A stretch of 64,000 bases of DNA. Origin: Myxococcota bacterium. GTDB taxonomy: Bacteria > Myxococcota_A > UBA9160 > UBA4427. The DNA is taken from the NCBI GenBank assembly GCA_046583095.1, contig JAYGDB010000143.1, forward strand, positions 2,937 through 66,936, written 5' to 3'. The notes under the pieces are model-generated. The model was not told the origin of the DNA. It saw only the letters and a program-made list of their open reading frames with translations, and ran no database searches. Positions 1 through 64,000 of this stretch are shown here, in pieces. The number at the start of each line of letters is the position of its first letter. Position 1 is the first letter of the stretch. The translations under genes were made by a program, and so were the position numbers.

Positions 1-204
1 ACAAGTGCCCCCCCACCCGGTTCGGGCGGGGGCAAGCTATCAGACGGCTTCGCGGAGGTCTACGCGGGGGCGTCGAGGCAGGCGGAGAGGCGTTCCGCAT
101 CCCAGATCGAAGACCCGTCCAGATCTGCCACGAACGCGAGTCCGGGTGTTGTCGTTCGCCGGACACTCCCTCCCTTGGCGAACCGTCGCGCCAACCTCAT
201 GGCC

Positions 205-693
205 TTAGCCTGAACCCGAGCCGCGCCGACGCGCGAGGGCCGCCTCCAGGTCGGCTGCCTCGATCAGCCCGGCGTGCTCAGAATCCACGATTCCGTCGGG
301 CCCCACGATGTACAGCGTGGGAAAGCCCTGCGCACCGAAGCTGCGCGCCGCATCGTCGCCCCCGAGTAATACCTTGTAGCGGACACCCTTCGAGTCGACC
401 CACTTGGCGACGACCTCCGGCTCGCCGAAGTCGACGGAAACGCCTAGCACCTCGACGTCACCATCTGCCTTGTGCGCCTCCCAGAATGCATTGAGCGCCG
501 GGACCTGGAACTCGCAGGGCAGACACCAGGTGGCCCAGAAGTCGATCACGACGGTCTTGCCGCGCAGGTCGGCGAGGTGGACCGTCCCGCCGTCGAGCGT
601 CGCAAGAGTGAAATCCGGCGCCTCGCGCCGTGCGGCTCCCACCAACTCCGCGAGCGCACTCTCACCCGGGGACTCGCCGCACCCCCAAATCAA
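205..693 (-). CDS. TlpA/ResA-family thiol:disulfide oxidoreductase (thioredoxin-like, probable lipoprotein)
   Basis: 162-aa ORF with thioredoxin-fold CxxC motif FWATWCLPC and TlpA-like layout. In-frame codons upstream (694-735) encode a lipoprotein-type signal RKRLAVALSLLVASLIWGC, but no ATG/GTG/TTG precedes them, so the start is uncertain. Confidence 0.85.
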   Translation of the reverse strand: MIWGCGESPGESALAELVGAARREAPDFTLATLDGGTVHLADLRGKTVVIDFWATWCLPCEFQVPALNAFWEAHKADGDVEVLGVSVDFGEPEVVAKWVDSKGVRYKVLLGGDDAARSFGAQGFPTLYIVGPDGIVDSEHAGLIEAADLEAALARRRGSGSG

Positions 694-742
694 CGAGGCG
701 ACGAGCAGCGACAGAGCGACTGCCAGGCGCTTCCTGCAGGCG

Positions 743-1162
743 CTACCAGGCTTGGTCGTTGTCGGGCTCCACCGGCGAGGCCACCAGATCCATCTGTTCT
801 TCTGACGCCTGCTCGGGTTCGCGACCGAAGAACTCGACCGGTTGCTCGCCCCGCAGATGATCCGGCGTGATCACGTAGTCTCCGAGCACGCTCGGTGTCA
901 GTACGACCTTCGCGACGTTCTGGTCGCCACCCGAGAAGGCCCAGGCGAGACCGCCGATGACCATACCGCCAACCGCGTAGCAGAGCTTCGCCGGCGCGTA
1001 GACGAGACTCGCGACCGCGGCGCCCGCGCCAAGACCGGCGTCCTTCGTCATCTCCAACGTATCCGCCATGACGGATGCGGGCGCAGTGGCGATGAAGCCG
1101 CACAGAAGCCAGCGGATGGCAAGGCTTCGCCCCTTCGAACGTCCGATCTTGCAAGTGTTCAT
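743..1162 (-). CDS. hypothetical secreted/membrane protein (Gly/Ala-rich hydrophobic core, acidic C-terminus)
   Basis: Start set at ATG 1162, preceded by the SD-like GGAGAGG (reverse complement of 1165-1171). Signal-like N-terminus. No family recognised. Confidence 0.5.
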   Translation of the reverse strand: MNTCKIGRSKGRSLAIRWLLCGFIATAPASVMADTLEMTKDAGLGAGAAVASLVYAPAKLCYAVGGMVIGGLAWAFSGGDQNVAKVVLTPSVLGDYVITPDHLRGEQPVEFFGREPEQASEEQMDLVASPVEPDNDQAW

Positions 1163-1196
1163 AACCTCTCCTGTTTGCAGAGCCTGCAGAGACTGC

Positions 1197-1219
1197 AAAA
1201 CGGCAGCAAACTGCCGTTT
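1197..1219 (-). terminator. intrinsic-terminator-like hairpin after dtd
   Basis: On the minus strand: AAACGGCAG-TTTG-CTGCCGTTTT (9-bp stem, 4-nt loop, T-run), between the dtd stop (1322) and the next start (1162). Confidence 0.45.
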
Positions 1220-1321
1220 CCCCCGATTGGGAGTGTGCCGCTTCCCGAAGATGAGGGCAAGAGCCAAACGGTTCACGAGCAAGACTCAGGCCGAAGACAA
1301 CGGACCGAGAAGGTCGCGGAA

Positions 1322-1759
1322 TCAGATGTCGACGAGAATTGTGACGGGCCCCACGTTCGTTAGCGTGACTTCCATCTGGGCACCGAAGCGACCCGTAATC
1401 ACCCGCACACCTTCCGCTCGCGCGGTCTCGGCGAGACGCTCGATCAACGGCTCCGCCACCTCGGGAGCTGCAGCGTCGCCGAAGAACGGGCGCCGTCCCT
1501 TGGTGCAGTCTCCGTACAGGGTGAACTGCGAAACCACAGCCAGATCGCCGCCGGTCTCGAGGAGCGAGTGGTTCATGCGCCCGTCGTCGTCCGGGAAGAT
1601 CCGAAGCTGAACGAGCTTGCGCGCCATCTCGTCGGCCTGACGCGACTCGTCGCCCCGGCGAGCGGCCACGAGACACAGCAGGCCGGCGCCCATCTCGCCG
1701 ACGACTTCGCTCTCGACGCAGACCGTCGCCGTACTGACTCGCTGAACGACGGCTCGCAT
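1322..1759 (-). CDS. dtd: D-aminoacyl-tRNA deacylase
   Basis: 145 aa. MRAVVQRV N-terminus, SQFTLYGD and GxFGAxM motifs typical of Dtd. Confidence 0.93.
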   Translation of the reverse strand: MRAVVQRVSTATVCVESEVVGEMGAGLLCLVAARRGDESRQADEMARKLVQLRIFPDDDGRMNHSLLETGGDLAVVSQFTLYGDCTKGRRPFFGDAAAPEVAEPLIERLAETARAEGVRVITGRFGAQMEVTLTNVGPVTILVDI

Positions 1760-1763
1760 CCCG

Positions 1764-2276
1764 CTAGACGTCGTCCTGGTCGGCGAAGCGACCCTCGTAG
1801 ATTGCCTCGCCCTCCGTCCGCATCAGCACCAATTGGCACACCGACACGCCGGCATGGATGCCGAGCGACCGGCTCGAGACATTGCTCATCTCGAGCACCT
1901 GTCGGTTCCGCACCCCCGGCTGCACGAACGCGGAGGTCACGTGCACCATCAGACCCAAGCGCGCGAAACGGCTGCGGCCCTCCAGAAAGCCGCAGATGTC
2001 AGGCGGCAGCGTCACCCGCTCGCGCGTAATTCCGTGGATGGTCACGCCGGGTTCGAGCACGAAGCCCTCGCGCAGGGACTCGACGCGGGTGTGGTCGCGG
2101 AAATCCGTCTCGTCTCGGATCTCGATGGGCAGCTCACCCGCCTCGGTGATGCGAATCTCGTCGCCGAGAGTCAGATCGATGGACGCAGCCCCGATCCGAC
2201 CGCGATCCAATGGCTCGATGCCCAGGCGTCCCGACTCGATCTCGCGAAGGATCATGTCGCGCGTCAGGACGGCCAT
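1764..2276 (-). CDS. dcd: dCTP deaminase family protein
   Basis: MAVLTRDMILREIESGRLGIEP aligns with the E. coli Dcd N-terminus [21 protein letters not shown]. Start taken at the internal ATG 2276 rather than the ORF-track start 2351. Confidence 0.85.
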   Translation of the reverse strand: MAVLTRDMILREIESGRLGIEPLDRGRIGAASIDLTLGDEIRITEAGELPIEIRDETDFRDHTRVESLREGFVLEPGVTIHGITRERVTLPPDICGFLEGRSRFARLGLMVHVTSAFVQPGVRNRQVLEMSNVSSRSLGIHAGVSVCQLVLMRTEGEAIYEGRFADQDDV

Positions 2277-2303
2277 GCCGGGCCGCATGGTATCGTATCG
2301 CCG

Positions 2304-3119
2304 ATGTCCCACCCCTACTTCGAAGTCGCGGGTCCCATGATCCTCGGGCATCGCGGCGCTGCCGGATGCGCGCCGGAGAACACGCTGCTGTCATTCGCGC
2401 GCTGTCTCGAACAAGGAGCTCACGCCATCGAGAGTGACGTCCAGGTGACCGCAGACGGCGTTCCGGTTCTGATCCACGACCGCGATGTCGGAAGGATCAG
2501 CAACGCGAGCAGCAGCGTCGAAGAACTGACCCGGGCAGAGCTGGAGAAACTCGACGCGGGTCACCACTTCACGATCGATGAACGCGGCACCACGGAGCCC
2601 GATGCGGACGACGCGTTCCGCGGCCAGGGACTCTACGTACCGAGCGTGCGTGAAGCCTTCGAGGCCTTCCCCGAGGCGCGCTTCAACCTCGAAATCAAGA
2701 CCGCGGCGAACGACGCCGTCGAGAAGGTGGTGGAGTTGGTCGCAGAACTCGACCGGGCAGACCGAACCCTGCTGACCGCCGGCGACGACGCGATCATGGA
2801 GTCCTTGCGGAAGACCCTCGCCCGGCGCGGTGTCGAGACAGCCACCAGCGCGTGTATCTCCGAGGTAGTAGCCGTAGTGCAGTCGGCGGTGAAGAGCGGC
2901 AACCCACCCGCCGAGGTGCAATCGCTGCAGATTCCGACCCGTTTCGCGGGCCGGGATCTCATCACCGACGCCCTGCTGTGCCACTGCCGCGAGAACGGCA
3001 TCCAGGTACACGTCTGGACGGTCAACGACGTCGCCGAGATGGAGCGCCTGCTCGACTGCGGCGTCGACGGCCTGATCACGGACTTTCCGGGTCGCTTGGC
3101 GCGCCTGCTGGGAACGTGA
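2304..3119 (+). CDS. glycerophosphodiester phosphodiesterase (GDPD family)
   Basis: C-terminal 271 aa of ORF 1833-3119. Motif ILGHRGAAGCAPENTL plus the E..D/H pattern is typical of UgpQ/GlpQ. Alternative start at ATG 2335. Confidence 0.87.
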   Translation: MSHPYFEVAGPMILGHRGAAGCAPENTLLSFARCLEQGAHAIESDVQVTADGVPVLIHDRDVGRISNASSSVEELTRAELEKLDAGHHFTIDERGTTEPDADDAFRGQGLYVPSVREAFEAFPEARFNLEIKTAANDAVEKVVELVAELDRADRTLLTAGDDAIMESLRKTLARRGVETATSACISEVVAVVQSAVKSGNPPAEVQSLQIPTRFAGRDLITDALLCHCRENGIQVHVWTVNDVAEMERLLDCGVDGLITDFPGRLARLLGT

Positions 3120-3135
3120 CGGCGCCGCGACTCGC

Positions 3136-3210
3136 GTTGAAGACTCTGGTGCTCCGTTGAAGACTCTCTTGGTCCGTTGAAGACTCTCTTGGTCCGTTGA
3201 AGACTCCGTC
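3136..3210. repeat. 20-bp tandem repeat, about 3.75 copies (unit GTTGAAGACTCTCTTGGTCC)
   Basis: Copies at 3136-3155 (gttgaagactctggtgctcc), 3156-3175 and 3176-3195 (identical, gttgaagactctcttggtcc), and a partial fourth copy at 3196-3210. Lies between the GDPD stop and the methyltransferase start. Confidence 0.95.
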
Positions 3211-3730
3211 CCCGCCCTCCGCCTTCTATGCCGCGAATCGGGAGCGGCTGCGCGACGCGGCGCGCCTCGGCCCCGTCGCCGACCTCGCGTGCGGACGTGG
3301 CCGGCACGCGCTGGCTGCAGCCCGGGATGGACTCCCGACGCTGGGGCTCGACCGAAACTCGGACTTCCTGGCAAGCCTGCGCGTGCGATCGACGCTCGAG
3401 AGCCTGCCGCTCCACCTGCTGCGCTGGGATCTCGAGACCCCGCTCGGAGTCCCTTTCGCTCCGGCGCGCTGCGGCGCAATCCTCGTCTTCCGTTTCCTCT
3501 ACCGTCCGCTCGCCCCGATTCTGGCTGAGCTTCTCGCACCCGACGGGATGCTGCTCTACGAGACCTTTACGACCGGGCAACTCGAGCTCGGCGAGGGGCC
3601 ACGAAACCCGGCCTTCCTGCTCGAACCCGGGGAACTGCCGGAACTGTTCCCGAGCCTCGAGATCGTCTCATGTGACGAGGGACTCCACGAAGACGCCATC
3701 ACGGCGCAGCTCGTAGCTCGACGGCGGTAA
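3197..3730 (+). CDS. class I SAM-dependent methyltransferase
   Basis: Motif I VADLACGRGRHA and a post-I acidic loop (LGLDRN). The only available start is TTG 3197, which lies inside repeat copy 4, so the start is uncertain. Confidence 0.7.
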   Translation: MKTPSPPSAFYAANRERLRDAARLGPVADLACGRGRHALAAARDGLPTLGLDRNSDFLASLRVRSTLESLPLHLLRWDLETPLGVPFAPARCGAILVFRFLYRPLAPILAELLAPDGMLLYETFTTGQLELGEGPRNPAFLLEPGELPELFPSLEIVSCDEGLHEDAITAQLVARRR

Positions 3731-3781
3731 CTGGCGAACCCTGCGGATCACTCGCTGCGAAGCGCGGAGCGGGTTCTTCAC

Positions 3782-4855
3782 TCAGACGCGTAGACGCGCC
3801 AACGCCCAACGCGCGTGCTCCGCCAGGATGGGATCGTCGCCGTTCGCGTGCCGCTCGACGTGCGGGCGCAACGCGGGGTCCCCTGCGTTGCCCGCCGCCA
3901 CCAGCGCGTTTCGCAGCAGGCCCCGGCGCTTCGCCCGACGTAGCGGACTGCGTCGGGTGGCGTTGCGCCACGCTTGCTCGTCGAGATCCAATACCCACGC
4001 GAGCGAGGGCGGCGCCCACTCGTCGCGAGATTCGAGTCGCGCGCGCAGGCCGAGAGGATCGGGCGGCAATGACGTCGCCCGGCGCAGGTTGCGCTCGTTG
4101 AACGGACACACCTCCTGGCAGACGTCGCAGCCGAAGAGCCACGAGCCCTGGCGCTCCCGCAGCTCGTGAGGAATCGGACCCGGGTCCTCGATGGTCGTGT
4201 ACGAGAGACAGCGTGTCGCGTCCAACACATGGGGGCCGACGAAGGCGTCCGTGGGACAGGCGTCGAGACAGGCCCGGCAGCTACCGCAGTGGTCGACCTC
4301 TCGCTCGTCCGGGGTCATCGGGAGCTGGGTCAACAGCACGCCCAGGAAGAGATATGAGCCCAGGGACGGATGAATCAGCATTGTGTTCTTCCCGATCCAC
4401 CCCAGCCCGGCCTCCGCGGCAAACACGCGCTCCTGCACGGGCCCCGTGTCCACGTAGGTGCGCACCTCGAGCGCCTCACCACACCAGGCCTCCAGAGCGG
4501 ACGCGAGCGCGCGCAGCCGGTCTGCCATCACGTCGTGGTAGTCGTCGCCCTGCGCGTAACGCGCAATGCGGGCAGAAGAGTCCTCTCGCTCGGGCGAGCC
4601 GGCGACGTCGTAGACGAGTCCGACTGCAACCACGCTTCGGGCGCCGGGCAGCACGCGCCGGGGGTCTTCTCGCTCGTCGAGCCGACGCAGAACGTAGTCG
4701 AGCGGTCCGCCGGGGGGGCCCCCGAGCCCCCTGCTCGCCCACTCACGCACGAAGCGCGTCTGCTCCGTCGGCTCGGCCCGGGCCACGCCGACGAGGTCGA
4801 AGCCCACGGCTCGGGCGAGCTGCTTGGCAGCTTCGGCGTTGCGTGTCGGATTCAC
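3782..4855 (-). CDS. queG: tRNA epoxyqueuosine(34) reductase
   Basis: Two ferredoxin-type clusters (CGSCRACLDACP and CDVCQEVCPFN), the HPSLGSYLFLG motif and a HEAT-like C-terminus. Start set at GTG 4855 so that it does not overlap the divergent GH1 gene. Confidence 0.87.
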   Translation of the reverse strand: MNPTRNAEAAKQLARAVGFDLVGVARAEPTEQTRFVREWASRGLGGPPGGPLDYVLRRLDEREDPRRVLPGARSVVAVGLVYDVAGSPEREDSSARIARYAQGDDYHDVMADRLRALASALEAWCGEALEVRTYVDTGPVQERVFAAEAGLGWIGKNTMLIHPSLGSYLFLGVLLTQLPMTPDEREVDHCGSCRACLDACPTDAFVGPHVLDATRCLSYTTIEDPGPIPHELRERQGSWLFGCDVCQEVCPFNERNLRRATSLPPDPLGLRARLESRDEWAPPSLAWVLDLDEQAWRNATRRSPLRRAKRRGLLRNALVAAGNAGDPALRPHVERHANGDDPILAEHARWALARLRV

Positions 4856-4909
4856 GGGCGGGAGGATACCCGCCCCGCTCGCGGGGAGTCGGGTTATGCT
4901 CCGCCCGAC

Positions 4910-6265
4910 ATGGCACGTCTCCGGTTTCCCGAGGGCTTCCACTGGGGAGCCGCCACGGCCTCGTACCAGATCGAAGGGGCCTGGAACGAAGACGGCAAGG
5001 GCGAGTCCATCTGGGACCGCTTCAGCCACACCGAGGGCCGCGTTCGCAACGGCGACACCGGGGATGTCGCGTGCGACTCGTATCACCGCTTCCCCGAAGA
5101 CGTCGCACTACTCGAGGAGATGAACCTCACCAGCTACCGGTTCTCGATCTCGTGGCCCCGGATCCAACCCGACGGGCGCGGCACAACGAATGCCAAGGGC
5201 CTCGACTACTACCGACAGCTGGTGGACGCGCTGCTCGCGGCCGGGATCCGCCCCTTCCCGACGCTGTATCACTGGGATCTGCCGCAGCCACTGGAAGACG
5301 CGGGCGGCTGGACATCCCGAGACACCGCTGGCCGCTTCGCGGATTACGCCGAGATCGTCACTCGCGCGCTCGGCGACCGGGTGTCCGACTGGATGATTTT
5401 CAACGAACCGAGCATCTTCCTGGCGATGGGCTACCTGGCGGGCATTCACGCGCCCGGGCGGCGCGGGCTGGACACCTGGCTCCCCGCGAGCCACATCGTG
5501 AATCTGGCCCAGGGACAAGCCTTCCAGGCCATGCGGGCCAGCGCCGGAGACGCCCGGATCGGGACGGCCCTCGCACTCGCCCCGTGCGAGCCAATGCGCG
5601 ACACCGACGCCGACCGCGACGCCGCCGAGCGCTGGCACCAACTCACGAACACCTGGTGGCTCGATCCGGCGCTCGGGCGGGGCTACCCGGCCGTCCACCC
5701 GGACGGCCTGCCGGTGCGCGCCATGGGGGTCCTTCCGGGAGATCTCGCGCTCTGCCAAGCACCGCTCGACTTCATCGGCGTGAACCTCTACATGCGGTGC
5801 GGCGTCCAAGCCTGCGAGGGCGGGCCGTTCGGTATCGATGCCTTGTCGACTGCCCCAATGGGTCTCGACCAGGGACCGCGCACCCACTGCAACTGGGAGG
5901 TCTGGCCCGACGCCCTCTACGACATGCTGATGCGTCTCACACGAGATTACGACGAACCCGAACTCGAAATCACGGAGAACGGCTGCTCGTATCCCGATGG
6001 ACCTGACGAGAACGGCGTGATCCACGACGACCGGCGGATCGAGTTCTACCAGGGCTACCTCGGGGCGGTCGCGCGGGCGATCGCTGACGGCGCCCGCGTG
6101 TCGGGCTATCACGCCTGGAGCCTGCTCGACAACTTCGAGTGGGCGGAGGGTTACGGCGAGCGATTCGGACTCGCCTGGGTGGACTTCGAAACCGGCGAGC
6201 GGACGCTCAAGGAATCCGGCCGCTTCTTCGCCGAAGTCGCCTCAGCGAACGGGTTCGAGAGCTGA
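4910..6265 (+). CDS. GH1 beta-glucosidase
   Basis: FPEGFHWGAATASYQIEG N-terminus, acid/base FNEP and nucleophile ITENG motifs. 451 aa. Confidence 0.93.
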   Translation: MARLRFPEGFHWGAATASYQIEGAWNEDGKGESIWDRFSHTEGRVRNGDTGDVACDSYHRFPEDVALLEEMNLTSYRFSISWPRIQPDGRGTTNAKGLDYYRQLVDALLAAGIRPFPTLYHWDLPQPLEDAGGWTSRDTAGRFADYAEIVTRALGDRVSDWMIFNEPSIFLAMGYLAGIHAPGRRGLDTWLPASHIVNLAQGQAFQAMRASAGDARIGTALALAPCEPMRDTDADRDAAERWHQLTNTWWLDPALGRGYPAVHPDGLPVRAMGVLPGDLALCQAPLDFIGVNLYMRCGVQACEGGPFGIDALSTAPMGLDQGPRTHCNWEVWPDALYDMLMRLTRDYDEPELEITENGCSYPDGPDENGVIHDDRRIEFYQGYLGAVARAIADGARVSGYHAWSLLDNFEWAEGYGERFGLAWVDFETGERTLKESGRFFAEVASANGFES

Positions 6266-6270
6266 CGAGA

Positions 6271-7290
6271 GTGACCGCGATTGAAGACAAGCTGCTGTTC
6301 CTGATCGGTCCACCGCGCTCGGGCTCGACCTTGCTGACGCGTATGCTCGGCAGCCACAGCGCCATCCATGCGCCCGACGAACCGCATCTCCTCACGCCCC
6401 TGGCCCACCTCGGCTACTACGCAAAGGTCGATACCGCCCCCTACGACCCGATCATCACCCGGCTCGCCATGCAGGAGCTCGTGAACGCATTGCCGGCGGG
6501 TGAGGACGACTACCTCGCCGCCATGCGCTCTCTGACCGACTCGCTCTACGAGCGCCTTCTCACCCCGAGCGGCCGCAGCATGCTGCTCGACAAGACGCCC
6601 GCTTACGCGCTGATCCTCGACTTCGCGGCGAAGCTCTATCCGAACGCACGCTACATCGTGCTGACCCGTCACCCGATGGCCGTCTGGTCTTCCTTCGTCG
6701 AATCGTTCTTCGACGGCGATCACGAGTCGGCTCACCGCCATCAGCCCCTGCTGGAGCGGTACGTCCCGGCGATCGCCCGCTTCCTTCGCGAGCGCCCGGC
6801 TCCCGTCCACCATGTCCACTACGAAGAACTGGTCCAGAGCCCCGAGGCCGAAGTGGAGAAGATCTGCAGCTTCGCGGGGCTTCCCTTCGAGCCCGACATG
6901 ATCGACTACGGGAAGCAGGGCAGCGCGCAGGAGTCGGCCCGCGGCCTCGGCGACCCGATGGCCGTGTCGAGACACAGCCGCCCCACTACGGGGTCCCTCT
7001 CGAAATGGGGCCAGCAGCTGACGGGCAAAGCCGAGATGGTCAGCCAGTGCCAGCACATCCTGGCCAACCTCCTCGACGAAGACCTCGAAAGCTGGGGCTA
7101 CGAGCGACGGGCCATCGCAGCCGAACTGGACGCGATCGACCTCGGGGAAGCCCGGCAGAAGAAGCCCTCCCTGACCCGCTACAGCCTCGAGCGCAAGGTC
7201 GCCACACGATTGCGGAAGAACATCCACCACAACGCCCTCGGACGGCTCGTGCGCAAGCTCCGCTCGGCGTGTGACGTCCTGCTCAGGTGA
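6271..7290 (+). CDS. sulfotransferase family protein (PAPS-dependent type)
   Basis: 5'-PSB-like loop IGPPRSGSTLL near the N-terminus. GTG start 5 nt after the GH1 stop. 339 aa. Confidence 0.83.
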   Translation: MTAIEDKLLFLIGPPRSGSTLLTRMLGSHSAIHAPDEPHLLTPLAHLGYYAKVDTAPYDPIITRLAMQELVNALPAGEDDYLAAMRSLTDSLYERLLTPSGRSMLLDKTPAYALILDFAAKLYPNARYIVLTRHPMAVWSSFVESFFDGDHESAHRHQPLLERYVPAIARFLRERPAPVHHVHYEELVQSPEAEVEKICSFAGLPFEPDMIDYGKQGSAQESARGLGDPMAVSRHSRPTTGSLSKWGQQLTGKAEMVSQCQHILANLLDEDLESWGYERRAIAAELDAIDLGEARQKKPSLTRYSLERKVATRLRKNIHHNALGRLVRKLRSACDVLLR

Positions 7291-7306
7291 TCCGGGACGC
7301 GCGACC

Positions 7307-7315
7307 TGCTATATC
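7307..7315 (+). promoter_or_regulatory. possible extended -10 element (TGcTATATC)
   Basis: The only A/T-rich hexamer in the 33-nt gap. It ends 8 nt before ATG 7324, and no SD is present, which would give a leaderless or near-leaderless small mRNA. Confidence 0.25.
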
Positions 7316-7323
7316 TCTGCACC

Positions 7324-7455
7324 ATGAATGAGAGCCTCCTCGGCCCTGAACTCGCGTCAGAGGACACCTACGAGCCGCCGACGGTCGAGGTCATCTCCCT
7401 CGATTGCGAAATCTCTTCGTATGCGCCGGACGAGGGTGACACTCCCCTCTTCTGA
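7324..7455 (+). CDS. unannotated 43-aa hyperacidic peptide (candidate RiPP/sulfopeptide precursor)
   Basis: Translated by hand: MNESLLGPELASEDTYEPPTVEVISLDCEISSYAPDEGDTPLF. ATG to TGA. 33 of 43 codons end in G/C. 11 acidic residues and 0 K/R/H. It fills the gap between the sulfotransferase and DUF502 genes. Confidence 0.5.
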   Translation: MNESLLGPELASEDTYEPPTVEVISLDCEISSYAPDEGDTPLF

Positions 7456-7479
7456 GCGACGCCCCCGGTCGTCGAGGCA

Positions 7480-8172
7480 ATGCTAAGACGACTCTGGAAG
7501 AGCCTGCTTCGCGTCACACGTCTCTACTTCGTGGCTGGGCTGCTGGCCTTCGCGCCGATCGGCATCACGTTCTGGGCCATCGCCTGGATCATCACACGCC
7601 TCGACAACCTGCTGCTCCCGCAGGTCATCCAGTGGATCTCGCCGGGACTCGACCAACCTCCTGATCTTCCGCCCCTGGTTGGCGCCCTCTTCACCTTTGG
7701 GGTGATCCTGCTGTCGGGTGTGATCGTCCGGCACTTCTTCGGCCAGGAGTTGGTGCGTATCTGGGAGCGGATCCTCTCCCGGGTGCCGGTGGCGCGCACG
7801 ATCTACGGCGGCATCAAGCAACTCTTCGAAGCGGCCATGCAATCCGGGACGACCAGTTACAACCGGGTGGTCCTGATCGAATATCCGAGGCGGGAGGTCT
7901 GGGTGTTGGCCTTCACCACCGGGGCCTCGCGCGGACCCGTCGCGGCGGCCCTGCCCGATCAGGCGCTGATCAACTGCTTCGTGCCCACGACGCCGAATCC
8001 GACCTCCGGCTTCTATCTCGTGATCCCCGAAGAGGACGTCATCGATGTCGACCTCAGCGTAGAGGACGCCTTCAAGGTGATCATGTCGGCGGGCCTGGTG
8101 ACTCCGGGCGCCGAGATCCCGGCCGAGGCCGTCGGGCTCGAGGGCCCGAAGCCCGAGCCGAGTCGGAGTTAG
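7480..8172 (+). CDS. DUF502 domain membrane protein
   Basis: Two N-terminal TM helices followed by a conserved GGIKQLFEA...RVVLIEYPR..VWVLAFTT region typical of DUF502. Confidence 0.78.
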   Translation: MLRRLWKSLLRVTRLYFVAGLLAFAPIGITFWAIAWIITRLDNLLLPQVIQWISPGLDQPPDLPPLVGALFTFGVILLSGVIVRHFFGQELVRIWERILSRVPVARTIYGGIKQLFEAAMQSGTTSYNRVVLIEYPRREVWVLAFTTGASRGPVAAALPDQALINCFVPTTPNPTSGFYLVIPEEDVIDVDLSVEDAFKVIMSAGLVTPGAEIPAEAVGLEGPKPEPSRS

Positions 8173-8209
8173 CCCGGCGCGCTGCAGGCCATCGAGAAGA
8201 CCGACGAGG

Positions 8210-9784
8210 TCAGCGACTAGAAGCCCGAACCGGAGACCCACTCCGCAGCGCTTCCAGGAAGACCCGGGCCACGTCGGCCGGCGGCCTGCCCCGCTCGTCC
8301 ACTTCGTGGTTCATGGCCTGCATCTCCGCCTCGTCGATGCGCCTGCCCAACTTCGTGACGGCAGCGACGACCTCGGGCCGTTCCGTTGCGAGCCCTGGCC
8401 TCGCGAGCACGATCGCGTCATAGGGCGGGATGACGCCCCGATCGTCGGCGACGAGCCGCAGAGAATACGCGGCGATGCGCCCGTCGGTCGAGTAGGCGCT
8501 GATGACGTCCACCTCCCCGGCCTCGACGGCCTGGTACATCAGCCCGGCATCCATCGAGCGCGCTTTCCGAAAGGCGAGGCTGTAGGCCGCCTCGAGAGCC
8601 TTCCACTCCGCACGGACGAAGAACTCGTAGTCGCCCCCGATCTCCAGGTTCGGCGAAACACGCGCCAGCTCGGTGATCGTGCTGACCCCGAGGTCCCGTG
8701 CCTGAGCCTCACGCATCGCGAGCGCGTAGGTGTTCTCGAAGCCGAGGGAAGCGACGAGCAGGATGCCGTGCTCGTCACGCAGGTAGTCGCGTACGCCCTC
8801 GAGCACCTCCCGCCGCGTGTCGGGCAGCCGCGTGCGTTTCATGATGGTCGCCCAGATCGTGCCCGAGTAGTCGACATAGAGGTCGATCTCGCCGGTTCGC
8901 AACGCGTCGAACGCGACCGTGGAACCCAGCGACTGGACGGCGCGTGTGTCGAGGCTCGTCTCGGCGGTGATCTGCTGTGCCAGGATCTCGGACAGGATGT
9001 ACTGCTCGGTGAAGGTCTTGGCACCAATCGTGACGGAGCGTCCCTCCGTTCCGACCGCCGAAGCCACGAAGGCCCCACCCGCGTACACGCACAGCAACCC
9101 GAGCAGCGAGAGAGCCGCCACGACCTTCGCGCGAGACCGCCCCAGGAGTCCGTTCTCGAGCAGGCGAACCAGACTGTCGAGACCGATCGCGAGAACTGCC
9201 GCGGCGACGCTGCCCACCATCACCGCGGTGAAGTTCCGGGTCTGCAGGCCGCTGAAGATGTAGTTGCCGAGGCTCGTCGCGCCGACCGGGGTCGCGAGCG
9301 TGGCGGTCCCCACCACCCAGACCGTCGCGGTGCGGACACCCGCGACGATCACCGGGAGTGCAAGCGGCAATTCGACCCGCACGAGGCGCTGCCGATCGGT
9401 CATCCCGACGCCGCGCGCGGCCTCGACGAGCGCGGCATCCACACCGCCGATACCCGCCACCGTATTGCGCAGGATCGGGAGCACGCTGTAGAGGGTGAGC
9501 GCAACGACGGCGGGCAGGAAGCCGATGCTGCGAAGCTCGAGGCCGAGCCCTGAAACCAGTACCCCAACACCGGCGAGCAGCGGAACCATCAACGCCAGCA
9601 GGGCCAGGCTCGGAATCGTCTGCAGCACACTTGCCAGCCCGAGAACGACAGGCTCGAAGCGAGGGCTGCGGCTCACCCAAACCCCGAGCGGGATGCTGAA
9701 CGAGACACCCAGGACCAAGGCAGCCAACGACAGCTGAAGGTGCGCGGTGCCGTAGCCCGGAAGCAGCGCCAGCTGCTCAGCCAT
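8210..9784 (-). CDS. osmoprotectant (glycine betaine/choline-type) ABC transporter, fused permease and substrate-binding protein
   Basis: N-terminal MetI-like permease (6 TM) fused to a C-terminal OpuBC/OpuCC-like binding domain. Start at ATG 9784 overlaps the ATPase stop (ATGGCTGA). Confidence 0.87.
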   Translation of the reverse strand: MAEQLALLPGYGTAHLQLSLAALVLGVSFSIPLGVWVSRSPRFEPVVLGLASVLQTIPSLALLALMVPLLAGVGVLVSGLGLELRSIGFLPAVVALTLYSVLPILRNTVAGIGGVDAALVEAARGVGMTDRQRLVRVELPLALPVIVAGVRTATVWVVGTATLATPVGATSLGNYIFSGLQTRNFTAVMVGSVAAAVLAIGLDSLVRLLENGLLGRSRAKVVAALSLLGLLCVYAGGAFVASAVGTEGRSVTIGAKTFTEQYILSEILAQQITAETSLDTRAVQSLGSTVAFDALRTGEIDLYVDYSGTIWATIMKRTRLPDTRREVLEGVRDYLRDEHGILLVASLGFENTYALAMREAQARDLGVSTITELARVSPNLEIGGDYEFFVRAEWKALEAAYSLAFRKARSMDAGLMYQAVEAGEVDVISAYSTDGRIAAYSLRLVADDRGVIPPYDAIVLARPGLATERPEVVAAVTKLGRRIDEAEMQAMNHEVDERGRPPADVARVFLEALRSGSPVRASSR

Positions 9785-10544
9785 CTCCGGCCTCCAGCAG
9801 CTCATCGACGACGCGTGCTTGCCGGCGCGGAGTTGCCATCAGCTCGGCGACACCGGCATCCCCGGGATGTGCCAGCAACTGGGCCGGCGTCCCGACCTGC
9901 ACCAGGGCGCCGTCCCGCAGCACGGCAATCCGATCTCCGAGCAGCAACGCTTCGACCATGTCGTGGGTGACAAAGACGACCGTCAAGGCGAGGTCGCGGC
10001 GAATCTGCTGCAGCGATTGCTGCAGGTGGTCCCGGGTGAGCGGATCCAGTGCGCCGAAGGGCTCATCGAGAAGCAGGACCTCGGGCTCCGCCGCAAGTGC
10101 TCTAGCGATTCCAACGCGCTGCTGTTCACCGCCACTCAACTCGAGAGGCGCGCGATCCCGAAACACCGCCGGCTCGAGCTGTACCATCTCGAGCAAGTCG
10201 TCGACCCGACCGCGAATGCGGCTGGCTTCCCAGCCGAGCAGGCTCGGCGTCACCGCGACGTTCTCGGCGACGGTCATGTGCGGAAACAGACCGACCTGCT
10301 GGAACCCGTAGCCGATGCGCCGGCGCAGCGCGGGCCCCGAGAGACTGCGCGTGTCCTCGCCGGCGATCCGCACGCTGCCCGAAGTCGGCTCGATTAGCCG
10401 GTTCACCATTTTCAGCGTCGTGGTCTTGCCGCACCCCGAGCTGCCGAGCAGCACCAACAACTCGTTCTCGCCCACCTCGAGGTTCAGGCGATCCACCACA
10501 TTGCGAGCGCCGTAGGCCTTGGTGAGATCGCGAAGCTCGATCAC
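9777..10544 (-). CDS. ABC transporter ATP-binding protein (OpuCA/ProV-like, no CBS tail)
   Basis: Walker A GSSGCGKTT, signature LSGGEQQR, Walker B LLLDEP. GTG 10544 overlaps the chaC stop (GTGA). Alternative start at ATG 10562. Confidence 0.9.
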   Translation of the reverse strand: MIELRDLTKAYGARNVVDRLNLEVGENELLVLLGSSGCGKTTTLKMVNRLIEPTSGSVRIAGEDTRSLSGPALRRRIGYGFQQVGLFPHMTVAENVAVTPSLLGWEASRIRGRVDDLLEMVQLEPAVFRDRAPLELSGGEQQRVGIARALAAEPEVLLLDEPFGALDPLTRDHLQQSLQQIRRDLALTVVFVTHDMVEALLLGDRIAVLRDGALVQVGTPAQLLAHPGDAGVAELMATPRRQARVVDELLEAGDG

Positions 10545-11095
10545 CTGGCGGTCTCCAGGCACTCGGCCAGTGCAAGCACCTCTTCGGTATCGGGGTCGAG
10601 ATCCGGACAGATCTGCGTCAAGGACTCCGCCAGGCGCAGGACGTACTCGAGGTTGTTGCCGCTCGGTCCGGACGAGGCCAGCACCTGGCTCGCGATCGCC
10701 TCGAGGGACGCCGGGCCGAGATAATTCGGATTGGTCGGTGCCGCGAGATACAGGAGCCCGCTGCAGCTCGAAGGCGTGCCCGGGTCAGCGAAGTGCAACT
10801 GCACCTCGACGCGCTCGTAGCCGCCCTTTTCGCGCTGGTCGAGCCCTGCCAAGACATCGTCGACATCAGGCGCTTCGAGCTGGTACGCCATGCCCCAGCA
10901 TCGCTCGGCTCCTGTGTCGCGCACAAGTGTTACGACGCGCCCCGGAGCGCCGGGAATGCCGCGGTGATCCGTCGAGCCCTGCCAGAAGCGTCGGCGAAAC
11001 CCGCCCACCCAGGCCGGCCGCCGGGAGCGGTGGGGAAACCCTGGGCGCCACACCAGCGATCCGTAGCCGAAGACCCAGAGTCCGTGGGAGGTCAT
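10541..11095 (-). CDS. ChaC-family gamma-glutamylcyclotransferase
   Basis: WVFGYGSLVWRPGF N-terminus. 184 aa. ATGA overlap with the greB stop. Confidence 0.85.
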   Translation of the reverse strand: MTSHGLWVFGYGSLVWRPGFPHRSRRPAWVGGFRRRFWQGSTDHRGIPGAPGRVVTLVRDTGAERCWGMAYQLEAPDVDDVLAGLDQREKGGYERVEVQLHFADPGTPSSCSGLLYLAAPTNPNYLGPASLEAIASQVLASSGPSGNNLEYVLRLAESLTQICPDLDPDTEEVLALAECLETAR

Positions 11096-11571
11096 GGCTC
11101 GTAGCGGATCTTCACGAGGGTGAATGTCGCGGGGCCCTTCGGGCGCTCAACCGTCACCTCGTCATCGACCTCCCTGCCGAGCAACGCGCGTCCGAGGGGG
11201 GAATCCATGCTGATCCAGCCCCGCGCAGCATCGAACTCGTCCGGGCCCACCACGCGATAGCTGTGGTTCTCACCGGCTTCATCCTCGAGGGTGACCCAGG
11301 CTCCGAAGTACACCTTCCCGTCGTCATCGCGAGCCCGCTCTACGACGATGAGATCGTCCGTGCGCTTTTGCAGGAAGCGAACGCGGCTGTCGATTTCGCG
11401 CAGCCGCTTCTTGCCGTAGATATAGTCGGCGTTCTCACTGCGATCACCCAGGGCAGCCGCCGTCGAGACCGCCTCGGTCACCTTCGGACGCTCGACCCGC
11501 CACAACTGATCGAGTTCTTCCTGCAGCTTCCGAAAGCCGTGCGGCGTGATGTAGTTGGACTTTTCAGCCAT
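11092..11571 (-). CDS. greB: transcription elongation factor GreB
   Basis: LWRVERPKVT and GDRSENADYIYGKKRLREID match the GreB coiled-coil. 159 aa. Confidence 0.9.
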   Translation of the reverse strand: MAEKSNYITPHGFRKLQEELDQLWRVERPKVTEAVSTAAALGDRSENADYIYGKKRLREIDSRVRFLQKRTDDLIVVERARDDDGKVYFGAWVTLEDEAGENHSYRVVGPDEFDAARGWISMDSPLGRALLGREVDDEVTVERPKGPATFTLVKIRYEP

Positions 11572-11575
11572 AGAC

Positions 11576-13006
11576 TCAGGTGGGCGTGCGGATCACGAGT
11601 AGTCGCACCTCGCTCATGTCTTCCATCGCGAAGCGGATCCCTTCCCGGCCCAGGCCGCTCTCCTTCACGCCGCCGTACGGCATGTGATCCACCCGCCACG
11701 AGGGCACGTCCCCGATCACGACCCCACCGACGTCCAGCACGTCCCACGCGCGTTGCATCTTGTAGAGGTCGCGCGTGAAGATGCCCGCCTGCAGGCCGAA
11801 CACCGAATCGTTCACCCGCTCCAACGCCTCGTCGAAGGACGAGAAGCGCGACAGAACGGCGACCGGGCCGAAGGCTTCGTCGCAAACGACGGACTCGCTC
11901 GACGGAACGTCCTCGAGCAGGGTCGCCTCGAGCATCGTGCCTTCCCGCTTGCCCCCACACAGGAGCTTTCCACCGTTCGCGATGGCCGACTCAACCCAGC
12001 CGTGCAAACGCTCGGCCTCGTCCAGAGAGATCATCGGGCCGATGAAGGTCTCCTCGTCGCGGGGGTCGCCCATCTTCAGGTCCCTCGTCTTCGCGACGAG
12101 CTTTTCTCGCAGCGCCTCGTAGACCGTCTCGTGGGCGATGATCCGCTGCACGCCGATACAGCTCTGCCCACTCTGGTAGAACGCCCCGAAGACGATCCGC
12201 TCGACGGCATCGTCGAGATCGGCGTCTTCGTCGACGACCACCGCGGCATTCCCACCCAATTCCAGCACAACGGGCTTCTTTCCGGCCCGAGCCTTCAGGC
12301 TCCAGCCCACCTCAGGGGACCCTGTGAACGACAGCAACTTCAGCCGGTCGTCTTCGGTGAAGAGCCGAGCGCCGTCACGCCGGCACGGCAGCACCGAGAA
12401 TGCGCCCTCGGGCAGATCGGTCTCCGCCAGCACCTCGCCGATCATCAGGGCGCCGATCGGCGTCATGCTGGCGGGCTTCAAGACGAAGGGGCAACCGATC
12501 GCAAGAGCGGGCGCCACTTTGTGGGCCGCCAGGTTCAGTGGAAAATTGAACGGCGCGATAAACGAGCACGGACCGATCGGCACACGCTTCCACATCCCCG
12601 AGTAGCCGCGAGCACGCGGGCTGATGTCGAGCGGCATCACCTCGCCGGTAATTCGCACAGATTCCTCGGCCGCAACACGGAACGTGTCGATCAGCCGACC
12701 GACCTCGCCCCGGCTATCACGGATCGGCTTCCCGGCCTCGATGCAGAGCGCATCGGCCAGCTCATCGGCTCGTTCGGTGAAGCGATCCACGCAGTGCATC
12801 AGCACGGACTGACGCTCGTAGGCGGCCAACCGGGCCATCGGCTCGGTCGCACGGACGGCGGCGGCAATCGCGCGGTCGATGGCATCCTCGTCTGCGAGTG
12901 CGACCCGCGTCGCCACGTCTCCGCTGTACTTGTCCACGACCTCGAGATCCTGGTTCGGCGCCTCGGGCCGGTTCGCCAGGTAGTAGGGATACGAATCTCG
13001 CAGCAT
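11576..13006 (-). CDS. NAD(P)+-dependent aldehyde dehydrogenase family protein
   Basis: ALDH motifs ELGGNA and a catalytic Cys region GQSCIG. Start at ATG 13006 with GAGGAAGG upstream. Confidence 0.9.
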   Translation of the reverse strand: MLRDSYPYYLANRPEAPNQDLEVVDKYSGDVATRVALADEDAIDRAIAAAVRATEPMARLAAYERQSVLMHCVDRFTERADELADALCIEAGKPIRDSRGEVGRLIDTFRVAAEESVRITGEVMPLDISPRARGYSGMWKRVPIGPCSFIAPFNFPLNLAAHKVAPALAIGCPFVLKPASMTPIGALMIGEVLAETDLPEGAFSVLPCRRDGARLFTEDDRLKLLSFTGSPEVGWSLKARAGKKPVVLELGGNAAVVVDEDADLDDAVERIVFGAFYQSGQSCIGVQRIIAHETVYEALREKLVAKTRDLKMGDPRDEETFIGPMISLDEAERLHGWVESAIANGGKLLCGGKREGTMLEATLLEDVPSSESVVCDEAFGPVAVLSRFSSFDEALERVNDSVFGLQAGIFTRDLYKMQRAWDVLDVGGVVIGDVPSWRVDHMPYGGVKESGLGREGIRFAMEDMSEVRLLVIRTPT

Positions 13007-13085
13007 GGACCTTCCTCGATCGGGCACGGCGCGTCCCTCCTCGACCAATCCTAGCCGCACCGGAGGCCGCTGCTATGCTCGGGGC

Positions 13086-13388
13086 GTGTCGGATGACTCG
13101 AAACGATCCACCGACGAGTACGAAGACGAAGGCGACCACCCGGTCGAGACTCCCTTCGATCATCCGCTCTTCCTGCCCGTGATCCTCACCGGCTTGTGCC
13201 TGTATTTCTTCTACGACGGCTTCATCAACCAGGATCCAGAAATGCTCCAGCACCTCGCCTTCAACCGCGGTGGCTGTGGGGTCCTGTTCTTGGCGGCGAT
13301 GTGGTTCGGTTACAAGGCCTGGAAGGAGATGCGCGGAAACGCGTCCACCGACGCTCCCTCCTCGGACGACGATCGCCCGATCGGCTAG
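13086..13388 (+). CDS. small hypothetical membrane protein (2 predicted TM)
   Basis: GTG start. Acidic N-terminus followed by two hydrophobic helices (LFLPVILTGLCLYFFY and GCGVLFLAAMWFGY). No family recognised. Confidence 0.45.
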   Translation: MSDDSKRSTDEYEDEGDHPVETPFDHPLFLPVILTGLCLYFFYDGFINQDPEMLQHLAFNRGGCGVLFLAAMWFGYKAWKEMRGNASTDAPSSDDDRPIG

Positions 13389-13539
13389 CAAGAGACCGGC
13401 AAGTCCGGCGGCTGGGCCAGTCTCTCCCCGGTGACGTCGCGAAAGCTGCGTGCGCAGAACGGCACTGTGAGCGACCTCACGCGGAATAGTTGCCGTTCCA
13501 CCACAGTCTCGGGCGCGTTTGCCGATAAGCACGAAGGCC

Positions 13540-15027
13540 ATGCAGCATCGAGACGTCCCCGCGTCGCCGCTGGACACCCAGTCGATGATGATCCCCAGCG
13601 TCAGACTGGGGGAGGACGCTGCACCCGGAACCCGTTCGACGGCAGGCCTCCCACCCGAGCTCGCGCTTCCCGAACAGGAGCCAGCCGCTCGGGGACAGCG
13701 CAACGCCGAGATCGGCGACATCCTCGAAGCCCGCTATCGCTACCGCCTCGTACAGCGTCTCGGCCACGGCGGCTTCGGCTCCGTCTTTCTCGCGGATTCT
13801 CTCGACGTGCGAGATCCAGACCAGGGCCCGCCGCCGCAGGTCGCCATCAAGGTCATCGGCTCGACCGGAAACCAGCACGCGCGCAGCTCTCTCAAGCGCG
13901 AACTCGCCGCGCTGTTGGCGATCGAGCACGACCGCATCCCCACGCTCTACGACTGGGCGCTCGACGGCGAGCGGGCCTTCGTAGCGCTGCAGTACTTCCC
14001 AGCCGGCAGCCTCGCCGACGCGCGCCCGTTCATCGGTCGCTTTGACGAGGCCCAGACATGGCGGCTGATCACCGATCTCCTGTCGGCCCTCAGCGCCGCT
14101 CACCGGGCCTCGGTCCTCCACCTCGACGTGAAGCCGTCGAACGTGCTGCTGGATGGCAACGGGGGCTTCGTCCTGACGGACTTCGGTGTCTCCCACTCAT
14201 CCCGAATGTCGAAGGGCCTGCTGCAGCAGGGACGGATCGCAGTCGGACTCGGCACTCATGGCTACCGCGCGCCCGAGCAAGATAGTTGCACGATCCAGAA
14301 CTTCGATCTGCGTACCGACCTGTGGGGCGTCGGCGCGACCGCCTGGTCCCTCTACACGGGCATTGACCTCAACAAGCGCCAGGATGTCCTGCGCCGCAAG
14401 GCGCCGGGGAACGTCTTCGGTCTGCAGGGCCTCTCGGACGTGGCCCTCCGCTGCCCGCCGCCGCTCGAAGAGGTGATCATGGATCTCCTTCACATCGATC
14501 CCGGCATGCGGCCCGGCGGCGCCTCCGAGGTGCTCACCCAGATCAAGGCAATCGCCTCGGGCTTCGGCCTCGACTCCCGCACGCTGGTGAACGCCCACCG
14601 CTCGAACATCCACCCGGACGACATCCGCCGGGTGATCGACTCCCTGGTCGATCCGCTGTGGGCATCGGTCTGCCGCGGGCCCGGTTTCGATCGCTTCTTC
14701 GTGCGCTTCGAAGATGGCGAGGTGCTCTCCGACCCGACCGACCACGCCTACCACACGCTGCTGCTCCTCTCCGGGCGCGTGCGCGTGGAGCGCCAGAATC
14801 GGCTGCTCGACATCGAGACCCGCGAGGGCAACCTGCTCGGAACCCTCTCGACCCTGACCGGCGCTCCCCGAAGCGTGACCTTGCGCGCAGAAGGCACCGT
14901 CTGGGCCTGCTTGTTCAACGAAGCCGAGCTCGAGCAACTCGTCACCTGCAATCCGTCGATCGCGGTACGCCTGATCCGCAACATGGCCGGCCGAATCGTC
15001 GACGGGCCGGTTCGACACTCCGGCTAG
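13540..15027 (+). CDS. Hanks-type Ser/Thr protein kinase fused to a C-terminal cyclic-nucleotide-binding domain
   Basis: GHGGFGSV, VAIKV, HLDVKPSNVLL (non-RD), DFG and APE motifs. C-terminal cNMP-like beta-roll with LGTLSTLTGAPRSVTLRA. Alternative start at TTG 13519. Confidence 0.87.
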   Translation: MQHRDVPASPLDTQSMMIPSVRLGEDAAPGTRSTAGLPPELALPEQEPAARGQRNAEIGDILEARYRYRLVQRLGHGGFGSVFLADSLDVRDPDQGPPPQVAIKVIGSTGNQHARSSLKRELAALLAIEHDRIPTLYDWALDGERAFVALQYFPAGSLADARPFIGRFDEAQTWRLITDLLSALSAAHRASVLHLDVKPSNVLLDGNGGFVLTDFGVSHSSRMSKGLLQQGRIAVGLGTHGYRAPEQDSCTIQNFDLRTDLWGVGATAWSLYTGIDLNKRQDVLRRKAPGNVFGLQGLSDVALRCPPPLEEVIMDLLHIDPGMRPGGASEVLTQIKAIASGFGLDSRTLVNAHRSNIHPDDIRRVIDSLVDPLWASVCRGPGFDRFFVRFEDGEVLSDPTDHAYHTLLLLSGRVRVERQNRLLDIETREGNLLGTLSTLTGAPRSVTLRAEGTVWACLFNEAELEQLVTCNPSIAVRLIRNMAGRIVDGPVRHSG

Positions 15028-15090
15028 GCGCCGGAAGCCCAGCTCGGGGCGTTGCCGCGGGCGGACCGGAGCGGTATCCCCTTCGGTCGG

Positions 15091-15570
15091 ATGATCCGTA
15101 TCTGTTTCGTCTGCCTGGGCAACATCTGCCGTTCCCCGACTGCCGAGGGCGCGATGAGGAAACTGCTCGTCGATTCCGCGCTGGCAGACCGTATCGAGGT
15201 CGACAGCGCCGGAACCGCTGCCTACCACGCCGGCGAGCCTGCGGACGAGCGAAGCGCGGCCACGGCCCTCGAGCACGGTGTCCGCCTGACGAGCATCGCC
15301 CGGCAATTCACCGTCGACGACTTCGATGACTTCGACTACGTGATCGCGCTGGACCGGGAGAACCAGCAGACCCTTCGTACCCGCGCCCCGGGGCCCGACA
15401 GCGCCGCCAAGATCACGCTCCTGCGGAGCTACGATCCAGATCGCGGCGACGAAGACGACGTCCCCGACCCCTACTACGGTGGACCACGCGGCTTCGACCG
15501 CGTCTTCGAGATCTGCGAGAGTGGCTGTGCGGGCCTGCTCGCGCACATCCGCGCCGAGCACGATCTCTAG
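15091..15570 (+). CDS. low-molecular-weight protein-tyrosine phosphatase
   Basis: P-loop CLGNICRSP (CX5R-S) and a DPYY general-acid loop. Confidence 0.9.
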   Translation: MIRICFVCLGNICRSPTAEGAMRKLLVDSALADRIEVDSAGTAAYHAGEPADERSAATALEHGVRLTSIARQFTVDDFDDFDYVIALDRENQQTLRTRAPGPDSAAKITLLRSYDPDRGDEDDVPDPYYGGPRGFDRVFEICESGCAGLLAHIRAEHDL

Positions 15571-15581
15571 AGGAGAACCCG

Positions 15582-16367
15582 ATGATCCTGGACCGCTTCC
15601 GGATGGATGGGAAAGTGGCGATCGTGACCGGTGCTGGACGCGGCATCGGCGAGGGCTGTGCGCTGGCCCTGGCAGAGATGGGCGCCCGGGTCGTGTGCGC
15701 GGCCCGAACCCCGGAGCAGATCGAGGCGGTTGCCGAAAAGGCGAGCGCTTTCGGGGCTCGCGCGCTCGCCGTCCCCTGCGATGTCAGCGATCGCGCCCAG
15801 CTGGAGGCAGTGGTCTCCAAGGCGATCAGCGAGTTCGGCCGCATCGACGTGCTGGTGAACAATGCCGGCGGCTCGCCGCCGAAGGAGGCCCTGAAGACGA
15901 GCGAAGCCATGTTCGACCAGGCCTTTCACTTCAACGTCACCACCGCGTTCCTGATGTCGCGCTTCGCCGTCCCGCACATGCTCGAGAACGGCGGTGGGGC
16001 CATCGTGAACATCTCCTCGGCTGCCGGGCGCCTGGTGCAACCCGGCTTCGCCGCCTACGGGACCGCCAAGGCCGCCCTGTCGGCACTCACGCGCCTCCTC
16101 GGTAGCGAGTTCGCACCGAAGGTGCGCGTGAACGCGATCGCGGTCGGCTCGGTGCTTACCTCCGCGCTGGCCCCCTTCCTGGACGAGGAGACGCGAGGTG
16201 CGATGGAGAAACTCACCCCGATGAAGCGACTCGGCGAGGTCGAGGACATCGCCTTGATGGCCCTGTACCTGGCGTCTCCAGCCTCATCCTGGGTAACGGG
16301 CAAGATCTTCGAGGTGGATGGCGGAACCGAGTCCACGAATTGGCCGTTCGAGTTTCCGCCGGTCTAA
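15582..16367 (+). CDS. SDR family oxidoreductase (FabG-like)
   Basis: TGAGRGIG cofactor motif, NNAG, and a YxxxK-type catalytic region (YGTAK). Confidence 0.9.
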   Translation: MILDRFRMDGKVAIVTGAGRGIGEGCALALAEMGARVVCAARTPEQIEAVAEKASAFGARALAVPCDVSDRAQLEAVVSKAISEFGRIDVLVNNAGGSPPKEALKTSEAMFDQAFHFNVTTAFLMSRFAVPHMLENGGGAIVNISSAAGRLVQPGFAAYGTAKAALSALTRLLGSEFAPKVRVNAIAVGSVLTSALAPFLDEETRGAMEKLTPMKRLGEVEDIALMALYLASPASSWVTGKIFEVDGGTESTNWPFEFPPV

Positions 16368-16419
16368 GCAGCCGGCCGCCCGACTCCCACCGCGCGGCAA
16401 CACCGGCGAGTACCGCTGT

Positions 16420-17508
16420 TCAGGGCCGCACCAGGTAGAACGCGTTGACGGGGTGGCCCAGATCCTGCTCGTCGAAGTGCCGGAAGCCGGCGGCCTCGAC
16501 CATCTCGCCCAGCAGGCCTGCGTGGAGACCCAGCGTGCCGAGGCCGGCACCTCCGGGCTCCGAGAGCGCCGACGACATGCAGGTCATGACCGAAGTGCCG
16601 TACATCATCGCGGCCATCGGGTTGTTGGCAACATTCTCTTCGTAGCTTGCGTAGCACTTGATGTCGGCGATCAGCCAGACACCGTCGGGCCGAATCGCCC
16701 GGCGAATTCGACCCACGACACCCGCCGGGTCGGTCATGTCGTGGAGACAGTCGAAGGTGGTGACGAAGTCGTAGCGGCCATCGTCGGGGATCGGCTCCTC
16801 GCGAGCGTCGTGGAAGGTCACGTTCGAGATCGTCGCCTCAGCGGCGTTGGCACGGCCGCGCTCGATGGCGCGCTGCGAGATTTCGTAGCCGTGGAACTCG
16901 CTATTGGGGAAGGCACGGGCCATCTCGATCATGGCCACGCCCGTGCCGCAGCCGACATCCGCCGCGACGAGGCCGGCGTCGAGTTTCTCGACGAGGCCCG
17001 GTACCCGGGGCAGTGCCATCGGGACGAGCAGCGCCCGGAACCAGGGCGCAAAGCCGCGCTCGACGCCCACCGCTCCCTCCGGGCCAAGGGCATCGTAGGG
17101 CAGCCCCAGTCCCGTCTGGAACGCCTCGGGCAGCTTCTCGGCGAGTTGCATCGTCTGCGGGAAGTGCGAGAAGAATCCCGCGCCGAAGGCCGGGTGCGAT
17201 TCATTCGCGAGCACCGCCACGGCCTCCGCCGACAGGGCAAAGCGCCCGTCTCCCCGATGCTCGAGCACGGCGGCCGCACCCTGCTGGTGGAGCCACTCGC
17301 GTACCCAACGCTCCGACAAGCCTGTCTCCGCAGCGAGTTCGTGGCTGTCGAAGGAGTCGACTTCCGCCAGGGCGCGATACAAACCCAGACGATCGCCCAG
17401 GTAGATCATCGCGGACGTGACCGCGCCGGAGAACGCCCCGAAGACCGTCCGAGCAGTCTCACGCAGTTTGTCGCCGTCGAGTCCTTCTGCGGTCCTTTGA
17501 TTCGCCAC
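16420..17508 (-). CDS. class I SAM-dependent methyltransferase with N-terminal winged-helix-like domain
   Basis: Motif I VADVGCGTG. Start set at GTG 17508, 6 nt after AAGGAG (reverse complement of 17515-17520). Confidence 0.8.
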   Translation of the reverse strand: MANQRTAEGLDGDKLRETARTVFGAFSGAVTSAMIYLGDRLGLYRALAEVDSFDSHELAAETGLSERWVREWLHQQGAAAVLEHRGDGRFALSAEAVAVLANESHPAFGAGFFSHFPQTMQLAEKLPEAFQTGLGLPYDALGPEGAVGVERGFAPWFRALLVPMALPRVPGLVEKLDAGLVAADVGCGTGVAMIEMARAFPNSEFHGYEISQRAIERGRANAAEATISNVTFHDAREEPIPDDGRYDFVTTFDCLHDMTDPAGVVGRIRRAIRPDGVWLIADIKCYASYEENVANNPMAAMMYGTSVMTCMSSALSEPGGAGLGTLGLHAGLLGEMVEAAGFRHFDEQDLGHPVNAFYLVRP

Positions 17509-17626
17509 CACGATCTCCTTCCAGGCGCGCCGGCCGACGGCGAATTTTGCGAACCCACTGGCTGCAGATGCGCGGCCGTCTCGCTTACAAGGCCCTAGAC
17601 TACCCCGCCCCAACCGAGGAGTCGCC

Positions 17627-18727
17627 ATGCGCGCCGCCGTTCTGGAAACCGTGGGTCAACCCCTGGTCGTGACAAACGACGTCGACATCGCCGAACCGGG
17701 CCCCGGACAGGTCCGGATCGCGGTATCGCACTGCGGCGTGTGCCACTCGGACCTGAGCATCGTGAACGGCAGCTTTCCCGTCGAACCGCCGGTGGTGCTC
17801 GGCCACGAGGCGACCGGGACCGTCGAGTCCGTGGGCGAAGGCGTCACGATGCTGGCTCCGGGCGACGCGGTCGTGCTGACACCCTGCCCTCCTTGCGGGC
17901 GCTGCTACGGCTGCATCCGGGGAGAACCCGGAACCTGCGTGAACACCGGCGCCCTGTTCGCCAACACACTGCTCGACGGAACCACGCCTCTGTCACGCAA
18001 GGGTGAGCCCGTGAAGCGCGGCCTCGGAGTTGCGGCCTTCGCGGAGTACGTCGTCACGTCGGAGACGGGTGCCGTCAAGATCTCGGAAGACGTCCCCCTC
18101 GACGTGGCATGCGTGATCGGATGCGCGGTCCAGACGGGCGTGGGCGCGGTGCTGAATACCGCGCAGGTCGAGACCGGGGCCACAGTTCTCGTCATGGGCC
18201 TCGGCGGCATCGGGATCTCGGTGGTCCAGGGCGCGCGGCTCGCAGGAGCCGCCCGCATCATCGTCTCGGACCCGATCCTGGAACGTCGCGCGGTCGCCCA
18301 GCAGCTCGGTGCCACGGATCTGCTGGATCCGACCAGCGACGACGTGGTCACTGCGGCGCGCGATCTCACGGGCGGCGTGGGAGTCGACTACGCGTTCGAG
18401 TGCGCAGGCGTCGCGGCGCTCGTCAACGTCGGGGTCTTCGCGACTCGTTCCGGCGGCACGACGGTCTGCGTCGGAGCTCCGCCAATCGATCAGGCGATCA
18501 CCCTCGCTCCCGCCGCGCTCTTCGGAGCCGGAGAGAAGAAGCTGCTCGGCTGCCTGCTCGGCAGTTCGAACTCGCTCCTCGAGATCCCGCGACTCGTCTC
18601 CCTGTGGCAGACCGGGCAGCTCGATCTCGACGTCCTCATCAGCAACCGCCGCCCTCTCGAAGAGATCAACCACGCCATGGAAGATCTCGAAGCGGGCCGG
18701 GGAGTCCGTACGGTTCTCACGCTCTAG
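17627..18727 (+). CDS. zinc-dependent alcohol dehydrogenase (class III-like)
   Basis: GVCHSDL, GHEATGTVESVGEGV and the GLGGIG Rossmann motif. SD GAGGA upstream. Confidence 0.9.
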   Translation: MRAAVLETVGQPLVVTNDVDIAEPGPGQVRIAVSHCGVCHSDLSIVNGSFPVEPPVVLGHEATGTVESVGEGVTMLAPGDAVVLTPCPPCGRCYGCIRGEPGTCVNTGALFANTLLDGTTPLSRKGEPVKRGLGVAAFAEYVVTSETGAVKISEDVPLDVACVIGCAVQTGVGAVLNTAQVETGATVLVMGLGGIGISVVQGARLAGAARIIVSDPILERRAVAQQLGATDLLDPTSDDVVTAARDLTGGVGVDYAFECAGVAALVNVGVFATRSGGTTVCVGAPPIDQAITLAPAALFGAGEKKLLGCLLGSSNSLLEIPRLVSLWQTGQLDLDVLISNRRPLEEINHAMEDLEAGRGVRTVLTL

Positions 18728-18748
18728 CAAGGGTCGTGCGACAGACTC

Positions 18749-19951
18749 CTAGCCGGCGTCGAGGGCCTTCTCGATCTCTTCCGGTGTCAGGCCGGCTTCC
18801 GCGAGGACCTGCTTCGAGTCCTCACCCAAGCCGGGTGCGGGACGCCGGCTCCGAAGCTCGAATCCCGACATCCGGAGCGGCGGCGCCACCGACAGGAACT
18901 CGCCGGCAGTGGGATGCTCGGTGGTCTGGACGACCCCGGCCTCCCGCACCTGGGGATCGGAGATGGCCTCGGCGAGGGTCTGCATCGGAGCACAGATGAT
19001 CGTGTACCCCGCCAGGTGCCTCTCCCACTCCGCGAGGGTTCGCTCCGCGATCCGCGTCGCGAGTCGCGCGGTGAGCACCTCCGAGTTGCGGTAGCGCTCG
19101 ATCGGGCCCTCGAACCGCTCGTCCTCGAGCAGTTCGTCGAGATCGAGGGCATGGCACAACTCGGGCCAGTAGCGACCCGACTCGATCATCACGAGGAAGA
19201 GCCAGCGCCCGTCCTTCGTCTGATAGTGATTCCAGAGCGGATTCCGCGGGCGCTCGCGATCGTGATTCGGCGGCGACTGCCCGGTTACGAGCGTGTTCGA
19301 AGCATCGTTGCCCTGGATGTAGAAGCCGATGTGCATCAGGTTGACGTCGATCACCTGCCCTTCCCCGGTCTGATCCCTCACGCGCAGCGCCGAGAGAATC
19401 CCCGTGACGAGAGCCAGGGCGGCCGCGTGATCCCCGACACCGGGTCGCAAGAAGGACGGGGGTACGCCTTTGTCACGCATCGTGTCCATGAAGCCGGTGC
19501 GAGCCCAGTAGGCCGTGTAGTCGAAGGCCGGCTGGTTGGCCTCGGGGCCGGCTGGACCATATCCGCTCATGCTGGCGAAGATCAGCGCGGATCGTTGCGC
19601 GCGCAGGCTCTCGGCGTCGATCCCGTACTTCTTCTGCCGATGCGGGAGCATGTTCGTCAGAACGACGTCGGCGCCATCGATGACGCGCATCAACGCATCT
19701 CGCGCCGCTTCCTTCGTGATGTCGAGAGCCAGCGACCGCTTGCCCCGGTTGTCCATCTGGAAGTGCGGCGCTTCGGAGAAGTCGCTCTTGTAACCCCCGG
19801 TGCGAGGCGTCGAGTAGCGGTAGACCTCACCCCGCGGCACCTCCACCTTCACGACGTCCGCTCCGAGATCGGCGAGCAGTGCCCCACCCGCCGGCGCGGC
19901 GACGAAGCTCGCGATCTCCACGACACGGATTCCGGCCAGAGGTGCAGTCAA
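18749..19951 (-). CDS. family III CoA-transferase (CaiB/BaiF)
   Basis: LAGIRVVEIASFVAAPAGGALLADLGADVVKVE N-terminal signature. 400 aa. Confidence 0.9.
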   Translation of the reverse strand: MTAPLAGIRVVEIASFVAAPAGGALLADLGADVVKVEVPRGEVYRYSTPRTGGYKSDFSEAPHFQMDNRGKRSLALDITKEAARDALMRVIDGADVVLTNMLPHRQKKYGIDAESLRAQRSALIFASMSGYGPAGPEANQPAFDYTAYWARTGFMDTMRDKGVPPSFLRPGVGDHAAALALVTGILSALRVRDQTGEGQVIDVNLMHIGFYIQGNDASNTLVTGQSPPNHDRERPRNPLWNHYQTKDGRWLFLVMIESGRYWPELCHALDLDELLEDERFEGPIERYRNSEVLTARLATRIAERTLAEWERHLAGYTIICAPMQTLAEAISDPQVREAGVVQTTEHPTAGEFLSVAPPLRMSGFELRSRRPAPGLGEDSKQVLAEAGLTPEEIEKALDAG

Positions 19952-20023
19952 GAGTCTTCTCCCAGGCGGAGGATGATCGCACGGACGACCGTAGGCGATG
20001 CGGCTCGCTCGAGCGAGGCGAGT

Positions 20024-21499
20024 TCAGCCGGCAAACCGCTCACGCAGAGAGCGATACAGCCGGCCGAACTCTTCCCGGCGCGGACCCAACGCGTCTCGTA
20101 GTCCGGGCTCCACTTCCAGGACACGATCCACGGGCGGCTGCGTGCAGACGTCCTCGGGTGCCTCGCGGGTCACCGAAAGGCGACCCAGGCGGGCGGCGCC
20201 GAGAGCCGGTCCCACCTCGGCGCCGGCAGACCGCGTGAGGGGGCGGCCGAGAGCAGACGCCAGGATCCGCGCCCACAGCTCGCTCTGCGCGCCACCCCCG
20301 ATCAGCGCGACGCTTTCGATCGGAGCGCCCGAGGCGAGGAGTGCGTCCTGCCCGTCGGCGAGTGCGAACGAGACACCCTCGAGCACCGCGAGCACCAGCT
20401 GTCCAGGACCGGTGTCGTGCGTCATACCGAAGAAGACGCCGCGCGCGTGGGGATCGTTGTGCGGCGTGCGCTCCCCCGAGAGATACGGGAGGAAGCACGG
20501 CACCGCATTCGAGAAGCCCGCTTCGTCGAGGGCCGACTGAGCCAGCGCGAGTGCGGCCGGCTCGTTCGCCGCGCCGACGAGCCGGGTCACCCACGTGAGA
20601 CAGCTCGCAGCGCTGAGAATCACCGACATCTGGTGCCAGCGTTCGGGCAAGCAGTGACAGAATGCGTGAACGGCTCGCTCTGGATTCGGCGCGAAGTGAT
20701 CCCCCGCAACGAAGTACACCCCGGACGTCCCCAGGGCCAGGAAGCCCTGCGCCGCGCTGATGATGCCCGCCCCGACGGCCCCCGCCGCCTGATCCCCCGC
20801 GCCGCCCGCCACGACGACGCGTGGGCCCATTCCCCAGCGTGTCGCGAACTCGGGGAGGAGCTCTCCGGTCGCCTCGCTGCCTTCGACGAGACGCGGCATC
20901 GCGGAGAGCGAGAGCCCGGTCGCCTCGACGAGATCCGGCGACCACCTCCTCCGGCCTACGTCGAGCCACAGGGTTCCCGAGGCGTCCGACATTTCCGATG
21001 CGTGCTCGCCCGTGAGGCGCAGACGCAGGAAGTCCTTCGGCAGCAGCACCCGATGGACCCGCTGTGCAACCTCCGGCTCGTGCTCGGCCAACCACAACAG
21101 CTTCGGGGCCGTGAAGCCGGGCATCACGAGATTGCCGGTCGTCTCGCGAACCGACGGCACGCGCCGCTCGAGCTCTTCGCAGGCGGCTGCGCTGCGCCCG
21201 TCGTTCCACAAGATCGCCGGCCGCAGCACCTCGTCCGAGGCGTCGAGCAGCGTTGCACCGTGCATCTGGCCCGACAGGCCGATGCCGCGCACCGCCGCGA
21301 CCGCGTCGGGCGAGCGATCCCGCAGCGCATCGACGGCCGCGCACGTCGCTGTCCACCAGGCCGCGGGATCCTGCTCCGACCACAGGGGTCGAGGACGGCT
21401 CACGACGAGCGGCGCGCTCGCCTGGTCGACGATCTGGTCGGCCTCGTCGAGGACGATCGCCTTGACGCCCGACGTTCCGAGATCGATGCCGAGGAACAT
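20024..21499 (-). CDS. xylB: xylulokinase (FGGY carbohydrate kinase)
   Basis: MFLGIDLGTSGVKAIV N-terminus and FGGY C-terminal motifs. 491 aa. Confidence 0.85.
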   Translation of the reverse strand: MFLGIDLGTSGVKAIVLDEADQIVDQASAPLVVSRPRPLWSEQDPAAWWTATCAAVDALRDRSPDAVAAVRGIGLSGQMHGATLLDASDEVLRPAILWNDGRSAAACEELERRVPSVRETTGNLVMPGFTAPKLLWLAEHEPEVAQRVHRVLLPKDFLRLRLTGEHASEMSDASGTLWLDVGRRRWSPDLVEATGLSLSAMPRLVEGSEATGELLPEFATRWGMGPRVVVAGGAGDQAAGAVGAGIISAAQGFLALGTSGVYFVAGDHFAPNPERAVHAFCHCLPERWHQMSVILSAASCLTWVTRLVGAANEPAALALAQSALDEAGFSNAVPCFLPYLSGERTPHNDPHARGVFFGMTHDTGPGQLVLAVLEGVSFALADGQDALLASGAPIESVALIGGGAQSELWARILASALGRPLTRSAGAEVGPALGAARLGRLSVTREAPEDVCTQPPVDRVLEVEPGLRDALGPRREEFGRLYRSLRERFAG

Positions 21500-21582
21500 G
21501 CCCGGGGATTATGGCACCTCCTCGCCGGAGGGCGGGCTCCAGCGGCCACGCGCTCCGGGCGAACCCCGCCTAGAATCCAGCC

Positions 21583-22530
21583 ATGGCCCCCCTGCTCGAG
21601 ACACACGAAGCCCAAAAGCGATTCATCGACGCCGGAGGGCGCCGCTTCGAGGTACACACCGCCGGCGACGACTCCAGCAAGCGACTCGCCCTGCTGCTGC
21701 ACGGCTTTCCCGAGCACGCGATCTCCTGGCGCCACCAGCTGCCGATGCTGGCAGGCCTGGGCTACCGGGTGTGGGCGCCCAACCAACGAGGGTACGGGCT
21801 GAGCCACCGGCCGCCGGAAGTCGCCGACTACTCGCTCGCACATCTCGTCGACGACGTCGGCGTCCTGATCGACGCCTCGGGAGCCGAGCACGTCACCCTC
21901 TTCGGCCACGATTGGGGAGGCGCCGTCGCCTGGGCGGCCGCGCTCACCCATGCCCGCCCGCAGATCGAGCGACTCGTCGTGATGAACCTGCCGCACCCGC
22001 AGAAATTCGCGGAGAACCTGCGCGGCAACTGGCGGCAGCGAATTCGCTCCTTGTACATACTCTTCTTCCAGATTCCCGGGTTGCCCGAGTGGTTGCTCAC
22101 CCGCAACAATGCCCAACTCGTCGCGACTGTCTTCGCCCAGGGCAGCGGCCGGCCGGATCTCTTCCCCCAGGAGGTGCTCGAGGTCTATCGCGAGAACGCC
22201 CTGCAGCCAGGCGCCGCGACAGCCATGCTCAACTGGTACCGAGCGGCGGTGCGCGGACGCGGGGATCTCGGCGATCGCTTCCTGGGCGAGGGAAAGCTCG
22301 ATATCCCGACCCTGATGGTCTGGGGCGAGAACGACAAGGCACTCGGGAAGGAACTCACCTACGGAACCGAAGAGCTCGTCGAGGACTTCACGCTTCGCTA
22401 CCTGCCCACGTCCCACTGGGTCAACCAGGAGGCCCCGGAAGAAGTGAATCGCATCGTCGAGGCCTGGTTGACCGGACAGCCCGTGCCGGACTTCGAGACA
22501 GACCGCGCGAGCGGGGAGGAAGCAACGTGA
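21583..22530 (+). CDS. alpha/beta hydrolase, epoxide-hydrolase/dehalogenase-like
   Basis: HGFPE...W oxyanion region and GHDWGG (Asp nucleophile elbow). Confidence 0.87.
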   Translation: MAPLLETHEAQKRFIDAGGRRFEVHTAGDDSSKRLALLLHGFPEHAISWRHQLPMLAGLGYRVWAPNQRGYGLSHRPPEVADYSLAHLVDDVGVLIDASGAEHVTLFGHDWGGAVAWAAALTHARPQIERLVVMNLPHPQKFAENLRGNWRQRIRSLYILFFQIPGLPEWLLTRNNAQLVATVFAQGSGRPDLFPQEVLEVYRENALQPGAATAMLNWYRAAVRGRGDLGDRFLGEGKLDIPTLMVWGENDKALGKELTYGTEELVEDFTLRYLPTSHWVNQEAPEEVNRIVEAWLTGQPVPDFETDRASGEEAT

Positions 22531-22910
22531 GCGCACGCAAGGTCACCGTCGATGGTGTCGGAAAGCTACCCGCCTTCTGCCACGCCAGCGTGGCGGGCGA
22601 ATTCATCTACGTCTCCGGCACCCTCGGAACGAAGACCGGGAGCTTCGAACTGGTGGACGGCGGCACAGGCCCCGAGACCACCCAGACCCTTCGCAACATC
22701 GAGACGATCCTCGAGGGCTGTGGCGCGGGCCTCGAGCACCTCGTGAAGATCAACGTCTTCCTGACGGACATGACGACCTTCCGGGACATGAACGAGGCCT
22801 ATCTCGAGGTGATCGGCGCCTCGCCGCCGGCACGCATCACTGTGGGCTGCTCGGGACTCGCCCTGGGCGCCGCCGTGGAGATCGATGCAGTCGCCTACAC
22901 GGGGCCCTGA
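22527..22910 (+). CDS. RidA/YjgF family protein
   Basis: GTG start overlaps the upstream stop (GTGA) and follows GGGGAGGA. Motifs include IYVSGTLG...KINVFLTDM...ARITVG. Confidence 0.87.
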   Translation: MSARKVTVDGVGKLPAFCHASVAGEFIYVSGTLGTKTGSFELVDGGTGPETTQTLRNIETILEGCGAGLEHLVKINVFLTDMTTFRDMNEAYLEVIGASPPARITVGCSGLALGAAVEIDAVAYTGP

Positions 22911-23105
22911 TCAGCCCGCCCCGTCTTGCTGCTGGGCCGCGAGGCGCTTGAGCTCGCACTCCCGCTGAGCAGCCTCGTCGCAGGGACAGTCGCCGCCGGT
23001 GCCACCGCAGGAGCCCTGGAGGCGCCTGCCGTGGACCATCACGCCGATCGCCATCGCGGCCATTACGGCGATGAAGACGAGGAACGTGGCGATGAAGGTC
23101 TGCAT
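22911..23105 (-). CDS. nqrM: (Na+)-NQR maturation protein NqrM
   Basis: 64 aa with one TM helix, then GSCGG..C.C. Last gene after apbE, as in known nqr operons. Confidence 0.8.
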   Translation of the reverse strand: MQTFIATFLVFIAVMAAMAIGVMVHGRRLQGSCGGTGGDCPCDEAAQRECELKRLAAQQQDGAG

Positions 23106-24178
23106 CAGGGTCGTGTCCTGAGGACGGTGAATGCCGGGGTCTCCCGATTGCCGAAGGTACCGTCCTTCTCGCGGATGATGAAGTAGGCAGCCAGCGCGCG
23201 CTCCTCGGCGAGCGCGTAACCCGCCTCGGGGCCCAGCACGTTCAAGGCCGTCGCCCAGGCGTCGGCCCGCATGGCCTCGTCGGCAAGAACTGTCACGGAC
23301 GCAAGGGCGTGGCCAATCGGACGGCCATCACGCGGATCGATCGTGTGGGAGATCCGCAGCCCGTCCTGCTCGTAGTAGTTGCGGTAGTCCCCGGACGTCG
23401 CCATCCCCGATTCCACCAGCGGAACGACGTCGTGGACCCTCCGCTGGCCCTCGCGCTCAGGGACCTCGATGGCGACGCGCCAGGGCGATCCGTCGAGCTT
23501 TCGGCCCCGTCCGCGCAGTTCGCCCCCGATCTCGACCAGGTGCTCGGGGTAACCCAGGCGAACCAGATCTTCCGACACGGCGTCCACCCCGTAGCCCTTC
23601 GCGATGGCGGACACATCACACTCCAGCCGGGGGTCGGACTTCACGAGAGCGCCTCCCTGCAGCCGAATCCGCTGCCAGCCGACTCGCTCGCGGAGGAGCC
23701 TGAGCTCCGCCGGAGTCGGCTCCCGGGAGATCCGCGCGCCGTCACCGAACCCCCATGCCTGCACGAGCGGACGGATCGTGATATCGAAGGCGCCGCCGGA
23801 TGCCTCGCTCACCTCGAGCGAGGCGCCGACCACTTTCAAGAGTTCGCGGGAGGCCCGAAACGGCTCGGTCGAAGCGTGGCGGTTGAAACGTGAGATCTCC
23901 GAACCCGGATCCCAGTTGGACATGCCGGCGTTCACCGCAACAAGTCGCTCGCGAATCACCCGCGCGATTTCGGCGTGCTCCTCCTGGGAGAGATCTTCGG
24001 CAGCAACCTTCACGAGGAAGGTCGTTCCCATCGTCGGGCCCGAGAACTCGAAGATCGGGCCCGGCAGGTCGGCCCAGTACAGACGGTGCAGCGAGGCCGC
24101 CGTCAACACCACCACCGCGATCACGAGCAGCACCTTCGCACGCGTCGTGAGTCCGCCCTTTACGAGCGGGGATGACAT
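23105..24178 (-). CDS. apbE: FAD:protein FMN transferase
   Basis: ApbE family motifs (MGT...AIAKGY...SGDY). Positioned after nqrF. Confidence 0.92.
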   Translation of the reverse strand: MSSPLVKGGLTTRAKVLLVIAVVVLTAASLHRLYWADLPGPIFEFSGPTMGTTFLVKVAAEDLSQEEHAEIARVIRERLVAVNAGMSNWDPGSEISRFNRHASTEPFRASRELLKVVGASLEVSEASGGAFDITIRPLVQAWGFGDGARISREPTPAELRLLRERVGWQRIRLQGGALVKSDPRLECDVSAIAKGYGVDAVSEDLVRLGYPEHLVEIGGELRGRGRKLDGSPWRVAIEVPEREGQRRVHDVVPLVESGMATSGDYRNYYEQDGLRISHTIDPRDGRPIGHALASVTVLADEAMRADAWATALNVLGPEAGYALAEERALAAYFIIREKDGTFGNRETPAFTVLRTRP

Positions 24179-24191
24179 CTTCTCGCCGCGA

Positions 24192-25415
24192 TCAGCCGAA
24201 GTCGTCGAACGCGATGTTCTCCGGCTCGACTCCCAGGTCGGTCAACATCTGGATCACCGCGTTGTTCATCATCGGCGGCCCACAGATGTAGTATTCGCAG
24301 TCTTCAGGGGACTCGTGATCCTTCAGGTAGTTGTCGTGGAGCACCTGGTGGATGAACCCCGTGTAGCCGTCCCAGCCGTCTTCCTCGAGAGGCTCCGACA
24401 GAGCCAGGTGCCACTCGAAGTTCTCGTTCTCCGCAGCGATGGTGTCGAAGTGGTCGATGTAGAACGCCTCGCGGAGGCTGCGCGCGCCGTACCAGAAGCT
24501 CACCTTCCGGTTCGTGAGCAGGCGCCGGAACTGATCAAAGATGTGGGAGCGCATCGGCGCCATCCCGGCGCCTCCGCCGATGAAGACCATCTCGTTGTCG
24601 GTCGGCTTCGCGAAAAACTCTCCGTACGGACCCGAGATCACCACCTCGTCACCGGGCTTCAGACCGAAGAGGTAGGAGGTCATGATCCCCGGCGGCACGT
24701 CCGGCTGGCGCGGAGGCGGCGAGGCCACCCGGATATTCAGCAAGATGATGCCCTTCTCTTCGGGGTAGTTCGCCATCGAATAGGCGCGCTCGACGGACTC
24801 GGTGACCTTGGAGACGAATTTCCACTGGTCGAAGCGATCCCAGTCCTCCCGATACTCCTCCTCGACGTCGAAGTCCTTGTAGGCGATCTCGTGAGGCGGG
24901 CACTCGATCTGGATGTAGCCGCCCGCACGAAACGGCACCTCCTCGCCCTCGGGCAGCTCGAGCACCAGCTCCTTGATGAAAGTGGCGACGTTGTGGTTCG
25001 ACCGGACCCGGCAGGCCCACTTGCGAACGCTGAAGACCTCCGGCGGGATCTCGATCCGCATGTCCTCTTTGACCTTCACCTGGCACGAGAGGCGACAGCC
25101 CTCGCGCGCTTCGCCACGCGAGATGTGCCCGAGCTCTGTCGGCAGGATCGCGCCGCCGCCCTCGTGAACCTTGACCAGGCAGACCCCACAGGTGCCCTGC
25201 CCGCCGCAGGCGGAGGGAATGAAGATCTGGTTGTCGGCCAGGGTGCCCAGCAAGGTGCCACCGCCGTAGGCGGTCAGCGTGTGGTCGGGATCGTCGTTGA
25301 TCGCGATCTCGACGGCGCCACTCGCTACCAGGCGGCTCTTGGCGACCAGCAGGATCGCCACCAGCACGAGAATCGTCAGCGTGAAGCCGATGACACCGAA
25401 AGCCACGTCCATCAT
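24192..25415 (-). CDS. nqrF: Na+-NQR subunit F
   Basis: N-terminal TM helix, 2Fe-2S ferredoxin [17 protein letters not shown]-binding domain. 407 aa. Confidence 0.95.
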
Positions 25416-25435
25416 GGGAACTGGATCTCCACGGC

Positions 25436-26047
25436 CTAGAGCTGAATTCCGGAGAACGCCATGAACCCGACCGACATCAGCCCGACGATGATGAAGGTGG
25501 CCCCCAACCCGCGAAGCGGAGGCGGCACGTTGCTGTAGCGCAACTTCTCGCGGATCGCGGCCAGCGCGGCGATCGCGAGCGCCCAGCCGATCCCCGAGCC
25601 CAGTCCGAAGACGGTGGCCTCACCCAGGCTGTAGTCACGCTGCTGCATGAAGAGCGACGCGCCGAGGATCGCGCAATTAACGGCAATCAGCGGCAGAAAG
25701 ACACCCAGCGCGTTGTAGAGGGCCGGCGAGTAGCGATCGAGGACCATCTCGACGATCTGCACCGTGGCTGCGATGGTGCCGATCAACACGAGGTAGCCCA
25801 GGAACTCCACGTCCACGTCCGGCAGCCCGGCCCAGGCCAGGCTGCCCTCCTGCAGGAAGGTCACATTCAGAAACTGGTTGAGCGGCGTCGTGACGGCCAG
25901 CACGAAGATGACCGCGCCGCCGAGCCCGATTGCCGTCTCCACCTTCTTCGAGCATGCCAGGAAGGAGCACATGCCCAGGAAGAAGGCCAGAGCCATGTTC
26001 TCAACGAAGACCGCCTTCGTTACCAAGCTCAAGTAGTGCTCCAACAT
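25436..26047 (-). CDS. nqrE: Na+-NQR subunit E
   Basis: [27 protein letters not shown] closely parallels the Vibrio NqrE N-terminus. Confidence 0.95.
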
Positions 26048-26672
26048 GGAACTCCTCCTCCACTTGCTCGGGCTTCCAGCTGCGAACCACCCAGATGAAG
26101 CCGCCGATCAGCAAGAATGCCGCCGGGGACAAGGCCATCAGGCCGTTCGGCTGGTACCAACCCCCTTCGGTCACGGGGCTCAAGATCGTAACTCCGAAGA
26201 GCTTTCCGCTCCCGAAGAGTTCGCGCATGAAAGCCACGGCCATCAGGACGATCGCGTAGCCGAAGCCATTGCCAAGCGCATCCAACGCCGATCTCTTCAC
26301 CGAATTCTGCATCGCGAAGGCCTCGGCGCGACCCATGATGATGCAGTTCGTGATGATCAGGCCGACGAAGACCGTCAACTCCTTGCTGATGTCGAACACG
26401 TAGGCCTGCAGGATCTGGTCGGTGATGATCACGAGGGACGCGATGATCGTGAGTTGCACGATGATCCGGATGCTCGAGGGGACACGATTTCGGATCAGGC
26501 TCACGGCCACGTTCGATCCGAGCAGCACGAAGATCACCGCCAGGCTCATCACCATCGACGTCGACATCTTCGTCGTCACGGCCAGCGCGGAGCAGATCCC
26601 GAGCACCTGCAACGCAATCGGATTGTTGTTGAAGAGGGGGTCGAGAAGCGCTTCGCGATCGACTGCAGCCAT
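26001..26672 (-). CDS. nqrD: Na+-NQR subunit D
   Basis: [19 protein letters not shown]...GRAEAFA... Start ATG 26672 overlaps the nqrC stop (ATGA). The 3' end overlaps nqrE by 47 nt. Confidence 0.93.
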
Positions 26673-27451
26673 CAGGTACTTCCTCCCATTCGAGCCGCCG
26701 TGAGATACGGTCCAAACCCGTCTTCCCCCAGCCAGAAGCGCACGAGGTTGCCCACTCCCCGGCTGGTGATCGTGGCCCCGGACAGGCCGTCCACATTGTA
26801 CGGATCCGTCTCGGGCGGGCCCGCCACTCCCTTTTTCACGTTGATCAGCGGGCGACCTCGGCCGTCGTAGACCTTGCGCCCCTTCCAGAGCCTCTTCCAA
26901 CGGGGATTGTCGATCTCACCCCCGAGCCCGGGAGTCTCCTTGTGCTCGTAGAAGGTGATCCCGACGACGGTCTGGGTATCCGCAGCCAGCGCGATGTAGC
27001 CGTAGAGCGTCGACCACAGGCCCTGGCCCGAAATCGGCACGATCACGGCCTTGAACTCGCCGTCCTGCACGACGCGGTACACCATGCCGTGAGTCGGAAG
27101 CCGCCGCACCTTCGCGGCGTTCGGCGGGGCTTCGCGACTGGTCGCCGGATCCTTTGCGGCTCTGCGCTGATCGAAGTGCACGGTATCGACGCCCTCGAGG
27201 ACTGCGCCGCTCGCCAGATCCACCACCGCGGCAACGATGTTCTCGTCGAAGCGCAGCTGTGCATCTTCACGCGTGATGCTCTCCCCCTCCTCCATCAAGC
27301 CGGCCACCACGAGCACCTTCTTCTGGCGATCGAGAGCAATGTTCTCCGCCTGCCGATCCCTGAGCAGGACCGAGGCGCCGGAAACGAGGACCGAGCAGAC
27401 CGCGCAGACGGCAACCGCGAAGAGCACGATGTAGCTGGTACTATGCTGCAC
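26672..27451 (-). CDS. nqrC: Na+-NQR subunit C
   Basis: N-terminal TM helix and FMN attachment motif SGATITS. Confidence 0.93.
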
Positions 27452-28658
27452 AGCGCGCCTCTCTCCTGCGGATGTTCGACTGCACGACGAAGTGGTCGAT
27501 GAGCGGCGCGAACATGTTCATGAAGAGAATCGACAGCATCATTCCCTCAGGATAGGCCGGGTTCACGACGCGGATCAGGATGCACATCACGCCGATCCCG
27601 ATCCCGTAGCCCCACTTGCCGGGGTTCGAGAAGGCCGACGACACCGGGTCGGTTGCCATGAACACCATCCCGAACGCCCAGCCGCCCAACACGAAGTGCC
27701 AGTAGAACGGAACCGCGAAGAACGGATTCGTGTCGGAGCCCGCAAGATTCAGCAGCAAGACCATCGCGACGGTTCCCAGGGTAACCCCCGCCATGGTTCG
27801 CCACGAAGCGATGCGCGTGACGAGCAGGAACGCAGCACCGAGCAGGCACGCCAACGCCGAGGTCTCGCCCATCGAGCCCGCGATGCGCCCGAAGAACGCC
27901 TGCGACCAACTCGCGGCATCCAGTACGCCGGGCGTGACCGCAGCCTGCGCGAGCCAGGTAGCACCGGCGAACGAGTCGACGCCGCTGAAGTCGGCGGCGA
28001 TCCAGGGCGCGTCTCCGCTCATGAAGGCCGGGTAGGCGAAGAAGAGAAAGGCACGGCCGACGAGCGCGGGATTCAGGAAGTTCATCCCGGTGCCCCCGAA
28101 CACCTCTTTGCCAAAGACGATCCCGAAGACGATGCCCAGGACGACCATCCAGAGCGGAATCGTGGGCGGCAGCGTGAGGGGCAGCAGCATGCCGCTCACG
28201 AGGAAGCCCTCGTTGATCTCGTGGCCCCGGATCACGGCCGAAGTCATTTCGACGGCTCCGCCGGCCAGCATCGTCGTAATCAGGACCGGCAGGTAGTAGA
28301 GGGCGCCGTGGATGAAGCAGAGCAGCGGGTGGGTGTTCGTGAACGAGAAACCGGCCTGGGTGAGCAGCCACGTCTGCCAGGAGTCGAGCGGGACCGCGCC
28401 GCTCGCGATCGCGAACTGGGCCTGGTAGCCCGAGTTGTACATCGCCCACAGGATGCAGGGCACGAGCGCGATGACGACGCTGAACATCATCCGCTTCAGA
28501 TCCATCCCGTCGCGCACGTGGGCGGCCGTCTGCGTCACCTCCCCGGGCGTGTAGAGGATGGTGTCCTGCATCTCGTAGAGGGCGTAGAACTTCTCGAACC
28601 TCCCGCCTTCTTCGAACAGAGGCTTGAGCTTGTCGAGCGCTTCGCGGATCGGATCCAT
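27441..28658 (-). CDS. nqrB: Na+-NQR subunit B
   Basis: C-terminal 405 aa of ORF 27441-30200, starting [16 protein letters not shown]. Polytopic, with an SGAT-type FMN site region. ATGA overlap with the nqrA stop. Confidence 0.93.
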   Translation of the reverse strand: MDPIREALDKLKPLFEEGGRFEKFYALYEMQDTILYTPGEVTQTAAHVRDGMDLKRMMFSVVIALVPCILWAMYNSGYQAQFAIASGAVPLDSWQTWLLTQAGFSFTNTHPLLCFIHGALYYLPVLITTMLAGGAVEMTSAVIRGHEINEGFLVSGMLLPLTLPPTIPLWMVVLGIVFGIVFGKEVFGGTGMNFLNPALVGRAFLFFAYPAFMSGDAPWIAADFSGVDSFAGATWLAQAAVTPGVLDAASWSQAFFGRIAGSMGETSALACLLGAAFLLVTRIASWRTMAGVTLGTVAMVLLLNLAGSDTNPFFAVPFYWHFVLGGWAFGMVFMATDPVSSAFSNPGKWGYGIGIGVMCILIRVVNPAYPEGMMLSILFMNMFAPLIDHFVVQSNIRRREARCAA

Positions 28659-30040
28659 CAGCCCTCGTTTTCCAGGATCTCGAGATTCGCGCGCAGGATC
28701 GGGCCGTAGTTCGTCTTGCCCGGGCACACGAAGGTACAGAGAGCAAGGTCTTCCTCGTCGAGTTCGAGGGCCCCGAGCTTCTCGGCCTGCTCCGTGTCTG
28801 CCACGATCAGGGATCGCAGCAAGAAGGTCGGCAGGATATCGAGGGGCATGATCTCCTCGTACATGCCGATCGGCACCATCGTCCGGGGCGACCCGTTCGT
28901 CGCCGTCGAGAAGGCGAAGCGCTTGTTCGAGAAGAGCTTCGAGAGATAGATGGGGAAGACCGAGAACGCCCCGAGTCCCGGCGTGAGCCAGCCGAGCAAG
29001 GTCCGCTCCCGTCCTTCTCGCAGCACGCTCAACTGGCGGTCGTAGCGGCCGAGAAAACCGAAGACATCGCCCATCGCCTTCTTGCCGGAGAGAACCGAGC
29101 CGGCGATCAGCCGGACCTCCTCCTCGCCACTCCAGTCCTCGCCCACCACGTCCTGGGTCTCCGCGCCGCGACGGGTCCGGACGAGACGGGGATCCGAGAC
29201 GGGAGGACCCCCGACGGCCGCGATGCGCTCGACGTCGAGCTTCCCGGTGGCGAAGAGCGCACCGATCGCGATGACGTCCGGATAGCCGACGTGCCAGACG
29301 CTCTTGCCGCGACTCACCGGCTCGAGGGTGTGGATGTGGAGACCGACGGTTCCGGACGGATGAGGGCCAGCGAAGTGCTCGACCTGGACGGGCGCCGTGA
29401 GGGCCCTCTCGATCCCCGAGTCCGGGCCAACGCACAGGTAGGTGACGCCCGGCGTCAACTTCGACAGCACGTGAAGGCCGCGGTCGAAGTCCGCCTCGCG
29501 TCCGGCGAGCACGATCTCGGGCAGCGGCGCCAGCGGGTTCGTGTCCATGGCCGTCACGAACAAGGCGGCGGCCTCCGCATCGACTGCGGGCACCTTGCTG
29601 TAGGGACGGGTGCGGAGCGCCGTCCACTCGCCGGACTCGATCAGCAACGCCCGGACCTCGTCTGCGGAGAGGCTCTCGGCCGGCTTGCCCGTATAGCTCT
29701 CGAACGAGACGACCTCTGAATCCACGACCTCGCCGGAACGTTCGGCCGGCGAGAGATCGATCACGATCGATTGCAGCACGCGTCGGGCGCCGCGGTTCAC
29801 GCCGATCACTCGGCCGGCTCCGGCGGCGGTGTGCAGGACCCCGGGGTTCTTGCGGTCCTCGAAGAGCACCTGGCCGCGCTTGACGTTCTCGCCCTCCTTG
29901 ACGCGCATGCCCGGCTTCATGCCCGGGAAATCGTCGGCCATCAAGGCGATGCGCTGGGGCCGAACCTCCTCCCGCACGACCTGGATCGGCGCGCCCTCGA
30001 TCGGAAGGTCGAGTCCCTTGTGGATCTTGTGAAGAGCCAT
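28658..30040 (-). CDS. nqrA: Na+-NQR subunit A
   Basis: [19 protein letters not shown]-terminus typical of NqrA. 460 aa. Confidence 0.93.
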
Positions 30041-30328
30041 CTGAATTGTTTCTCGACTTCTCTCTTCGAGTTTGTGGTGGAGACTCTCGTCCGGACGGCC
30101 GCGCGAACTCGATTCTGTCGCACACCGGTCGCGCGCGTCGAAGCGCGTGGGGGCCCGCAGGCGGCCGCCAGAGAGTAGGCGCACCCCGGCAATCCGACAA
30201 CGCATCTCCGCAGCGAGAATCGAGATTCCGAGAGGACGCACGGGCCGTTTCAAAACTTCGTCTTGGCCGGGGTCGCGTCGAAGACGTACATTGGGAGGTG
30301 GGAGGGCAAGGAGCGGACAGGAGACAGC

Positions 30329-30787
30329 ATGACCGACCCTCACCACGTTCTGACGGCCCGTGATGTGATGACGCAGTCGCTCATCACTCTGACCCCCGAG
30401 ACCAGCATCTACGACGCCATCCGCAAGCTGGTCTCCCGGAGCATCTCGGGGGCCCCGGTGCTGGACCGCGATCGGAAGATGGTCGGGGTGCTCTCGGAGC
30501 TCGATTGCCTCGGCGTCCTCGCCTCCGATCAGTTCCACACCGAAGATCACATCGCCTCGGTCTCCGAGTACATGTCGACCGAGTTCGAGACGATCAGCCC
30601 CGACACGGACATCTACACCCTGGCGATGTACTTTCGAGACAAGCCCGTGCGCCGCTTCCCCGTGGTCGATCCGAGCGGCGAACTGGTGGGCCAGGTCAGC
30701 CGTCGAGACGTCCTCAAGGGCATCGAAGAAATCCGCAAGCAGAAGACGCAGAGAAAGCGCTACCCCGACTACCGCGAACCCACTTGA
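30329..30787 (+). CDS. CBS-pair domain protein
   Basis: Two CBS repeats (VMTQSLITL... and [12 protein letters not shown]...). ATG preceded by a purine-rich SD tract. Confidence 0.85.
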
Positions 30788-30845
30788 TCTTGGCGACGCG
30801 ACCTAGAGCGCCCACACACCCCGCAATCCGGAACCCGGAGGACGA

Positions 30846-33449
30846 ATGCACTGCGTGATGGTCTCCCACACCCACTGGGACCGGGAGTGGTACCGGACCT
30901 TCCAGTCCTTTCGGGCGAGGCTGGTCGACACCGTCGACCGGGTGCTGGATCTCGTCCGAGACGATTCCGGCTTCCACTTCCAGCTCGACGGCCAGACGAT
31001 CGTGCTCGAGGACTACCTGGCCGTTCGTCCGGAGCGGCGGGACGAGCTTGCCGCGGCCGTCGATGCCGGCCGGATCGCCATCGGCCCCTGGTACGTGCAG
31101 CCAGACTCCTTCCTGCCCTCGGGCGAGGCTCATGTTCGAAACCTGCTCGAAGGCCGGCGGGTCGCCAGCGCGTACGGCCGCTGTGAGAGCGTCGCGTATA
31201 CGCCGGACTCGTTCGGACACCCCGCCCAGTTCCCCCAGATCTTCGCCGGCTTCGGCCTGGGCCCCTTCATCTATTGGCGCGGCAACGGGAACGAGATTGC
31301 CGAGCTTCCCGCCGAGTACCGTTGGCTGGCTCCGGACGGCAGTGAGGTCATCGCCTGCCATCTCGGCCAGGGCTACTTCAACGCAAACGGTCTTCCGGAC
31401 GACGTCGGCGAGGCCGCCGAGCGACTGCAGAAAGTCAGCGAGAGCCTTGCGGAACGGGCGCCCCGGGACTGCGTGCTGCTGATGAACGGCGTCGACCACA
31501 TGCTCCCGGACACGAACACCCGCGAGGTGAGCGAAGCGCTCGCCAAGCAGACGGGCTGGGTGGTGCAGCGCGGCCTGCTCGGCGACTACAGCCGTGACGT
31601 GTCCGTGGGCGACGGGCCGCACGCGCGCTTCGAGGGGGAGCTGTGCGGAGGCCGCGTCGCGAACCTGCTTCCGGGCGTCTGGTCGACCCGCACCTATCTC
31701 AAGCTTCGCAACCGCCTGTGCGAGAGCACGCTCGAGGGGTGGGCCGAGCCGTGGAGTGTGATCGGGCAACATCTCGGAACGCCGCCCGAGCAGGCCTCCC
31801 TACGGATCGCCTGGCGGGAACTGCTCGCCAACCAGGCCCACGACTCGATCTGCGGCTGCTCCCAGGACGCAGTGCACGACCAGATGCTGGCGCGCTACGA
31901 CGTCGCCGAAGAACTTGCCCGAGAGACCACCCAGCGTTCGCTCGAGCGGATCGCCGGACTCGGCGCCGATCGCCAGATCCGCACACGCGATCTCGATACG
32001 GGTCGTCGCAGGCGCAGCGTTTCCATCGCGGTATTCAACCCATCGCCCCACCCGCGAACCGAAGTCGTGCGGCTTCCCCTCGACGGCTTTCCCTCGAACA
32101 GCGCCCAAGGCGTGAACCCGCTTCTCTCGAAGAACCACCAGGCGCAGGGCTTCACGATGAACGGCGATCCGGCCCGCTTGATTCGCGACGAGGGCAACGT
32201 GCGTCCGCTGCTGGCTCCCGACCAGCCCGTCTACGACATCGAGTTCATCGCACGCGACGTCCCCGGCTTCGGCTGGAGCCGCTTCGAGCTCGCCCGCTCC
32301 GACGCCTGGCCCGAACAAGAGGATGACGGCCGCGAGATCGGCAACGAGAGTCTTCGACTGCTCGCCGCCGACGACGGAACCCTGACCCTCGAGGCCGACG
32401 GACGCTCCTTCTCAGGCCTCGCAGCTCTCGAAGACACGGGTGATCGCGGCGACACCTACGACTACGACCCGGTGCCGGCCACCTCCGAAGCCCCCGAGCC
32501 AGGAGAGGAAGCACCTCGCATCACACGCTTCCGACATCCGGCCGGGATCGAGCGACTCGTGATCGAGCGCAGCCTGATCGTTCCGGAAGGACTCAGCGAG
32601 GACCGCCGAACCCGAGCAAACACGACTGTCAGCCTCCCGGTTCGCATCGAGGCGCGCGTCGCAGCCGGCGTGCCGCGCGTCGACCTCGATCTGCGCATCG
32701 AGAATCGGGCACGGGATCACCGGCTGCGAATCCTGTTCCCCACTGGCAGCCGATCCGGCTCGGGCCGGGCCGGCACCACCTTCGACGCAACGCCGAGGCA
32801 GTGCGGGCGGCCCGATGACAGCGACTGGATCCACCCCGCCCCAGACACGTTTCCGATGCTCGCCTGGGCGGCGAAAGACGGTCTCAACGTCTTCGCCCCC
32901 GGGCTCAACGAGGCGGAGATCACGCCCGAAGGTGCGCTCGCCCTGACCCTGCTGCGCGCGACGGGCTGGCTCTCACGTCCGGATCTCGCGACACGACCGG
33001 GAGATGCCGGTCCCGCGCTCGTCACTCCGGGCGCCCAGTGTCTGGGCCCGCTGCGGCTGCGACTCTCCCTCGGAGTCGGCGACCCCGAGCTAGCCCCGGG
33101 CCAGGCGCGCGACGCGGAGCTCGGACTGTCGGCCGTCGCGGCGGGCGACGAACCCCTGTGGCCCGCAGCGACGCCACTCCTCGAACTGGCCCCGCGCGAA
33201 CTGGTCCTGTCGGCGTGGAAGCCCGCCGAGTCCGGCGACGGAAGCGTGCTGCGCGTCCTGAACCCGACGGACCGCGACCGAAAGGCGCTTCTCTCTTTCG
33301 GAAGCTCCTGTCGCGGCGCGAGGTGCGTCCGGCTCGACGAGACACGCGTAGAGCCGGAAGTGAACGAGGCACTCGAGATCGTCGGAGACACTGCGATCGC
33401 GCTCGAGGTCCCGGCTCACGCCCTGCGCTCGATCTGGCTTCCCGGATAG
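30846..33449 (+). CDS. GH38 alpha-mannosidase/mannosylglycerate-hydrolase-like
   Basis: VSHTHWDREW N-terminal GH38 signature. 867 aa. Confidence 0.88.
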   Translation: MHCVMVSHTHWDREWYRTFQSFRARLVDTVDRVLDLVRDDSGFHFQLDGQTIVLEDYLAVRPERRDELAAAVDAGRIAIGPWYVQPDSFLPSGEAHVRNLLEGRRVASAYGRCESVAYTPDSFGHPAQFPQIFAGFGLGPFIYWRGNGNEIAELPAEYRWLAPDGSEVIACHLGQGYFNANGLPDDVGEAAERLQKVSESLAERAPRDCVLLMNGVDHMLPDTNTREVSEALAKQTGWVVQRGLLGDYSRDVSVGDGPHARFEGELCGGRVANLLPGVWSTRTYLKLRNRLCESTLEGWAEPWSVIGQHLGTPPEQASLRIAWRELLANQAHDSICGCSQDAVHDQMLARYDVAEELARETTQRSLERIAGLGADRQIRTRDLDTGRRRRSVSIAVFNPSPHPRTEVVRLPLDGFPSNSAQGVNPLLSKNHQAQGFTMNGDPARLIRDEGNVRPLLAPDQPVYDIEFIARDVPGFGWSRFELARSDAWPEQEDDGREIGNESLRLLAADDGTLTLEADGRSFSGLAALEDTGDRGDTYDYDPVPATSEAPEPGEEAPRITRFRHPAGIERLVIERSLIVPEGLSEDRRTRANTTVSLPVRIEARVAAGVPRVDLDLRIENRARDHRLRILFPTGSRSGSGRAGTTFDATPRQCGRPDDSDWIHPAPDTFPMLAWAAKDGLNVFAPGLNEAEITPEGALALTLLRATGWLSRPDLATRPGDAGPALVTPGAQCLGPLRLRLSLGVGDPELAPGQARDAELGLSAVAAGDEPLWPAATPLLELAPRELVLSAWKPAESGDGSVLRVLNPTDRDRKALLSFGSSCRGARCVRLDETRVEPEVNEALEIVGDTAIALEVPAHALRSIWLPG

Positions 33450-33481
33450 CAGCGCAATCCAGAGCGCCAAGGCCCTCGGTG

Positions 33482-34177
33482 CTACCGCGATGCGCCCGCG
33501 GGCTCCTCCCGGATCTCGGCCCGCTCGATGATGACGGGCCATCGAGGCTTTCCGTCCTTGGCTCCCACTCCCTCCATCAGGCGCAAGGTCCCGAAACCCT
33601 CGACGACCTTTCCGAAGACCGTGTGCTTGCCGTCCAGATGCTCGGCCGCCTTGAAGAGGATGAAGAACTGGCTGCCATCGGTGCGGGGTCCGGCGTTCGC
33701 ACTGCTGACGAAACCTCGCTCGCTATGCCCTGGGGCCTTGCGGGCGAACTCGCCCGCGTAGCGAAAGCCCGGGCCGCCGGTCCCGGTGCCGATCGGGTCG
33801 CCACCCTGAGCCATGAAGCCCGGAATAATCCGGTGGAAGAGCAGCCCGTCGTAGAAGCCCAGGCGCGTCAGGTAGAGGGTCGTGCCCACGTGCCGCGGTG
33901 CGAAGCGTGGCAGCAGTTCGATCTTCATGCGGCCCTCGCTGGTGAACAGCATCCAGTAGTACTTGCTGTCCGGCGGAAACGCGACGGGCGCAGGGCGCGG
34001 CACCCTCAGCTTCCAATCCGGCTGCGTGGTGTCGACCGGGTGCGCCTCGATCAGAGCATCGATCGCCGACAGCGCCGACGGGATCGATTCGCGAGGCCGG
34101 GACGACTTGCTCGCGCAGCCGAAACTCGCCGTCACCACCACGAGTCCGAGGGCAACGAGCGGGAAGCGGCACGACAT
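33482..34177 (-). CDS. cyclophilin-type peptidyl-prolyl isomerase, lipoprotein
   Basis: Lipobox TASFGC. FHRIIPGFMAQGGDP and SMAN-like motifs. Confidence 0.9.
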   Translation of the reverse strand: MSCRFPLVALGLVVVTASFGCASKSSRPRESIPSALSAIDALIEAHPVDTTQPDWKLRVPRPAPVAFPPDSKYYWMLFTSEGRMKIELLPRFAPRHVGTTLYLTRLGFYDGLLFHRIIPGFMAQGGDPIGTGTGGPGFRYAGEFARKAPGHSERGFVSSANAGPRTDGSQFFILFKAAEHLDGKHTVFGKVVEGFGTLRLMEGVGAKDGKPRWPVIIERAEIREEPAGASR

Positions 34178-34237
34178 GCGTGGATTCTCGTCCGGACACG
34201 CCTGGGTGGCAACTCTTCCACGCTATGCTCGGCGCCC

Positions 34238-35035
34238 GTGAGTGACTTGCATCCCATCGAAGCCTCAGAGATCCACGCACGCCGGGAGCGGGTCTTCCTG
34301 GTGCTGGCGGGCCTGTTCCTCGGTTCGATGACGATGCTGAACATCCTCGGGGTGTCGCGTTTCATCGACCTGTCCTTCGAGATCTTCGGATTGAGGATCC
34401 CGATGGCCCTGGCTATCGGCGTACTCCCCTACCCGATCACGTTCCTCTGCACCGACTTCATCGGCGAGTTGTACGGTAGGAAGCGGGCGGGTTTCGTCGT
34501 GTGGGTGGGACTCGGGCTGAACCTCTGGGTCGTTGCGTTCTTGTGGCTCGGCGGCGTCCTGCCCCCCGATCCCCTGATCGACCCCAGCACGGGCCTGCCG
34601 CCGTTGGACGCCTACGACTATCCCTTCTACCGCGTCCGGATGCTGACGATGGGCGCCGTGGTCGCCTCGATGATCGCCTACCAGGCCGCACAGATGTGTG
34701 ACGTCACCCTGTTCCACTTCTGGAAGCAACTCACCCGCGGACGCCACCTGTGGCTGCGCAACAACGGCTCGACGGTCGTCAGCCAGTTCGTGGACACGTT
34801 CGCGGTCATCACGATCACCCACTACTGGGCGCGGGGTCTCCCGATCGACGAGAACCTGGCCATCTGGCCGCAGCTCTGGGTCTTCATCGGCTCGGCCTAT
34901 GTCTTCAAGCTCGTGGTGGCGCTCCTCGACACCCTGCCCTTCTACCTCGGGGTGCGCTGGCTGAGCGAATACTTGCAGATCGACCCCATGCAAGAGCACG
35001 CCGCCGACGTCGAAGCGCTCGCCCTCGACGACTGA
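34238..35035 (+). CDS. yhhQ: queuosine-precursor transporter (YhhQ/DUF165, VUT family)
   Basis: LPYPITFLCTDFIGELYGRKRA and the RNNGSTVVSQFVDT motif. GTG start 34238. Confidence 0.85.
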   Translation: MSDLHPIEASEIHARRERVFLVLAGLFLGSMTMLNILGVSRFIDLSFEIFGLRIPMALAIGVLPYPITFLCTDFIGELYGRKRAGFVVWVGLGLNLWVVAFLWLGGVLPPDPLIDPSTGLPPLDAYDYPFYRVRMLTMGAVVASMIAYQAAQMCDVTLFHFWKQLTRGRHLWLRNNGSTVVSQFVDTFAVITITHYWARGLPIDENLAIWPQLWVFIGSAYVFKLVVALLDTLPFYLGVRWLSEYLQIDPMQEHAADVEALALDD

Positions 35036-35041
35036 GCCGCT

Positions 35042-35527
35042 TCAAGGCTTCCAATCACAGAGGCGGACGCGATCCCGAGGCGGATTCTGGAACCCCTCAC
35101 CCGGCTTCCAGCCGCTCTCCTTCATGACCTCGAGCATGTGGATCATGTTGATGAGATCCTGCTCGTAGTCGAACTTGCCGTCACCGACGTAATGGAGACG
35201 CGACATCCCGGGCGCCTGGTAGTACGTGCCATCCGGGCGCCGGCCAGGCAGCCGATTTTGCCAGCCGGTGAGGAGGTAATCCCCATCGACGGCCATCCAT
35301 TCCAGCGGAAACTTCCAGGCCTCCAGTCCTCTCATGCTGTCCTGGAGAAACTTCACGATGTTGTCGATCCCATCCACGCGACCCCAGGCGGGATCCACGA
35401 AGACCGCGTCCTCGGTAAAGTGGTCTCGCATCTGGTCCCACCACAGTTCGCCCGCGTCGATGCGCTCCCGCGTCTGTTTGTAAGACTCGTAGGCCTCGAG
35501 AAGCTCGTCGTGCGTGAATCGTCCCAT
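35042..35527 (-). CDS. SnoaL/NTF2-like fold protein
   Basis: 161 aa. Start at ATG 35527 with GGAGGAG upstream. Composition and length are typical of NTF2-like proteins. The family call is tentative. Confidence 0.6.
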   Translation of the reverse strand: MGRFTHDELLEAYESYKQTRERIDAGELWWDQMRDHFTEDAVFVDPAWGRVDGIDNIVKFLQDSMRGLEAWKFPLEWMAVDGDYLLTGWQNRLPGRRPDGTYYQAPGMSRLHYVGDGKFDYEQDLINMIHMLEVMKESGWKPGEGFQNPPRDRVRLCDWKP

Positions 35528-35645
35528 CGGCTGATCTCCTCCTTGGCTCGATGATACCCGGAGCCGAGTCCGCGGGCGGACTCCGAATGACGTAGGATTG
35601 CGTCGTCTCGGGCTTTCGAACCCGTCCCGCCGCGGAGAAGAACGC

Positions 35646-36917
35646 ATGTCGAGCCTCCCCGAGGAGATCCGGATCGACGACTTGGCCGCGCCGACCCTCT
35701 CGCCGCTGCAACAAGCCGCGCGCGACGGCGCCGAGCAGAGCCCCGTCGACCTGACGATGGATGGCATCCTCGACGCCGCCCGAGAGCAGACGGGACTCTC
35801 GGATTTCGGCCCCGACGATTTCCGCGAGCGCCTGGCGGTGTGGCTCCAGAGCTTCAACGAAGACGACAACCTCAGCGCAGTCGGCCGAGTGGGCGCGTTC
35901 CGGGACTGCCTGCGCTACGCGGTCGCACGTCTTCGTATCGAGGACTTCGTGACCCGCAATCCGGGCGTCCACGACATAGAGATCAAGCAGCCGATCATCG
36001 TCGTCGGCCTGCCGCGCTCGGGCACGACCCACCTCTTGAACCTGATTGCCGCCGACTCCCGGCTGCGCTCCATGCCCTACTGGGAAAGCCTCGAACCGGT
36101 TCCGGTGCACGGCGAGACCGCTGGCGGAGACGGCATCGACCCGCGGCTCGCCCGTTGCCGAAAGGGCTACGAGATGCAGGTGCAGCTCATGCCCCTGCTC
36201 AAGAACATGCACGACATGTCGCCCGAGCACGTGCACGAGGAGATCGAGTTGATGGGGCCGGACTTCTCGGCCTACATGATCGAGTGGGTCACCTACGTGC
36301 CGCGCTGGCGCGACTACTACCTCGCCCACGACCAGCGGCCCCACTACGCCTACATGAAGCGTGCCCTGCAAGTGCTCCAGTACCAGCGAGGGCCGGATCG
36401 CTGGATCCTGAAATCACCCCAGCACCTCGAGCAGCTCGGTCCCCTGATCGAGACCTTCCCCGACGCGACCATCGCCTTTACGCACCGTGATCCCGTGTCG
36501 GTGGTGACCTCGGCGATCACCATGCTCTCGTACGGCGATCGCATGCGGTCGCAGACGCCCGACCTGAAGCGCATCGCCGACTACTGGATCGACCGGATCG
36601 AACACCTGCTGCGGCGCTGCGTCGAAGACCGTCAGCTGATCCCGGAATCCCAGAGCATCGACGTCCTGTTTCACGAGTTCATGCGGGACGACATCGCGAT
36701 GGTCGAGCGCATCTACGACCTGGCCGAGCTTCCGATGACCGACGGCGCACGCGGCGAGCTCGACCGTTACATGGCCGGCAACCCCCGCGGTAAGCACGGG
36801 CGCATCGTCTACGACCTCGAGGGCGACTTCGGAATCGAGCCTCGAGCGCTGCGAGAACGCTTCTCCTTCTATTACGAGCGCTTTCCGGTCGAGCTGGAGA
36901 GCCGCGACTCAGCCTGA
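35646..36917 (+). CDS. sulfotransferase family protein (second copy, longer type)
   Basis: PAPS-binding loop VGLPRSGTTHLLNL. 423 aa. Confidence 0.83.
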   Translation: MSSLPEEIRIDDLAAPTLSPLQQAARDGAEQSPVDLTMDGILDAAREQTGLSDFGPDDFRERLAVWLQSFNEDDNLSAVGRVGAFRDCLRYAVARLRIEDFVTRNPGVHDIEIKQPIIVVGLPRSGTTHLLNLIAADSRLRSMPYWESLEPVPVHGETAGGDGIDPRLARCRKGYEMQVQLMPLLKNMHDMSPEHVHEEIELMGPDFSAYMIEWVTYVPRWRDYYLAHDQRPHYAYMKRALQVLQYQRGPDRWILKSPQHLEQLGPLIETFPDATIAFTHRDPVSVVTSAITMLSYGDRMRSQTPDLKRIADYWIDRIEHLLRRCVEDRQLIPESQSIDVLFHEFMRDDIAMVERIYDLAELPMTDGARGELDRYMAGNPRGKHGRIVYDLEGDFGIEPRALRERFSFYYERFPVELESRDSA

Positions 36918-36998
36918 AGAGGCTCTCGCGAGCACCCGTTCACGCCGGACCGCCTTCGAGTAGGCTGTCTCCCGCGGACTCTCCGCAGGAGGCAGAGC

Positions 36999-37994
36999 AT
37001 GCGAGTCGCAGTGATTGGCGCGGGATCCTGGGGCACGACGATGGCCGCCCAGTGCGCGATCAACGGTCCCACGATCCTCTGGGCCCGGCGTCCGGAGGTC
37101 GCAAAGGAGATCTCGGAAGATCGAACCAACCGGGCTTACCTGCCCGACCTCGACCTGCCACGAGGCCTCGAGGCAACCTCCGATCTCAAGGAAGCCGCCG
37201 AGCGGGCGGATGTCCTCGTCATGGCCGTCCCTTCTCACGGCTTCCGGAAGACTCTCGAGCAGGCTGCCCCTTTCGTTCGTCCGTGGGTGCCGGTCGTCAG
37301 CCTGACGAAGGGACTCGAGCAAGGTTCGATGCTCCGAATGACCCAGATCGTCGAGGAGCTGATGCCTGGACATCCGGCGGGAGTGCTCACCGGCCCGAAT
37401 CTCGCCAAGGAGATCGTCGGCGGACAAGCCGCGGCCAGCGTGATCGGGATGCAAGACCTGGTCGTCGCGGAAGCGCTCCAGACCGTGTTCGCGGGCGGAC
37501 TCTTCCGCGTTTACACCAACCACGACGTGATTGGCTGCGAGCTCGGCGGCGCGCTCAAGAACGTCGTCGCGATCGCAACCGGCATGGCCGAGGCGCTCAT
37601 GGTCGGCGACAACACCCGGGCCATGGTGGTCACACGCGGACTCGCGGAGTTGACGAGGCTCGGCGTGGCCATGGGTGGCGAGGCCGCGACCTTCGCGGGC
37701 CTCGCCGGGATCGGCGACCTGCTCGCCACCTGCATGAGTCCCCACAGCCGCAATCGCCAGGTCGGAGAGCAGCTCGGCAGGGGACGCAAGATCGAGGAGA
37801 TCACCACCGAGATGAACATGGTCGCCGAAGGCGTGAACACCTGTGCGGTGGTGATCGAACTCGCGAGGCAATACGACCTCGAGATGCCGATTGCGGAAGA
37901 GATGCACGCGGTGATCTACCAGGGACGCAGTGCCGCAGAGGCCTACCGGGGCCTGCGGAGGCGCAAGGCCCGCCATGAACGGGACAGCGGCTGA
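36999..37994 (+). CDS. gpsA: NAD(P)H-dependent glycerol-3-phosphate dehydrogenase
   Basis: MRVAVIGAGSWGT Rossmann N-terminus, GALKNV and NMVAEG motifs. Confidence 0.93.
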   Translation: MRVAVIGAGSWGTTMAAQCAINGPTILWARRPEVAKEISEDRTNRAYLPDLDLPRGLEATSDLKEAAERADVLVMAVPSHGFRKTLEQAAPFVRPWVPVVSLTKGLEQGSMLRMTQIVEELMPGHPAGVLTGPNLAKEIVGGQAAASVIGMQDLVVAEALQTVFAGGLFRVYTNHDVIGCELGGALKNVVAIATGMAEALMVGDNTRAMVVTRGLAELTRLGVAMGGEAATFAGLAGIGDLLATCMSPHSRNRQVGEQLGRGRKIEEITTEMNMVAEGVNTCAVVIELARQYDLEMPIAEEMHAVIYQGRSAAEAYRGLRRRKARHERDSG

Positions 37995-38064
37995 GCCGCG
38001 CAGCCCCCCAATCACCCGGAGCCGCCCGACTCCCCCGCTTCGCGGGTCCACCAGGAGACGATCC

Positions 38065-39081
38065 ATGACTCACCCGGCACTCCAGACGCCTGTGTGCGAG
38101 ATCCTCGGCATCGAGTACCCGATCATCCAGGCCGGGATGGGCTTCATCGCCCGGAGCGAACTCGCCGCCGCCGTCTCGCAGGCGGGCGGACTCGGGATGA
38201 TCGGGTCTGCCTCGCTCTCACCCGACGAGCTACGCGCCGAGATCCGCAAGGTGCGCGAGCAGACGGATCGTCCGTTCGGTGTGGACGTCCTGTTCGCGAC
38301 GAGCCGCAATCCGGCGGCGGACGTGGTCACGGGCCAACTCGCCCACAGCGTCCAGGCCCACATCGATGTCGTCTTCGAAGAGAAGGTGCCGGTGCTCGCG
38401 AGCGGCCTGGGTGATCCCGGACCGGTAGTCGGCCAGGCCCACGACCTCGGCATGACCGTGATCGCGCTCGTCGGCAATACGAAGAACGCACGCCGGGTCG
38501 AAGCCAGCGGCGTCGATATCGTCGTGGCCCAGGGCTACGACGGCGGCGGACACACCGGCCGGGTCGGAACCCTGTCATTGCTCCCCGCCGTGCTCGACGC
38601 CGTGGATGTACCCGTCATGGCCGCCGGCGGCATCGGCGACGGTCGCGGCATCGCCGGCGTCCTTGCCATGGGCGGCGTAGGCGTTTGGATGGGAACCCGA
38701 TTCGTTGCCAGCGAGGAAGCCCACGGCCACGAGAAGTACAAGCAACGGATCACCGAGATCGACGACGAAGGAACCATCCGCACCCGCTGCTTCTCGGGCA
38801 AACCCTGCCGCATGATCCAGAACCAGACCACCCAGGCCTGGGAGGACCCGGATCTCCAGGCTCGCATCCAGCCGTTCCCGAAGCAGTTCGGCGTGATCGC
38901 CGAGTGGCTCGGCGAGGACCCCTACACCACGGGCCGCTTCGAAGGCAAGGTCGAGACCGGCGCACTGGCTGCCGGACAGTCGGCCGGCATCATCCGAGAG
39001 GTGCTGCCCAGCCGCGAGATCGTGCAGGCGCTGATCCGCGAGACGAATGCCGCTCTCGAACGCCTGACGTCACGACACTGA
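38065..39081 (+). CDS. nitronate monooxygenase / FabK-like FMN oxidoreductase
   Basis: ILGIEYPIIQAGMG and GYDGGGH motifs. SD AGGAGA upstream. Confidence 0.87.
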   Translation: MTHPALQTPVCEILGIEYPIIQAGMGFIARSELAAAVSQAGGLGMIGSASLSPDELRAEIRKVREQTDRPFGVDVLFATSRNPAADVVTGQLAHSVQAHIDVVFEEKVPVLASGLGDPGPVVGQAHDLGMTVIALVGNTKNARRVEASGVDIVVAQGYDGGGHTGRVGTLSLLPAVLDAVDVPVMAAGGIGDGRGIAGVLAMGGVGVWMGTRFVASEEAHGHEKYKQRITEIDDEGTIRTRCFSGKPCRMIQNQTTQAWEDPDLQARIQPFPKQFGVIAEWLGEDPYTTGRFEGKVETGALAAGQSAGIIREVLPSREIVQALIRETNAALERLTSRH

Positions 39082-41724
39082 AGAATCCATCGCCGCGCCG
39101 GGCCGATCGGCAAGGAGATGTCCGATCTTTTCGAGGAGAGCGGCACTCCGGTACGGCTTCTGTATGTAGGCACTGTGGCCGTGCCTCTCGTGTCCATTCC
39201 GAATCGCCGGGAGCGCTTCCTCGGGTGGGTGTCCGCTCGAGAGCAGAATCGGAAGCTCGGGATAATCATGCCGCATGCGAGCGTGCGTTTCGATTCCGCT
39301 GAGGCCCGGCATGGTGAGATCGAGGATCACGAGATCGACGCTGGGATTGGCTTTCTCCAGCAACTCCAATCCTGCTTCTCCATCTTCAGCCGTCTCCACT
39401 TCGAAGTCCGCCGCCTGGAGACGCTTGGTCAAGAGCGAACGAATCGCCGCCTCGTCGTCGATCACCAGCACCCTGTACCCCGAGAAGCTGTGCCGCACAT
39501 CCTCGGGCGCCGACGGGGCAGACGCCTTGCCTGCAGTCTGCCCGACGGGAAGCATCACGCTGAACGTGGTCCCCTCGTTCATTTTCGTCTCGATTCTCAG
39601 CAGGGATCCCTTGTGTTTGTCGAGGATCCCTCGAGTCGCGGCCAACCCCAACCCGTGCCCCCCCTGCGTGAATTTCGTAGAGAAGAAGGGTTCGAAGATC
39701 TTCTCGAGAGTGCCCTGGTCCATCCCGCATCCGTTGTCCCTGACACTCAGATAGACGGTCGGCTGCTGGGCCTGACCATGCTCGAAGAACGCATCCGCAT
39801 CGGGCAGCCGCCTTGGCTCTCCCAGCCCTGTCTCGATCGTGATGGTCCCCCAGTCATCATCTTGGATGGCGTCGGCTGCATTACTCAACAGGTTCATCAC
39901 GACCTGCCGAAGCTCTGCAGCACCGCCACGCACGAGCGGTAGATCTTGATCCAAATCGAAGATTTTCTCGATGTTCTTCGGAATCGCAACCGAGATCAAC
40001 TGGGTCGCTTCCAGTACCAATGACGAGAGATCGAGATCCTCCTGCGCGACGACGATCTTGCCGGCGTACGCGAGAAGCTGTCCCGTGAGTTCGCTGGCAC
40101 GCACGGCAGCGGACTCGACTTCCGCCAAGGGGGGGCGCGCGGGAGAATCCGGGTCCAACTCCTCGCGCGCAAGCTCTGCATTGCCCAGGATCGCCACCAG
40201 TATGTTGTTGAAGTCGTGCGCGATGTTGCCGGCCATGTGTCCGAGCCCCTCGAGCTTCTGGGCTTGGAGCATCGCCCGCGTCTCGTTGCGTTCGTTCGTG
40301 ACGTCGGTAAATCGCCAGGCACGGCCCCTGAAGCCCTGATTCGTCTCGATCGGAAAGCTCTCTATCTTGAGTATGCGACCATCGGCCAGGCCGAAGTCGC
40401 CAGCTCCGGAGTGGTCCTTATCGAATTCCCCGGCGGAACGGTGGTTCAATCCCTCCATGAACGCTCTTACCTTCGGCCCACCCTGCTTGAGCATCTTCTC
40501 GACCGCCTCCGCAACCGCCTTTGGCCCGGCACGCTGCGCCTCCTCGGACACGTTGAAGAGCCTGAAGAAGGCCCGGTTGACGTGGCGAAACCTGCCGTTC
40601 GAGTCGAAGATGACGATGCCCTCTCCGACTGCTTCACTCAAGCCATCGATAAGCAATATTTTTTGCTCTACCTCGCGCGTCTTGGCTCGAAGCGCGGTTT
40701 GATCACGCAAGCGCAGACACAGGCCTGCTGGTCCTGACAGTGGCCCGTGGTTGACCGGGGTAACCTCGATTACGACCCACTTCACCTCTTCGAGCGAAGA
40801 CACGAAACGATGCTCTTCGAAGTCGATGCTCGATGATTCTCTCGACACATCGGAGAGCGAGAAGGTCGGCACGGTCTGCGCGAGCAGATCCTCGACTGCC
40901 TCACCCCTTACGATCTGTCCCGGGCCGAAGAGCGCATGCGCAGCCGGATTGGCCCACTGAAACCGGTGATGGAGGCTGACGATCAGGATGGCATCCGCGT
41001 CGTGGTTCAGGATCCGAGGAAGTGAGACCCGTTCCAATCCGAAGAGATTGCGCCGCTCCACGGCGTACAGGAACAGCGCACAGCTAATCGCGAAGCCGAG
41101 CGCCGTGGGGTCGTAGGTAAAGGGCTCCGGGTTCGCCACGTAGACCACGTTGAGCGCCATTGGAATCGCCGCGGCGCCGACAAGGTAACGGAACTGGGAG
41201 CGAAGTTCGGGGTCGGCGGCGCGCAGGCTCGCCCTCCAGTGATGCCACATGGCCACCAGGATGACTGTGTAGTTGGGGATGGCCGTGGCATACCAGAGTG
41301 GGCCATAGCTGCTTCGCGAACTCGGGTGGATCTCCGTCAGGAATTGACCGTGCCAGGGATTCGTGACGAGACCGATCCAGAGCAGCAAATTGAGAGCAGC
41401 CAGGTACTTCAGCTCGAATTTGGGCGCGACCTTCTCCTCGCCGACATACTCCGAGAACTTGCGTGTGAACAGCCACCAGGCCGGGGCGATTGCCAGCAAG
41501 CCCGTGTAGAGCAGGATCATCCCGATCCATCGGACCAACGCGTACTCGTCTTCCCACCACTGGTTGGCGATCAGGTCGCCCACCGAGAAGACCAGTGCCG
41601 ACCCGAAGAGCAGTCCAAGCCCGCGCGCCAGGGGGCCGGGGGGCCGACGAATATTGATGTAGGTCGTCAGTCCCACCAGCAGTGTGATGGCCAGAGCAGT
41701 AGAGAATGTCCAGGGGAGCATCAT
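39070..41724 (-). CDS. hybrid sensor histidine kinase/response regulator with N-terminal 7TM domain and PAS domains
   Basis: About 7 TM helices, PAS regions, H-box HMAGNIAHDFNN, HATPase DNGCGMD, and C-terminal REC (VLVIDDE...DLVILDLTMPG). Start ATG 41724 is 9 nt after GGAGG. Alternative start at GTG 41733. Confidence 0.9.
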   Translation of the reverse strand: MMLPWTFSTALAITLLVGLTTYINIRRPPGPLARGLGLLFGSALVFSVGDLIANQWWEDEYALVRWIGMILLYTGLLAIAPAWWLFTRKFSEYVGEEKVAPKFELKYLAALNLLLWIGLVTNPWHGQFLTEIHPSSRSSYGPLWYATAIPNYTVILVAMWHHWRASLRAADPELRSQFRYLVGAAAIPMALNVVYVANPEPFTYDPTALGFAISCALFLYAVERRNLFGLERVSLPRILNHDADAILIVSLHHRFQWANPAAHALFGPGQIVRGEAVEDLLAQTVPTFSLSDVSRESSSIDFEEHRFVSSLEEVKWVVIEVTPVNHGPLSGPAGLCLRLRDQTALRAKTREVEQKILLIDGLSEAVGEGIVIFDSNGRFRHVNRAFFRLFNVSEEAQRAGPKAVAEAVEKMLKQGGPKVRAFMEGLNHRSAGEFDKDHSGAGDFGLADGRILKIESFPIETNQGFRGRAWRFTDVTNERNETRAMLQAQKLEGLGHMAGNIAHDFNNILVAILGNAELAREELDPDSPARPPLAEVESAAVRASELTGQLLAYAGKIVVAQEDLDLSSLVLEATQLISVAIPKNIEKIFDLDQDLPLVRGGAAELRQVVMNLLSNAADAIQDDDWGTITIETGLGEPRRLPDADAFFEHGQAQQPTVYLSVRDNGCGMDQGTLEKIFEPFFSTKFTQGGHGLGLAATRGILDKHKGSLLRIETKMNEGTTFSVMLPVGQTAGKASAPSAPEDVRHSFSGYRVLVIDDEAAIRSLLTKRLQAADFEVETAEDGEAGLELLEKANPSVDLVILDLTMPGLSGIETHARMRHDYPELPILLSSGHPPEEALPAIRNGHERHGHSAYIQKPYRSAALLEKIGHLLADRPGAAMDSSVS

Positions 41725-41841
41725 GAGACCCACCTCCGTTGCTGCAACGACGCTCGAGCGGGCAGTTCAGCGGGTGCTGTGAAGGGAGCGTGGGCTGCGG
41801 CAGCTGAGGCGATCCTGAGGGGCACGGCGAACTCCTGGGTA

Positions 41842-41859
41842 ACAGGACTATGACAGGAC
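41842..41859. promoter_or_regulatory. direct repeat ACAGGAC-N4-ACAGGAC (11-bp periodicity) upstream of the hybrid kinase
   Basis: Exact 7-mer repeated at 41842-41848 and 41853-41859, about 120 bp upstream of the kinase start. The geometry is typical of winged-helix response-regulator sites. Confidence 0.3.
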
Positions 41860-42063
41860 TTCAATTTTGTTCGGGCGTAGGCGGCCTCGCAACCACCCTC
41901 CGCAGGCATCACAAAATCTTTGCAACCGCTCACAGACCTGCCAGGTCGAGCGCGGGCTTCCAGAGGGTTTTCACCCCGATGGAGACGGTTTCCGCGTGGA
42001 CATCACCTCGCGCGCGACCGATCCGGCACCTGGCATCGACTGCTGCTTGCGCGAGTCGTCTTC

Positions 42064-43272
42064 TCAGTCGTCTTCGTCGGTGTATGCCCCGGCGGCGGGA
42101 ATCGCGTTCTCTCCGCCGGGGTACGCGACCTCGATGATCTCGTCACGCCCGACGCGACGCGAGCCGTACAACTCGCGCCCCTCGCGGATCGCCGTCGCCA
42201 CGGTTCGGGCGTGCGTAAGCTGCGGGAAAAGGGCCTGCTGATCGAAGTAGTCGCCCGCACGCAACCCGTACTTCCACGCGGGACTGCCGCTGCGCACGAA
42301 CTGGACGAATACCGCGCTTGGCGCCGAGGCCATGTAGGCGCCCGTCTGCTGCCCGATCGCGATGTCGGTTCCCAAGAACGTCACGGGGACCCCGGCGCGG
42401 CGCTTGAGCCAGATCCGGCCACGCTGATAGTCGAGACGCAGCTTGAACTGCGACATGAGGTCATAGCCGATCGCGGAGTCGGTATTGCCACCGAGGTTGT
42501 AGGTTCCGCGCGGCGCAACCTCCATCGGCACCTCGCCGAGATCGAAGGGCCCTATGCGGAGCCGCTGCCGCTCCTTGAACAGCATCGATGTCTCTCCGAC
42601 GGTGGTTCCTACAGTCCGGCCCTTGGGCAGGCCGTTGTACCGAATGCCGATCTTCTTGAGCGCCTTGGCCGATACGCTCAGGCCCGCCGGATCACCCGTG
42701 TCCAGCAGCACCTGGAGCGGCTTCTTGCCGCCGAGGTCGACCTGGATGAATGGGCGGTTTCCGGTGACTCGCATCGGGAGAACGACTTCGTCCTCGCCGG
42801 ACACCGTCGCGGGTACCTCGAAGCGCTTGGCGTCGTAGAAGCGGACGACTCCGGCGTCGAAGTCCAGCTCGACGACGAACTTCGACAGGTAGCGGCCACC
42901 GAGAAGTCCGTAGTCCCATCCCGCGGAGGACGAGTGATCGGATCGACTGGTGTCGACCCAGAACTGGAGATCCTTGCCGAGGCTCGTCTTCCGGATGTAG
43001 GGGCTGCTCTTGGTCCTTCGCACGTTCACGCCGTTGGCGCGGGCCGCTGCCGGCGTCAGTACCGAGCTGCTCGCCCCCGTGTCGAGCCACAGCAAGAAGT
43101 CCCTGTGATCCTCGGGTGCCACGTCGACCGCGACTCGATTCAGTTGATTCGAGAAGCGGAGCATCTCGAGTTCGCCGACGAGCGAGTCTTCCGGAACCTC
43201 CGCTGCAATCGCGGAGGCGGCGAGGATCAGCGAAACGAGTGCGAACAGGCTCGCGATGCCACGAGTCGGCAT
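42064..43272 (-). CDS. secreted protease with two tandem retropepsin-like aspartic domains plus a C-terminal PDZ
   Basis: Signal peptide. Two DTG motifs (LWLDTGASSSVL and VLLDTGDPAGLS), each followed by an IG.D/LG..L..F flap-like region. PDZ region GSPAWKYGLRAGDY. Confidence 0.8.
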   Translation of the reverse strand: MPTRGIASLFALVSLILAASAIAAEVPEDSLVGELEMLRFSNQLNRVAVDVAPEDHRDFLLWLDTGASSSVLTPAAARANGVNVRRTKSSPYIRKTSLGKDLQFWVDTSRSDHSSSAGWDYGLLGGRYLSKFVVELDFDAGVVRFYDAKRFEVPATVSGEDEVVLPMRVTGNRPFIQVDLGGKKPLQVLLDTGDPAGLSVSAKALKKIGIRYNGLPKGRTVGTTVGETSMLFKERQRLRIGPFDLGEVPMEVAPRGTYNLGGNTDSAIGYDLMSQFKLRLDYQRGRIWLKRRAGVPVTFLGTDIAIGQQTGAYMASAPSAVFVQFVRSGSPAWKYGLRAGDYFDQQALFPQLTHARTVATAIREGRELYGSRRVGRDEIIEVAYPGGENAIPAAGAYTDEDD

Positions 43273-43357
43273 ACCCGACGGGTATCAGTTCGGACCACCC
43301 CGATCAAGGAAAACCCGCCTTGCGCGTGTCCTCCCGGGTACGCTCGCGACCTGGGAG

Positions 43358-44686
43358 CTAGCCGGCAGCGCCGAGCCGGGCGGCGGTCCGAGACCTCTGC
43401 CTCACCCAGGCGAGTGCCAGCAGGGCGACCCCCTCGAGCAGCGCGAGCTGCGGTTCGGGTACCGCGAAGCTGCAACCCTCCATCGTGTTGATCGGATTGC
43501 AGCGAAACGTCGTGTCGCCCTCAAAGGCCACCTGGTAGGGCGAAAGGAGGAGGTCGGGATCCCGGTAGTCGGTACTCACGAAGTGCGCGCCGCTCGCGAA
43601 GGCCTGGTCGCGCCGTGCCGTGTCGTTCGCGATGGCCTCCTGGGTTTCGACATCGGCCCGGGTGCGCACGAGAAAGCCGTCGGCCACGAGGCCCGGGATC
43701 TCCGGATCATACGGATCGTTGCGCTTCATGAAAGCGGCTTCCGCGGCTTCGGGCGGTGAACTGGTGAACATCACAGCACCTGCGAGCGACGGGCGCGGCG
43801 ACAGGTAGGTGGCGAGGTAGCTGCCCCCGTTATCGAGAGCGAAGTAGACCTTGCCGCTCGCCTCCAGAAGAGTTGGCCAGCCCTCGCTCAGCACCGCTTC
43901 GCGAAGAGTTTCGTACCCGCCGCGGACGTCATCGGGTGTCAGCAGATGATCCTCGCCGAACACGCTGCGGATTTCCGCCTCGAGGAGGCCGAACATCCGA
44001 GCGCTGAAGGGCTCGGGAACCGCCCAAGGGATGACGCCGATTGGGGGCGTTTCCACGACCACTTCGGGCAGCAGATCGTCCTTGACCTCGATCAGCACCA
44101 GGATGGGGATGTGGCGAGGATTGGCGAGCGACCAATCACGGATCGTCGTGAGGCACGCGACGAGCGTGTAGCAGGTGCTGCGGAAGTCGATGTCCTGGAC
44201 GTGAAAGACCTTGAATCCGTCTTCCGCGAGCGCGGGATCGAAGGGCATACCGGGGAGAGCCGGGTACTCGGGGAGGAAAAAGTGCCACCCAAATGGGTAC
44301 TGGTAGAGATTCTCCTGCATCCCGAAACCGAGGGGCTCTGCGAATACGTCGAGTTCGAACTGGCGGATCCCCATCTCGCCGAGTTGCACATCGAGGCTGG
44401 GGTGCGTGTAGCGCAACCGCTGGACGCAGTTGTCCGCCACGGTCTCCCCCGGGCAAAGGCCATCCAACGCGACCGGTGCATCAGCCAAAACAAGGACCAT
44501 CACGCTGTCCAGCACGGCATCCGGCTGGATGTGATAGGAGTTGTGGCTGCCGATCAACTGGACCTCGTTCATCCGCAGGTCGTCGAGTTCGGGCGGGAAG
44601 TCGTCGACCTCGGCCTGTGCGAGAGAAGCCGGGAGCCCGAAGGCAACCAGGTGCAAGATGAGGGGAAGTCGAAGCCAGGATTGCAT
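43358..44686 (-). CDS. PI-PLC-like (Ca2+-dependent phosphoinositide phospholipase C family) protein with PEP-CTERM anchor
   Basis: Signal peptide, LIGSHNSYH catalytic-region motif, and a C-terminal VPEP-hydrophobic-RQRSR sorting signal. Confidence 0.72.
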   Translation of the reverse strand: MQSWLRLPLILHLVAFGLPASLAQAEVDDFPPELDDLRMNEVQLIGSHNSYHIQPDAVLDSVMVLVLADAPVALDGLCPGETVADNCVQRLRYTHPSLDVQLGEMGIRQFELDVFAEPLGFGMQENLYQYPFGWHFFLPEYPALPGMPFDPALAEDGFKVFHVQDIDFRSTCYTLVACLTTIRDWSLANPRHIPILVLIEVKDDLLPEVVVETPPIGVIPWAVPEPFSARMFGLLEAEIRSVFGEDHLLTPDDVRGGYETLREAVLSEGWPTLLEASGKVYFALDNGGSYLATYLSPRPSLAGAVMFTSSPPEAAEAAFMKRNDPYDPEIPGLVADGFLVRTRADVETQEAIANDTARRDQAFASGAHFVSTDYRDPDLLLSPYQVAFEGDTTFRCNPINTMEGCSFAVPEPQLALLEGVALLALAWVRQRSRTAARLGAAG

Positions 44687-44735
44687 CCGGATCTCCAGCG
44701 GTTGGACTCCCAGAGTCTAGGCGCCTACAGCAACC

Positions 44736-45902
44736 TCAGCTCGAGAGCTGGATCCCCATCAGCGCTTCCATGTTGCCGTGGAAGAACGCGTCCAGCGTGG
44801 CCGGATCGCAGTTCGTCATGCTCGCTTCGAACTTCGCGATCGGGTCTGAGGTGCCCTCGGGATGGGGGTAGTCCGAACCGAACACGAGCAGTTCTGGGCC
44901 GACGTTCTCGATGATCCAACCCACCGGCTCGCCCGCGAACGGAGAGAACTTCAGGTGCCGGCGTACGCAGTCCGACGGCCGCTCGCCCTGCGTGCGGCCG
45001 CGGAATAGCCTGCCCGTGTAGTCCAGCCCCTTCAGCCAGGAAGGCAGCCAGAAGGCGGCGTGCTCCATCGAGACGCCTCGCAAGCCCGGGTGCCGCTCGA
45101 AGACCCCGTCGAAGATCATCGCAGCCAGGAAGATCTGCGCGCTGTTTCCGATCGTCAGGAGGCCAAGCTCGCCCGCAGGCGCGTCGCCGCCCAACTCTCG
45201 CGCCTGTCGGCCGTTGTTCCGGAAACTGGGCGAAACCGCGCGGTACTCGCCGTTGACGGCGACGTGGACGACGAAGGGCACGCCCGCGGCCTCGAAGCGC
45301 GACCACACCGCGTCGTAATCTGGGTGTGTGAACGAGCGTGCGTCGTTGTCGGGCTGGTTGGTGTCGACCATGAACGTGTAGCAGCCGGCCGCGAAGCCCT
45401 CGTCCAGGATCCGACCCGCCTCCTCGGGTCCGAGCGACAGGGGCACATAGCCGACTGCCTTCATGCGCACATCCTGCGCGCAGAACCGGCCCATTGCCCG
45501 GTTCAGCGCGCGCGAACCCGCTCGGAGGATCTCCGGGTCTTCGCTGTGCGCGACCTGGTGGAACGCGAAGGTCGGGAGGATCAGTTGAAGCTCGAAGCCC
45601 AACAGGTCGAGACAGTGAGATCTTTCCGTCGGGTCGAAGGCGCCAATCCGGTTCCAGCCGCTCTTGCTGTTGTCGAGGAGCTTCTCCTCGAACTTCGCCA
45701 TCACCGCGGGGTCGGCGTGACGCTTGGCGAAGAGCTCCCGCCCGCGCGCGAGCCCTGCCTGGCTGACCGGCAGTTCGGTCTGGCTGTCCATCGGCGGAAT
45801 CACGGCCCGCTCCGCGGGTTCGGCCGCCGCGTAGATGAAATCGTCGAGCTCGATGATGTGGCTGTCGGCGTCGATGATCTTTCGATGGGCCGCGTAGGTC
45901 AT
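44736..45902 (-). CDS. amidohydrolase-2 family metal-dependent hydrolase/decarboxylase
   Basis: IIDADSHI N-terminal metal motif and TIM-barrel length (388 aa). Confidence 0.8.
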   Translation of the reverse strand: MTYAAHRKIIDADSHIIELDDFIYAAAEPAERAVIPPMDSQTELPVSQAGLARGRELFAKRHADPAVMAKFEEKLLDNSKSGWNRIGAFDPTERSHCLDLLGFELQLILPTFAFHQVAHSEDPEILRAGSRALNRAMGRFCAQDVRMKAVGYVPLSLGPEEAGRILDEGFAAGCYTFMVDTNQPDNDARSFTHPDYDAVWSRFEAAGVPFVVHVAVNGEYRAVSPSFRNNGRQARELGGDAPAGELGLLTIGNSAQIFLAAMIFDGVFERHPGLRGVSMEHAAFWLPSWLKGLDYTGRLFRGRTQGERPSDCVRRHLKFSPFAGEPVGWIIENVGPELLVFGSDYPHPEGTSDPIAKFEASMTNCDPATLDAFFHGNMEALMGIQLSS

Positions 45903-46046
45903 GCGCTGATTCTATCCCAACTCGGGCCGCGCACCTGTAAGCCCAATCGCAGAGCCAGGGAATCGGCGGATGCCAGAACGGCACGGCAGACGCATTTCGG
46001 GACTGCCGTCTTGAAACGCCCGGGGGACCTGGAGTAGTACTGCGGC

Positions 46047-47132
46047 ATGTCGATGACCGGGCAACTGGGGCTCCAGGGCGCCGCTGCGGCGGGCGCGCTG
46101 TTGCTGGCGACCCTCGCCTGCATGCCGGTATTGCAGGTACCGACGGTTTCCAATGCGGCGGTGGCCGAGGAGGCCAGGCGCCAGCGGGAACTGGCGATCG
46201 AGCTCTATCACGCGCGACGCGTGAGGCTCGCCGGAGTCGCGGCCCGGCTGCGCATCGGCGGGGTCGATCTATGCGGCGAGCAGGTCGGCCCCTACTACGG
46301 GCTGCGCTTGCTCAGTCTGTCCGACATCCGGGAAGACTTTCGAGAGGCCATCGCATCGGTACTGGGGATCTCGGACGAACCGACCGTGGAACTGATCGAC
46401 CCCGGCTCGCCCGCCGACCGGGCGGGCCTCCAGCAGGGCTGGCAGGTGGCCCGGGTCAACGGCCGACCGGTCTCCAACTTCACCGAGGTCGAGTTGGCGA
46501 TCGCCGACGCCGCAGGCGGCCCGCTGAAACTGGAACTCTCCGGCAGCCAGGCCGGCGCGACCGTAGTGGTCGAGCCGGTCAGCGCCTGTAGCTTTCCGGT
46601 GCTGATGCAGACGAGTGACTCCGTCAACGCGTTCGCCGACGGGCGGCGGGTGGTCATCTCCAGCGGCATGATCAAGTTCGTCGAGAGCGAAGACGAGTTG
46701 GCGCTGGTCGTCGGCCACGAAATGGCCCACAACGTGCTGGAGCACGTCCAGAAGCAGCAGGGCAACTACGTGCTGGGGCGCTTGCTCGGCCTGCTGGTGG
46801 ATGCCGGCGCGGCGGCCGCCGGAGTCGATACGGGCCGCACGGGCGAGGCCCTGGGAGCGGCCCTTGGCGCGACCCTTGCTTCGAAGGGCTTCGAGGCCGA
46901 ATCCGATTACATGGGCGCATACCTCGCCGCGCGATCCGGCTACCCGATCTCGGGAGCACCGATGCTGTGGCGGCGCATGGCGGTCGAGCACCCCTCGTCG
47001 ATCCAGGGCGGCTTCATGGCATCCCACCCGAGCACACCCGAGCGCTTCATCGCCCTCGAGCAGACCGTGGCCGAAATCGAGCGCCGCCTCGCCGCGGGCG
47101 AAGAACTGGAACCGCTCCGCCGCGAGCCCTAG
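46047..47132 (+). CDS. M48 family zinc metallopeptidase with internal PDZ domain (lipoprotein-like N-terminus)
   Basis: HEMAHNVLEH (HExxH), PDZ segment GSPADRAGLQQGWQVARVNG, and N-terminal LLLATLAC. Confidence 0.87.
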   Translation: MSMTGQLGLQGAAAAGALLLATLACMPVLQVPTVSNAAVAEEARRQRELAIELYHARRVRLAGVAARLRIGGVDLCGEQVGPYYGLRLLSLSDIREDFREAIASVLGISDEPTVELIDPGSPADRAGLQQGWQVARVNGRPVSNFTEVELAIADAAGGPLKLELSGSQAGATVVVEPVSACSFPVLMQTSDSVNAFADGRRVVISSGMIKFVESEDELALVVGHEMAHNVLEHVQKQQGNYVLGRLLGLLVDAGAAAAGVDTGRTGEALGAALGATLASKGFEAESDYMGAYLAARSGYPISGAPMLWRRMAVEHPSSIQGGFMASHPSTPERFIALEQTVAEIERRLAAGEELEPLRREP

Positions 47133-47194
47133 ATCGATCGGGGCAGACGACTCGCGGATTCTGGATGCCGAGATCGACGCTTCACCCGCGCCCC

Positions 47195-48136
47195 TCAGCG
47201 ACCGCAGAGCTCCCGGAAGTTGCAGCTCGCGCAGGTGCGCGCGGCGGGACTGTCGAGGGGAATCAGCGGGAAGGCCTCGGCGTCGCCCATCCCACGGCCG
47301 GCATCGAAGTGCAGTTCACGCATGGCGTCCGCGGAGGACTGGATGCGAGTTTCGGCTGCGGAGAGTGACTCGGGCGTAATCTCGCAGCGCACCACGGCCC
47401 CGCCGTCCAGGTAGACGTCGTAGCCGGTGAAGCGCTCGAGCGGCACTCCCCACTCCTCGCGGGCGAAGATCGCATAAACGTGCAGCTGGAATGCGTCGTC
47501 CTCGGTTGGACGGCCCGTCTTCCAGTCGTAGAGGTGAACGTTCCCGTCGCCGTCGCGCAGCGCGAAGTCGGGCGTACCGAAGACCTTGAGGTCGTGAAGC
47601 TTGAAGGAGCCGAACTTGTTCTCCGAGGTCTCGACGAATACGTAGTCGTCCGGCGACGCTTCGCGTACCCACGCCAGATCTCGCAACGTGAAGAAGCCCT
47701 GCACGCAGCGCTCGATCCTCTCGACGTAGTGCTTGCCGTAGCTGGCCGCGGCGGCCCGATCGCTCACCGAGTCCTCGCCGTAGTAGTGCTCGGCCAGGTA
47801 GGTGAACTTCGAGAGCGATTGGCGCCACTTCCCGCTCTGGGATTCCCGGAAGCTCTCTCGCAACTGGCCGAGCGCCCAGTCGGTCGTCTCCTTGACATCG
47901 GCCACGTGATCCGGCTTTGCTTGAAAGTAGGCGGACAAGCTCTCGTGCACCGCGCTGCCGGCCGCCATCGGCATCCGCTGGAGCTTGCCGAGTTGGTAGA
48001 TCTTCCGACGCGCCGGCTCCGATTCCGGCTTCCAGCCGAGCCAGCCGCCGTAGTAGCTGTAGTAGTGGCGGCGACGGCATTCGGCGAAGTTGGATGCGCG
48101 TGACGCCGACCACGCGAACTCGTGGGGGAGATCCAT
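47195..48136 (-). CDS. PD-(D/E)XK nuclease family protein, Cas4/AddB-like with 4-Cys Fe-S motif
   Basis: N-terminal Cys (FAECRRRHYY), GTPDFAL...VHLYDWKTG (D...D/ExK), QLHVYA (QxxxY) and C-terminal CASCNFRELC. Start at ATG 48136. Confidence 0.78.
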   Translation of the reverse strand: MDLPHEFAWSASRASNFAECRRRHYYSYYGGWLGWKPESEPARRKIYQLGKLQRMPMAAGSAVHESLSAYFQAKPDHVADVKETTDWALGQLRESFRESQSGKWRQSLSKFTYLAEHYYGEDSVSDRAAAASYGKHYVERIERCVQGFFTLRDLAWVREASPDDYVFVETSENKFGSFKLHDLKVFGTPDFALRDGDGNVHLYDWKTGRPTEDDAFQLHVYAIFAREEWGVPLERFTGYDVYLDGGAVVRCEITPESLSAAETRIQSSADAMRELHFDAGRGMGDAEAFPLIPLDSPAARTCASCNFRELCGR

Positions 48137-48327
48137 GAAGGGAACCTCGCGGGCGGGAGACACCCAGGCCGTCGAAGCCGACCGCAGCCTCGAGAGCCAA
48201 CGAGAGTGTATCACCCGGACGGAACGGATTCTCGGCACCGGCCGCGATAGCCAACACCCCGGCAACGGGTCGACACCCGGGGTCGAAGGCTGCTAGTTGT
48301 CGAAGGGCCAACTATCGAGAGTCCGCA

Positions 48328-48792
48328 ATGACACAGAGTTCCTTCGATGCGAGTCGCTACAAGTGGCGAGAGGTGACGGGCGGGCCCGAGACCTCCTACA
48401 AGGTCCGCCACGACTACACGATCCTCGGCTACGACATCGCTGCCGGCACCCTGGACATGCTGGTGCGCTGGCAGGGGGACGGCGGCCACTGCCCGATCCA
48501 CCGACACGCCTCGACCACGACCGTCCTGGTGCTCGAGGGCGAGCAGCATCTCTGGGACATCCATCCGGACGGCACGCGCGGCGACTACAAGGTGCGACTC
48601 GCCGGGGACTACGCGCTGACCGTGGGCGATGGGCTGCCGCATCTCGAGCGAGGAGGAGAAGACGGTGGCGTTGCCTTCTTCGGAAATCACTGCACCGACG
48701 GCCTCCTCTACGAGATTCTCGACGAAGACATGAAGGTCGTCGCCGACGTGACGATCGAGGGCCTGGTCGCGGACTGGCAAACGAACACCTGA
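48328..48792 (+). CDS. cupin-fold protein
   Basis: CPIHRHASTTTVLVLEGEQ resembles cupin motif 1. 154 aa. Tentative. Confidence 0.55.
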   Translation: MTQSSFDASRYKWREVTGGPETSYKVRHDYTILGYDIAAGTLDMLVRWQGDGGHCPIHRHASTTTVLVLEGEQHLWDIHPDGTRGDYKVRLAGDYALTVGDGLPHLERGGEDGGVAFFGNHCTDGLLYEILDEDMKVVADVTIEGLVADWQTNT

Positions 48793-48869
48793 CCGCCCTG
48801 TCGTGCCCCATGCAGTCCCGAGCCAGATTGCGGGAAGGTCACGACCGTCGGATTCTGGAGGAACCGTAG

Positions 48870-50687
48870 ATGGCACTCGATTCAGCCGCGCCGCCGAAGC
48901 CTGAGGGCCTGGGGTTCGATCCCGACGCATTACGCGAGAAGTACGCGCAGGAACGGAACAAGCGACTCCGCACGGACGGCAACGACCAGTACCTGGAGGT
49001 CGCCGGCGACTTCGCCCGATACCTGGATGACCCCGCGACGGAGTCGGGCTCCACGCGGGCACCGCTGACCGATGACATCGAGGTCGCGGTGGTCGGGGGA
49101 GGCTTCAGTGGCCTGCTGGTGGGTGCGCGGCTGCGCGCCGCGGGGATCGAGAGCCTTCGCATGATCGAGATGGGCGCTGACTTCGGCGGCACCTGGTACT
49201 GGAACCGCTACCCCGGCGCGCAGTGTGACATCGAGTCCTACATCTACCTGCCCTTGCTCGAAGAGTTGAACTACGTCCCGAAGGAGAAATACGCCTACCG
49301 GGCAGAGATCCACGCACACAGCCAGGCCATCGCCAAGCACTACGACCTCTACGAGGGTGCCTGCTTCGAGACGCAGGTAACGGAGATCCGCTGGAACGAG
49401 AAAGCCGCTCGCTGGACGCTCTCCACCAACCGCGGCGACCACATCACGGCCCGCTTCGTCTGCATGGCAATGGGGCCGCTGAGCCGTCCCAAGTTGCCCG
49501 GCATCCCGGGCATCGAAACCTTCGAGGGGCACGCGTTTCACACCAGCCGGTGGGATTACGACTATACGGGCGGCGATTCGCAGGGCAACCTGAGCGGCCT
49601 TCGCGACAAGCGGGTCGGCGTGATCGGCACCGGAGCGACCGCGGTGCAGTGCATCCCTCATTTGGGAGAGGCGGCCGAGCATCTCTACGTCTTTCAGCGC
49701 ACGCCGTCGTCGATCGACGTGCGCGGCAATCGCCCGACTGACCCGGAGTGGGCCGAGAGCCTGGAACCCGGCTGGCAGAAGCATCGGATCGACAACTTCA
49801 GCATCCTGGTGTCGGGCGGCTTCCAGGACGAGGACCTGGTCAGCGACGGCTGGACGGACATCATCCGGAACCTGTCCGGCCTGGCCGACGGCGGCGACCT
49901 GGGCGCCTCTCCGGAAGAAATCGCAGCCAAGGTAGAGCTCGCGGACTTCCAGAAGATGGAGCAGATCCGGGCTCGCGTGGACTCGCTCGTGAGCGATCCA
50001 GAAACCGCCGAAGCCCTGAAGCCCTACTACCGGCAGTTCTGCAAGCGACCCTGCTTCCACGACGACTACCTGCCCGCCTTCGGCCGCCCCAACGTGACTC
50101 TCGTCGATACCCAGGGAAAGGGCGTGGAGCGAATTAGCGAGCGGGCGATCGTGGTAGACGGCAAAGAGTACGAGGTGGACTGCCTGATCTACGCCACCGG
50201 CTTCGAGGTCGGAACGGACTACGCCCGCCGCGCCGGCTGCGAGATCATCGGGCGGGAGGGCCTGAGCCTGACTTCGAAATGGGCGAAGCAGGTTTCTACC
50301 TTCCAGGGCCTGCTCAGTCGCGGCTTTCCCAACTGCTTCCTGATGGGCGGGATGCAATCCGGGATCACTCCGAACTTCACCGAGTTGTACACCGAGCAGA
50401 GCCAACACATCGCGTACATCATCGCGCATGCGTTGAACCACGCCGTTCGGACCGTCGAAACCTCGGAGCAAGCCGAGGCGGATTGGGTGAAGCAGATCTT
50501 CGGCTCCGGCGCTCCGACGGGGGGTTTCGGCGTGGACTGCACCCCGGGCTACTACAACAACGAGGGCAAGCCGGGAGCAGGACCGGGCTGGTTCGGCGGA
50601 AATTTTCCCGGCAATGCCCAGCAGTTCTTCAAGGTTCTGAGGGAGTGGCGCGACCAGGGTGATCTGGAAGGCCTCGAGCTGGCCTAG
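48870..50687 (+). CDS. Baeyer-Villiger (type I flavin) monooxygenase
   Basis: VVGGGFSGL FAD motif, GGTWYWNRYPGAQCD, BVMO fingerprint FEGHAFHTSRWD, and a second Rossmann motif GVIGTGATA. Confidence 0.92.
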   Translation: MALDSAAPPKPEGLGFDPDALREKYAQERNKRLRTDGNDQYLEVAGDFARYLDDPATESGSTRAPLTDDIEVAVVGGGFSGLLVGARLRAAGIESLRMIEMGADFGGTWYWNRYPGAQCDIESYIYLPLLEELNYVPKEKYAYRAEIHAHSQAIAKHYDLYEGACFETQVTEIRWNEKAARWTLSTNRGDHITARFVCMAMGPLSRPKLPGIPGIETFEGHAFHTSRWDYDYTGGDSQGNLSGLRDKRVGVIGTGATAVQCIPHLGEAAEHLYVFQRTPSSIDVRGNRPTDPEWAESLEPGWQKHRIDNFSILVSGGFQDEDLVSDGWTDIIRNLSGLADGGDLGASPEEIAAKVELADFQKMEQIRARVDSLVSDPETAEALKPYYRQFCKRPCFHDDYLPAFGRPNVTLVDTQGKGVERISERAIVVDGKEYEVDCLIYATGFEVGTDYARRAGCEIIGREGLSLTSKWAKQVSTFQGLLSRGFPNCFLMGGMQSGITPNFTELYTEQSQHIAYIIAHALNHAVRTVETSEQAEADWVKQIFGSGAPTGGFGVDCTPGYYNNEGKPGAGPGWFGGNFPGNAQQFFKVLREWRDQGDLEGLELA

Positions 50688-50887
50688 GCCGCTCGCCTCT
50701 CAGCCGCTGCGCCCGGCTGCCGCCACATCCGATGCCGTTGCCATTTCCGGAGCCTAGCGGGAAATCTCTGCCCCACGGCTCGGGCCAGCCCCGGGATCGC
50801 TCTGTACACTCCTGCCATTCGACGCACAGGAGTACTGCATGCAGGCCTTCGCCCGTGTTGGAAGAATCGACGTGCCAAACGACCGCC

Positions 50888-51655
50888 ATGCGTAAACGAT
50901 TGATCGACTGGGTCGTCACCATTCCGTTCCTGGCCTGTTTCGGCCTGGTCTTGCTCGCCTTCGACTGGCCCCAGCGCGTAGCCCGGCTGTTCGGGCCACG
51001 GCCGCAGGAGATCGTCGCGGGCGCACTCCAAGTGGCGCTCGTGTGGGCCTTTCGACTGACCGGCGCGCGCATCTCGATCGAACGGTCGCCGTTGGTGCTG
51101 CCACACGAGTCGTACCTGATCCTCGCCAATCACCAGAGCCTGTTCGACATCCCCATCCTGGGGGCCGAACTCTTCACGAACTATCCCAAGTACGTCGCCA
51201 AACGAGAACTCGCGCGTTGGATTCCGAGCATCTCCTATAACTTGCGACGCGGGGGCAATGCGCTGATCGAGAGAGGCGACCGCTCACAAGCCACCGAGGC
51301 GATTCGCGAACTCGGGGTCACCGCCGCGCGGCGCGGCGTCTCAGCCGTTCTGTATCCCGAAGGCACCCGTGCGCGCCAGGGCAATCTCGGGCCCTTCAAG
51401 CGCGCCGGCACGTTCGCGCTGCTGGAGGCAGCACCCGACATGCCCGTCGTCCCGGCTGTCATCGATGGATCCTGGCGCCTGCTGCGCTTCAACTTGTTTC
51501 CCGTCCCGTTCGGGACCGAGATCCGGGTTCGTTTCGGCGACCCGATCGCGCGCAGCCCGGACGAGGACCGATCGGCCCTGCTGGCGCAGGTGCGCGAGGA
51601 AATTTCAGAAACTCTCGACAGCTGGAACGAGCAGAAAACGCTGACCGAGTCGTAG
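50888..51655 (+). CDS. 1-acyl-sn-glycerol-3-phosphate acyltransferase family
   Basis: HX4D motif NHQSLFD and PEGTR motif. N-terminal TM helix. Confidence 0.87.
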   Translation: MRKRLIDWVVTIPFLACFGLVLLAFDWPQRVARLFGPRPQEIVAGALQVALVWAFRLTGARISIERSPLVLPHESYLILANHQSLFDIPILGAELFTNYPKYVAKRELARWIPSISYNLRRGGNALIERGDRSQATEAIRELGVTAARRGVSAVLYPEGTRARQGNLGPFKRAGTFALLEAAPDMPVVPAVIDGSWRLLRFNLFPVPFGTEIRVRFGDPIARSPDEDRSALLAQVREEISETLDSWNEQKTLTES

Positions 51656-51699
51656 ATCGGCAGCGAGCCCGTGGCGGCGGATCGCGCCCAGGCCCTCTC

Positions 51700-51975
51700 T
51701 CAGCCACCCGCCACGGGCGGGAAGACATCGACCTTCTGCTCGGGGCCCACGGGCGTCGACAAGCCGTCGAGCCAGCGGGCGTTGCGCCCATCGACAAGGA
51801 TGTTGACCCGACGGGAGAGCGATCCGTCCTCGTCGAAGAGATGTTCGCGCAGATCCGGCCACCGGTCGGCGAGGTGATCCACCAGGTCCTGAACCACCGC
51901 GCCCTCGCAGAGCGACACCTCTACCGATCGCCCTCCGACGATCGGACGCAACGTGGCGTGAAACGAAACCCGCAT
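51700..51975 (-). CDS. MoaD/ThiS-family ubiquitin-like sulfur-carrier protein
   Basis: 91 aa ending in GG (FPPVAGG). Starts 3 nt after the AOR stop. Confidence 0.8.
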   Translation of the reverse strand: MRVSFHATLRPIVGGRSVEVSLCEGAVVQDLVDHLADRWPDLREHLFDEDGSLSRRVNILVDGRNARWLDGLSTPVGPEQKVDVFPPVAGG

Positions 51976-51977
51976 GC

Positions 51978-53795
51978 CTAGAGAATCCCGAGTTCCTCGA
52001 GTTTCGCGTCGGGAACCACGCCATCGTCCCAGCCCCGGGCCGCGTAGTACTCGTCCAGCATCGGGGCCAGCTCGGAGACGTGGCCGAGCGAACCGGGCTG
52101 GGTCGAGGCCTCTTCGGTGAAGCGCCGCGGAAGCGTGTCCGAGCCCTTTCCGAACCCCGCTCGGTTGTTGAAGTAGCGCTCGAGGTTGTAGATCCGCTCG
52201 CCCGCCAACATCACGTCCTCGGCCCCGAACGAGATCCCCATGGCCACTGCGTACTGCTGTGCGTATTCCTCCGCGCCCTCTGCAAAGGCGCTGAACTTAC
52301 ACAGGTCGAGGCTGTCCGAGAAGGCGTGGAGATCCTGGAAGGTCTTCACCAGTTCTCCCTTGCCCTCCCAGGCGAGCGGGTCGGCGTCGATCGGAACGAC
52401 GCCCAGTTCGGCGGCAGCCACGTAGCCGCGCAGGTGGCAGGCTCCGCGGTTGCTCGTCGCATAGCCGAGCCCCATCCCCTTCATGCCTCGCGGGTCGTAG
52501 GCGGGAACCGCCTGTCCCTTGACCGCCATCGCGATTTCCGGGTGACCCAGGGCTTCCGCTGCGCGCGCGGGGCCCTCAGCGAGCAGCTTCCCCGCACCCT
52601 GTCGCAGGGCGATTTTTTCGGTGAGTGCCACCATGGCCTCGGCGTCCCCCCAGGCAAGGCCCTCCCCTTCGGGCACCCAGCCTTGCTCGGTCGCCTCCAT
52701 CCACACGGAGAGCGCGTTTCCCAGTTCGATCGCATCCATCCCGAGGTCGTTGCACTGGTCGATCATCTTCGCCACCGACGCAACGTCGTCATTGTCGCAG
52801 TTGGCACCGAGGCTCCAGGCCGGTTCGTACTCGAGACTCTCCATGCGAAGACCCGCCCAGGGACCCTGCTTGATCTCGACTTCCTTCTTGCACGCGACCG
52901 GACACGCGTGGCAGGTCGGATCGTCGACGAGCAGGTTCTGCTCCACGTACTCACCGCTGATCTTCTCGGCGCGGTCGCCAAAGGAGGTGAGCTGGCTGTT
53001 GCGCGCACCGAGGGCCCCGATCGAATTCGTGATATTCATGATCACGTTGGTGCCGTAGACCGAAAGCCCGCCCTTCTTCGGACTCGTGATGTTCGCCTCG
53101 TCGCGGATGTTATCGAGGACGTGGCGCCTCACGGCCCTCCACGCATCCTTGTCGGGGTCTTCGCTCTTCTGGAGACCCGCCCGAATGACGATCGCCTTCA
53201 AGTTCTTGGCGCCGCCGACGGCACCCGTGCCGCCGCGGCCGAATGCGCGGTCGTCGTCGTTCAGCCAAGCCGCGAAACGCACGAGATTTTCTCCGGCAGG
53301 ACCGATGGCATTCACCGCGAGGTTCTTGGCGCCGTAGCGCTGCTTGAAGAAGGCCACTGTTTCGTGAATCCCCTTGCCCCAGGTCTCGCTCGCGTCACGC
53401 AGGGAGATCTCGCCGTCTTCGATGAAGGCGTAGACGGGACGCTCGGAGCGCCCCTCGAAGACGAGACCGTCGAAGCCCGCCCAGCGCGCCCGCGCCGCCG
53501 TCCAACCGCCCTGGTGGCTGTCGGTCACGGTATGGGTGAGAGGAGACTTGGTGACGCAGGCCCAACGTCCACTCATGCTCACTTCAGAACCCGTCAGCGG
53601 CCCGTTCATGAAACACAGCACGTTATCGCCGGAGAGGGGTTCGACCTCGGGGCCGTTTTCGAGCACGTACCGCACACCGAGACCGCGGGCACCAATGTAC
53701 TTGCGGACCCAATCCTCCGGTGCCGCCCTCATCTCCCACTGGCCCGTGGCCAGATCGATGTGGGCGATCTTCTCTCCAAAGCTTCGCAGTCGCAT
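51978..53795 (-). CDS. aldehyde:ferredoxin oxidoreductase family (tungsto/molybdopterin enzyme)
   Basis: AOR N-terminus (IAHIDLATGQW...YIGARGLG), 4Fe-4S motif CHACPVAC plus a distal Cys, and pterin-binding DLGMDAIE. Start at ATG 53795 after AAGGAG. Confidence 0.9.
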   Translation of the reverse strand: MRLRSFGEKIAHIDLATGQWEMRAAPEDWVRKYIGARGLGVRYVLENGPEVEPLSGDNVLCFMNGPLTGSEVSMSGRWACVTKSPLTHTVTDSHQGGWTAARARWAGFDGLVFEGRSERPVYAFIEDGEISLRDASETWGKGIHETVAFFKQRYGAKNLAVNAIGPAGENLVRFAAWLNDDDRAFGRGGTGAVGGAKNLKAIVIRAGLQKSEDPDKDAWRAVRRHVLDNIRDEANITSPKKGGLSVYGTNVIMNITNSIGALGARNSQLTSFGDRAEKISGEYVEQNLLVDDPTCHACPVACKKEVEIKQGPWAGLRMESLEYEPAWSLGANCDNDDVASVAKMIDQCNDLGMDAIELGNALSVWMEATEQGWVPEGEGLAWGDAEAMVALTEKIALRQGAGKLLAEGPARAAEALGHPEIAMAVKGQAVPAYDPRGMKGMGLGYATSNRGACHLRGYVAAAELGVVPIDADPLAWEGKGELVKTFQDLHAFSDSLDLCKFSAFAEGAEEYAQQYAVAMGISFGAEDVMLAGERIYNLERYFNNRAGFGKGSDTLPRRFTEEASTQPGSLGHVSELAPMLDEYYAARGWDDGVVPDAKLEELGIL

Positions 53796-53845
53796 CGAGG
53801 GTCTCCTTGGGGTAGGTGCCCTTCGGCCGTTTCCAAGCTTCAGGA

Positions 53846-55015
53846 TCAGGCAGCGCCGACGAGTTCCTCGACGCTCGGGCAGACACGATCGGCGATCGGC
53901 TGGAGCGCATCGATGTCGAAACCGTAGAGCTCGGCCGGGTTGTCGGTCAGGATCGTCCGCACTTCGTCGATCGGGATGCCGTTGAAGCAGCGGGCGAGCG
54001 ACTTGCGGGTGCGCGGCCAGGTTCCCTCGAGGTGGGGGTAGTCGGCGCCCCACATCAGATTGCCGAGACCGATTTCGTGGCGCAACGCCGACTCGTGGGG
54101 GGCCATGAACGACGCAGCGATGGTGCACTGCCGCTCGAAGTACTCGCTCGGCTTCAGCTTCACGAGGTCCTTGATATGGCTGAAGAAGCGGGCCGCGTGA
54201 ATACCGTCGAGCAGCATCAGCGCGCTCGGCACCCAGTCGCTACGCGTTTCGGTGAAGACCACTTTCATCCGGGGGAAGCGTTCGAAGACACCGCCCCACA
54301 TCAGGATCCACAGGTTGCGGTGAGAGAAGTAGGTGGCCTCGGTCGCATACATCAGCATGCTGGTGACACCGTAATTGCCGTAGTTCGGCGTACCGCCGCC
54401 GCCGTGGATGTGCACCGGCATCTCGTGGTCCTGGCACGCTGCCCAGAGTACGTCGTAACAGGTGTCGTAGTAGGGCGGGAGCCCTTCGCCCGGCACCGTC
54501 GGGATGATCACGCCCTTCATGCCGTGCTCGGCGGCCCAGCGGATCTCCTCGACCGTCGCGTCGAGATCGTGCACGGTCAGCATCGCGAGCGCGGCGCGGC
54601 GTCCGGGCAGATCGTTCGCGAAGTCGAGCAGCCAGCGGTCGTACGCGCGATTGCCAACACCTCGCAACTCGTGCTTCGCGGACTCGCCAAAGCCTCCGAA
54701 GGGCACGCCACCGTTCGGGAACAGCACCTCGCCGACGACACCTTCCCCCTCGAGCACCTCCGTGCGCACCGACGAATTCCACTCGCCGTCGCGTCCGGCG
54801 CCGGTCTCCATCGCAAACGCGTCACTGCCTTCCTTGGAGAACAACGAGCGATCTTCCTCTCGAGCCTTTACAGCCGCCTCTTTCCGTTTCTCGAGTTCGA
54901 GAACGAACTCCTCGTACTTCGCGCGATAGGCGGGTTCGACGTAGGGGATGTAGTCCTCGGGTCGCCCCGTCGCGTGACCGTCGCACGAGATGATTACCGG
55001 TCGCTGTGCAGTCAT
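53846..55015 (-). CDS. amidohydrolase-2 family metal-dependent hydrolase
   Basis: VIISCDGHA N-terminal metal motif. 389 aa. Paralogous in type to 44736-45902. Confidence 0.8.
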   Translation of the reverse strand: MTAQRPVIISCDGHATGRPEDYIPYVEPAYRAKYEEFVLELEKRKEAAVKAREEDRSLFSKEGSDAFAMETGAGRDGEWNSSVRTEVLEGEGVVGEVLFPNGGVPFGGFGESAKHELRGVGNRAYDRWLLDFANDLPGRRAALAMLTVHDLDATVEEIRWAAEHGMKGVIIPTVPGEGLPPYYDTCYDVLWAACQDHEMPVHIHGGGGTPNYGNYGVTSMLMYATEATYFSHRNLWILMWGGVFERFPRMKVVFTETRSDWVPSALMLLDGIHAARFFSHIKDLVKLKPSEYFERQCTIAASFMAPHESALRHEIGLGNLMWGADYPHLEGTWPRTRKSLARCFNGIPIDEVRTILTDNPAELYGFDIDALQPIADRVCPSVEELVGAA

Positions 55016-55101
55016 CGCTCTCCGCTCCCTTTGCGCCGGGCTTGCTAGGCGCTCTCAATTGCAGAGTGTACCCGAACAAGCGCCCTCGTTGATAGCGCGC
55101 C

Positions 55102-56175
55102 CTATTTCCGACGCGCCCGCGCCAAGCCGCCGAGCGTGGCGAGAGCGGCTGCGCCCAGGGCGCTCGACGTCGGTTCGGGGACGGCGGGGACACCCGTAAG
55201 CGTGTACGCACCCCCCGCGCCCTCGAAGACACCCCGGACGACCAGGACGTAATTTCCAGCAGCGGGGGTCAGATCCAGGCTGGTCATCATCGGGGTCGTG
55301 AAGTTCGACTCGACCTCGGTGCTGAGCGAATCGTCCACGAGCATCAGCACCGGGTTGAAGCCGTCCGCGAGAGAACCGGGGGATGACAACGTGAAGCTCA
55401 GCGGCGCGCCCGCCGACTCCACCCGATACAGATCGACGAACGCGTCCGGCTCCGTCGTCACGCCGGTTGTCGGCTGGGGCAGGCCCACTTCGGTATCGAA
55501 ACAGTCGCTCGCGGCGAGCCGACCGCTGATGGGAGCCCCCGTGCTCGAGGAGAACCGTGGGCAGACCGGGTCATGGACAAACGATATGCCGGCGAGGTCA
55601 TCTGCCTGCGGGACCTCGACGTCGCTCGTAATGGACTCCATGATGGCCGGCGATACCAACGAGTGGTTGAGCCCCAGCAGGTGCCCGATCTCGTGCACCG
55701 CGACCCGCCGGAAGTCGGCCGTCGCGCCCGTAAGGGGCCCGGTGAAGATGTCGAAGTCCTCGTTCTGATCGAAGACGATGTTTGCGTGGACGACGAGCCC
55801 TCCGATTGTGAAGGTCGTGCGCGCAACGGCGATCGTCGTGCTGCCGAAGTCCGTTTCCCCGCAGATGTCGGTGCGGAAATCGACTCCGTGGATGCCGTTG
55901 TTGGGCCCGCACGGGTCCTCGAAGACACCCTCGTTCACCGTGATATCGACAAGTCCGCCCGAGGATGTATTCCACTCTGCCGCGGCCCCGGCGAATGCGG
56001 TGTTCCAGGACATGCCCGACATCGAGATCGATCCGGTCGAGGGGTGGACGATGTCGGCCTGCATTTCGAATGCGCCATCCACCCAGCGCACTCCAGAGGC
56101 TTCGAAGGCCGCGCTCGCCCCCGCCCAGAGTAGAAGAGTGGCGGTTACGAGAACGATTCGGCGTGAGGGCATCAC
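55102..56175 (-). CDS. matrixin-type (M10) zinc metalloprotease with PPC-like domain and PEP-CTERM anchor
   Basis: VAVHEIGHLLGLNHS (HExxHxxGxxH), signal peptide, a C-terminal beta-rich domain, then VPEPTSSALGAAALATLGGLARARRK. Confidence 0.87.
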   Translation of the reverse strand: MMPSRRIVLVTATLLLWAGASAAFEASGVRWVDGAFEMQADIVHPSTGSISMSGMSWNTAFAGAAAEWNTSSGGLVDITVNEGVFEDPCGPNNGIHGVDFRTDICGETDFGSTTIAVARTTFTIGGLVVHANIVFDQNEDFDIFTGPLTGATADFRRVAVHEIGHLLGLNHSLVSPAIMESITSDVEVPQADDLAGISFVHDPVCPRFSSSTGAPISGRLAASDCFDTEVGLPQPTTGVTTEPDAFVDLYRVESAGAPLSFTLSSPGSLADGFNPVLMLVDDSLSTEVESNFTTPMMTSLDLTPAAGNYVLVVRGVFEGAGGAYTLTGVPAVPEPTSSALGAAALATLGGLARARRK

Positions 56176-56852
56176 TTCCCGACTTCGCCGCCCGGCGACG
56201 AGAGCAGCGCCCGGACCAGCGCCGCCTTCACGCTGGCCTTCGTCAGCGCTCCCTCGAGAGACGCGGCTTCGTCGACCTGCACGCCCTCGGCCGGCCCGGA
56301 TCCAGTACCGATCGCGTGGCGCTTGGCGCCGAGCCGCTCGGGACGCAGGCCCACGACCGGACGGCCGCGTGCCGACACCACCCGCTCCCGGCCGTCTGCA
56401 CCGATCAGGATCCGCAGACGTCCCTGGTCCCAGCCAAACAGCGGGTTCACCTGGAAGCGCTGCAGGCTCTCGACGAAGTAGATCCCGTGCTCTCCCACCT
56501 CGGGAACCCGTAGCCCGGCAACCCGATCGACCAATCCGTTGAGTTGCCCACCCAGGAAGGCGAGCGACAACGTGCGGCCGACGGGCGGTCCCTTGACGAC
56601 CTCGACCACTTCGAACTCGACCCAGGTGCGGAACCCGGAAGCGATCTCCTCGGTCGAGTGCCCGACGACGCGTCCCTCGAAGATCAACTCGCAGCGCGAG
56701 AGCATCTCGGAGAGATGCACCTGCTCGACCGTGGCAGATCCCGCTGGGCTCACGAGCCCGAACACCGCGACGAACCCCAGCAGCAAGAACAGGGGCCTAC
56801 GGAGATCCGATGAGGTCCTGCCTCCGCAGCCGCTGGACGGTCGGTGGGCCAT
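56172..56852 (-). CDS. hypothetical secreted protein, translationally coupled to the matrixin gene
   Basis: ATG 56852. Signal-like RRPLFLLLGFVAVFGLVSPAGSA. The stop overlaps the matrixin start (ATGA). No family recognised. Confidence 0.5.
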   Translation of the reverse strand: MAHRPSSGCGGRTSSDLRRPLFLLLGFVAVFGLVSPAGSATVEQVHLSEMLSRCELIFEGRVVGHSTEEIASGFRTWVEFEVVEVVKGPPVGRTLSLAFLGGQLNGLVDRVAGLRVPEVGEHGIYFVESLQRFQVNPLFGWDQGRLRILIGADGRERVVSARGRPVVGLRPERLGAKRHAIGTGSGPAEGVQVDEAASLEGALTKASVKAALVRALLSSPGGEVGK

Positions 56853-57096
56853 TGGCGCGGTCTCCCGTAGCTCGGATGCTAGCGCGGCCACCGCCGAGAC
56901 TGGCGATTCTGTCCGAGCGGGTGCTGCAACTCGCGTCCAAAGCGCGTTCGAATCGGGCTTTGGTAGCCTGACGGCATCCACCTCGGGCGCGAGACCGAGC
57001 ATCAGAGGCACTGTTGGACTCCCTAGAGCGCTGGCCGGCCAAGGTGACGTGAGCGACACATCGCCGACGATCGAGGATTCGCCGAGACCTTGGTGG

Positions 57097-57489
57097 ATGA
57101 GCGCGCTGGCCGTGTTCTGCGTCGCAACCGTGCTGTTTCTCGTTCCCCGCGACCTCTTCTTCGCCGAAACTCGCGACGTCGAGGTCTGGCTGGGATTCGA
57201 GCTTCGAGGAACGTCCGCGTTGGCTACAGCTCCGATTCACTGGGCCATCTTTCTCGTCGGCGCCTGGGGGTTCTGGTTTCGGCGCCCCTGGATCCTTCCG
57301 TGCGCTGCCGGCTACGTCTTCTACGTTTCACTGAGCCATCTGATCTGGAGCGAGGCCAGCCCCAATGGGACCGGCTGGCCCATGGGCCTCGTGCAGGCTC
57401 TGGCGATTGCATTACCGGGCGCCCTGCTCCTACGCGCTCACCGCCAGACGAAGCGCGAACGGGCAGCGAATACGACCGCAAGAGACTGA
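57097..57489 (+). CDS. hypothetical membrane protein (about 4 TM)
   Basis: Hydrophobic helices (ALAVFCVATVLFLV, IHWAIFLVGAWGFWF, LPCAAGYVFYVSL, LVQALAIALPGALLL). High GC3. Confidence 0.5.
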   Translation: MSALAVFCVATVLFLVPRDLFFAETRDVEVWLGFELRGTSALATAPIHWAIFLVGAWGFWFRRPWILPCAAGYVFYVSLSHLIWSEASPNGTGWPMGLVQALAIALPGALLLRAHRQTKRERAANTTARD

Positions 57490-57492
57490 CGC

Positions 57493-57633
57493 GTGTTGTT
57501 CGAAAGCGATCGACACGAAGCGCTCCGGGATGTCTCTTGGGACGCGGCCGCGGCACGCGATGCGATCGAGCGTATCGCGCTGGATTCGACAATGGCGTTC
57601 GAAGCCGAGGGACTGTGGCCGGGTCAGCGTCGA
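57493..57633 (+). pseudogene. possible 5' remnant of a truncated gene
   Basis: About 47 codons with host-like G/C-ending codon usage (MLFESDRHEALRDVSWDAAAARDAIERIALDSTMAFEAEGLWP). The frame then runs into A/T-rich sequence that looks non-coding and stops at 57756. Confidence 0.3.
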
Positions 57634-57807
57634 AATTCATGGATTTCTCTTCCTGTCCGAGGGACTTTTCGAGCAGAGTTCCCGGCCGCGATTATAAACC
57701 GATTTACTGCTGCAATGCGCGTGGCAGGGGTTCGGCCAACGTGCAAATTGGAATAGCATTGCCCAGTAGGAGCCGAACCGGGCTTCCAACACCGAGGAGC
57801 AGAATCG

Positions 57808-59034
57808 ATGCCCCGCGAAGAACGGATCGTCCGCTACGGCGGCGCGATGTACGACCAGGCGGAGATCGACGCGGTGCTGGCCCAGTTGCACGATCCCATC
57901 GGCCTGCTGCCTGGCAAGAAGGTGGTCGAGTTCGAGCAGCGCGTCGCCGCGTACATGGGCAAGCAACACGGCGTGATGGTGAACTCGGGCTCTTCGGCGC
58001 TGATGTTGGCGATGCGGCTCGCCAACCTTCCCCCCGGATCGGAAGTCATTACGCCCGCCCTCACCTTCTCTTCGGACGTGGCGGCGATCTACCACGTCGA
58101 CTGCACTCCGGTCTTTCTCGACGTGGGGATCGACGACTACCAGGCACAGGTCGATCGGATCGAGGACGCGATCGGCGAGCAGACGCGGGCGATCCTGATC
58201 CCCGACCTGATGGGCGGCATCTGCGATTGGGACGAGGTGCGCGCCATCGCCGAGCGCCGCGGACTCTTCGTCATTCACGACAGTGCCGACACCCTGGGTG
58301 GAAGGCTGCGCGGGAGCCACACCGCTGCCCGTGCCGATATCTCGATCACGAGCTTCTCGCCCCACCACATCATCACCGCACTCGGGACGGGCGGCATGGT
58401 GTTCTTCGACGACGACGCCCTGCTCGACCGCGCCCTGGCTCTGCGTGCCTGGGGTCGCTCGTCGGAGAAGTTTCTCTACGGAAGCCGCCAGCAAGACAGC
58501 GACGGCCGCTTTCTCGAGGATCTCGACGGCATCGAGTACGACGGGCTCTTCATCTTCGAAGAGGAAGCCTACGGCTTCATCCCCTCCGAGTGTGGCGCCG
58601 CATTCGGCATCGAGCAGATGAACAAGATCGACAGGCTCTGGAAGCTGCGCGAGGAGCGCTTCCGCTGGCACACGGAGTTCCTCCGCGGGCACGAGGAGAA
58701 GCTCGTCCTGCCCAGCATTCTTCCGGATACGGAGACGACCTGGCTCTGCTATCCGATCCAGATCCGCCCGGAGACGGGCCTGGGGCGCCGCCACTTCCAA
58801 CGGACCCTCGAGGACGCGGGCATCATGTGCCGCGTAATCTTCTCGGGCAACATCACACGCCACCCGATGATGGACGGAAAGTCCTACCGCGTGCACCCGG
58901 ATGGGCTCGCCAACTGCGACCGCATCATGGAGCAAGGCGTGATGCTCCCCTGTCACCCGACGTTGACCCGCGAGGATTGCGACTACGTCCACGAGGTGAT
59001 CGCCGAATTTCTCGCCGCCGACGGCGGAGCCTGA
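57808..59034 (+). CDS. DegT/DnrJ/EryC1/StrS-fold PLP/PMP enzyme, RfbH/ColD-like (His at the Schiff-base Lys position)
   Basis: VNSGSSALMLA and DSADTLG motifs. The SF-x-P-x-K region reads SFSPHHIIT (His186-His187, nt 58363-58368). 408 aa. Confidence 0.8.
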   Translation: MPREERIVRYGGAMYDQAEIDAVLAQLHDPIGLLPGKKVVEFEQRVAAYMGKQHGVMVNSGSSALMLAMRLANLPPGSEVITPALTFSSDVAAIYHVDCTPVFLDVGIDDYQAQVDRIEDAIGEQTRAILIPDLMGGICDWDEVRAIAERRGLFVIHDSADTLGGRLRGSHTAARADISITSFSPHHIITALGTGGMVFFDDDALLDRALALRAWGRSSEKFLYGSRQQDSDGRFLEDLDGIEYDGLFIFEEEAYGFIPSECGAAFGIEQMNKIDRLWKLREERFRWHTEFLRGHEEKLVLPSILPDTETTWLCYPIQIRPETGLGRRHFQRTLEDAGIMCRVIFSGNITRHPMMDGKSYRVHPDGLANCDRIMEQGVMLPCHPTLTREDCDYVHEVIAEFLAADGGA

Positions 59035-59084
59035 GCGACGATCGAGAGCGCCCAGGGCTGTTCCGGAGGGGCTCCTGGACCTCT

Positions 59085-59112
59085 TTGACAAGCACCGGCG
59101 CATTACTATACG
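59085..59112 (+). promoter_or_regulatory. sigma70-like promoter candidate for the acyl-CoA operon
   Basis: TTGACA (59085-59090), 16-nt spacer, TATACG (59107-59112). Followed by the inverted repeat ATACG-N8-CGTAT (59108-59125), 36 nt upstream of the ACAD start. Confidence 0.35.
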
Positions 59113-59147
59113 CTCCGTCTCGTATTTCTATCCGAAGAGGTGACGCC

Positions 59148-60329
59148 GTGGACTTCGACTTCTCGCCGGAAGAGCAGAAATTCGCCGACGAGGTCGAGCA
59201 GTGGCTCGTCGAGAACCACGATCCCGTCGTGATGGACCACCACCGCGAGAATTTCAGCCAGCTCTCGGATACGCCGGAGCGCCGGGCGTTCATGAAGAAG
59301 CTCGCCGCGCAGGGTTGGCTCGGGATGTCCTGGCCCAAGGAGTACGGCGGGCAGGAGATCGAGGGCGTATACGAGTTCATCCTGACCGAGGCGCTCGCCC
59401 GGCACGCCGCTCCGCAGATCGGCAAGGGCGTGGGCATCATCGGCAAGACGCTGATCCGCCACGGCAGCGAGAAGCTCAAGCAGGAATTCCTGCCGCAGAT
59501 CCTGACGGCCGAGGTCGAGTTCGCAGTGGGCTACAGCGAGCCCCAGGCCGGCTCGGACGCGGCCAACATGCAGCTCAAGGCCGAGAAGGTCGAGGGCGGC
59601 TGGAAGCTCAACGGCCAGAAGATGTGGACCACCTCGGCGCACTTTGCCGACTGGTACTGGCTGGGCGCGCGCACCGACCCCGACAAGCCCAAGCACGACG
59701 GCATCTCGCTCTTCCTGATCCCGATGGATCACCCGGGGCTCGAAATACAGAGCCTGCCCACCATCGGCAAGGACACCACCAACCAGGTCTTCTTCGAGGA
59801 TGTCTTCGTTCCGGACGACTACCTGGTTGGCAAGCGCGGGCGCGGCTTTCAGATGATCTCCGAGGCGCTCGATCTCGAGCGCTTCACGATGTTCACGCTC
59901 TCTCCGATCGCGGGTCGCACCGAGGTGCTCGTCGACTGGGTGAAGCAGACGAAGCGCGACGACAAGCCGCTCAAGGACGACCCGAACGTACGCCGCACGA
60001 TCGCGCACATCGTGACCGACACGGCCGTCGCGAAGGGGTTGAGCACGCGCTTCCTGTGCGCTGCGAAGGACGGTGGCAAGCCGCCGTCGATCCAGTCGTC
60101 GCAGTACAAGCTCTTCACCACCACGCTTTCGCAGCGCGTCTGCAAGGACGCGTTGGACATCACGGGCCACGAGGGGACGATCATGGAGGGGCAAGAAGAA
60201 GCACCCCTTCTCGGTCGCTTCGAGGGCGCCTATCGCGCGACCATGAACGAGACGGTCGGCGGCGGGGCCTCGGAGATCCAGAAGAACATCATCGCCCGGC
60301 GCCACCTCGGACTGCCGAAAAACTTCTAG
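59148..60329 (+). CDS. acyl-CoA dehydrogenase family protein (subunit 1 of a pair)
   Basis: GTG start after GAAGAGG. ACAD motifs YSEPQAGSD and GQKMWTTSA. C-terminal ETVGGGASEIQKNIIAR. Confidence 0.9.
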   Translation: MDFDFSPEEQKFADEVEQWLVENHDPVVMDHHRENFSQLSDTPERRAFMKKLAAQGWLGMSWPKEYGGQEIEGVYEFILTEALARHAAPQIGKGVGIIGKTLIRHGSEKLKQEFLPQILTAEVEFAVGYSEPQAGSDAANMQLKAEKVEGGWKLNGQKMWTTSAHFADWYWLGARTDPDKPKHDGISLFLIPMDHPGLEIQSLPTIGKDTTNQVFFEDVFVPDDYLVGKRGRGFQMISEALDLERFTMFTLSPIAGRTEVLVDWVKQTKRDDKPLKDDPNVRRTIAHIVTDTAVAKGLSTRFLCAAKDGGKPPSIQSSQYKLFTTTLSQRVCKDALDITGHEGTIMEGQEEAPLLGRFEGAYRATMNETVGGGASEIQKNIIARRHLGLPKNF

Positions 60330-60337
60330 AGGACCCG

Positions 60338-61456
60338 ATGGATCTCGATCTCAGCGAAGAGCAGCAGATGATCATCGACATGACGCGTGGAATGCTCGAG
60401 GAGCATTGCACGGTCGATGTCGTCCGCAGCGTGGAAGACGACCCGAAGGGCTATCCCGACGAACTCTGGAAGCAGATGGGAGAACTCGGCCTCAATGGGC
60501 TGCTGATTCCCGAGAGCTACGGGGGCGGCGGCCTGGGTGTGCTCGAAGCAGCGCACGTCTACGAGGAGCTCGGGCGAGCGATGGCGCCGGTCCCCCACTT
60601 CGTGAGCTGTGTGATGGCCGCCGGCGTCCTGATGGAGGCCGGCAGTGACGTGCAGAAGGACGAGTGGCTGCCGAAGCTCGCCGACGGCTCCGCGATCCTG
60701 ACACCGGCCTGGTACGAGCCGGATCACGGCCAGGGCGAACTCGGCGTCCAACTCGAGGCGAAGCGCGATGGGGACGACTACGTGTTGAACGGCGTGAAGC
60801 GCTCGGTCCCCTACGCGAGCGCGGCAGATCGCCTGCTGGTGCTCGCCCGTTCGGACGCCGGAGTCGAGCTGCTGCTCGTCGATCCCGACGCCGAGGGGGT
60901 CACGTCCACCTTCTTCAAGTCGCAGGGGCGCGAACCGCACTACCGCATCGATTTCGAAGGGGTTCGCGTGACCGCGAGCGACCGGATCGGAGAGCCGGGG
61001 TCGGGCTGGAAGACGTGGAACAAGGTGATGCTCGACGGCATCATCCTGATCGCCGCACAGGCGATTGGCGGGGCCGACCGCTGCCTGATGGAGACCGTCG
61101 AGTACGCGAACGAGCGCGTGCAGTTCGACAAGCCGCTCGGCGCCTTCCAAGCGCTCGCGCACTACATGGCCGACGCCTCGACCCACATCGAAGGCGGCCG
61201 TGTGCTCGTGCACGAGGCCGCGTGGAATCGCGCGCAGGGTCGATCGATCGCCCGGCTGGCGCCAATGGCGAAGCTCTTCTGCTGCGAAACGTACCGCGAG
61301 ACGACGCGGGTTTGTGCGCAGATCTGGGGCGGCGTCGCATTCACGATCGAGTACGACCAGCAGATGTTCTTCCGGCGCGCCAAGCACCTGCAACTCTCGT
61401 GGTGGGACACACCTTACCTGGAGGAACTCGTCGCGGCGGATGTCCTCGATTCCTGA
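60338..61456 (+). CDS. acyl-CoA dehydrogenase family protein (subunit 2 of a pair)
   Basis: ACAD fold (GLLIPESYGGGG...IWGGVAFTIEYD). The C-terminal catalytic-base region is divergent (SWWDTPYLEEL). Confidence 0.87.
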   Translation: MDLDLSEEQQMIIDMTRGMLEEHCTVDVVRSVEDDPKGYPDELWKQMGELGLNGLLIPESYGGGGLGVLEAAHVYEELGRAMAPVPHFVSCVMAAGVLMEAGSDVQKDEWLPKLADGSAILTPAWYEPDHGQGELGVQLEAKRDGDDYVLNGVKRSVPYASAADRLLVLARSDAGVELLLVDPDAEGVTSTFFKSQGREPHYRIDFEGVRVTASDRIGEPGSGWKTWNKVMLDGIILIAAQAIGGADRCLMETVEYANERVQFDKPLGAFQALAHYMADASTHIEGGRVLVHEAAWNRAQGRSIARLAPMAKLFCCETYRETTRVCAQIWGGVAFTIEYDQQMFFRRAKHLQLSWWDTPYLEELVAADVLDS

Positions 61457-61480
61457 GGCACCTGCCAGCCGGGACGCAGC

Positions 61481-62650
61481 ATGTCGATTCCCCCTGCCCT
61501 CGACGGCGTGACCGTGCTCGACCTGGCCTCGGTCGGGCCCGCGGCGCGTTGCTCGCGCATCCTCGCGGACTACGGGGCGCGGGTCGTGAAGGTGGGCACG
61601 CCTCCCCGCAAGGCAGGCGTGCAGGTAGAGCCGCACTACCACGCGTATTCGGGCTCTCGTTGGATGCAGCGCGTGCGCATCGACCTCAAGGCGCCGGCCG
61701 GAAAGGCCGCCTTCCTGAGACTCGTCGAAAAGGCGGACGTGGTGATCGAAAGCCTGCGGCCCGGCAGCGCGAAGCGCCTGGGCCTGGGCTACGACGACTT
61801 GCACGCCTTGAACCCGCGCATCGTCTATTGCTCGACCAGCGGCTACGGACAGAGCGGCCCCATGTCGGCGTGGGCGGGGCACGACATCAACTACCTGGCC
61901 GTGGGCGGGTTCCTGCACACGTCCAACCGACGCGCCGACGGCGGGCCCCCGCTCCCCGGCGCCACCGTGGCCGACAGCGCGGCCGGCGGCATGCACGCGG
62001 CCCTGGCGATCCTGGCGGCGCTGCTGCGACGCGCAAAGACCGGCGAGGGCGAGTACCTGGACGTCTCCGTGACCGAGGGCGTCCTTTCGCTGATGGCGCT
62101 GAACATCGACCAGCACCTGGCGACGGGTGCCGAACCCGGCCCGGGCCACGACATCCTGACCGGCCGCTACGCGTGCTACGACACCTACGAGGCGGCCGAC
62201 GGCAAGTGGCTCGCGGTGGGTGCCATCGAGCCGCGCTTCTACGCGAACCTCTGCAAGGCGCTCGACTGCGAGGACTGGCTCGAGCGCCAACTCGACGATG
62301 AAGTCCAGGAGGACATCCGCGCCGCCTTCCGCGCGGCGTTCGCGAAGCGAACCCGGGACGAGTGGGTCGCGGACCTCTCGCCCAACGACACCTGCGTGGC
62401 CCCCGTCTACACGATTGCCGAATTGGCCGCCGACACGCACCTCCAGGGCCGCGGCGCCTTCTGCGAGGCGACCCACCCCGAGAACGCGAGCTTCCGACAA
62501 CTCGCGCCGGTGCTCGCGGGCATGAAGCAGCCCGACGGGCCGGTCGACGCGCTCGTCGCGTCCGAGACCGACACCGACGAACTGCTGCGGGAAGCGGGCC
62601 TTTCCGCACGAGAGATCGAGGAACTGCGCGCCGACGGCGTCGTCGCCTGA
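61481..62650 (+). CDS. family III CoA-transferase / alpha-methylacyl-CoA racemase-like
   Basis: LDGVTVLDLASVGPAARCSRILADYGARVVKV N-terminus and GHDINY motif. Confidence 0.88.
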   Translation: MSIPPALDGVTVLDLASVGPAARCSRILADYGARVVKVGTPPRKAGVQVEPHYHAYSGSRWMQRVRIDLKAPAGKAAFLRLVEKADVVIESLRPGSAKRLGLGYDDLHALNPRIVYCSTSGYGQSGPMSAWAGHDINYLAVGGFLHTSNRRADGGPPLPGATVADSAAGGMHAALAILAALLRRAKTGEGEYLDVSVTEGVLSLMALNIDQHLATGAEPGPGHDILTGRYACYDTYEAADGKWLAVGAIEPRFYANLCKALDCEDWLERQLDDEVQEDIRAAFRAAFAKRTRDEWVADLSPNDTCVAPVYTIAELAADTHLQGRGAFCEATHPENASFRQLAPVLAGMKQPDGPVDALVASETDTDELLREAGLSAREIEELRADGVVA

Positions 62651-62670
62651 AGCGAGGAAGGAGTTCACCC

Positions 62671-63180
62671 ATGTCCGACCTGCCGGCCGAAGTCCAGGAG
62701 TGGATCGGCCAGAAGCTCTACCCGCTCGAGGGCGAATTCGACGTCGAGCAGGGCTACATCTTCACGACCTGTGCCTCCGTCGAGAACGGCAACCCGATCT
62801 ACTGGGAAGAGAAGGCGGCGAACGAGATCACGGACGGCGTGATCGCACCGCCGGCGATGATCTCGGCCTGGTTCCGTCCGCACTTCTGGGCGCCGAATCG
62901 CAGCGAGCAGGTGATGCCCCTCCAGGTGCACTTCGACCTGAAGGAAACCTTCGGGCTGCCGGAGGCCGTGATGAGCGACAACACGATCACCTTCGGCGAG
63001 CCGGTGCGACCCGGCGACCGGCTCTCCACCTGGCAGGTGCTTCGAACGGTGAGCGCAGAGAAGAAGACGAAGCTCGGCACCGGGCGCTTCTGGGACATCG
63101 ACGTCGAGTACGTCAACCAGCGCGGTGAGTGGGTGGGCACCGAGAGCTACACGGGCTACGGCTACCGGAGGGATTCGTGA
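62671..63180 (+). CDS. MaoC N-terminal-type (FAS1-like) hotdog dehydratase subunit
   Basis: 169 aa hotdog-fold protein. SD AGGAAGGAG upstream. The stop overlaps the next start (TGATG). Confidence 0.75.
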   Translation: MSDLPAEVQEWIGQKLYPLEGEFDVEQGYIFTTCASVENGNPIYWEEKAANEITDGVIAPPAMISAWFRPHFWAPNRSEQVMPLQVHFDLKETFGLPEAVMSDNTITFGEPVRPGDRLSTWQVLRTVSAEKKTKLGTGRFWDIDVEYVNQRGEWVGTESYTGYGYRRDS

Positions 63181-63671
63181 TGACCTACCAGATCCTGACC
63201 GCGGACCAGGTGAAGCCCGGCGACGAGCTCCCCGAACTCTCGAAGGACGTCTCACCCGTCACCGTGGTGCTGGGTGCCATGGCGAGCCGCGACTGGCGAC
63301 CCCAACACCACGACCACAAATTCGCGACCGAGAACAACGGTGTGCGCGACATCTTCATGAACACCCCGAATCTCGCAGCTTGGTTCGAGCGCTACATCAC
63401 CGACTGGACCGGTCCCTACGGCCGGGTGGGCTGGATCCGCTTTCGCATGCAGGACTCCGTCTTCCCGGGTGAGACGATGGTCTTCAGCGGCACGGTGAAG
63501 AGCGTCGACGTCGACGACACGGGATGCTCCTGGGTCGAGGCCGACCTCGAACTCGTCAGCGGCGGGCGCATCACCACCGTCTGCACGGCCCGTGTGGCGA
63601 TTCCCGCGCGTGAGGGCGACAACCCCTGGAAGCGGCGAGGCAACGACTGGGCGCCCCGCGCCGCGGCCTGA
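63180..63671 (+). CDS. MaoC-like hotdog (R)-hydratase subunit
   Basis: 163 aa with a hydratase-like segment HHDHKFATENNG..DIFMNT. Translationally coupled to the preceding hotdog gene. Confidence 0.75.
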   Translation: MTYQILTADQVKPGDELPELSKDVSPVTVVLGAMASRDWRPQHHDHKFATENNGVRDIFMNTPNLAAWFERYITDWTGPYGRVGWIRFRMQDSVFPGETMVFSGTVKSVDVDDTGCSWVEADLELVSGGRITTVCTARVAIPAREGDNPWKRRGNDWAPRAAA

Positions 63672-63708
63672 CGCGCGCCTCCGCAGCACGCGCGATAACC
63701 GGCAGGTT

Positions 63709-64000
63709 TCAGCCGCTCAGCCGGGGGTCGTAGGTGCCGAAGCTCCAGACGTGGCCTTCGGGATCGCGGCAGCTATAGCCCCGGCCGCCATGGCCCGCGT
63801 CCTCGAGTTCCATCAGGATCTCGGCACCAGCCTCCACCGCACGCGCGTGGTGGGCGTCCGCATCCTCGACGATGATGTAGCTGCCCCCAGAGACGCGTCC
63901 GCCGAGGTCCGACGGGGGTCTCACGGCCTCATCGTAAGCGTTGCCACCGTGGGAATTCGCAGAGCCGAGCATGATCATGTCGCTCCCGAGGAGCAACTGG
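63709..64000 (-). CDS. VOC/glyoxalase family protein (5' end beyond the window)
   Basis: C-terminal motif YSCRDPEGHVWSFGTYDP is typical of VOC proteins. The ORF runs off the window edge. Confidence 0.75.
   Translation of the reverse strand, partial: QLLLGSDMIMLGSANSHGGNAYDEAVRPPSDLGGRVSGGSYIIVEDADAHHARAVEAGAEILMELEDAGHGGRGYSCRDPEGHVWSFGTYDPRLSG

Follow-up and report, generated by a model that had tools for sequence, protein, structure and literature searches.

The 43-codon open reading frame (ORF) that separates a sulfotransferase (ST) gene from a DUF502 gene in the DNA studied here is a genuine, strongly conserved protein-coding gene of uncultured Myxococcota, and the ST gene and this ORF are evolutionarily separable. 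As the best explanation we tentatively propose, at slightly less than an even chance, that its product is a small-protein partner of the DUF502 membrane protein, encoded ahead of it in a unit of two genes, and that the ST is a facultative neighbour. Coding selection, constant adjacency to DUF502, a conserved promoter motif shared with DUF502 and separability from the ST are shown; the mode of action of the mini-protein is inferred.

The window, i.e. the whole 64-kb stretch of DNA that was analysed, carries GH1, ST, the 43-codon ORF and DUF502 in this order on the forward strand, with gaps of 5, 33 and 24 nt (Table 1). Coordinates and gaps were re-derived and agree with the co-directional, tightly spaced genes of the initial annotation, and Pfam agrees with all three of the domain assignments (Glyco_hydro_1, Sulfotransfer_3 and DUF502). 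The GH1 start was assigned from homolog length and the sequence MARLRFPEGF. In related loci the wider flanks are syntenic (LptD, AhpC, DCD, GDPD, QueG and GH1 on one side, CvpA, OpuA, ChaC and GreA on the other), and the order ST-peptide-DUF502 recurs over a deep clade of Myxococcota, in which DUF502 identity falls to ~57%. GH1 is a facultative neighbour in these loci, coming and going independently of the ST and the peptide; where it is present, the GH1-ST gap is 5-8 nt.

Table 1. Features of the locus, with positions in the window
Feature	Position	Strand	Basis and remarks
GH1 beta-glucosidase-family gene (451 aa)	4910..6265	+	Pfam Glyco_hydro_1, 1.9e-142; TGA stop
PAPS-type sulfotransferase, ST (339 aa, GTG start)	6271..7290	+	Pfam PF13469, 6.7e-36
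Extended -10-like motif TG-C-TATATC	7307..7315	+	8 nt 5' of the peptide ATG; cross-locus conservation
43-aa acidic mini-protein	7324..7455	+	Homologs, codon pattern; no Pfam, NCBIfam, PDB or Rfam match
Conserved core block Y16-D36	7369..7431	+	Alignments; third-position-only variation; PqqA-like spacing
Invariant C-terminal tip Pro-Leu-Phe-COOH	7444..7452	+	Homolog alignments
DUF502 membrane protein (230 aa)	7480..8172	+	Pfam PF04367, 4.5e-31; own GAGG Shine-Dalgarno

The mini-protein gene and the motif preceding it

The mini-protein, MNESLLGPELASEDTYEPPTVEVISLDCEISSYAPDEGDTPLF, contains 11 Asp/Glu and no basic residues, and neither a signal peptide nor a double-glycine (GG) leader was found in it. 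The ORF is considered a real gene because it has many homologs and because its 12 invariant codons, ISLDCEISSYAP, differ among eight loci at third positions only (0/12 first, 0/12 second and 10/12 third positions variable). A sequence search yielded homologs in 30 clusters and a profile search 102 representatives. The family amounts to ~100 clusters at 50% identity, all from Myxococcota-type MAGs and metagenomes, and nearly all members are 38-80 aa long with the motif at their end. Searches of Pfam and NCBIfam with 31 members gave no match at E-values up to 10, nor was there one in the PDB; the family is undescribed.

The N-terminus of the mini-protein is variable and the core invariant, following the pattern aromatic-x2-P-x-hydrophobic-E-x-I-x-L-x-C-E-I-[ST]-[SA]-Y-A-P-D, and an acidic linker of about 2 to 11 residues connects YAPD to the terminal PLF. 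Two other interpretations of the ORF were ruled out. An RNA element is incompatible with the third-position-only variation and the lack of an Rfam match, and an arrest or regulatory leader peptide of DUF502 with the variable length of both the YAPD-PLF linker and the distance to DUF502; the spacing between the conserved residues and the stop codon varies, whereas an arrest peptide would be expected to keep it constant.

The 33-nt gap between ST and the peptide gene contains the extended -10-like motif of Table 1. A TGnTA motif lies in frame 8 ± 2 nt 5' of the start codon in 35 of 39 non-redundant peptide loci, compared with 31 of 3000 random stretches (~1%). The conserved form, TGCTATA, occurs in peptide loci both with and without ST, and in seven peptide-less loci (L024, L046, L055, L063, L068, L080 and L084) the same motif is found at -19 of the DUF502 ATG. 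As judged from these comparisons, the peptide gene has its own predicted promoter, common to DUF502 rather than to ST. No Shine-Dalgarno sequence precedes the peptide ATG and, given a motif only ~8 nt before this codon, a leaderless or near-leaderless mRNA is predicted. A sigma-70 consensus scan called no promoter, since it demands a -35 element; the extended -10 is seen only by cross-locus comparison.

Occurrence of ST and peptide, and pairing with DUF502

Among 57 loci anchored on DUF502, 21 contained both ST and peptide, 11 the peptide only, 8 the ST only and 17 neither. The ST was thus missing from 11 of the 32 peptide loci, with nothing within 4-10 kb, and the peptide from 8 of the 29 ST loci, where a clean gap of 23-281 nt without any remnant was found; neither a relocated ST nor a relocated peptide was detected within 4-10 kb of the respective loci. 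The consistent co-occurrence of ST and peptide for which the initial annotation had proposed profiling the triad with DUF502 was therefore not observed. Fitch parsimony on the DUF502 tree counted 12 changes for ST, 8 for the peptide and 17 for both combined, so that most gains and losses of the two fall on different branches, with at least 8 ST-only and at least 4 peptide-only losses. A lineage-specific insertion of the ST was ruled out; the gene is found in more distant relatives, so repeated loss fits better. Even so, no single state is commoner than the ST-peptide-DUF502 triad (18 of 51 non-redundant tips), and the triad is probably ancestral, which leaves room for a functional tie to the ST.

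DUF502 lies directly downstream of the peptide gene, on the same strand, in all 48 peptide-bearing loci, typically at a distance of 5-239 nt. This is the sole adjacency that is never broken, while both flanks vary and the upstream neighbour may be ST, GH1 or another gene. DUF502 itself does not need the peptide, since ~25 of the 57 DUF502 loci lack it. In this locus, an enzyme-substrate pair cannot be deduced from tight spacing beside a tailoring enzyme alone; the mapping of presence and absence and the conserved promoter motif point to a different partner.

The constant adjacency may be partly inherited, because the whole family is confined to one syntenic clade. We therefore considered that ST, mini-protein and DUF502 are functionally independent and stand side by side through inherited synteny, the mini-protein having a cytoplasmic role unrelated to DUF502, such as that of a competitor or adaptor that works via its acidic tail and C-terminal Phe. 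The synteny of the wider neighbourhood, from LptD to GreA, is consistent with this, as are the occurrence of all four presence states of ST and peptide and the profiling of neighbouring genes, in which none followed the peptide beyond phylogenetic signal, the clustering being noisy (shadow ORFs, high-GC DNA). We judge it unlikely, however, in view of a peptide-DUF502 adjacency that stays unbroken while its flanks vary and of a single conserved promoter motif common to the two genes.

DUF502 is widespread, occurring in bacteria, archaea and plants; to our knowledge, it has no assigned function in bacteria. The PF04367 match covers the full model (1-107) with 107 bits against a cut-off of 23.8. 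An AF2 model (pLDDT 79) and hydropathy indicate two long transmembrane helices, an amphipathic helix and a small beta-barrel domain, which the model places, together with the N-terminus, on the cytoplasmic side. A Foldseek search against the PDB gave no significant structural match (nothing below E 0.05, which was the best value), so that a peptide-binding role of the barrel is conjecture.

According to the partner model that we propose, the peptide-DUF502 unit would be driven by its own extended -10 promoter in the 33-nt gap after ST, yielding a leaderless mRNA. The mini-protein, presumed to be cytoplasmic, may serve DUF502 as a small subunit or as a ligand. It would dock, by means of the invariant block of 21 residues and the flexible acidic tail with its Pro-Leu-Phe end, onto the cytoplasmic face formed by the amphipathic helix and the small beta-barrel. 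The ST might act on another acceptor or optionally sulfate Tyr33, and both the peptide and DUF502 would be able to do without it. KdpF and AcrZ exemplify small accessory proteins whose genes accompany those of membrane proteins; both are hydrophobic, with a single transmembrane segment. The mini-protein resembles them in being very short and, by prediction, co-transcribed with a membrane-protein gene, but it is soluble and strongly acidic, and its free C-terminal Phe recalls the acidic tails of the SSB type. A co-transcribed mini-protein partner would provide a concrete handle on DUF502.

The sulfotransferase and possible tyrosine sulfation

The ST belongs to the CurM/TPST branch, with CurM and OLS as closest solved relatives by sequence and the TPSTs next. 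Its PF13469 (Sulfotransfer_3) match scores 125 bits against a cut-off of 27, and it has 3574 homologs, of which the best 120 show full-length identities of 62% or more. The PAPS 5'-phosphosulfate loop GPPRSGST (residues 13-20) aligns to PRSGST of CurM, and the AF2 model (pLDDT 78) predicts a Sulfotransfer_3 core followed by an all-helical C-terminal extension of ~90 residues. Searching the PDB by sequence returned the CurM ST (6e-21), the OLS ST (3e-17) and TPST1 (6e-7; range for TPST1/2, 6e-7 to 5e-4), and Foldseek returned CurM (1.9e-8) and TPST1 (8e-8); TM scores were higher against TPST-peptide complexes (0.54/0.65) than against the CurM ST (0.42/0.49).

With CurM/OLS (PDB 4gbm, 4gox) the ST shares ~25% identity, the PRSGST loop, a P-E/D-x-H-L-L motif and the G-D-P flap motif. 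In these relatives the sulfotransferase is a domain within a PKS module and has beta-hydroxyacyl-ACP as its substrate, whereas the ST is a stand-alone protein with the extra helical C-terminus, and no PKS or ACP gene was found near it. TPST1/2 (PDB 5wrj, 3ap1), the acceptor of which is a Tyr in an acidic peptide, align over ~300 columns and belong to the same fold branch, but identity is only 17-19%, and TPSTs reside in the Golgi lumen and modify secreted proteins, whereas both proteins are apparently cytoplasmic here. Two findings had been named beforehand as speaking against a sulfopeptide system, namely a peptide not conserved beside the ST and an ST that clusters with carbohydrate or lipid enzymes. 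The first largely applies, the peptide not being consistently beside the ST; as to the second, the branch of the ST includes TPSTs, though CurM/OLS are closer. No cysDNC (PAPS) genes were found in the window, a 64-kb span being uninformative for the whole genome.

Sulfated bacterial RiPPs on record include RaxX/RaxST and the SslST lanthipeptides (PMC6637879, PMC11143521). RaxX is a secreted peptide with a double-glycine leader, which the peptidase-ABC exporter RaxB removes, and its sulfated Tyr is part of a D-Y site (PMC6637879, PMC11143521). SslST is a stand-alone, leader-independent sulfotransferase that modifies one Tyr and needs a LanM-made thioether ring (PMC11143521). The locus resembles the Xanthomonas RaxX/RaxST/RaxAB system in that a PAPS sulfotransferase of the TPST-like branch adjoins, 33 nt upstream, a short putative precursor in which a conserved Tyr has Pro and acidic residues close by. 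It differs from it, and from what defines a sulfonatyrotide, by the lack of a GG leader with exporter, of an Asp at -1 (D-Y site) and of gene co-occurrence, ST and peptide also being found apart; furthermore, the peptide has its own predicted promoter, common to DUF502. With SslST it shares a stand-alone sulfotransferase beside a ribosomal peptide, but not the LanM-type synthetase: neither a lanthipeptide synthetase nor another RiPP class-defining enzyme was found within 6-10 kb. The initial annotation had rightly noted that a peptidase-ABC exporter is missing; no peptidase-ABC or MFP gene lies within 10 kb, either in the window or in related loci, where the only ABC genes are those of an OpuA-type importer, and no protease was found near the locus.

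The same annotation had seen sulfation-like contexts around both tyrosines. Both sequences are present in the window, but SEDTYEPP is not conserved: position 16 is Y, W or F, the preceding residues vary freely, and since homologs often carry Trp or Phe there, Tyr16 is not a conserved sulfation site. Tyr33, in turn, is nearly invariant, in an acidic, Pro-containing context, S/A-Y-A-P-D-(D/E/G)n, preceded in all family members by S/T and then S/A, with no Asp at -1. Peptide cores, Tyr33 included, are alike with and without ST.

The comparisons do not favour a sulfated-peptide system, though one is possible. In the narrowed form that these data allow, the ST would O-sulfate Tyr33 using PAPS and DUF502 would handle or export the product, the module being facultative, with ST or peptide lost in some lineages. 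We regard this form as improbable. What stands of the original proposal is the recurrent gene order, with the triad as commonest and probably ancestral state and ST-peptide gaps of 16-92 nt in most loci, the relationship of the ST to TPSTs in sequence and fold, including the higher TM scores against the TPST-peptide complexes, the conservation of Tyr33 and the bacterial precedents. It is weakened by the independent losses of ST and peptide on the DUF502 tree, the equal conservation of Tyr33 and the entire core where ST is missing, the variability of position 16, the missing Asp at -1 of Tyr33, the absence of signal peptide, leader, exporter and protease, a peptide promoter linked to DUF502 and not to ST, and a closest affinity of the ST to CurM/OLS enzymes, with which it has the GDP flap motif in common. 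Proof of Tyr33 sulfation would add a third type to the sulfated ribosomal peptides of bacteria, and the first that lacks a dedicated exporter.

Resemblance of the core to PqqA

On a quite unlikely reading, the mini-protein, with its PqqA-like Glu/Tyr (+ Cys) core, is the precursor from which a new ribosomal product is made. This would be matured by enzymes encoded away from the locus, optionally sulfated at Tyr33 by the ST and passed to DUF502; if true, DUF502 would for the first time be assigned a role, that of a membrane protein that handles peptides. The core shares with PqqA the spacing aromatic-x2-P-x9-E-x3-Y (Y/W16-x2-P19 ... E29-x3-Y33), ungapped and in the same register. In this likeness, which was noticed post hoc, the ungapped profile score against authentic PqqA was 26.4, a value reached by 0 of 5000 column shuffles (mean -3.1, sd 4.1, maximum 17.6). 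Hhalign chose the identical register, but with P = 0.058 and a probability of 0.9%, and the PqqA (PF08042/TIGR02107) and mycofactocin HMMs matched none of 31 members even at E = 10.

No PqqB-E genes were found in the window by Pfam annotation, and a local maturase was ruled out. No ORF with the radical-SAM motif CxxxCxxC was found in the window or, in ~90 loci, within 6 kb of DUF502; as for an RRE, the DUF502 C-domain is a small beta-barrel and not a winged helix, and the C-terminal extension of the ST is all-helical. An invariant core with a variable N-terminus is as seen in cofactor-type RiPPs, and the core might be the substrate of an enzyme, encoded elsewhere, that makes a Glu-Tyr (or Cys-involving) cross-link, e.g. 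a radical-SAM/SPASM enzyme with a PqqD-type chaperone, giving a cofactor-like or signalling molecule with sulfation as an optional tailoring step; in view of the post hoc choice, the hhalign values, the silent HMMs and the missing genes, we hold this to be very unlikely. PqqA and the mini-protein are alike in their shortness and in having an invariant core, alternating hydrophobics and an E-[IV]-[ST]-x-Y element; the invariant D, R and G of PqqA are missing from the mini-protein, which adjoins no pqqB-E or radical-SAM gene and carries in addition an invariant Cys, the Y-A-P-D element, the acidic linker and the C-terminal PLF.

Locus organisation and the sulfotransferase

The initial annotation described a sulfotransferase (ST) gene, a 43-codon peptide ORF and a gene for a DUF502 membrane protein, located downstream of a GH1 gene. 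Their positions, their co-direction on the + strand, the intergenic gaps (GH1/ST 5 nt, ST/peptide 33 nt, peptide/DUF502 24 nt) and the three domain calls were all confirmed by coordinates and Pfam.

Features of the locus and of the surrounding window
Feature	Position	Strand	Evidence or content
GH1	4910-6265	+	Pfam Glyco_hydro_1 1.9e-142
ST	6271-7290	+	GTG start; Pfam Sulfotransfer_3 6.7e-36
Extended -10	TG 7307-7308, TATATC 7310-7315 (peptide ATG 7324)	+	cross-locus motif
43-codon ORF (peptide)	7324-7455	+	no Pfam match
DUF502	7480-8172	+	Pfam DUF502 4.5e-31
Ser/Thr protein kinase fused to cyclic-nucleotide-binding domain, then low-molecular-weight phosphotyrosine phosphatase	13519-15570	+	
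Na+-translocating NADH:quinone reductase operon and ApbE flavin transferase	23105-30550	-	NqrA, Rnf-Nqr membrane subunits, FMN-binding subunit, NqrF-like
Second Sulfotransfer_3 gene	35598-36917	+	Pfam 4.1e-38

By sequence, the closest solved relatives of ST are the ST domains of CurM (6e-21) and olefin synthase (3e-17), which sulfate beta-hydroxyacyl-ACP and have in common with ST a PRSGST loop, a P-[ED]-x-H-L-L motif and a G-D-P flap. Tyrosylprotein sulfotransferases (TPST) come next (6e-7 to 5e-4). Foldseek ranked the AF2 model of ST (pLDDT 78; flap 215-241 disordered, C-terminal 90 residues all-helical) in the same order (CurM 1.9e-8, TPST1 8e-8), and TM scores were higher for TPST-peptide complexes (0.54/0.65) than for CurM (0.42/0.49). 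The sole NCBIfam match, NoeE, was sub-threshold. This placement by sequence and fold thus argues neither for nor against a peptide acceptor.

Of 3574 ST homologs, the best 120 are full-length orthologs with at least 62% identity. The second Sulfotransfer_3 gene is merely a remote relative (BLASTP E 0.012), and its presence means that the genome holds several PAPS-type sulfotransferases; gpsA (36999-37994) and then a nitronate monooxygenase-family gene lie downstream of it.

The mini-protein family

The peptide contains 11 acidic and no basic residues, and neither a signal peptide nor a Shine-Dalgarno sequence was seen. A sequence search yielded 30 homologous clusters, and a profile search 102 hits at E <= 1e-3 among 1.84 billion representatives, nearly all proteins of 38-80 aa with the motif at their end. 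The named genomes carrying it are Myxococcota or 'Deltaproteobacteria' MAGs. In the family alignment the N-terminus varies and is followed by an invariant block (aromatic-x2-P-x-hydrophobic-E-x-I-x-L-x-C-E-I-[ST]-[SA]-Y-A-P-D) and then by an acidic linker about 2-11 residues long, and an invariant Pro-Leu-Phe closes the C-terminus; the roughly 16 invariant positions include Tyr33, C28, E29, A34, P35, D36 and the PLF tip. When the 12 invariant codons were compared across 8 loci, first and second positions never differed (0/12 each) and third positions differed in 10/12, a signature of selection acting on the protein rather than on RNA or DNA as such. The 43-codon ORF is a genuine gene and encodes a strongly constrained, undescribed mini-protein family. 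An RNA element was rejected on the same codon differences, and Rfam gave no match.

Many members (e.g. L030, L032, L043, P0151) carry a second Cys at position 25/27 beside the invariant Cys28 (I-C-L-A-C-E or L-C-C-E), and the resulting CxxC or CC motif may point to a core with redox or metal chemistry. Four database proteins (P0158, P0245, P0211, P0168) carry the family motif behind unrelated N-termini: one start resembles ribosomal protein S21 and joins at YEKPT, another resembles MnmA and joins at GFEVI, and the other two are an HTH-like domain and a deacetylase-like fragment. They could be genuine fusions, or chimeras that assembly or gene calling created at short words common to both sequences. 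Upstream of DUF502 in locus L085 (about 1245-1330), a TGCTATA motif precedes an 18-codon ORF, MNVLHRHTAGESEEQPLL, which retains the N-terminus together with a PLL tip, has none of the conserved core and resembles what an internal deletion would leave of the mini-protein gene.

Co-occurrence and promoter of the peptide-DUF502 unit

Loci found from the peptide showed GH1-peptide-DUF502 without ST (L001-L003), five GTDB genomes carry ST-peptide-DUF502 (L004-L008), and loci found from ST comprised ST-peptide-DUF502 (L009/L010) and ST-DUF502 with no space for the peptide (L011-L013). Scanning metagenomes with DUF502 as anchor contributed another 80 loci. The proposed ST-peptide-DUF502 triad did not co-occur consistently: of the 57 loci whose sequence extends 1450 nt or more upstream of DUF502, 21 had ST and peptide, 11 peptide only, 8 ST only and 17 neither. 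No ST was found across the 4-10 kb examined of each peptide-only locus, and in ST-only loci the peptide was absent throughout, the ST-DUF502 gap (23-281 nt) being clean and free of remnants. These states were interspersed on a DUF502 NJ tree, and Fitch parsimony (51 non-redundant tips) required 12 changes in ST, 8 in the peptide and 17 when the two were scored as one combined character, so that most gains and losses of the two fell on separate branches. ST and peptide are evolutionarily separable, and the peptide-DUF502 pairing is constant, the peptide being the immediate upstream, co-directional neighbour of DUF502 in 48/48 peptide-bearing loci. That this synteny is merely inherited, with no functional link, we consider unlikely.

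L005, a long-read MAG, was scored ST-present in these counts, its ST (8882-9907) being frameshifted but there, split into four tblastn segments by either sequencing indels or gene decay. In metagenome contig L003, GH1 and the peptide gene have between them a long homopolymer stretch (about 3990-4497) that translates as poly-Pro, indicating poly-C or masked sequence, and that probably arose from faulty assembly or scaffolding.

The intergenic DNA upstream of the peptide is unconserved except for TGCTAtA, which has the form of an extended -10 (TG-n-TATAnn) and stops about 8 nt short of the ATG. An in-frame instance occurred in 35/39 non-redundant peptide loci, ST-plus and ST-minus alike, versus 31/3000 random 200-nt stretches. 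A generic sigma-70 scan missed it because it demands a -35 element. With standard -10-to-start spacing the mRNA is predicted to be leaderless or nearly so, which would explain the missing Shine-Dalgarno sequence. In 7 peptide-less loci (L024, L046, L055, L063, L068, L080, L084) the DUF502 ATG itself has the motif at position -18 or -19; the promoter therefore belongs to the DUF502 unit, with the peptide as an optional first cistron. Motif distribution shows this putative promoter to be common to peptide and DUF502 and not tied to ST. Where GH1 is present the GH1-ST gap is just 5-8 nt, and the organisation is likely [GH1-ST] followed by [peptide-DUF502].

Proposed role of the mini-protein

In the AF2 model of DUF502 (pLDDT 79) a pair of long transmembrane helices is accompanied by an amphipathic helix and, at the C-terminus, by a small beta-barrel. 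Judged by hydropathy and the positive-inside rule, the N-terminus and barrel would be cytoplasmic. Foldseek found no significant neighbour in the PDB, the best matches (E 0.05-1) being Tudor, PWWP and chromo-barrel-like domains, and the literature searched gives no bacterial function. Tentatively, the most likely reading is that the mini-protein acts as a cytoplasmic partner or ligand of DUF502, that its structured block and Phe-tipped acidic tail would mediate docking, and that ST is a facultative neighbour. This mechanism is a proposal drawn from sequence, synteny and models. The description that fits the locus best is an undescribed small-protein/DUF502 unit adjoining a CurM/TPST-branch sulfotransferase. 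Both the mini-protein family and its promoter are new, and they offer a testable partner for DUF502.

The initial annotation instead proposed a RaxST/RaxX-like sulfopeptide module with both tyrosines in sulfation-type contexts. What it observed is confirmed; its reading of the locus is supported only in part. Tyr33 hardly varies; S/A precedes it at -1, and A-P-D plus acidic residues come after it. Tyr16 may be Y, W or F, its upstream acidic residues vary and, judged from the alignment, it is not a conserved sulfation site. Tyr33 conservation is independent of ST, peptide cores of ST-minus loci, Tyr33 included, being indistinguishable from those of ST-plus loci. Asp at -1 of the sulfated Tyr is typical of RaxX and plant sulfopeptides; Tyr33 has none. 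The defining features of RaxX-RaxSTAB include a GG leader with exporter, a D-Y site and enzyme-substrate co-occurrence (PMC6637879), and these three of the four testable features are lacking here, as is the class-defining enzyme of sulfonated lanthipeptides (PMC11143521). The comparative data disfavour the more striking sulfopeptide reading, and a facultative module with Tyr33 as acceptor appears improbable.

Seven authentic PqqA sequences were fetched because the core showed PqqA-like spacing. In an ungapped profile-profile comparison, 148 unique cores scored 26.4 against PqqA (aromatic/W, P/P, hydrophobic/F, E/E, I/[IV], [ST]/T, Y/Y), a value reached by 0/5000 column shuffles in either direction (mean -3.1, sd 4.1, maximum 17.6); hhalign returned the identical register at P = 0.058. 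PqqA and mycofactocin models did not match the family, the window contains neither pqqB-E nor a radical-SAM motif ORF, and none turned up within 6 kb of the DUF502 gene across about 90 loci. The likeness remains a post-hoc lead suggested by the aligned cores, not family membership, and a PqqA-like precursor matured by remote enzymes is very improbable.

The mini-protein lacks a PEP-CTERM-like sorting signal. An exosortase EpsH gene, absent from the window, is placed upstream of QueG, between it and the GH1/PilZ genes, in relatives L003, L011 and L012, and the Ser/Thr kinase gene is syntenic in related loci.

Follow-up and report, generated by a model that had tools for sequence, protein, structure and literature searches.

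A probable sole pqqA mini-gene, uncoupled from the pqq operon, in an order of uncultured marine Myxococcota

A peptide of 43 residues encoded in the 64,000-nt stretch of Myxococcota DNA analyzed here (the window; contig C59, positions 2937–66936) is, with a probability of about 0.85, the PqqA of its genome, that is, the ribosomally synthesized precursor of PQQ, divergent in sequence and encoded away from the pqq operon. This identification was computed from homology, from co-inheritance with pqqBCDE, from the absence of a second pqqA in the genome, and from selection at the protein level. Throughout an order of uncultured marine Myxococcota, the enzyme genes follow the order ileS-pqqB-pqqC/D-pqqE without pqqA in the operon, and pqqA exists solely as a mini-gene of its own, which has a fixed place away from the pqq genes and is flanked by genes for a sulfotransferase and a DUF502 protein. 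The peptide carries no annotation because it is too divergent for the standard models and lies far from the genes for the PQQ enzymes. Two observations run counter to the identification: lack of linkage to any pqq gene is atypical for a sole pqqA, and the conservation of the C-terminal tail and of Cys28 exceeds what the chemistry of PQQ by itself demands. The original prediction had wavered between an orphan or diverged pqqA and a new class of RiPP precursor borrowing the same recognition logic. The former is supported (the enzymes are encoded in the genome, the peptide co-occurs with them, the E-x3-Y pair is conserved, and shuffled sequences are outscored), and the latter is not needed to account for the data.

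The peptide gene and its homology to PqqA

The gene starts with ATG at position 7324 and ends with a stop codon at 7453–7455 (Table 1); codon 16 (TAC, Tyr) occupies 7369–7371, that for Glu29 (GAA) 7408–7410, and that for Tyr33 (TAT) 7420–7422. Homologues were found by six-frame search in 32 of 61 related genomes, and a pattern scan over one genome per species yielded 105 loci, nearly all labeled as Myxococcota or Deltaproteobacteria MAGs (the few odd labels resemble mislabeled bins). The peptide family spans 12 families of the order; its copies in databases are nameless or termed “hypothetical protein” and lack a Pfam domain. When aligned, its members vary in their N-terminal extension and then share the pattern [YWF]-x-x-P-x-[FV]-E-V-I-S-L-[DAC]-C-E-I-[ST]-[SA]-Y-A-P-D-(x2-5)-P-L-F, in which P19, L26, C28, E29, Y33, P35, and P41 are invariant; in the tail, the same holds, or nearly so, for A34, P35, P41, L42, and F43. 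At position 16, 28 of 30 homologues have Y, W, or F (14 of them Trp or Phe), and 16 of the 30 have W, F, H, or S in place of Tyr. The pair formed by E29 and Y33 (E-x3-Y), the conservation of which had been proposed as a check, is present in 30/30 homologues, with codons that vary synonymously. Across the homologues, variability is highest at the third codon position (0.29, vs 0.18 and 0.15 for the other two). Synonymous change at invariant residues and the variability of the third position therefore indicate selection at the level of the protein: the peptide is encoded by a real, conserved, protein-coding gene.

Table 1. Coordinates and supporting evidence for the peptide gene, its surroundings in the window (contig C59), and the pqq genes of the same genome (contig C21).
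Feature	Position	Strand	Evidence or remark
Sulfotransfer_3 family sulfotransferase (neighbor only)	6271–7290	+	PF13469, E = 9e-36
TGcTATATC, extended -10-like motif	7307–7315	+	ends 8 nt before the ATG; conservation and rarity
PqqA-like gene, 43 codons plus stop, encoding MNESLLGPELASEDTYEPPTVEVISLDCEISSYAPDEGDTPLF	7324–7455	+	listed ORF, homologues, codon usage
PqqA core, Y16-x-x-P19 through C28-E29-I-S-S-Y33	7369–7422	+	invariant residues; profile–profile match
Conserved acidic C-terminal tail, A-P-D-(x2-5)-P-L-F	7423–7452	+	alignment of homologues
DUF502 membrane protein (neighbor only)	7480–8172	+	PF04367, E = 4.5e-31
pqqB (TIGR02108)	C21		311.8 bits (cut-off 245)
pqqC (TIGR02111), in the same open frame as the PqqD domain	C21		287 bits (cut-off 240)
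pqqE (TIGR02109)	C21		477.8 bits (cut-off 381)

Relative to the aromatic residue at position 16 (0), the peptide presents Pro at +3, [V/F] at +5, a small residue at +11, Glu at +13, and Tyr at +17, and the same spacing is found in Myxococcota PqqA peptides recovered with TIGR02107, for example WTKPTFCDLRLGFEVTAYVYVR (38.1 bits). The prediction that residues 16–33 are arranged as in PqqA was thus correct, including its coordinates, and so was the remark that Asp stands in place of the usual Gly two residues before the Glu; across the family, this position is Asp, Ala, or Cys.

When the peptide was compared with Pfam and NCBIfam (hmmscan), no match was obtained at E ≤ 10, TIGR02107 and PF08042 included. 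TIGR02107 is a model of 21 positions with a cut-off of 20 bits, which is a detection threshold and not a biological property. Five of 28 members of the family match it at E ≤ 10. Scores of other family members were 11.6–20.9 bits, and one member (from G402, 20.9 bits) exceeds the cut-off. In five relatives, the top full-length match of TIGR02107 below threshold is a member of the peptide family (11.6–15.3 bits). An independent PqqA HMM was made from 14 operon-linked Myxococcota PqqAs, none of which belongs to the family of the peptide. It scored the peptide at 10.9 bits, vs a maximum of 8.6 bits over 2000 shuffles, and members of the family at 6.3–30.4 bits. Scoring with PqqA models, which the original prediction had put forward as a check, supports that prediction in that the peptide outscores its shuffles on the independent HMM, with the caveat that neither curated model matches it. 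The PqqA spacing in the peptide is more than chance.

A profile of the family was also run against 1.84 billion representative proteins and returned 152 matches, 75 of them at E ≤ 1e-10. The strong matches are the peptide family itself, and at the weak end, with E values from 1e-6 to 1e-3, are peptides of the type WTTPxFEEISLNCEI[NS]SYAxAEL; 41 of the 43 weakest matches fit the PqqA model TIGR02107 (best E 1e-8). Aligned with hhalign against the TIGR02107-positive set, the family matched over Y16–P35 with a probability of 98.7% and E = 3e-16; this second set had been retrieved with the family profile but was identified as PqqA independently. Among the profile matches, two long repeat proteins (P0130 and P0133) were discarded as unrelated repeats, that is, false positives. 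By sequence comparison, the peptide family is homologous to PqqA and represents a subfamily largely missed by the curated models.

Co-inheritance of the peptide with the PQQ enzymes

The pqq genes of the same genome lie on contig C21 in the order ileS-pqqB-pqqC/D-pqqE, and the window lies on C59. The original prediction had stated that no pqq gene is near the peptide and had asked whether the genome encodes PqqB, PqqC, PqqD, and PqqE; the statement holds, and pqqB, pqqC/D, and pqqE are all present on C21 (Table 1). PqqC and PqqD are fused in one open frame (C21:9893–10840), as in many relatives. The PqqD part scores 32.5 bits, which is below the NCBIfam cut-off of 46 but over that of Pfam, and is the one PF05402 match in the whole genome. 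The gap of ∼100 nt between ileS and pqqB contains no peptide ORF, and a search of the genome with TIGR02107 gave no credible match elsewhere. Clients of PQQ are encoded as well: one protein of the PQQ alcohol dehydrogenase family scores 664 bits against TIGR03075 (cut-off 480), and the genome also has four paralogues with lower scores and a protein of the GSDH family. Just past the end of the window, ∼58 kb from the peptide gene and on the same contig, a further quinoprotein-like open frame of the PQQ dehydrogenase family is found (C59:68619–70409, 684 aa, 172 bits to TIGR03075).

Of the 61 related genomes, which are MAGs, so that absences are uncertain, 30 contain the peptide together with PqqC and 26 contain neither; two genomes have the peptide only and three PqqC only. 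This co-occurrence, which the prediction had proposed to examine and which was indeed found, corresponds to a Fisher p of ∼1e-11, a statistic that ignores phylogeny. The two genomes with the peptide only are 71% and 73% complete. Two of the three with PqqC only (G009 and G010) possess their own pqqA in the operon and a different, higher-scoring PqqC; these in-operon PqqAs follow the pattern W[RQ]KP.V.E.ACG[CL]EINCYAT and score 18.5 and 23.4 bits. Presence and absence of the peptide are mixed within families f1, f4, f9, and f12 of the order, and operon and peptide were therefore lost together several times. In complete relatives, the distance between the peptide gene and the pqq operon is 0.18–2.1 Mb. 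When 12 relatives carrying the peptide were scanned with a relaxed PqqA motif, no PqqA-like ORF was encountered within 6 kb of pqqC/D-E (12 kb in all), whereas the same scan detected in-operon pqqA in two genomes of a sister order (G407 and G100; M[DN]W[TQ]TPAFEEINMSAEIGAYQGDEDG...PPF).

Two kinds of PqqC occur in the order, which score about 270–295 and about 330–354 bits against TIGR02111. They were seen among the relatives G009, G010, G032, G016, G025, G030, G034, and G051, the last of which has both. The in-operon pqqA of G009 and G010 is located between pqqC, here of the high-scoring kind, and pqqD. In genus g14, the high-scoring PqqC is encoded on other contigs than pqqD, and the unlinked peptide is retained. 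The existence of two kinds of PqqC suggests replacement or lateral acquisition of pqq genes.

Locus, expression signals, and alternative readings

An extended -10-like motif ends 8 nt before the start codon of the peptide gene (Table 1). TGCTATA precedes the peptide gene in 20 of 28 loci across the order and is positioned 6–8 nt before the start in 16 of these; in two further loci, a second in-frame ATG is at a distance of 6–8 nt, and in another two, the motif lies 24 nt upstream and is followed by GGGAGG. In the 3.86-Mb genome (66% G+C), the heptamer occurs only eight times on both strands together. No Shine–Dalgarno sequence was found before the ATG of the peptide gene, and a scan with a simple sigma-70 pattern did not call a promoter at 7307–7315, where a -35 element is missing and the sixth base is C. 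Behind the gene, no terminator was found, as the fold is no better than that of shuffled sequences (z = −0.99) and a pattern scan gave none. RNA was represented by a single 151-nt contig at 7317–7467 and another within the DUF502 gene at 7524–7674, both from one metatranscriptome and together too little to define a transcript or to fix its start; the former begins upstream of the predicted leaderless start, and DNA carry-over or read-through may explain it. From the conservation and the rarity of TGCTATA, the sole ground of the promoter argument, we infer that the peptide gene probably has an extended -10 promoter to itself and that its mRNA is leaderless or nearly so. The other seven TGCTATA sites in the genome (C62:167(-), C76:8924(+), C80:58409(-), C102:52356(-), C104:19357(+), C165:40262(-), and C170:6822(+)) may mark further strong or leaderless transcripts; that on C80 belongs to a near-perfect promoter, TTGACG-N17-TGCTATAAT, and that on C102 reads TGCTATATC, with GTG following 6 nt later.

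The genes on either side are co-directional with the peptide gene, with 33 nt between the stop codon of the sulfotransferase gene and the peptide start and 24 nt between the peptide stop and the start of the DUF502 gene, and about 18 of 21 loci retain this arrangement. Where the peptide is present, 190–390 nt separate the sulfotransferase gene from the DUF502 gene, vs 0–180 nt where it is not; as the neighbors abut in its absence, the mini-gene was gained or lost as a unit. GH1 β-glucosidase, Sulfotransfer_3 sulfotransferase, and DUF502 genes follow each other on one strand (window positions 4925–8172; loci L031–L050 and L151–L180), and many families of the order keep this trio, whether or not the peptide gene lies between its second and third members. 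Taken at their greatest length, the ORFs of the β-glucosidase (4370–6265, + strand) and of a QueG-like 4Fe-4S protein (3782–5086, - strand) share several hundred bases; since residue 186 of its ORF is where the GH1 domain begins, the true starts of the overlapping ORFs are further in.

The tight packing of the three genes, together with the family of the neighboring enzyme and the acidic context of both Tyr16 and Tyr33, could be taken to indicate a sulfopeptide of the RaxX/PSY type, the adjacent sulfotransferase O-sulfating Tyr16 and/or Tyr33 and the DUF502 protein aiding export. This is very unlikely, and the idea was rejected on the grounds that peptide and enzyme are not co-inherited and that, in genomes without the peptide, the two flanking genes adjoin. 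An orthologue of the sulfotransferase (56–75% identity) is present irrespective of whether the peptide is (25 of 32 genomes with and 20 of 29 without it; p = 0.56, absences in these MAGs being uncertain). Seven genomes have the peptide and lack the enzyme, and in G002, a member of the same genus, the sulfotransferase orthologue is split over three frames (C10:551224–552113; likely a pseudogene, or else an assembly error) beside an intact peptide gene. Sulfotransferase and DUF502 genes stay adjacent in genomes without the peptide, so the pair exists independently of it. Furthermore, nearly half of the homologues have Trp or Phe at position 16, which therefore cannot be a conserved sulfation site, and the best NCBIfam match of the enzyme is the carbohydrate sulfotransferase NoeE, far under the cut-off. 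Tyr33 is invariant, as its role in PqqA would explain. What the peptide has in common with RaxX/RaxST—a small, acidic, Tyr-containing peptide encoded beside a sulfotransferase gene—is positional only; here, the two genes are inherited without regard to each other, and other residues often stand in the place of Tyr16. Even less probable is a precursor of a lasso peptide or another RRE-dependent RiPP which shares with PqqA nothing but the YxxP leader motif. Such a motif is present, but the single PF05402 match of the genome is the PqqD domain of the pqq operon, the detectable relatives of the family outside the order are PqqAs, no plausible core start has a Thr at -2, and the block that is conserved is E-x3-Y. 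That the frame is a chance ORF or a non-coding spacer, as its small size, its lack of annotation, and the missing Shine–Dalgarno sequence might suggest, has a vanishingly low probability: conservation across the 12 families, invariant amino acids with varying codons, and the strong profile matches refute it.

Two further readings take the peptide to derive from PqqA. In one, a PqqA-derived precursor is recognized by PqqD and PqqE, and the end product is not, or not only, PQQ, with Cys28 or the tail undergoing a second modification or serving another role. C28, A34, P35, and P41-L-F equal E29 and Y33 in conservation, and the gene lies outside the operon with what seems to be its own promoter. 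However, the Cys before the Glu is also invariant in 43 peptides of the “LNCEI[NS]SYA” type, 41 of which fit TIGR02107, and recurs in the PqqA that G009 encodes within its operon; an acidic ...PPF tail is found on the in-operon PqqAs of the sister order, and PF05402 reveals no RRE besides PqqD in the genome. As the Cys and the tail are found in accepted or in-operon PqqAs, neither trait is tied to relocation, and we consider this reading improbable. Rated a shade lower still is a relocated precursor with a second role beyond the supply of PQQ, such as an additional modification, the export of a product derived from the peptide, or a regulatory link between PQQ supply and the neighboring genes; it is entertained because the invariant Cys28, the APD...PLF tail, and the fixed position between the sulfotransferase and DUF502 genes could reflect such a role.

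Proposed maturation and comparison with known PqqAs

If the peptide is the PqqA of this genome, its chemistry is expected to be ordinary and to lead to standard PQQ. In the maturation that we infer by analogy, the PqqD domain, which in this genome is joined to PqqC, would bind the aromatic-x-x-Pro segment (Y16–P19), and the radical-SAM/SPASM enzyme PqqE would link the γ-carbon of Glu29 to the ring of Tyr33, which are presumed to be the cross-linked residues that become PQQ. Peptidases would then trim the peptide at both ends, taking away the variable extension at the N terminus and the acidic APD...PLF tail; the latter is not part of PQQ and is presumably lost during maturation. PqqB and PqqC would complete the cofactor, to be loaded into the quinoprotein dehydrogenases of the genome.

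The identification closes a gap in annotation. Across the order, the pqqBCDE operons of these uncultured, mostly marine Myxococcota look as if they lacked a precursor, and PQQ synthesis would be called incomplete because a precursor of 40–60 aa is missed by the curated models and lies elsewhere; an alignment of the peptide family could serve to widen the PqqA models. It also provides a clean natural case in which the only pqqA stands apart from the genes for the enzymes, probably with its own leaderless promoter, which fits the idea that a precursor consumed stoichiometrically is regulated apart from the enzymes.

Like PqqA as described by TIGR02107 and PF08042, the peptide is short and ribosomally encoded, has an aromatic-x-x-P segment with Glu at +13 and Tyr at +17, and co-occurs with pqqB, C, D, and E. 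Unlike it, members of this family are longer (40–60 aa), with a variable N-terminal extension of 15–30 residues, a conserved acidic APD...PLF tail, and Asp, Ala, or Cys for the usual Gly two residues before the Glu; moreover, the peptide itself scores under both curated models, and its gene, albeit the sole pqqA of the genome, is unlinked to the operon. A full-text search found no literature on pqqA in Myxococcota, and orphan copies of pqqA are documented in the literature for methylotrophs only: pqqA2 and pqqA3 of Methylorubrum extorquens AM1 are orphan or extra copies (PMC11317620), and Methylophilaceae have 3–12 copies of pqqA (PMC4109929). Those genes resemble the present one in being located away from pqqBCDE, and the methylotroph copies are expressed independently of the enzyme genes. 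They are, however, additional to a copy in the operon, whereas the unlinked gene is here the sole copy, occupies the same sulfotransferase/DUF502 locus order-wide, and is lost together with the operon. The closest counterparts are the in-operon PqqAs of other Myxococcota (G407/G100 and G009/G010). All of them share the spacing of the core, those of G407 and G100 also end in an acidic tail (...YQGDEDGSDYPPF / ...PPF), and that of G009 likewise has Cys before the Glu and a long N-terminal extension. What sets them apart from the peptide is that they are encoded inside pqq operons and reach or approach the cut-off of TIGR02107 (18.5–23.4 bits).
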